DNA of 18,165 nt, taken from positions 1 through 18,165 of the forward strand of contig JANPJS010000080.1 in NCBI GenBank assembly GCA_031425655.1, read 5' to 3'. Shown here piece after piece: positions 1 through 18,165 of the stretch (within the stretch, counting starts at the first letter, position 1; each line of letters opens with the position of its first letter). The stretch comes from Abditibacteriaceae bacterium (GTDB lineage Bacteria; Armatimonadota; Abditibacteriia; Abditibacteriales; Abditibacteriaceae). The notes below the pieces were generated by a model. It was not told the DNA's origin. It made no database searches and worked only from the letters and a program-made list of their open reading frames with translations. A program made the translations under genes and the position numbers.

Positions 1-87
1 TCTGAGCTTGCGAAGAATCTATTTTGTGATCCGCTTGGTAAGAGCAATGGGGGCGCGCAATAGATTCTTCGCAAGCTCAGAATGACA
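1..87. repeat. Palindromic REP/MITE-like element, left end probably cut by the window edge
   Basis: Perfect 23-bp inverted repeat: 1-23 TCTGAGCTTGCGAAGAATCTATT against 59-81 AATAGATTCTTCGCAAGCTCAGA. The right arm continues ATGACA, giving a ...CAGAATGACA end that I recall from dispersed TGTCATTCTGAG-type intergenic palindromes. Confidence 0.8.
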
Positions 88-155
88 GCGCTTCTGTAGT
101 CCCGTGATTCGCAGGCTAATGGATGCGCCTAACACATCCCACTGCGTAAGGTGAG

Positions 156-245
156 AAAGGATTTCGCAAAGCCCGCAAAAGAAATAAAGATGTCTAAAAA
201 GGCTTTGTGTGTCTTTGTGAAATCCTTTGTGTCCTTTGTGTTTAA
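156..245. repeat. ACACAAAG/CTTTGTGT-type palindromic repeat, copy 1 (outer left arm missing or degenerate)
   Basis: 156-171 AAAGGATTTCGCAAAG pairs with 213-228 CTTTGTGAAATCCTTT (15/16, one G.U). CTTTGTG units recur across 203-240. Segment 225-245 is the exact reverse complement of 11189-11209. Confidence 0.75.
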
Positions 246-254
246 TCGAAAGTT

Positions 255-1025
255 ATGACTTGGAATTTAGCGGAACAAACGTATAAAACGGTGCGCGCCG
301 AACACTACGAAGTCGCGGTTTTGGCGATTGGCGCGTGCGAGCCGCACAATTTTCATTTGCCTTATGGAACCGACACTTTGCAGGCCGACGGCATCGCCAA
401 TCGCGTTTGTCAAAGCGCATCGGCGCAGGGCGCAAAAGTCGTCAAGCTGCCGACGATTCCTTACGGCGTGCAAAGCAATATGCGCGCGTTGCCGCTTGCC
501 ATCAACGTTTATCCGTCCACGTTTTTCGCGCTATTGAAAGACATCGTAGATTCGCTGGAAAATTCGGGCATTCGCAAACTGCTAATTCTCAACGGGCACG
601 GCGGCAACGATTTTCTCAAGCCTTTCGTGCGCGAAATGATGGGCAAAAGCGCGGTTTTTATTGCGGTAAGCGATTGGTGGAAAGTCGGCGCCGACGTTTA
701 CGACGAAGTGTTCGATGTCCGCGACGACCACGCCGGCGAAATGGAAACGAGTGTGATTTTGGCGCTGCGGCCCGATTTGGTAGATTTGGAAAACGCCTCC
801 GACGGCGCGACAATTCCAACGCGCTTCCCCGCGATCAATAAAGGCTACGTCAGCATTTCGCGCGAATGGCATTTGCTGACCGAAAGCACCGGCACCGCCG
901 ATCCGCGCGCGGCGACAGCGGAAAAAGGCGAAGCGTATCTGCAAATTGTCGTTGAACGTCTGGCGCGCTTCGTGACGGAATTATCGGCGGCGAAAATGGA
1001 TGGCAGCTTTCCCTTTACGTTTTAA
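255..1025 (+). CDS. Creatininase / creatinine amidohydrolase family protein (256 aa)
   Basis: Family motifs are present in order: GACEPHNFHLPYGTD (ExHxxHLPxGTD), NGHGGN, DHAGEMETS and the C-terminal ADPRAATAEKGE. The true substrate cannot be inferred from sequence. Confidence 0.93.
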   Translation: MTWNLAEQTYKTVRAEHYEVAVLAIGACEPHNFHLPYGTDTLQADGIANRVCQSASAQGAKVVKLPTIPYGVQSNMRALPLAINVYPSTFFALLKDIVDSLENSGIRKLLILNGHGGNDFLKPFVREMMGKSAVFIAVSDWWKVGADVYDEVFDVRDDHAGEMETSVILALRPDLVDLENASDGATIPTRFPAINKGYVSISREWHLLTESTGTADPRAATAEKGEAYLQIVVERLARFVTELSAAKMDGSFPFTF

Positions 1026-1133
1026 TTCTTGCTTTGTTAATCCATAACTTGGAAATTCTGTGAGTTTTGAGTGTCGGAGACGTTTTAAGGCCGCGCTTTA
1101 TCTTGACTTTAATAACATGATGCCACTACGACC

Positions 1134-1142
1134 TGTTATAAT
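1134..1142 (+). promoter_or_regulatory. Putative extended -10 sigma70 promoter (TGnTATAAT) for the defence-like operon
   Basis: TGTTATAAT at 1134-1142 is a perfect extended -10 element. It lies in an AT-rich spacer 27 nt upstream of the ATG at 1170. There is no -35 at canonical spacing (TTGACT at 1103-1108 is 28 nt away). Confidence 0.6.
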
Positions 1143-1169
1143 TTGGAAAATTCTTCGTTTTGGTGCTTC

Positions 1170-4100
1170 ATGGAAATCGCGGAATCGCTGGAAGAACCTC
1201 TCTTGCCGCAGCAGGACGCGCCATCGCCGCATGACCGGCGTTTGGGCGAGTGGCTGGGCCATTTAGACGATGAGATTTTCGCGTTGCGCGAAGCCGCTCA
1301 GCACATCGCTGCGCTCTTGAATGCCTCCGGCTCGCTCGATGCCGAATCGCTATCGCACGCTCAGAACGCTTTATCGGTGAAACTCGGCGCTGTCGCTCAC
1401 AGCGCGCGATGCGGCGAGCAATTGGCCGCAACCGCCTTGCAAAACAACGGTTTGCCGCCGCTGATTGACGAAAAATTGCGAATCGAGGCGCGACATTTGG
1501 GCGCGCAGCCGTTTTTAGCAAAAGCCTCGACACGCGATCCGCGACTGGCGCCGCTTTTCGCGCCCTTTGGCGAAATCAGCGATGCCGCCGTGCTGTTTCA
1601 ACAGCTCGGCGAGTGCATTGATGATCCGGCGCGCGAAGACTGGCCTCCGCATCTGCGCGCACTACGCCGCCAAATCGAAATTCTCGCTTCGCGCTCTCTT
1701 GAAGACGAATTGGCGGCGCTGATTTTTCCGATATGGGGCCGGCATCCAACCATCGGCGACACCGGGCGCGCGATGGTGGCTCGCTATTTAGGCTGGGATG
1801 GACTGGGCGGCGCGACCTTGGAAAAAGCCGGCGACTTAGGCGGTGTCAGCCGCGCGCGCGTTTCTCAACTCACAGTGTCGCTCGAAGAAGAATGGCAAGA
1901 TTGCACGCTTTATGCGCCGGCTTTGGATCGCGCGCTGCGTTATGTCCGCGAAGTTTTACCAGCGCCCGCCGCAGAAGTGGAAAACCAATTGGCGCTGCAC
2001 GGTGTTGCGCTGCGGCCTTTTCGAGTCGAAGGACTGCTGCAAGCCGCACGAGTTTTGAAGCGCGATTGCCCGTGGCGAATCATTAAGTTGCCGCTCGGCG
2101 ATGCAGAAAACCAGACGGCGCGCTGGGTTTGCGCCGCGCAGCACGCCGAAATGCTGCCGAATTTTTTGAATAATGCGCGCCGTCTGGCCCGCAAAAACGG
2201 CTGCGTGCGATTGGCCGAACTCCATGACGAAGCGGACGCTGCATCCGGCGAAGTTACGTCCGGCGAAGCCGTTACGCGCGCCGTAAATGCGGCCTTGCTG
2301 CGCGTTTTAGTGGCGATGCCGGGCTTTGTCTGGCTCGATGCGCGCGAAAGCTGTTTTTGGTTTGGCCCCACCGCCGATAATCGTCTGGTGCGCGCCGCGC
2401 AAAAACTGCTGGCCGTCGCGGGGCAATTGGAAACGCGCCGCCTGCACGAATTGCTGCTGCGCGCCGCGCAAAACGATGCGCGCGAAGTGGCGCCGCCCCA
2501 CCTTGAGATTTTTGAACGCATCTCCGCCGTTTTGCCGGGCGCCCGCTTGGAAAACGGCGTGTTACACGCGACGGATTTGCCGCCGCTTGGCGAACTGTGC
2601 GGCAGCTTCGAGCAAACCCTGATTGCGATTTTGCGTGAACACGGCCCGGTTTTATCGCGCCAGCGATTGCAGCAGTTCAGCGCGGCGCGCGGCCTCAATC
2701 TCAGCACGCTCGATGTGCAAATTGCCACTTCGATTTTAGTTGAGCGCCCGGCGCGCGGCTGGGTGGCTCTGCTCGGCACGGACGTAGATTTAAGCGCGCT
2801 CGATGGTGCGAATCAGGAGAGCGCCGCTGCCGCGCGCGAACGCTGGGCCGAAAATGCGCAAAGTGTCTGGCAAAACGGCGGGCAAACCGAGGAGCCGGGC
2901 CAAAACGCACCACCGGCAACGGGCGATGATTTGTTTGCGGGAATAGACGCGCAGAGCGGCGAGGCTCTTGAAAAAGCGGTGGCGGCGCTTTTAGCGCGAG
3001 CGCGGCACCATGATTTGCTGCCGAAAGACGGCGGCAATGCCCTGTCTAAAGCGCGTTGGTCGCTGGCTGAAGTGCAGGCATCGCCCGCCGATTACCTGTG
3101 GTTGCAGGAATGGATGCGCCATGCGCGCCCACAGCAGGTGCGGCATTGGCTGCGCGGCGACAATTTGCAGCGTCAGGCGGCCATTGGCCTTGTGCTTTTG
3201 CTGTTTTGCTGCGAAACCGCGCGCCGCGAAGCGCGCGGCGATGCGCTGTGGCCGGTTTTGGCGCGCTGGCCGATGCGCGCCGATACGCGCGCGGTTTTGT
3301 GGGCCAACAATCAGCCGTCGCGCGTGTTCAAAGACGCGCTCGAAGCCGCCGCGCAAACCTTTCATTTGCGCCACGTTTTCGGCGTGACCGGCTTGCAAAA
3401 CTGGTTCGACAGCATTCGTTTGCAGTTCGGATTTTCGCTGCCCGGACTGCGCGCTCGTCTGGGCGACTGGCTGGCCGGTGCCGGCTGGCCGCACGCCGTG
3501 GAAACTCTGCTCGAAGGCCCGCAGAAAAGCGCGAGCTTCGTCGAAATGTGGGAGAATCTGCGGCTTTTTCGGCGCAATCATATCAGCGAAGAGCGTTTGC
3601 GCGCCGCGCTGCGCGACAATCCGTGGGTGCTCTGCGAATGGCACGACGAATTGCTGGAATCGCTGCGCGTTTTGCGCGATACCGAGCGCGCCGCCAGCGC
3701 GCCGCTTGCGGGCGACAAACTGCCGTCGCGTGCCGAAAGCGAAGCGCCCGCTTCGTTTGTCAAAGGCCCGTTTCTTGAATGGGACAGCGCCCTGCCGCAC
3801 TGGCGTTTTGAAATCGCCGCGCTGGATGATTTCGACTTGCCCGGCGCGCATTATCAAATCGTGGAGCGCGGCCAGATCGTCGCCGATTTGTGGCGGCGTG
3901 CCGATGGCGGCTTTGACGGGCCAGAGCAGTTTTATTTGCCTCTGGCGCCGCAAAATCAACTGCTTTTGCGCGATGCCGCCGACAACACGGTCGCGCACAG
4001 TGTTTTGCTCGAAGGCTGGCAAAGCGACGAAGACGTAGCGGCCTTTTCGCTGCCCGATGGCCGCGCGTTTGAAGCGTGGCGCCGCCCCTTGGAAACGCGG

Positions 4101-5873
4101 CGCGACTTTGCTTTGCTGACCGCCGCCGATTTGCGCGTGGAGCCGGCGCCTGATGATTCGCTGCCGCTGCCGGGTGGACGCTTAGTTTTGCACCGCTTAC
4201 CGGCAGGACGCGATGCAACGCCGCGCGTCTGGCTCGAAGACGAGGTTTTGTGGCCGCCCGCCGATGGAAATCAGGCTGCGCGTGCCCAAACGCCGAGTGC
4301 CGGCGTTTTCGCTTTTTTCGAGCCGGGGGCCGCGATTCGGCCCGGCCAGAGCGCGCCGCTTTTGTTGCGCCACAACGCCGCCACGCGCGTGCTTTATCTG
4401 CGACAGGACGGCGGCCCGGTGGATTTTGAAAACGGCGAAACTTTGACGCACGCCCGCCCCAATATCCCAGAAAGCGGGCCGCATCCATGGAAAATCGTGC
4501 TGCGCGCCGGATTGGTCGTGACGCAGGCCGATGACAGCCAGACGCGGCGCACTGTTCGCCTCGAAATCGCCTTGCCGCAGGGCGGCGCCTTTCATTTCAG
4601 CGGCGGCGTATGGAAGCCGCTGAGCAACGGGATTTTGCAAACCCGCACGGCGAGCGCCGTCCGGTTTTTGATTCATCCGCCCGCCACCGATGCGCCCGAA
4701 TCGTGGCGCGATTGGGCTTTGATGGAAGGCGATAGTTTTGTGCGCCGCTTGTCGCCCGTAGCCGCGCCGCTGAAGGATTTGAGCGGTTGGGGCGAGCCTC
4801 TTACGCTGCGGCGCGGGCCGTATAATGCTCTCGAAGCCGACCTGCCAATTTCCTCTGCCGTAATTGATCAGGGCTTGCTGAAAAAAGCCTCGTTTGAGAG
4901 CGAAGGCGATGCGAGGCGCATCGAAATTTATCTGGCGCACCCGATTGAGCCGGATGCCGCTCATCGTTTGCTGTGGTGGGACGGCGAAACCGTGCAGGCT
5001 TTGCCGGTCGAGGCCGACGCCGAAGATAAGGCTCTGTGGCGTGCGCCGTTTCCGCAGAACACGACGCGCCTGCTGGCATTGGCCTTGTCTTATGAGGGCG
5101 CGCGGTTGGGCGCGCTGTGGAACGATAAATGGAGCCGCGTTCTGCTTGCCGGCAAGCAGAACGCGGCGCAGGCGCGCGAAACGGCGGCGCTCTTGCGCTG
5201 GTTCAAACTGCCGTTGCTGGACGCGGCGCATTTGCCATCCGTGCGCGATTGGGCCGCGCGTTTTCCCGGCGCGTTTTTGGAAGTCTGGCTGCGTGAGGCC
5301 GCGCCGATTTCTCTGAAAAATCTGCCGTTCTGCCTTGTGCCGGGCGAGGAAAACGATATGGCGCGGGTGATTGCCGCTGTTTTCGCCGAATGGAAGCCAA
5401 ACCCCGCCGAAGCCGCTGCGGTTGCCGCGCTTTTGGCGCCCGATGCGCCTTCTCCTGCCGAGGCGTTGGGGCAATCGCTGGCCGATTTGCGCCGCGCTGC
5501 GCCAGCTTTGATGGCATCCGTAGCTGCCGCGTGGCTCCAAGAGCCGCCCGAAGCTCTGAGTTTTTCGCAGCGTTGCGCGTTGCTGGATGAATGGAAAAAT
5601 GCTCTGGGCGCGGCGCCGGGCGATGAAAATTCGCAATTGGCCGAATGCGCCCTTGCCATGCGCTGCGATGAGTTTTTTGTGCGCGGCGTGCTCGATAACG
5701 CGGTCAGGGTCTGGCAGGGCCAGCCGCACGCGACGGCGTGTGGCGCGCGGAATTTGGCTTTGGCGGTTTCGCTTCAGCCGTTTCGTTTGCTGTTGGCGCG
5801 GCGCTTGTTGCGGGAAATCGCCCTCCAATTGGACGCCGCACAGCGCAAAGCCGAGCGCGCCGCGTGGCGTTGA
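1170..5873 (+). CDS. Large protein (1567 aa): N-terminal sigma70-region-4-like HTH and winged-helix-like region fused to a DruH/STY4851-like region; probable defence-helicase partner
   Basis: One long ORF. ATG 1170 is preferred over TTG 1143, which directly abuts the -10 element. HTH motif RAMVARYLGWDGLGGATLEKAGDLGGVSRARVSQL at 1767-1871. Polar linker at about 2790-2980. Then WSLAEVQASPADYLWL...LLLFCCETARRE...LWPVL...HLRHVFG...NWFDSIRLQFGF (3057-3440), which resembles my recollection of the DruH/STY4851 N-terminal domain. The ORF ends 37 nt before the DUF1998 helicase gene. The CDS is secure; the DruH assignment is inference. Confidence 0.75.
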   Translation: MEIAESLEEPLLPQQDAPSPHDRRLGEWLGHLDDEIFALREAAQHIAALLNASGSLDAESLSHAQNALSVKLGAVAHSARCGEQLAATALQNNGLPPLIDEKLRIEARHLGAQPFLAKASTRDPRLAPLFAPFGEISDAAVLFQQLGECIDDPAREDWPPHLRALRRQIEILASRSLEDELAALIFPIWGRHPTIGDTGRAMVARYLGWDGLGGATLEKAGDLGGVSRARVSQLTVSLEEEWQDCTLYAPALDRALRYVREVLPAPAAEVENQLALHGVALRPFRVEGLLQAARVLKRDCPWRIIKLPLGDAENQTARWVCAAQHAEMLPNFLNNARRLARKNGCVRLAELHDEADAASGEVTSGEAVTRAVNAALLRVLVAMPGFVWLDARESCFWFGPTADNRLVRAAQKLLAVAGQLETRRLHELLLRAAQNDAREVAPPHLEIFERISAVLPGARLENGVLHATDLPPLGELCGSFEQTLIAILREHGPVLSRQRLQQFSAARGLNLSTLDVQIATSILVERPARGWVALLGTDVDLSALDGANQESAAAARERWAENAQSVWQNGGQTEEPGQNAPPATGDDLFAGIDAQSGEALEKAVAALLARARHHDLLPKDGGNALSKARWSLAEVQASPADYLWLQEWMRHARPQQVRHWLRGDNLQRQAAIGLVLLLFCCETARREARGDALWPVLARWPMRADTRAVLWANNQPSRVFKDALEAAAQTFHLRHVFGVTGLQNWFDSIRLQFGFSLPGLRARLGDWLAGAGWPHAVETLLEGPQKSASFVEMWENLRLFRRNHISEERLRAALRDNPWVLCEWHDELLESLRVLRDTERAASAPLAGDKLPSRAESEAPASFVKGPFLEWDSALPHWRFEIAALDDFDLPGAHYQIVERGQIVADLWRRADGGFDGPEQFYLPLAPQNQLLLRDAADNTVAHSVLLEGWQSDEDVAAFSLPDGRAFEAWRRPLETRRDFALLTAADLRVEPAPDDSLPLPGGRLVLHRLPAGRDATPRVWLEDEVLWPPADGNQAARAQTPSAGVFAFFEPGAAIRPGQSAPLLLRHNAATRVLYLRQDGGPVDFENGETLTHARPNIPESGPHPWKIVLRAGLVVTQADDSQTRRTVRLEIALPQGGAFHFSGGVWKPLSNGILQTRTASAVRFLIHPPATDAPESWRDWALMEGDSFVRRLSPVAAPLKDLSGWGEPLTLRRGPYNALEADLPISSAVIDQGLLKKASFESEGDARRIEIYLAHPIEPDAAHRLLWWDGETVQALPVEADAEDKALWRAPFPQNTTRLLALALSYEGARLGALWNDKWSRVLLAGKQNAAQARETAALLRWFKLPLLDAAHLPSVRDWAARFPGAFLEVWLREAAPISLKNLPFCLVPGEENDMARVIAAVFAEWKPNPAEAAAVAALLAPDAPSPAEALGQSLADLRRAAPALMASVAAAWLQEPPEALSFSQRCALLDEWKNALGAAPGDENSQLAECALAMRCDEFFVRGVLDNAVRVWQGQPHATACGARNLALAVSLQPFRLLLARRLLREIALQLDAAQRKAERAAWR

Positions 5874-5910
5874 AACGCCGTGCAGTTTGCTTCTTAAAAC
5901 AGGAAATTTC

Positions 5911-8900
5911 ATGTCCCAACTCGATGCGATAGCGTTGTCCGCCGCTGTTCAGAGGCGCCTGGTGGATTTTGCCGGCGAAGCGCACTACACGCGCAACACG
6001 CACTTAGCCGCGATTTGTCGCCGTTTGTGGAGCGGCGCGCCCGCCGAAGGCGGATTAGTCAGCGATTTGTGGGTTGAAGGCGCGTTTCCGGCGCAAAGCG
6101 GCGACGAAACGCTGCAAACGCTGGCCGCGCGCGGGCTTTTCGACGCTTCGCTGGCCGCGCATTTAGATGCGCGCGGCGCGGTTCCCAAGGGACGTGCGCT
6201 CTACACGCATCAAAGCGCCGCGATTATTCAGGCGCGCCACACGCCAAACCATCACAAGCCGGCCTTAGTCGTAACGGCGGGAACCGGCGCCGGCAAAACC
6301 GAAAGTTTTCTGCTGCCGGTTTTGGATGCGCTGTGGAGCGAGCCGCCCAGCGAAAAAGCAGGCGTGCGCTGCCTGATTTTGTATCCGATGAACGCCTTAG
6401 TCAACGATCAGGTTGACCGGCTTTACGGTTGGATGCGCGGCCAGAATCGGCTGAGTTTGTTTCATTTCACCAGCGAAACGCCCGAAGACAAACGCGCCGC
6501 TGACCGCGACGGCGTGCCGGAATGGGACGCCTGCCGCTTCCGCACCCGCAAAGAGGCCCGCGCCGGTGTGCCGGATATTCTTATCACCAACTATTCGATG
6601 CTCGAATATATGCTGTGCCGTCCGCAGGACACGCCGTTTTTCGGGCCAAACCTCAGCGCCGTAGTGTTGGACGAAGCGCATCTTTACACCGGGACTTTGG
6701 CGGCGGAAATGACGCTGCTTTTGCGGCGTTTATTGCGGCGCTGCGGCAAGGAAGCGCACGAAATCCTGACCCTTGCGACTTCGGCGACCATCGGCAGCGG
6801 CGCGCCCGGCGAACTCGAAAATTTCGCGGCCACGCTGTTTTCGCGGCGTGCCTCACAGGTGCAGGTGATTCGCGGCGAACGGGCGCGCCCGCTTCTCGAA
6901 AGCGCGCAGGCGCCGTCGCAAACGCCGGTTGCGGCCAACCTTGCCGCTCTGCAATGGCTTCAGGCGCCGACGCTGCAAATTGCCGCCGACGGCGCCACGC
7001 ATTTGGCCGAAAATCGCGCCGAATGCGCGCGATTGGCGCATCAACTGCCGCTTTTAGTGGCGCCCAGCGTCGTCGAAGCGGCTTTGGCGGCTTGCGAAAA
7101 TCGCCCGGCTGTTTTGCTGCAAAAAACGCTGTGCGCCGCGCCGCTCACGCACGCTCTGGAAAACGCTTTGTGGAACGAGCCGCGCCGCGCTTTGGGTGAT
7201 TTAGCGCGCGAGATTTGGCCGGAGCAAGCGGAAAACGAAGGCCAAAGCGCGATTCGCGCGACTCTTGCGCTGTTGCAAATGGGCGCGGCGGCACGCGGCG
7301 CGGCGGGCGATTATCCGCTGCTGCCGCATCGCATTCATTTGCTGGCCCGCGCGCCCGAAGGCCTGACTTTGTGCCTGAACGCCGATTGCACGGCGCCCGC
7401 CGACTTGAAAATGCCGAGTTTTGGCGCTGTCGCGGCGGGCGGCGGTGGGCGTTGCGCCGTTTGCGCGCACGCCACGCTGTCGCTGTTTCACTGCGCCAAT
7501 TGCGGCGAATGGGCGCTTGGCGCCAACGACGACGGTCTACGCCTGATTCCGGCCTATCGAGAGCAAGGCGGCGAAGGCGAAACGTTGTTTTTGCAGGCGC
7601 CCGGCGCGTCGTCGCTGGCGCCGCTGGTTGTGGATGCGCGCGATGCGCGGCGTTTGGCATGGGGCACGCCGGGGCTTGTGTTCGAACGCATCAGCGATTG
7701 TCCGTGTTGCGGCGCGGGCCGGGACAGTTGGCAGCCGTTCGCATCGGGCGCGGCGTTGCCGATGTCCATCGTGGCCGAAACCGCGCTCGCCGAACTGCCG
7801 CCGTATCCCGCCGCGCATCACGCGCATTTGCCGGCGCAGGGTCGGCGCCTTTTGGCTTTCAGCGACAGCCGAGGCGAAGCGGCGCGTTTGGGGCCGCGCC
7901 TGACGCGACAGCACGAAACACAGTTGGGCCGCGCCGCGACTCTGCGCTGTCTGGAAAATTCGCCGGCTTCGGATGAGGAAACTCTGGAATTCTGGCGTGG
8001 CGAAGTGCGAACGCTGGAAGCGCGCCTGAGCCATGCGCCGCCGTCGCCGGCTTTGCGCCAGACCTTGCAAAACCAACTCGACGAGGCGCGTTTGCAACTG
8101 CAAGCGCAGCACGGCGGCGGCTCGATGCGCGATTGGGCGAGGCTTCTCGAAAGCGAACCGCTGTTGCATCAGTTTTTCGATTTCGACGGGGCCGGCGAGC
8201 ATCAAGCCGCGACGTGGACGCCGCAAAAATGGGAGGAAAATTTCGCGCGCGTCAGCCGTCACGCTTTGCTGCTTTTGGCCGGGGAACTGAGTGTTGGCAC
8301 GCGGCGGCGGATGTCGCTGGAAAGCCTCGGTCTGGCCGAAGTGACTTATCCCGGATTGGAAAACGCCGTCGCACCCGCCGCGCTTTTGGGCACGCTGCCC
8401 GATGCTGCTTTGCGCGACGGATTGAGCGCAGTTTGGCCGGACTTCTTGGCCGCGCTTTGCGATACGCTGCGCTTGGACGGCGTGTGGACTTTGGGCAGCG
8501 CCGAAGAAGACATGGCATATCCGGCGGGGCGGCAGCTTTTGGGTTATTGGGTGGTGAAAAATCAGCCGCCCGCCCCTTATTTCGCGCGTTTTACCGGCGA
8601 TTCGCTGCGCCAAAGGCGCCGCCGCTTTGCTTTCAACGTGCTGCAAAATGTGGCGCCTTGCGACAACGCCGAGGCACTCTCGGAAATCGTTTTAAACGCC
8701 GCCTTCGATCAACTTTTGAGCAGCGCCGAAACACAGTGGCCGTGGCTGGAAGGCGGCGAACGCTCTGCGGCTTTGAAGAGCACGCCCGGCCTGCGCCTGC
8801 GTTTTCCCGACCTCGGTTTGCGCCGTCCGCAGCGGCTTTTTCGCTGTCCGACGACCGGCCATGTCTGGCCGCGCAGCGTGGCCGGCTGCGCGCCCGAAGC

Positions 8901-11169
8901 CGGCTGCCGCCATTTGCAGCCGATTGACGCTGTCGCACTAAACGACGACCCGCGCCGCGCCCGCTTGCGCCGCGAATTGGCCGAATCGCCGGTTTTCGCG
9001 CTCGGATTGTGGGCCGAAGAGCATTCGGCGCAGCTTGCGCCTGCGGAAAATCGGCGCTTGCAGGACTTGTTCAAAGCTGGCGTTCGCAACGTATTATCAT
9101 CAACGACCACGCTGGAACTCGGCATTGACATCGGCGGGCTGAGCGCGGTTCTGATGGGCAACGTGCCGCCCGGCAAAGCCAATTATCTGCAACGCGCCGG
9201 ACGCGCCGGTCGCCGCGCCGACGGCTCATCGGTTGTGATAACGTTCGCGCGTCCCAACCCGTTCGACCGCGCGGTTTTCGCGCGGTTCGGCGATTACATG
9301 AAGCGCGATTTGCGGCGCCCTGTGGTGTTTCTCGACCGCGCCCGCGTGGTGCGGCGTCATGCTCATGCGCTGCTGCTCGGCGAATTCTTTCGCCAGCTTT
9401 ACGGCCCCGCTGCCGAAACCGGCGCCATGCGCGCTTTTGGCAATATGGGCGAATTTTGCGGCGTGCCTTTGCCGCCTAAATGGGACAGAGGCGCCAAGCC
9501 AGCCCTCGATGCACCCGCAGCGCCGGTTCACGAGCAGTTCGTCAATTTCCTGCGCGCCTTGCAAAATCATCACGATACGGCGCTGCACGAATCGCTGCGC
9601 GCGGTTTTGCGCGGCACCAAGCTGCAAAACGAACCCGACGACTGGACGCGCTTTTTCGGCGACACCATCGCGCAGTTTGAAGACGCGCTCGCCACTTGGC
9701 GAAGCGACTACGACGAGCTTTTGGCGGCGTGGCAGGAAATCGAAAACGCGCCCGCGCAGGCCAATGCGCTGCGTTATCAAATGGCGGCGCTGTGGGAAAT
9801 GACGGTCATTGAGGCTTTCGCCGACCGCCAGTTTTTGCCGCGCTACGGCTTTCCCATCGGCGTGCAAAAGCTGCGCGTGATTACTTTTGACGACGACAAA
9901 AAACGCTTGCGCGAAGAAGACCAGTTTCGGCTTGAACGGCCCGGCTTGCTGGCTTTGCGCGAATACGTGCCCGGCTCGCAGCTTTTGGCCGGCGGGCGCC
10001 TGATTACTTCGCGCGGCTTGCTCAAGCACTGGACAGGCGCTGCGCTGGACAATTATTTGGGTGTGCAGGGCCGTTATACAAAATGCCTGAATGGGCATTT
10101 TTTCTATGCGCTCAGCGGCGAACTCGGCGCGTGCCCGGTGTGCGGGGAAGCGGCAGGCGCGGGGCGCCATTTATTGTTGCCGCGCCACGGATTTTCCAGC
10201 GCCGCGTGGGATCCGCCACGCCACAGCACCGATGTCGAGCGGGTCGGCAGCGTCGAGCAGGCGACGATTACTTTCAGCCGCAGCCACAGCAGCGAAATGA
10301 TCGAAGACGATTTTGCCGAAATTTCCGGCCTGCGCGCTCGATACCGCGAAGACGGCGAACTGCTGGTTTACAACGACGGCGAATTCAATTGCGGCTTCGC
10401 CATCTGCACCAAATGCGGCTACGCCGACAGCGAAAAACGCATGGCGCAGGGCGCTATGCACTTGCCTTCCACTTTCGCCGTCCACGCGCGGCTAACTTCC
10501 AAGCATCGCCGCGACAAGTGCTGGAACAGTGGTGAGACTTTTGTTTTGCGAAACCGCACTTTAGCCGCCAGCGAAACCACCGACGCGCTGATGCTGGATT
10601 TTTCGGCGAGTCTTGGCGATTATGCCGATTCCGCCGCGCTGTTGGAAACTTTGGGCCGCGCTCTGCAAGTGGCGGGCGCCCGCTGCCTCGAATTGGATGG
10701 CCGCGAAATCAGCGTTCTCACGGTTCCGGCGGGTGTGGCCGGGCAAAGTTTGGGCGTGGTGCTGCTGGACAACGTGCCGGGCGGCGCCGGCCATGTGCGC
10801 GAACTGCTGGGCGTGGGCCGTTTGTGGCTCGAAGCCGCGCGCGAGGCGCTTTTCGTGGACGCGGCGCATCACGCGCGCTGCGAAACCGCCTGCATTGACT
10901 GCCTACTCACCTTCGACGCGCAAACCGCCATGAGTCAGGGTTTGCTGTCGCGCCGCTTCGCGCACGACGTTTTAGAAGCCTTGCTCGGCAGCGCGCCTTT
11001 GCCTCTCGCGCCGCACGCTGCGAGAGCGCGGCGCACCATCGTAAGCGGCGCCGAGCCATCGCTTTTCGAGCCGGAAAGTCCGCCGGCTGATCCTGTGGCG
11101 CCTGTGGCCGCGCTTTCGGTTGCGGAGCGCCGTGCCCGCGCCGCGCGCCGCCGCCCCAACTCGCAGTAG
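5911..11169 (+). CDS. druE: DEAD/DEAH-box SF2 helicase with C-terminal DUF1998 domain, Druantia DruE-like (1752 aa)
   Basis: ATG 5911 follows AGGA (5901-5904) and avoids overlap with the upstream gene. Motifs: Q-motif LYTHQ, Walker A AGTGAGKTES (about 6277-6306), Ia LYPMNALVNDQ, Ib TNYSMLEYML, II LDEAH (6667-6681), III TSAT, IV-like LLAFSDSR, EEHSAQ, V STTTLELGIDIG, VI QRAGRAGRR (about 9190-9216), FLPRYGFP. DUF1998 signature DNVPGGAGHV...CETACIDCLL (10768-10908). The helicase and DUF1998 calls are secure; the druE symbol is inferred from size, architecture and partner. Confidence 0.85.
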   Translation: MSQLDAIALSAAVQRRLVDFAGEAHYTRNTHLAAICRRLWSGAPAEGGLVSDLWVEGAFPAQSGDETLQTLAARGLFDASLAAHLDARGAVPKGRALYTHQSAAIIQARHTPNHHKPALVVTAGTGAGKTESFLLPVLDALWSEPPSEKAGVRCLILYPMNALVNDQVDRLYGWMRGQNRLSLFHFTSETPEDKRAADRDGVPEWDACRFRTRKEARAGVPDILITNYSMLEYMLCRPQDTPFFGPNLSAVVLDEAHLYTGTLAAEMTLLLRRLLRRCGKEAHEILTLATSATIGSGAPGELENFAATLFSRRASQVQVIRGERARPLLESAQAPSQTPVAANLAALQWLQAPTLQIAADGATHLAENRAECARLAHQLPLLVAPSVVEAALAACENRPAVLLQKTLCAAPLTHALENALWNEPRRALGDLAREIWPEQAENEGQSAIRATLALLQMGAAARGAAGDYPLLPHRIHLLARAPEGLTLCLNADCTAPADLKMPSFGAVAAGGGGRCAVCAHATLSLFHCANCGEWALGANDDGLRLIPAYREQGGEGETLFLQAPGASSLAPLVVDARDARRLAWGTPGLVFERISDCPCCGAGRDSWQPFASGAALPMSIVAETALAELPPYPAAHHAHLPAQGRRLLAFSDSRGEAARLGPRLTRQHETQLGRAATLRCLENSPASDEETLEFWRGEVRTLEARLSHAPPSPALRQTLQNQLDEARLQLQAQHGGGSMRDWARLLESEPLLHQFFDFDGAGEHQAATWTPQKWEENFARVSRHALLLLAGELSVGTRRRMSLESLGLAEVTYPGLENAVAPAALLGTLPDAALRDGLSAVWPDFLAALCDTLRLDGVWTLGSAEEDMAYPAGRQLLGYWVVKNQPPAPYFARFTGDSLRQRRRRFAFNVLQNVAPCDNAEALSEIVLNAAFDQLLSSAETQWPWLEGGERSAALKSTPGLRLRFPDLGLRRPQRLFRCPTTGHVWPRSVAGCAPEAGCRHLQPIDAVALNDDPRRARLRRELAESPVFALGLWAEEHSAQLAPAENRRLQDLFKAGVRNVLSSTTTLELGIDIGGLSAVLMGNVPPGKANYLQRAGRAGRRADGSSVVITFARPNPFDRAVFARFGDYMKRDLRRPVVFLDRARVVRRHAHALLLGEFFRQLYGPAAETGAMRAFGNMGEFCGVPLPPKWDRGAKPALDAPAAPVHEQFVNFLRALQNHHDTALHESLRAVLRGTKLQNEPDDWTRFFGDTIAQFEDALATWRSDYDELLAAWQEIENAPAQANALRYQMAALWEMTVIEAFADRQFLPRYGFPIGVQKLRVITFDDDKKRLREEDQFRLERPGLLALREYVPGSQLLAGGRLITSRGLLKHWTGAALDNYLGVQGRYTKCLNGHFFYALSGELGACPVCGEAAGAGRHLLLPRHGFSSAAWDPPRHSTDVERVGSVEQATITFSRSHSSEMIEDDFAEISGLRARYREDGELLVYNDGEFNCGFAICTKCGYADSEKRMAQGAMHLPSTFAVHARLTSKHRRDKCWNSGETFVLRNRTLAASETTDALMLDFSASLGDYADSAALLETLGRALQVAGARCLELDGREISVLTVPAGVAGQSLGVVLLDNVPGGAGHVRELLGVGRLWLEAAREALFVDAAHHARCETACIDCLLTFDAQTAMSQGLLSRRFAHDVLEALLGSAPLPLAPHAARARRTIVSGAEPSLFEPESPPADPVAPVAALSVAERRARAARRRPNSQ

Positions 11170-11188
11170 CCAGCCTTTTCAAAGACGG

Positions 11189-11287
11189 TTAAACACAAAG
11201 GACACAAAGTTCGCACACAGACACAGAGATTCCTCTTTTGCCGTTCTTTGTGTTCTTTTGTCCAACCTTTGTGTCTTTTGTGTTGAA
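11189..11287. repeat. ACACAAAG/CTTTGTGT-type palindromic repeat, copy 2 (about 99 bp)
   Basis: Left arm 11189-11209 TTAAACACAAAGGACACAAAG pairs with right arm 11267-11287 CTTTGTGTCTTTTGTGTTGAA (19/21). Internal degenerate ACACAGA and CTTTGTGT units are present. Confidence 0.8.
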
Positions 11288-11305
11288 AATGAAGAAGGAA
11301 CAATC

Positions 11306-12076
11306 ATGCAATTTATCGAAAATGAAGTGAAAGAAATCGGGCCGGGCGTATGGATTCGCGTGGCCATTGACAACATCGCGTGGGCCGATTTGGGCGATGG
11401 CGTTGCCGTTATTGACGCGCTCGAAGACCCGGCGCAGGCCGACGTGGTGCGAAATCTCATTAAGCAAACCACGGGGCGCGATTTGAAATGGGTGGTGACC
11501 ACGCACTGGGACACCGATCACATCGCGTGCAATCCGCAGTGGCGGCGCGAAGGCGCGCCGGTCATCGCGCATCAATCGTGCGCCGATTCCGCCGCCGATT
11601 GGGAAGGCCGCCCCGATATTTCGTATGCCGACAACGCGGTTTTGCGCGGCGCCACCGAACGCATCGAAATGCAATGGCTCGGCGGCACGCACACGCCGTG
11701 GGACACCATTTTGTATTTTCCCGGCGCCCGCGTGCTGCATATCGCCGATTTATTCGGCTGGGGCTTGATTCCGTGCAAACCGACGCCGGAAAAAGTGGCG
11801 CGCTTGTGGGAAGTGCTGAATCGCGTGGTCGAATTCGAGGCCGACGCGGTGATTTGCGGCCACGGCCCGGTCACGACTTTGGCGCATATTCGCCGCTTTA
11901 TGGCCTATTTCGACGAGCTTTTAAAACAAGTGCCGCCGCTTGTGGCCGAGGGCAAATCGCTGGACGAAATCGAAGCCGCTGTGCCGCCACCCGATGACAT
12001 GAGCGATTGGTGGCGCTTCGTGGCTTGGAAGCACAAAAAGAATCTGGAAATGATCGCGGCGGATTACAGCGCTTAA
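11306..12076 (+). CDS. Metallo-beta-lactamase-fold hydrolase (cyclase/glyoxalase II-like), 256 aa
   Basis: ATG 11306 follows the SD-like GAAGGA (11294-11299). Motifs: VAVID, VVTTHWDTDH (HxHxDH variant), VIAH, GGTHTPWD, LHIADL, ICGHG. The longer ORF-track start (11120) runs through the helicase 3' end and the repeat. Confidence 0.9.
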   Translation: MQFIENEVKEIGPGVWIRVAIDNIAWADLGDGVAVIDALEDPAQADVVRNLIKQTTGRDLKWVVTTHWDTDHIACNPQWRREGAPVIAHQSCADSAADWEGRPDISYADNAVLRGATERIEMQWLGGTHTPWDTILYFPGARVLHIADLFGWGLIPCKPTPEKVARLWEVLNRVVEFEADAVICGHGPVTTLAHIRRFMAYFDELLKQVPPLVAEGKSLDEIEAAVPPPDDMSDWWRFVAWKHKKNLEMIAADYSA

Positions 12077-12099
12077 CAAGTTGCAGGCTACATAGAAAA

Positions 12100-12176
12100 G
12101 AGGCTGCAGTCAGACCCCACCTGCCCGAAGGGCGCCCGCCCCTTAGCAAGGGGGCAGGGGGTCTGACTGTAGCCTC
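12100..12176. repeat. Branched hairpin (REP-like) element between convergent genes
   Basis: Outer 19-bp stem: GAGGCTGCAGTCAGACCCC (12100-12118) with GGGGTCTGACTGTAGCCTC (12158-12176), one G.U. It encloses two small hairpins, GCCCGAAGGGC (12123-12133) and CCCCTTAGCAAGGGG (12139-12153). Confidence 0.75.
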
Positions 12177-12255
12177 GCCGGAACTCGCATTGGTCGGGAC
12201 GACGGCGATAATCTGCGTGGCCGAAACGATGGAGTCTGCGCGCATCAGGACAATA

Positions 12256-12294
12256 AAAAGCGCACCGACTGAGAAACTCAGTCGGTGCGCTTTT
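12256..12294. terminator. Intrinsic terminator, probably bidirectional
   Basis: Perfect 18-bp stem AAAAGCGCACCGACTGAG-aaa-CTCAGTCGGTGCGCTTTT with A/T tracts on both sides. It sits 13 nt past the stop codon of the minus-strand gene and between convergent genes. Confidence 0.88.
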
Positions 12295-12307
12295 GGGTTT
12301 GCAATGG

Positions 12308-15300
12308 CTACTGGCTTGGCTCGTCGTCCTCGAAAAGCAGCGCCGCTGCGTCGTCGTTGCGAATGGTGCCGATACCCAGGCCATCGGCGAGGAAGGCGAA
12401 AGTCGGTTTGCTCAGGGCGACTTTGTAAGTCTCGTTCGGCTCAACTGTCGAGTCGCCTTTGACCAAAATTGTGATGGTTTTGCTGGTTTCGCCCGGTGCG
12501 AATGTGAGAGTGCCCGAAGCCGCCACGTAATCGCTTGCCACGGCGGTGCTGTCGGCGGTCGTCCAATCTACCGTGACGGTGTCAGTCGAAGCCGCCGAAA
12601 GCGTCACGGTGAAGATTTGGGATGTCGTGCCGCCGTCGCCTTCGTTAATGGTGAGCGCGTTGGCGATGGTAATGCCTGGCCCATCGTCGTTGTTGATCTG
12701 GCCCACACCACGATTGTCGGCAATCGTCGCATTCGTCGGCGTCTTGAGATCGAAGAAGAAGGTTTCATTGAGTTCGACCGCGCTGTCGCCGATGAACTGA
12801 ATCGTCACGCGCTTGAGAGTCTCGCCCGGCGCAAAGGTCAGCTTGCCACTTTTAGCTGTGTAATCGCTGCCGGCGAGGGCCGGATTATTGATGCCATTGG
12901 CCGTTTGATAATTAACCGTCACGCTTTGCGTGCTGGCCGTAGTGAGCGTGATGTCGAAGGTGACCGAACCGGGCGAGGGTGCGCTGCCTTCGGGAAGTGA
13001 ACGCGGGTTATTGACGGCGATTCTGATGTCATCGTCGGTAATGGTGCCCACGCCCTGCGCGTCGGCAATGGTTGCGCCGTTGGGATTGCTCAGGTTTACG
13101 ACGAAGGTTTCGTTGGGTTCGCCTGCTGTGTCGCCAATGATTGGCACAACGATAGTCGCGCTGAGTTGTCCTGCCGGGATGGTTACCGTGCCGCCGGCGG
13201 CAGTGTAATCGCTGGCCGCCGTCGCCGTGCCGTTAGCCGTGGCATAGGTCACTGTGACAGATTGCGTGCTGGTCTTGGACAAGCTCACTGTGAACGTGAG
13301 GTTGCTACTGCCGCTATTGCCCTCGGCTTTTGATACGTCGTTAATGGAAATCGTGGGAAGCACAGTGAAGGTGCCGGTGCTGGTGGCAGTGCCGCCGGGC
13401 GTGGTGACGCTGATTTTGCCGGTGGTCGCGTTGGTAGGCACCGCTACGGTAATCTGCACTGAGGAATTAACGGTAAACGCCGGCGCGCTGACGCCGTTGA
13501 ATTTCACTCCCGTCGCGTTGCTGAAATTGACGCCCTCAATGACGACACTGGTGCCCGCGCCGCCGCTGGTCGGGCTGAAACTGAAAATCACCGGCGCGGG
13601 CACCACGGTGTAGCTATTGGTGCTGGTGGCGGTTCCGCCCGGTGTCGTGACGCTAATTTTGCCGGTTGTCGCACCGGCAGGCACCGTTACGGTGATTTGC
13701 GTGGGCGAATTGACTACGAAATCGGCGCTGGTCTGGTTGATGCGCACATCGGTCGCGCCGGTGAAGTTGGTGCCGGTGATGACCACGCTGTCGCCGACCT
13801 TGCCGCTGGCCGGCGCAAAACTGGTAATCGTCGGCGCCACAAGAGGCACTGTGAAGTTGCTGGCGCTGATGGCTGTGCCGTTCGGCGTGGTGACGCTGAT
13901 TGGGCCGGTGGTCGCGCCTGCCGGCACCGTCGCGGTTATGGTCGTGGCAGAGTTGACGGTGAAAGTGGCCGTAGTGCCGTTGAATTTCACCGAATTGGCG
14001 CCGGTGAAGTTGGTGCCGGTAATCGTCACCGTGGTGCCGGCAGCGCCGCTCGTCGGCGTGAAACTGGTGATTTTCGGAAAAGCGGTGCTGGTCGCCGTAA
14101 GATCAACGCTGGTGGCGGTGTAACTGACGGCGAAACCGGGAGCGCTGACCGTGGCAAAAGTGCTGCTGCCGCGTGCGCCGGAAGCGAAAGTCACCACCGA
14201 AAAGACCGCGCCGCTTGCCGGTTGGAACGGGCTAATCAGACTGGCGTTGAGCCGGCCTCCGAGCGCGACGGGCGTGTTCAGTCGCAGTTGATCGAAGCCA
14301 CTGCCCGCCGTTGCGCCGCCAATCTGGATGTTGAGAATTCCCGTAGAAGTCTGGGTAAAAGGAACGAAAATGCCCGGAGTGCTGGATGCTCCCAGATTCA
14401 GCGTTTTTTTGTTGTTGAACTGCTGACCTGTGCCGCCGTTGAAAGCTGCCCAGCCTGCGTTAGGCATCGCCGTAAAGGTGCCGTTGTTGTTGAAAACACT
14501 GTCGGTCAGCGCCGTAATGTTGCCGGCGAGCCAGTTCGTGGTGCCGTTAGCGTTGATGGTGCCGCTGAGAGCGCCGCCGGATAATGTTAGGCCGCCGGTG
14601 ATGGTGCCTCCGCCCGCCACGGTCGTGAGCGTGCCGCCGAACAGTTCGAGTTTGCCGCCGCTTTGTCCACCGACGATGCTGCCGCTGATGCTCACCGTCG
14701 CCTGAATCTGGCTGCTGCCCGCGCCGGTGAACTTAGCCCCACCGGTCAGGATGTGCGTATTGCCATTGAAGCGCACGAATGCACCGCTGCTGCAATTGAA
14801 GGTGCCGGTGCTGGTGCCGTCTGAGATGCCCAAAATGCCCGCAAGCACGTTCACTGTGCCGCTGTTCTTGAAGTTGGCGCCGCCGCCGAACTGAGAATAT
14901 TCCGTGGTCGTGCCGCTGGCGTTGAGGGTGCCGATGTTGTTGAACTGCTGACCCGTTCCGCCGTTGAAGGCCGCCCATATCGCGTTGGCCGTCGTCGTAA
15001 ACGTGCCGTTGTTGTTGAAAATTGAGTCCGTGAACACCGTTATGTTGCCGCCGAGCCAGTTCGTGGTGCCGTTGGCGTTGATAGTGCCGGACAGCCCGCC
15101 GCCGGATAATGTTAGGCCGCCAGTGATGGTGCCACCGCCTGCTACGGTCGTGAGAGTGCCGCCGAACAGTTCGAGTTTGCCGCCGCTTTGTCCACCGACG
15201 ATGCTTCCACTGATACTCACCGTCGCCTGAATCTGGCTGCTGCCCGCGCCGGTGAACTTAGCGCCGCCGGTCAAGGTGTGCGTATTGCCATTGAAGCGCA

Positions 15301-16477
15301 CGAAAGCGCCGCTGCTGCAATTGAAGGTGCCGGTGCTGGTGCCGTCCGAGATGCCCAAAAGGCCCGTAAGCACGTTCACTGTGCCGCTGTTCTTGAAGTT
15401 GGCGCCGCCGCCGAACTGAGAAAACTCTGTGGTCGTGCCGCTGGCGTTGAGAGTGCCGATATTGTTGAATTGCTGGCCTGTTCCGCCACTGAAAGCCGCC
15501 CACGTCGCGTTCGCCGTCGCCGTAAAGGTGCCGTTGTTGTTGAATATTGAGTCCGTGAACACCGTAATGTTGCCGCCGAGCCAGTTGGTGGTGCCGTTGG
15601 CGTTAAACTTGCCGGACAGCCCGCCGCCGGATAATGTCAAACCGCCGGTGATCGTGCCGCCCGCCGCAACAGTCGTGAGCGTGCCGCCGAACAGTTCGAG
15701 TTTGCCGCCGCTTTGTCCACCGACGATGCTTCCACTGATACTCACCGTCGCCTGAATCTGGCTGCTGCCCGCGCCGGTGAACTTAGCGCCGCCAGTGAGC
15801 GTGTGCGTATTGCCATTGAAGCGCACGAAAGCGCCGCTGCTGCAATTGAAGGTGCCGGTGCTGGTGCCGTCTGAGATGCCCAAAATGCCCGCAAGCACGT
15901 TCACAGTGCCGCTGTTCTTGAAGTTGGCGCCGCCGCCGAACTGAGAATACTCTGTGGTCGTGCCGCTGGCGTTGAGGGTGCCGATATTGTTGAACTGCTG
16001 GCCTGTTCCGCCACTGAAAGCCGCCCACGTCGCGTTCGCCGTCGCCGTAAACGTGCCGTTGTTGTTGAAAATTGCGTCCGTGAACACCGTAATGCTGCCG
16101 CCATTGCTGGGCCAATTTACGGTGCCGTTGTTATTGACGGTGCAACCCAGCCCGCCTGTGGTGAATGTTGAAGTGCCGCTGAGAGTCAGTGCTCCCGAAC
16201 TCCCAACGACGGTGCCGCCGTTCAGATTCAGGGTGGCAATCGTCACGCTGGTGTTGCCTAAGTCGGCGGTGCCGAAATTGATATTAGCGACATCGCCGCC
16301 GCCGGGCACAGTTCCGGCGGGGCCGCCGCTCCAGTTTCCGGGAGTAAACCAGTTGCTTGAAACGGCCTGAGTCCACGTATAAGTGGCAGCGTGGGCATGA
16401 GCGGGAATCAGACAAAGGGCGCCAAGCAGAATGATGGCAAGCCGGCGCCGAAGCGCGAGTTTCCTGAGAGATAACAT
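12308..16477 (-). CDS. Large secreted/surface protein (1389 aa): signal peptide, Gly/Asn/Thr-rich beta-helix-like repeats, 3 IPT/TIG domains, 3 Calx-beta domains; adhesin-like
   Basis: SD AGGAG (16484-16488, minus strand). Signal peptide MLSLRKLALRRRLAIILLGALCLIPAHAHA|A. Three IPT/TIG starts: PKITSFTPTSGAAGTTVTITGTNF, PTITSFAPASGKVG and PVIFSFSPTSGGAG (about 14080-13360). Three Calx-beta units, e.g. ISINDVSKAEGNSG...TANGTATAASDY...DTAGEPNETF...GTITDDD (about 13357-12345). Confidence 0.92.
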   Translation of the reverse strand: MLSLRKLALRRRLAIILLGALCLIPAHAHAATYTWTQAVSSNWFTPGNWSGGPAGTVPGGGDVANINFGTADLGNTSVTIATLNLNGGTVVGSSGALTLSGTSTFTTGGLGCTVNNNGTVNWPSNGGSITVFTDAIFNNNGTFTATANATWAAFSGGTGQQFNNIGTLNASGTTTEYSQFGGGANFKNSGTVNVLAGILGISDGTSTGTFNCSSGAFVRFNGNTHTLTGGAKFTGAGSSQIQATVSISGSIVGGQSGGKLELFGGTLTTVAAGGTITGGLTLSGGGLSGKFNANGTTNWLGGNITVFTDSIFNNNGTFTATANATWAAFSGGTGQQFNNIGTLNASGTTTEFSQFGGGANFKNSGTVNVLTGLLGISDGTSTGTFNCSSGAFVRFNGNTHTLTGGAKFTGAGSSQIQATVSISGSIVGGQSGGKLELFGGTLTTVAGGGTITGGLTLSGGGLSGTINANGTTNWLGGNITVFTDSIFNNNGTFTTTANAIWAAFNGGTGQQFNNIGTLNASGTTTEYSQFGGGANFKNSGTVNVLAGILGISDGTSTGTFNCSSGAFVRFNGNTHILTGGAKFTGAGSSQIQATVSISGSIVGGQSGGKLELFGGTLTTVAGGGTITGGLTLSGGALSGTINANGTTNWLAGNITALTDSVFNNNGTFTAMPNAGWAAFNGGTGQQFNNKKTLNLGASSTPGIFVPFTQTSTGILNIQIGGATAGSGFDQLRLNTPVALGGRLNASLISPFQPASGAVFSVVTFASGARGSSTFATVSAPGFAVSYTATSVDLTATSTAFPKITSFTPTSGAAGTTVTITGTNFTGANSVKFNGTTATFTVNSATTITATVPAGATTGPISVTTPNGTAISASNFTVPLVAPTITSFAPASGKVGDSVVITGTNFTGATDVRINQTSADFVVNSPTQITVTVPAGATTGKISVTTPGGTATSTNSYTVVPAPVIFSFSPTSGGAGTSVVIEGVNFSNATGVKFNGVSAPAFTVNSSVQITVAVPTNATTGKISVTTPGGTATSTGTFTVLPTISINDVSKAEGNSGSSNLTFTVSLSKTSTQSVTVTYATANGTATAASDYTAAGGTVTIPAGQLSATIVVPIIGDTAGEPNETFVVNLSNPNGATIADAQGVGTITDDDIRIAVNNPRSLPEGSAPSPGSVTFDITLTTASTQSVTVNYQTANGINNPALAGSDYTAKSGKLTFAPGETLKRVTIQFIGDSAVELNETFFFDLKTPTNATIADNRGVGQINNDDGPGITIANALTINEGDGGTTSQIFTVTLSAASTDTVTVDWTTADSTAVASDYVAASGTLTFAPGETSKTITILVKGDSTVEPNETYKVALSKPTFAFLADGLGIGTIRNDDAAALLFEDDEPSQ
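14400..16100 (-). repeat. Intragenic tandem repeat, 525-bp (175-aa) unit, three copies plus a partial fourth
   Basis: The anchor ACTTAGC recurs at 14731, 15256 and 15781, exactly 525 nt apart. The near-identical protein unit ITVFTDxIFNNNGTFT...QQFNNIGTLNASGTTTE...KLELFGGTLTTVA...NANGTTNWL occurs three times. Boundaries are approximate. Confidence 0.95.
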
Positions 16478-16570
16478 AACGATCTCCTGATAATATTCGT
16501 CGGTCGGGAGGCGGGTCGTGGGAAACTATCGCTTTTTAAAGGGCCGGTTTCCAGAGTAAGATAAAAGTGA

Positions 16571-16709
16571 GTCGAAGAGGAAAGCGAATTGAAATCCGCT
16601 GCCTGAGCAGGTCAAATACGCGGCGGGTGCCGTGCGGATCGGGGCGCTCGTTGGAGCGATAAGAAGGAAACCAAAGTTTATCGCTTCGATTCCTCTTCGG
16701 CGAGTGCCC
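16571..16709 (+). other. Candidate structured RNA / cis-regulatory element (unassigned)
   Basis: Several stems, each with G.U pairs on the + strand only: 16571-16582/16690-16701 (12 bp), 16594-16602/16620-16628 (9 bp), 16651-16662/16678-16689 (12 bp), and an alternative 16642-16655/16696-16709. It does not match any riboswitch consensus I recognise. Confidence 0.35.
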
Positions 16710-16819
16710 GCCTCAAAATCGTTTCGGGGGATTGCCCTGAAAGTGTCACACTAAGGTCAAAAGCTCGCCGCGCTACAAAGGCGGCTTCTAAAACGGCGCC
16801 GCGCGCCGGAGGAGTTTTC

Positions 16820-17092
16820 ATGTGGATCAAGGCTCAGAACGGCAACATTTACCGCCGCGAGGCGTTTTTCATGTTCGATATCGAAAGTTCGATTGATGCG
16901 AGCATCCAGCACCATTTTTTGCGCGCCCGCCTGACGCCGGCCCTGCCCAGCACCATGTCTTCGGGCCTCAAATCCGCCGACCCCGGCGCGGTCATTTTAG
17001 GCGAATTCAAAACCGCTGAACACGCTCGTCAGGCGATGGCGCGTTTGTTCCCGGAACGCAGCGAACTCATTGACCTCAGCCCCGAAGATTAA
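16820..17092 (+). CDS. Small hypothetical protein (90 aa)
   Basis: Strong SD GGAGGAG at 16808-16814, 5 nt before the ATG. Composition is protein-like, and the ORF fills the gap before the next co-oriented gene. No family recognised. Confidence 0.75.
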   Translation: MWIKAQNGNIYRREAFFMFDIESSIDASIQHHFLRARLTPALPSTMSSGLKSADPGAVILGEFKTAEHARQAMARLFPERSELIDLSPED

Positions 17093-17148
17093 GCGCCGAT
17101 TTGAACCGCCGAACTTTAACGAAGCCGCGCGGCTCCAACAAGAAAACC

Positions 17149-18144
17149 ATGAAACAACTTCTCATTCCCGCACTGGCGCTGCTTTTTGGCAGCGCGGCGC
17201 ACGCGCAGAATCCGCAAATCGGGCTGCCGGACGCCGGTAAAGTCGAACTGAAACTGCGCTGGCTCGCCGGCAAAAGCTATCTGGTGAAAACGACCAGCGT
17301 GCAGAAGATTTCGCAAATGATTGAGGAAAAGCCTCTCGTGGTAGATCAAACGCTGGGCTTCAGTTACGTTTATGCGGTGCGCGGTGTGGACGCGCAGGGC
17401 GCGGCGACCGTGGACATCACTTTCCGCGACGTGTTCTTCAAAATGGTGGTGCCGGGCAAAGAAACGCCGGTCACTATCGAATACGATTCAACCAAGCCCA
17501 TAAAAGAAATTCCGCCGTCCATGAGCGGCGTCGCATCGCTGGTCGGGCAAAAAGTGTGGATAAAAATTGCGCCCGATGGCCGCACAGTTGAAGCCGGCGG
17601 TTTTAAAGAATTGCTCAAACACATGATAAAAAGCATCAGCGTGCCGCCCGGCGCCGAGCGCACCGTGATGGAAAACACGCTCAAAGGCCAGTTCAGCGAA
17701 GAATCTTTCCGCGAAATGCTGCAACAAGGCACCGCCAGCAATTATCCCAAGCATCCGGTCGCGGTCGGCGAGTCGTGGACGAGCGACATAAAACTCACGC
17801 AGAATATGCCGATGCAGCTCGTCTCCACTTTTACGCTTAAGGAGCGCAAAGACGGCTTTTCGCTGATCGGCCTTGAAGGCACGCTGGCTTTGGATTCCAA
17901 AGGCAAACCGATGATGGCGGCAGACTCGAAAATCGTGATGCAATTGCAGGGCAAGCAAAGCGGCACCATGCAAATCCGCGAATCCGACGGCTGGATTATA
18001 AAGTCACAGACCAAACTCGATTTTGCGGGCACTGTCGGCGTTTCCACAACGCCGGGCGGCCCCGGCGATTTACGGCGTCCCACCAATAAATCGTGGCCGA
18101 TTTCGATTCGCGGCACGACGACTGTGGAATCGGAAGATTTGTAG
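17149..18144 (+). CDS. Secreted protein, DUF6263-like (331 aa)
   Basis: Starting at ATG 17149 gives a clean signal peptide MKQLLIPALALLFGSAAHA|Q. The pattern LKLRWLAGKSY...YDS...IAPDGRTVEAGG...YPKHPVAVGESW...GTMQIRESDGWI resembles DUF6263 proteins as I recall them. Confidence 0.75.
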   Translation: MKQLLIPALALLFGSAAHAQNPQIGLPDAGKVELKLRWLAGKSYLVKTTSVQKISQMIEEKPLVVDQTLGFSYVYAVRGVDAQGAATVDITFRDVFFKMVVPGKETPVTIEYDSTKPIKEIPPSMSGVASLVGQKVWIKIAPDGRTVEAGGFKELLKHMIKSISVPPGAERTVMENTLKGQFSEESFREMLQQGTASNYPKHPVAVGESWTSDIKLTQNMPMQLVSTFTLKERKDGFSLIGLEGTLALDSKGKPMMAADSKIVMQLQGKQSGTMQIRESDGWIIKSQTKLDFAGTVGVSTTPGGPGDLRRPTNKSWPISIRGTTTVESEDL

Positions 18145-18165
18145 GCGGAGGAGGCGGAACCCCCT

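Follow-up and report, generated by a model that had tools for sequence, protein, structure and literature searches.

A Druantia III-like gene pair combining a PLD-less DruE-type helicase with a divergent, likely DruH-equivalent partner

Organization of the locus

The analyzed window, an 18,165-nucleotide stretch of contig JANPJS010000080.1 from an Abditibacteriaceae bacterium (assembly GCA_031425655.1), contains two very large co-oriented genes separated by 37 nt (5874-5910; Table 1). An earlier note on this DNA had described the pair as preceded by an extended -10 motif of its own, and direct reading of the sequence confirmed this arrangement: TGTTATAAT at 1134-1142 matches TGnTATAAT, with promoter activity being predicted. 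The 5.98-Mb genome has 48 copies of the motif, counting both strands, which makes its chance placement just upstream of gene 1 improbable. No -35 element was found at the right spacing from the motif, and the site was missing from the output of a sigma70 scan. The open frame of gene 1 begins at TTG 1143 and ends with a stop codon at 5871-5873; as this TTG follows the -10 hexamer without a gap, translation more probably begins at ATG 1170. Gene 2 starts at ATG 5911, preceded by AGGA, and stops at 11167-11169. A terminator-like hairpin between the genes (5862-5883) was discounted, with 32 such sites counted against 26.5 +/- 6.0 in shuffles, and no tRNA was found in the window. Contigs from sequencing run X1, a possible source of the assembly and hence not independent of it, cover positions 1-12300 at an even depth of 13-20 except in the first bin; one record of this run spans 622-5169, across the fusion point in gene 1, with one letter different.

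Table 1. Coordinates of the features identified at the locus
Feature	Position	Strand	Basis or remark
Extended -10 promoter-like motif TGnTATAAT	1134..1142	+	Direct sequence reading; predicted
Gene 1	1170..5873	+	1567 aa; divergent DruH-like partner with ~580-aa N-terminal extension
Sigma70-region-4-like helix-turn-helix, residues ~196-242	1755..1895	+	Weak own match; model helices
Predicted tandem winged-helix array, residues ~250-536	1917..2777	+	AlphaFold2, mean pLDDT 85
Helical N-terminal domain of core, residues ~599-842	2964..3695	+	Model; conserved E682-x-x-R685-R686
Ig-like beta-sandwich run, residues ~864-1317	3759..5120	+	Model; Foldseek and VIA-align
Helical C-terminal domain of core, residues ~1321-1566	5130..5867	+	Model
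Gene 2	5911..11169	+	1752 aa; DruE-type SF2 helicase without PLD domains
Walker A GTGAGKT, residues 124-130	6280..6300	+	K129 and T130 invariant in 105 rows
Motif II DEAH, residues 254-257	6670..6681	+	Invariant in 105 rows
MZB/DUF1998 zinc-binding domain, residues 1584-1665	10660..10905	+	PF09369, 25.9 bits against a cut-off of 24.2

Gene 2 encodes a DruE-type helicase without PLD domains

Pfam assigned DEAD, Helicase_C, and MZB/DUF1998 domains to gene 2. The further helicase motifs are intact (TSAT at 290, TTTLELGIDIG at 1065, and QRAGRAGR at 1094), and the chain contains 35 cysteines with six CxxC pairs, in agreement with the intact, Cys-rich DEAH helicase that had been read from the DNA. 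Among the PADLOC models, DruE3 was the best match at 725.6 bits (DruE3 726/537/429), followed by DruE1 (489), DruE2 (347), DruE4 (304), DpdJ (92), and DrmA (58 bits). Identity to E. coli DruE is 26%, and C1657, C1661, and C1664 of gene 2 align with C1683, C1687, and C1690 of the E. coli protein. Past these MZB cysteines, only 89 residues remain in gene 2 compared with 415 in E. coli DruE. This tail lacks any HxK-type motif, and the two C-terminal PLD-like domains of canonical III-A are missing. PLD1/PLD2 are likewise absent from all 40 aligned clade members, in which 29-178 residues follow the MZB domain versus about 400 in canonical proteins; one canonical III-A member, from Azotobacter, is likewise devoid of PLD domains.

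In a tree of 53 sequences, which held only two III-B references and no type I/II, DrmA, or MrfA sequence, the window helicase and 39 relatives joined canonical III-A with a support of 1.0, apart from the III-B and ARMADA references. The clade's own node received low support (0.499), and the branch between it and canonical III-A is long (0.81). By sequence, the clade is thus placed as sister to canonical III-A. The table of Bell et al., which was matched by contig accession for part of the 80 helicase-relative contigs, lists 10 of the 80 as 'Druantia Type III-A-like', together with two Roseomonas plasmid records bearing the same label; no III-B label was found among the contigs present in the table, and the window's own protein has no entry as far as the table was searched. 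An assignment to III-B was dropped, with both this table and the helicase tree against it.

The pair is conserved, patchily distributed, and likely acquired horizontally

A member of the partner family was found upstream of the helicase in 79 of 80 loci, the single miss having no upstream DNA, while no other family occurred in more than 10 of the 80. The helicase is present in 2 of 41 related genomes and the partner in 6 of 301 genomes of the phylum. The GC content of the operon is 63.0% against 56.7 +/- 1.7%, a value reached by none of 439 10-kb segments, and the operon was likely acquired horizontally. Its neighbors comprise a creatininase-family gene, a metallo-beta-lactamase-fold gene, and genes for a Calx-beta/IPT repeat protein, a DUF6263 protein, and a 90-aa product that has no Pfam match; no methylase, nuclease, or PLD gene lies among the window neighbors, as had been noted earlier. 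The window copy is flanked by housekeeping-type genes and lies outside any defence island; its relatives adjoin ARMADA II-like, PglW, NERD-UvrD, and McrB-like genes.

These flanking genes, together with the finding that gene 2 is the only YprA-like helicase detected by tblastn in this genome, would suit a housekeeping repair enzyme of the MrfA/Hrq type and a pair without a role in defence. However, the similarity of gene 2 to YprA/MrfA is weak (E 3e-16, against E 2e-84 for a DruE-sized chain), its DruE3 score is high, and the sparse distribution, foreign GC content, and fixed partner gene all argue against such an enzyme. By similarity and model scores, the helicase bears no close resemblance to MrfA, DrmA, or DpdJ; the housekeeping reading is largely refuted, and we regard it as highly improbable. 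The type III-like module with a compact helicase proposed by the earlier note therefore stands on its DruE3 match, conserved pairing, and patchy distribution, its anti-phage role being inferred.

The core of gene 1 is a diverged partner resembling DruH

Residues ~588-1567 of gene 1 constitute a large family, with 605 relatives at E<=0.001 (HMMER, among 50%-identity representatives), and these relatives align only from residue ~588 onward, which bears out the claim that the partner is extended by about 600 aa. Word-seeded homologue searches with gene 1 returned only the protein itself or one relative of the extension, a poor yield that reflects limited sensitivity, given the HMMER result. The whole protein has no match in Pfam, PADLOC, or NCBIfam. 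In particular, the PADLOC DruH models recognized 5 of 5 canonical DruH controls and none of the 31 proteins comprising gene 1 and 30 relatives; since one III-B partner was likewise missed, this failure does not tell the types apart.

The structural model of the core (pLDDT 90.9, pTM 0.89) consists of a helical domain, an Ig-like run, and a second helical domain, the same order in which DruH structures have been described. The E682-x-x-R685-R686 motif of the first domain is conserved at 97-99% in 98 rows. A profile of this domain matched the canonical DruH N-domain in register over 64 columns (E 0.0011, score 30.8), although at a probability of only 20%; the corresponding scores were 9.2-15.6 for 20 shuffles and 17.0 for the reversed profile. 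The canonical profile was built from six sequences, as the DruH model PDLC00049 matched only 1 of 401 sampled genomes. Foldseek and VIA-align placed the Ig-like run with proteins built of tandem Ig/FN3 domains (best Z 8.0, with 84 residues aligned at rmsd 2.9), and the profile match to canonical DruH was weak (E 0.012, against 0.31 reversed). No profile similarity was detected between the C-domains (E 0.34), and comparison of the partner with E. coli DruH over the whole length gave a probability of 0.2%. Neither gene 1 nor its 98-row profile yielded anything meaningful in sequence searches of the PDB, though the library includes a DruH chain. DruH was also not among the rows of fold searches with the core model, in libraries from which 9tud may be absent, and an Atlas search with the core gave no usable match.

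Could the pair then represent a separate, unnamed YprA-family defence type, in which the helicase is DruE-related and the partner resembles DruH in domain order only? The absence of DruH-model matches, the dissimilar C-domain, the long branch to canonical III-A, and a core of about 950-990 aa compared with 1100-1155 aa for canonical DruH are in line with this notion. Nevertheless, gene order, position, and the three-part predicted architecture are the same as for DruH, the in-register N-domain motif scores above all shuffles, the weak Ig-region match points the same way, and a III-B partner also escapes the DruH models. We consider a separate type improbable and favor the interpretation that the core of gene 1 is likely a highly diverged equivalent of DruH, as judged from its predicted structure.

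The N-terminal extension is a variable, predicted DNA-binding module

Ahead of the core, gene 1 carries ~580 aa that include a sigma70-region-4-like helix-turn-helix and a predicted winged-helix array, followed in the model by a low-complexity linker. Its own Sigma70_r4 match is below the cut-off (E 0.041), while 14 of 33 aligned module members match at E<=0.01 and 82-85% of its Atlas neighbors carry Sigma70_r4, some with RNA_pol_A_CTD or HARE-HTH. An alpha-CTD, present in 6 of the 33 members, is not detectable in the extension of gene 1. The best Foldseek rows for the winged-helix array were themselves winged-helix arrays (UFL1, E 1.6e-3; SelB, E 0.07), with no row at E<=0.001, and single winged-helix matches reached a Z of about 8; a wide fold search was dominated by the low-confidence helical hairpin of the extension. 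Over ~370 residues, the extension aligns at 24-30% identity with free-standing alpha-CTD/sigma70-r4/winged-helix proteins, usually 340-480 aa in length. A literature search for HARE-HTH combined with sigma and alpha-subunit found no papers. Judging from its predicted folds, double-stranded DNA is the most probable ligand of the extension, which would help in targeting or regulating the system.

The extension is not a feature of the subtype, since 56 of the 70 partners with a visible N-terminus lack any extension of >=150 aa. Two branches, at 100/98, separate the window core from other cores with the same module (AU test p 0.008), and these tree comparisons indicate that the module probably joined the partner independently here. 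Other relatives carry different extensions at this position: two additional, unrelated families with sigma4 and one multi-alpha-CTD family.

It is conceivable, and for us a sizeable though lesser possibility, that the extension is a passenger, a free HTH/winged-helix gene joined when a stop codon was lost, with no defence role or only one in operon autoregulation. The module is indeed mostly free-standing (73 of 80 metagenome loci without a partner-core match, 14 of which run off the contig end), most partners do without an extension, and the window copy displays a degenerate sigma4 signature, no alpha-CTD, and a low-complexity linker before the core. Against a passenger, fusion of the same module to the core took place on two or more occasions, the unrelated extension families occupy the same position, and gene 1 remains open through all 1567 codons. 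That one domain type was captured repeatedly points to selection, although autoregulation would account for the repetition as well.

Proposed mode of action and implications

We are fairly confident that the locus is a two-gene Druantia III system, likely anti-phage, in which an intact, PLD-less DruE works with a diverged, likely DruH-equivalent partner bearing an added, predicted DNA-binding front end. By analogy and from its motifs, DruE would engage phage DNA where it is forked or exposed as single strands, unwinding it 3' to 5' with ATP. The partner core, modeled as DruH-like, may bind both single-stranded DNA and DruE in the manner of DruH. Lacking a PLD domain, the system might clear phage DNA by unwinding and stalled phage replication, by the partner N-domain, should it share the exonuclease activity reported for DruH of P. 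aeruginosa, or by host nucleases; this is the least certain step. The sigma4-like helix-turn-helix and winged-helix array would constitute an optional, independently acquired add-on.

PLD-less DruE has already been published for III-B, in which the 1667-aa DruE of M. smegmatis is protective. In E. coli, DruE cut down to residues 1-1723 was also able to restore protection. Defence against T2 by the P. aeruginosa system required the PLD domain, so that weaker protection or reliance on other genes is possible where this domain is missing. Five papers from 2026 differ over the need for the DruE PLD nuclease and over the function of DruH, described as a scaffold, an ssDNA sensor, an exonuclease, or a protein sensor. 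A natural PLD-less lineage with a conserved E-x-x-R-R in the partner N-domain allows both disputes to be tested directly. Furthermore, with 605 representatives invisible to the PADLOC DruH models, Druantia III is undercounted outside Proteobacteria.

A bolder proposal, which we rate as rather unlikely, is that the DruH N-terminus in this PLD-less III-A sister lineage serves as an exchangeable sensor slot, with >=6 unrelated extensions captured independently, of which four employ domains of the RNA-polymerase type that read promoters (sigma region 4, alpha-CTD), and that the helicase is thereby directed to promoter DNA or transcription complexes of the phage and not only to exposed single-stranded DNA. 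If swapped N-terminal modules did change sensing, this would show retargeting of a conserved helicase defence. The kind of system is already known and the copy comes from an uncultured organism, which lessens the surprise.

Comparison with known systems

Free-standing alpha-CTD/sigma70-r4/winged-helix proteins, whose sigma4 or alpha-CTD part weakly matches PglW and MzaA models, differ from the window copy, which is fused to a DruH-like core and has no detectable alpha-CTD. MrfA/Hrq enzymes are compact (~750 aa), lineage-wide, and without a large partner, and gene 2 fits none of these descriptions. ARMADA I/II and DISARM likewise employ a YprA-family helicase with DUF1998. However, the window contains neither the BrxHII-like helicase nor the PglX-like methylase of ARMADA, whose references fall outside the Druantia III node, and in contrast to the DrmA/DrmB split of DISARM, its helicase and DUF1998 reside in one chain that scores poorly against DrmA.

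Druantia III-B (M. smegmatis MSMEG_1253/1254; Bell et al. 2025) also comprises two genes with a compact DruE mostly lacking the nuclease domain. Yet the two III-B references, which do not include the M. smegmatis sequences, lie outside the window clade, the partner profile does not match the Clostridium III-B partner, and the window's relatives are labelled III-A-like. Druantia III-A (E. coli ATCC 8739, P. aeruginosa; DruH PDB 9tud) shares the two co-oriented genes with the partner first, the DruE layout of RecA1/2, zinc modules, and MZB, and the predicted domain order of the DruH-like partner; as in E. coli, some relatives of the window clade adjoin ARMADA II-like genes. It differs in its PLD1/PLD2 domains, absent from the window clade, and in its partner, which in the window escapes the DruH models, has a core ~150 aa shorter, and carries the sigma4/winged-helix extension. 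Two points qualify the earlier suggestion of an undescribed subtype: PLD-less DruE is in print, and the clade is catalogued as III-A-like. The papers searched do not describe the diverged family of partners or the N-terminal fusions that vary among its members. The locus is likely a variant of known Druantia III, with an inferred anti-phage role, whose relatives belong by label to the Druantia III-A-like branch of Bell et al.

Locus architecture and sequence integrity

The window is one whole contig, and the two large genes 37 nt apart that the earlier note placed behind an extended -10-like motif were confirmed when coordinates and reading frames were re-read in the sequence. Across the 5.98-Mb genome the motif occurs 48 times; no spaced -35 was found for it, and a sigma70 scan of the window did not list it. 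Contigs from run X1, which may underlie the assembly, showed even depth and one record crossing the fusion point of gene 1, thus giving no sign of a chimera there. The remaining genes encode a creatininase-family enzyme, a metallo-beta-lactamase-fold protein, a Calx-beta/IPT protein, a DUF6263 protein and a 90-aa ORF. Alike low-complexity intergenic stretches flanking the region are possibly a dispersed repeat of the Abditibacteriaceae genome; in the run X1 contigs, depth was raised at window 1-410.

Features of the window and of related loci (L, loci; P, partner relatives)
Feature	Position	Strand	Description
-10-like motif	1134-1142		TGTTATAAT, upstream of gene 1
Gene 1	ATG 1170 to 5873	+	1567 aa, open frame
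Gap			37 nt, AGGA ahead of ATG 5911
Gene 2	ATG 5911 to 11169	+	1752 aa, open frame
Likely secreted protein	12308-16477	-	1389 aa; three near-identical ~175-aa glycine-rich repeats, IPT/TIG and Calx-beta domains
Flanking stretches	170-250; 11180-11290		ACACAAAG/CTTTGTGT words
Further extension families	L033:1543-7950; L034:3562-7947; P0214; P0233; P0240; P0255		500-1300 aa, same core
Three-gene set	L109:5970-10398; L110:5824-10443; L155; L136		small protein; ~547 aa, ATPase-like motif by eye; ~735 aa, sigma4/winged-helix module
N-domain duplicates	L001:4313-7984; L009:4296-7958; L067:4269-7958		~1220-aa partners
Loci with ArmD-like UvrD gene ahead of fused partner and DruE	L101:431-2608; L102:1-8150; L107:1-8165; L112:1-2001; L173:4521-5984		four of five near-identical
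NERD-UvrD/UvrD-type genes	L052:13700-15379; L070:13711-15420; L045:3364-5013; L034:13583-15688; L023:2978-5044
Gene after DruE	L051:9171-10721; L050:7803-9299; L039:10152-11612		~500 aa, no PADLOC match
Azotobacter plasmid system	L183:6372-11489		canonical DruH, PLD-less 1705-aa DruE

A DruE helicase without PLD domains

The reading of gene 2 as a type III-like helicase with long Cys-rich inserts and DUF1998 was borne out: DruE3 was the best PADLOC model (725.6, 536.8 and 429.1 bits; DruE1 489, DruE2 347, DruE4 304, DpdJ 92, DrmA 58), the complete set of helicase motifs is invariant in a 105-row alignment (built from 104 of 119 homologs among the matches listed), and the zinc cysteines (488-531, 597/600, 1392-1411, 1499-1537 and 1657-1664) line up with those of canonical DruE. 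Only 89 residues lie C-terminal of the MZB versus 388-415 in four canonical III-A proteins, and all 40 aligned members of the clade (the window's helicase and its relatives) carry 29-178. By these scores and alignments, gene 2 encodes a DruE lacking the C-terminal PLD nuclease domains. PLD loss also arose inside canonical III-A, since an Azotobacter plasmid system pairs canonical DruH with a PLD-less DruE.

A conserved DruH-like partner family

Residues ~588-1551 of gene 1 can be aligned to proteins, most of them 940-1000 aa long, whose genes lie directly upstream of the helicase. This family (605 representatives at E<=0.001) was found in 78 of 80 helicase loci by BLAST and 79 by profile, the single profile miss having no upstream DNA; the gene pair is thus conserved. 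PADLOC, proposed in the earlier note, recognized gene 2 but left gene 1 unmatched: its DruH models gave no match in the window's partner, 30 relatives or a III-B partner, while matching five of five canonical DruH controls.

Our AlphaFold2 model of the core (pLDDT 90.9, pTM 0.89), computed from a 98-row alignment (97 of 149 representatives among the matches listed, picked by length), has consecutive beta-sandwich domains set between an N-terminal and a C-terminal helical domain, and its fold-search matches were tandem Ig-like proteins. This predicted order is that of the published DruH structures, namely an N-domain, six Ig-like domains and a C-domain (10.64898/2026.05.12.722862; 10.64898/2026.05.13.724313); PDB 9tud is a DruH chain. 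Whole-length profile comparison with E. coli DruH alone gave a probability of 0.2%. The N-domain matched six canonical DruH N-domains (E 0.0011, probability 20%, score 30.8 versus a top score of 15.6 in 20 shuffles) with the E-x-x-R-R motif in register, the Ig region gave E 0.012, and the C-domain showed no similarity to the six canonical sequences. The sequence signal, though weak, is specific, and the core is likely, though not proven, a DruH homolog. In some partners the helical N-domain is duplicated in tandem.

By analogy with the studied systems, the window's DruE would engage exposed ssDNA or forks and unwind 3' to 5', as reported for DruE (Himpich et al. 10.64898/2026.05.13.724758; 10.64898/2026.05.13.724313). 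The partner core would bind ssDNA, as E. coli DruH does at its Ig5/C-domain interface (10.64898/2026.05.12.722862), and contact DruE through its C-domain, as in P. aeruginosa, where the N-domain is reported as a 3'-5' exonuclease (10.64898/2026.05.13.724313). Because PLD domains are described as dispensable in E. coli DruE (Himpich et al. 10.64898/2026.05.13.724758), needed in P. aeruginosa (10.64898/2026.05.13.724313) and absent from the defending M. smegmatis III-B (PMC13316683), a helicase-driven block of phage replication is the favored mechanism, and any cutting would come from the partner or from host enzymes.

N-terminal fusions of the partner

The ~600-aa surplus of the partner pointed out earlier was upheld: relatives align only from residue ~588, and residues ~170-540 form a separate module that aligns at 24-30% identity with a module in other proteins. 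Module members match Sigma70_r4 (14/33) or RNA_pol_A_CTD (6/33); in the window's member, a sub-threshold Sigma70_r4 match is the sole Pfam-type signal. In the extension model (pLDDT 85), a helical hairpin of low confidence and an HTH are accompanied by several alpha/beta units; the best Foldseek rows for these units, none of them significant, were winged-helix arrays, and an HTH/winged-helix front end is predicted.

Among 80 metagenome loci, 7 have the module joined to the partner core and followed by a DruE (four or five near-identical, one split); no core accompanies it in the other 73, 14 of which extend past the contig end. In the helicase loci, 70 partners could be seen to their N-terminus and 14 of these have an extension of at least 150 aa, and 14 of 149 representatives among the matches listed reach at least 1400 aa. 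These extensions belong to unrelated families: three sigma4-bearing groups with only the HTH in common, a single protein with multiple alpha-CTDs, two groups that match no Pfam family, and N-domain duplications. The groups sit on separate branches of a core-only tree (63 rows, with one in three unfused rows taken); in a second core tree (22 rows), two branches at 100/98 separate the window's core from others carrying the same module. Forcing these cores together was rejected (AU p 0.008), for a group named after the 63-row tree had been seen and with a window row of unusual composition. The helicase tree is consistent with this: the helicases closest to the window's have unfused partners. A single ancestral fusion followed by many losses may also account for this distribution because the root of the trees is uncertain; on the branch separations, HTH-type modules were repeatedly gained at the partner N-terminus, independently in the window.

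Two extension families on the same core that have no clear Pfam match are unrelated to the sigma4 modules. The sigma4/winged-helix module also occurs in a recurring three-gene set without PADLOC matches, a possible unnamed defence or restriction-like operon.

As to its role, the extension has a nearly even chance of being a DNA-binding aid to targeting, within which specific sensing of promoters or transcription is unlikely. A passenger or autoregulator is a somewhat less probable reading, and a role beyond all of these is improbable.

Distribution and neighborhood

Of 41 related genomes, 2 carry the helicase, and 6 of 301 phylum genomes have the partner, counting the window's own genome in both. 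Operon GC is 63.0%, a value reached by 0 of 439 10-kb windows, versus 56.7 +/- 1.7%. Relatives of the operon lie on plasmids and adjoin ARMADA II-like, PglW, NERD-UvrD and McrB-like genes; no defence genes were found among the operon's own flanks in the window. The patchy spread, foreign GC and neighbors of the relatives are signs of a mobile defence locus.

In five loci an ArmD-like UvrD gene directly precedes a fused partner and PLD-less DruE. The helicase ahead of it in L102 groups with ARMADA II ArmC (support 1.0), and the E. coli pairing of ARMADA II with Druantia III recurs in the window's lineage; the ArmC/ArmD naming in E. coli rests on operon order (in part Bell et al., PMC12458937). 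NERD-UvrD or UvrD-type genes, none of which lies in the window, adjoin the helicase in 10 of 80 loci, and the NERD genes could supply the absent nuclease. Three loci carry a further gene after DruE.

Relation to known Druantia systems

The operon is real and intact, and is likely a functional variant of Druantia type III. The earlier suggestion of a possible undescribed subtype stood in part: both PLD-less DruE and the division into III-A and III-B have been published (Bell et al. 10.1101/2025.09.15.676423 = PMC12458937), but the Druantia papers covered, 10.64898/2026.05.12.724681 among them, yielded no description of the partner family or of DruH fused to sigma4 or alpha-CTD domains, and a text search found no "sigma-70" in the Druantia/DruH papers listed. 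Supplements of the bioRxiv-only papers, with neighborhood files and DruE phylogenies that mark PLD presence, may bear on this novelty. New here are a large partner family that current models miss and the repeated gain of HTH-type modules at its N-terminal position.

The system very probably belongs to Druantia type III. FastTree analysis of 53 helicases (1418 columns; 35 of 80 helicase loci picked for intact frames plus references, without type I/II, DrmA or MrfA sequences) joined the window's clade to canonical III-A at support 1.0, the clade's own node having a support of only 0.499 and a long branch. In Bell et al. Table S1 (PMC12458937), contigs of at least 10 helicase loci (L003, L033, L036, L039, L045, L049, L052, L060, L061 and L079) are labelled "Druantia Type III-A-like", a match made by contig, of which that of L060 carries a second YprA-type helicase; the rows covered do not give three further accessions for the contig in question. 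For this clade, table and tree favor a III-A-like identity. The two III-B references in the tree, like the ARMADA references, fall outside the branch shared with canonical III-A; M. smegmatis MSMEG_1254 is given as III-B in Table S1.

Follow-up and report, generated by a model that had tools for sequence, protein, structure and literature searches.

Among described defence systems, those closest to the locus reported here belong to Druantia III. In the available text of the papers that describe them, DruH is built of a helical head, Ig-like domains and a helical tail (10.64898/2026.05.12.722862 section 9; 10.64898/2026.05.13.724313), and distant DruH proteins bind ssDNA or forks (10.64898/2026.05.12.722862; 10.64898/2026.05.13.724313). 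DruH contacts DruE via its C-terminal domain, and its N-domain is mobile and unresolved in the complex (10.64898/2026.05.13.724313). Subtype III-B has been defined as having a DruE without PLD (10.64898/2026.05.13.724758). The triggers described for Druantia III are DNA structures (10.64898/2026.05.13.724758; 10.64898/2026.05.12.722862; 10.64898/2026.05.13.724313), and since a phage tail protein is reported to activate one Druantia III (PMC13316683), protein sensing is not foreign to these systems. How Druantia III tells phage from host DNA is debated, and DruH is described as having no annotated domains.

The stretch of DNA analysed here (the window) comprises 18,165 nucleotides of contig JANPJS010000080.1 from an Abditibacteriaceae bacterium. 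On its forward strand it contains a gene of 1567 aa (1170–5873) in which a sigma70 region 4-like (sigma4) and winged-helix (WH) module, a linker and a DruH-like partner follow one another in a single frame, and a DruE-type helicase gene directly downstream.

The partner and helicase genes

As originally predicted, the frame runs from the helix-turn-helix (HTH) and WH module into the DruH-like region without a stop (1170–5873, on an uninterrupted contig); a TTG at 1143 on the same strand is an alternative start. The junction at 2790–2980, where confirmation had been sought, is spanned by a separately assembled Logan contig that covers window positions 900–5169 with one differing letter and no gaps, although, as the run behind it could be that of the source sample itself, this contig does not represent an independent organism. 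The junction between module and DruH is present in other genomes too, and together with the Logan contig this rules out an assembly artefact or a one-off readthrough. The polar linker (aa 541–600; 2790–2969, forward strand) occupies the place of an EcoRII-N/B3-like domain found at the C-terminus of the family to which the module belongs.

The helicase gene (5911–11169, forward strand; 1751–1752 aa) starts 37 nt after the stop of the partner gene, with an AGGA at 5901. Its product is a DruE-type SF2 helicase with an MZB (DUF1998) domain that matches PADLOC DruE3 at E 5e-218 and falls in the DruE3 clade, as the DruE of a Druantia III does, and one large partner gene lies directly upstream of it, which is the Druantia III layout. 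No family match to a PLD domain was found in this DruE, in which the match to DruE3 stops at aa 1691 of ~1751; a DruE without C-terminal PLD domains characterises Druantia III-B.

The DruH-like part of the partner (967 aa; 2970–5873, forward strand) matched no curated model (Pfam, PADLOC DruH), and neither did eight relatives of the partner match PADLOC DruH; as a positive control, E. coli DruH matches 10 PADLOC DruH models. The structure model of this part (pLDDT 87.5) has a helical head, Ig-like beta domains in tandem and a helical tail. Comparison of the partner with eight proteobacterial DruH proteins by hhalign gave a weak likeness in the head only (E 0.004, probability 8%, 116 columns). 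Fold searches with the model returned Ig-like matches and no DruH chain among the rows listed, and a PDB sequence search with the DruH profile returned nothing useful. Word-index searches, an insensitive method, gave one relative for aa 600–1567, two weak long matches, no loci for the DruH part alone and nothing for aa 1–560. Position and predicted architecture mark the partner as a putative DruH, the sequence link being weak. To judge from its genes, the locus most likely functions as a compact, PLD-less two-gene system of the Druantia III (III-B) kind.

Palindromic REP-like elements lie on both sides of the region (1–81, 148–236 and 11189–11287), and 16-base pieces of them recur 19, 2 and 10 times in the genome. 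The flanking genes encode a creatininase-family hydrolase (255–1025), a metallo-beta-lactamase-fold hydrolase (11306–12076), a DUF6263 protein (17101–18144) and, on the reverse strand (12308–16477), a secreted-looking protein of 1389 aa in which a Gly/Thr-rich repeat of ~190 aa occurs in three near-identical copies, alongside repeated Ig-like units that are IPT/TIG- and Calx-beta-like by eye. Neither an integrase nor a further defence gene was seen among the flanking genes, and the cassette therefore stands alone.

The N-terminal module and its family

The fusion protein begins with a helical region (aa 20–175; 1227–1694, forward strand), modelled at low to medium confidence, which is partly common to L096, a free-standing homologue from the same bacterial family, and in which our own profiles detected no alpha-CTD. 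The sigma70 region 4-like HTH follows (aa 176–245; 1695–1904, forward strand), identified by profiles and in the AF2 model. The segment RAMVARYLGWDGLGGATLEKAGDLGGVSRARVSQL, on which the HTH was first recognised, is at aa 200–234 (nt 1767–1871), and the segment EQTL...ALLG, proposed as a winged helix, is at aa 481–536 (nt 2610–2777), both where they had been placed. Pfam Sigma70_r4 matches the window protein on its own weakly (aa 203–235; E 0.037, 14 bits, cut-off 24.1); the sigma4 profile of the family matches the window at E 7e-16, and the family profile (140 sequences) matches solved SigA/RpoD region 4 at E ~1e-13, which, with AF2 helices at 196–243, confirms the assignment. Sigma region 2, which had been reported missing, is indeed absent: Sigma70_r2 was unmatched in the fusion protein at E up to 1 and the AF2 model contains no such domain, and a true sigma factor is thereby ruled out.

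The AF2 model of the module (pLDDT 83.7) comprises the sigma4 helices and four alpha/beta units, and the sigma4 fold is kept with pLDDT >90 at aa 200–245. The hydrophobic core positions of sigma4 are retained. The recognition helix reads SRARVSQ in the window vs TRERVRQ in the family, E229 and R232 now being A and S, so that the window copy has no intact -35 recognition helix (TRERxRQ) and, with two base-reading residues changed, probably has little sequence preference.

Three of the alpha/beta units, all on the forward strand, are matched structurally by winged helices: WH2 (aa 326–400, 2145–2369; model range 327–400, Z up to 8.1), WH3 (aa 401–476, 2370–2597; model range 400–477, Z up to 8.3) and WH4 (aa 477–540, 2598–2789; matched over 478–536, Z 8.9, rmsd 1.4 A, 58 residues). 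Overall these matches have VIA Z 8.1–8.9 and rmsd 1.4–2.5 A over 58–71 residues, a Z near 8 being modest. WH1 (aa 246–325; 1905–2144, forward strand) is a probable winged helix, judged by the order of its secondary-structure elements in the AF2 model (helix-strand-helix-helix-hairpin); its profile has a weak likeness to WH4 (E 0.002, probability 14%), and no winged-helix structural match to it was present among the 50 rows listed. The winged helices that had been suspected are thus real, three by structural match and a fourth as likely, and the predicted structure contains both HTH and winged-helix folds. Foldseek with the module gave nothing under E 0.001, the top rows being tandem WH proteins, and a PDB sequence search with the whole fusion protein gave nothing useful. 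As modelled, the module is one sigma4 HTH followed by about four winged helices, a genuine add-on to the DruH-like partner.

When aa 1–560 served as query against 1.84 billion representatives, 1130 proteins matched at E ≤0.001, 574 of them at ≤1e-10. Among the best 149 of the 1130 (query excluded), the homology spans aa ~100–545 at 27–36% identity, with E down to 2e-40; the median length is 706 aa, and four of the 149 exceed 1000 aa. The sole DruH-fused protein among these 149 is P0141 (1671 aa; DruH-like part E 1e-64), and the other 148 have no DruH, which is the Rosetta-stone pattern that had been suggested, with the module mostly free-standing. Sigma70_r4 is present in 48 of the 50 members of this set that were scanned against Pfam, an alpha-CTD in 112 of the 149 by our own profiles, and a characteristic C-terminal domain in 126 of the 149. 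The family profile matches RNAP alpha-CTD (E ~1e-11). The nearest named look-alikes of the C-terminal domain are EcoRII-N domains (score 0.86, a lead only), and a PDB sequence search with this domain gave nothing useful.

There are several features that define the family and the position of the window copy within it. First, the -35-reading helix is nearly invariant (R 133, E 132, R 135, R 131 and Q 136; n=139). Second, the family goes straight from the recognition helix into WH1, the last sigma70 helix not being kept. Third, its internal identity is ~30%, and outside the HTH it does not resemble the sigma4 of the host itself. Finally, the window copy, which matches the family profile at E 1e-102 (a profile that includes the query), is homologous over sigma4 and the WH array, but is without the alpha-CTD and the C-terminal domain. 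The window module belongs to a large alpha-CTD/sigma4/WH family, of which it is a truncated and fast-evolving representative. Within the phylum of the window the module was found, at E up to 1e-20, in four of 301 genomes (G000 included).

A single motif scan, and hence a biased sample, supplied nine loci with a free-standing module, which in six lies directly 3′ of a GHKL ATPase gene. In five of the nine the gene order is a conserved 210-aa gene, the GHKL (HATPase_c_3) ATPase and the module; in the sixth the GHKL tail is within the same open frame as the module. MzaB is likewise a MutL/GHKL ATPase, a parallel to this neighbour. The three-gene operon (L081:1696-6201, L084:654-5287, L086:2372-7511, L088:6673-10900 and L089:7138-11698) spans five phyla with ATPases that are 57–69% identical, its 210-aa protein has no Pfam or PADLOC match, and the operon is a candidate for an undescribed defence system. 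Elsewhere, a viperin-model match (L096:11196-12227, E 6e-18) directly follows a free-standing module in G125, and an MzaA-like ORF (L097:2009-3016, E 5e-53) lies ~11 kb from one in G170.

Other fusions of the module are seen in P0142, where it is joined to helicase-associated (HA) repeats, in P0156 and in P0157, which has an unassigned tail of 1200 aa beyond the module. The N-terminal stretch of P0156 presumably resembles, by eye, a phosphorothioate-binding wH domain. Profiles gave no support for P0157 as a further DruH fusion.

Recurrence and origin of the fusion

A query with DruE yielded at least 580 confirmed stretches, the best 80 of which were used for locus counts. A DruH-like ORF lies directly upstream of DruE in 78 of these 80, and the remaining two have <650 bases upstream. 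In six of these best 80 loci the DruH-like ORF contains a sigma4 that is in frame and scores above the cut-off of Pfam: L004, L013, L021 (Latescibacterota; the fusion in L021 is split over two ORFs), L025 (Planctomycetaceae), L042 and L054 (Acidobacteriota). The Pfam scan covered 17 long or extended ORFs; when all 7550 ORFs of the 80 loci were searched with a sigma4 profile, the same six came up and no free-standing neighbour. Because several of the loci are truncated on their 5′ side, six is a lower bound. Among these six, L042 and L054 alone have the same WH array as the window; the database protein P0141 also has this module fused to a DruH-like part, and an alpha-CTD was found in all three (L042, L054 and P0141). 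The fusion is not a one-off, and recurs on the same partner in unrelated bacteria.

Further long extensions occur in L026 (HhH match), L033 (no match) and L034 (Sigma70_r1_1 match). The DruH-like proteins of L033 and L034 (L033:3543-9947 and L034:5541-9944, both from Desulfuromonadia) have 540–1200 extra residues with a degenerate HTH by eye, and near L033 lie QatA, a gene resembling those of restriction enzymes and another resembling the C-terminal (PLD) part of DruE. A separate clade has a tandem duplication of the head domain (L001:6304-9978, L009:6287-9952, L067:6257-9952 and P0154).

About nine in ten of the related DruH proteins are without any such module. Among 60 relatives of the window's genome, two have a DruH-like gene, both unfused, and none of the three same-genus genomes (completeness 79–93%) gave a match. 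The possibility that the module is a standard part of DruH is ruled out, since characterised DruH has no HTH and the relatives are mostly module-free, and it follows that the module is dispensable. Taken together, the extensions appear to mark the N-terminus of DruH as a variable input slot for add-ons. They provide a DruH series with different N-termini (this module, other sigma4-WH modules and a duplicated head domain) that allows clean comparison by deletion or swap.

The DruH tree (74 rows, those with <700 aligned residues excluded; quick IQ-TREE, LG+G4) places the window nearest to unfused or head-duplicated proteins and apart from a supported clade of P0141, L033, L034, L042 and L054 with the 5′-cut L040. 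A single clade for all ten extended DruH rows is rejected (p-AU 2e-6), implying several gains or many losses, and the DruH proteins that bear a sigma4 do not form a single clade. The exact fusion may nevertheless have one old origin, as joint groupings are compatible with both trees: the window with P0141, L042, L054, L033, L034 and L040 as one clade on the DruH tree (p-AU 0.116), and, on the module tree (73 rows, with 60 of 148 free-standing matches used), the four fused copies held together, which outscored the free tree (p-AU 0.60). These two groupings and that of the ten extended rows were all chosen after tree inspection. The fused copies are on long branches (0.74–1.36, the window being the longest at 1.36, vs a median of 0.57 on the module tree), so long-branch attraction is possible.

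Possible roles of the module and comparison with known systems

We propose that the module is an accessory part that binds DNA and so tethers the DruH sensor to it, and give this a probability of roughly 0.5. The partner DruH would have captured, N-terminally, a truncated member of an enzyme-free family of RNAP-contact parts and winged helices, which would act as a tether on, or reader of, double-stranded DNA. The sigma4 HTH and the approximately four WH domains would hold the protein on DNA, and the DruH body, by extension from distant DruH proteins, would recognise exposed single-stranded or forked DNA. The C-terminal helical domain may then load DruE, whose 3′-5′ unwinding would block phage replication, as reported for distant systems. 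Tethering on duplex DNA would raise the chance of DruH meeting a fork or gap. With DruE bound through the C-terminus and the N-terminal domain mobile, the DruH N-terminus would be a permissive slot.

Several observations favour this reading. First, all recognised domains are predicted nucleic-acid-binding folds. Second, the nearly invariant -35-reading helix of the family appears to travel with WH arrays and the EcoRII-N-like lead domain. Third, a GHKL ATPase gene directly precedes the free-standing members in six of nine loci. Finally, each of the six sigma4 matches in the best 80 loci shares a frame with DruH, none of them being a separate neighbour. Of the second hypothesis of the original prediction, a DNA-binding or autoregulatory module, the DNA-binding half fits best, the -35 helix being kept in the family alongside WH arrays, and the autoregulatory half found no support. 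Against the tether, the losses and long branch of the window copy fit decay as well as retuning.

The first hypothesis of the original prediction, an integrated decoy, appears unlikely, and gripping DNA is the more likely role. Here sigma4 (elsewhere alpha-CTD or sigma region 1.1) would mimic RNAP surfaces attacked by hijacking and anti-sigma proteins of phages, whose binding would open DruH and trigger DruE. AsiA and MotA bind sigma4, and alpha-CTD is modified by phage enzymes. In keeping with bait, the fused extensions are RNAP parts (sigma4 in six loci, alpha-CTD in L042, L054 and P0141, Sigma70_r1_1 in L034), the window copy keeps the sigma4 fold but has changed DNA-reading residues, and fused copies evolve fast. 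However, the last sigma70 helix, which we take to be the MotA site, is not kept, WH1 following the recognition helix instead, and a family ~30% identical internally and unlike host sigma4 outside the HTH imitates the host target poorly. Bait has no need of four WH domains or an EcoRII-N-like domain, and the structural papers, in their available text, point to DNA triggers (10.64898/2026.05.13.724758; 10.64898/2026.05.12.722862; 10.64898/2026.05.13.724313). We are equally doubtful of the general form of this idea, that RNAP-part modules (alpha-CTD, sigma4, sigma1.1 and WH) are repeatedly captured plug-in sensors acting as decoys for RNAP-hijacking phage proteins. Were the decoy true, a DNA-structure-triggered helicase system would gain a second, protein-triggered input, and the lost base-reading residues of the window copy would represent specialisation as bait.

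Somewhat less credible is a decaying passenger, in which a deletion that removed its 3′ end and stop codon would have joined an adjacent free-standing gene to druH, where it is tolerated while its function fades. Decay is possible in that the window copy has lost the alpha-CTD, the C-terminal domain and two near-invariant recognition-helix residues; its branch is long, its nearest DruH relatives have no module, and the three same-genus genomes searched (completeness 79–93%) have none either. All five core units are nonetheless intact, in frame and confidently folded by AF2, and the same junction with DruH is kept in P0141, L042 and L054 at ~30% identity. Other sigma4 modules have joined DruH separately, and none of the best 80 DruE loci has a free-standing copy next to it.

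Sigma4 binds the flap tip of RNAP, and docking to the host beta-flap could bring DruH to transcription bubbles or R-loops with exposed ssDNA, an explanation that we regard as improbable. Sigma4 retains its fold and the positions of its hydrophobic core, and DruH is reported to sense ssDNA (10.64898/2026.05.12.722862), but WH1 takes the place of the C-terminal part of sigma4, and docking would entail competition with the housekeeping sigma and a risk to the host's own transcription. Least probable of all is an autoregulator that binds the druHE upstream region and controls operon expression, since, for all that HTH/WH folds head the operon behind an A+T-rich gap (1026–1170), no sigma70-like promoter was found in 900–1300 and no inverted repeat in 950–1250 (merely short two-copy direct repeats), a repressor does not need as many as five DNA-binding domains, and in the GHKL operons the free-standing gene is last, not first.

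The DNA tether thus preferred can be set against several known systems. The free-standing family shares aa ~100–545 with the window module and is enzyme-free, mostly with an alpha-CTD and the EcoRII-N-like domain; one member, P0005, is labelled by NCBI 'DNA-directed RNA polymerase subunit alpha C-terminal domain-containing protein'. Alpha-CTD/sigma4/HARE-HTH proteins are said to be mentioned by Aravind and Iyer in 2012, and the family may therefore be noted there. MzaA (PADLOC PDLC02203) is also a defence protein with a sigma4-like HTH, and its model is matched by 15 of 20 module-family members (best E 3e-6), on the HTH where the stretch is shown; it differs in that the likeness is limited to the HTH, with no WH array match, and in its operon. 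BREX type 2 PglW has an alpha-CTD-like domain and three wHTH modules, read as DNA-binding or sensory (PMC12839542), and is similar in having such a block fused into a defence protein; unlike the window protein, it carries the block on NERD nuclease/kinases and an inactive STAND, with no sigma4 described in the available text (PMC12839542). The PglW model is matched by one of 20 module-family members, and P0141 aa 114–332 matches it weakly (E 7e-4).

In the available text of the Druantia/YprA literature we found no sigma4- or alpha-CTD-fused DruH, and supplementary domain tables (YprA, BREX, Druantia) could list such fusions; the accessible parts of PMC10853773 and 10.1101/2025.09.30.679545 do not describe the module family. 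The RefSeq survey (10.64898/2026.05.12.724681 section 5), which according to its available text used PADLOC calls, would miss the partner of this clade, as those calls miss it. The locus carries a recurrent and, so far, apparently undescribed fusion in which the module is joined to a divergent partner of the Druantia III-B-like kind. It links a defence protein directly with a large, unstudied family of alpha-CTD/sigma4/WH proteins, and makes DNA reader vs RNAP decoy testable in a two-gene system.

The DruH proteins of the E. coli and P. aeruginosa III-A systems share the order N-helical, Ig-like, C-helical, with an N-domain that aligns weakly (116 columns); III-A DruH differs in its length (1119 aa) and in having no HTH module, and its DruE bears PLD domains (10.64898/2026.05.12.722862; 10.64898/2026.05.13.724313). 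The residues of its ssDNA pocket and exonuclease site have no reliably aligned counterparts in the window partner. Druantia III-B, as far as described (10.64898/2026.05.13.724758; M. smegmatis, PMC13316683), is like the window in its partner-helicase gene order, DruE3-type helicase (E 5e-218 in the window) with MZB and no PLD, and a partner predicted to consist of helical head, Ig-like domains and helical tail. In contrast to III-B, the window partner has no PADLOC DruH match and a weak profile link to proteobacterial DruH, and it carries ~600 extra N-terminal residues with the sigma4 and WH array.
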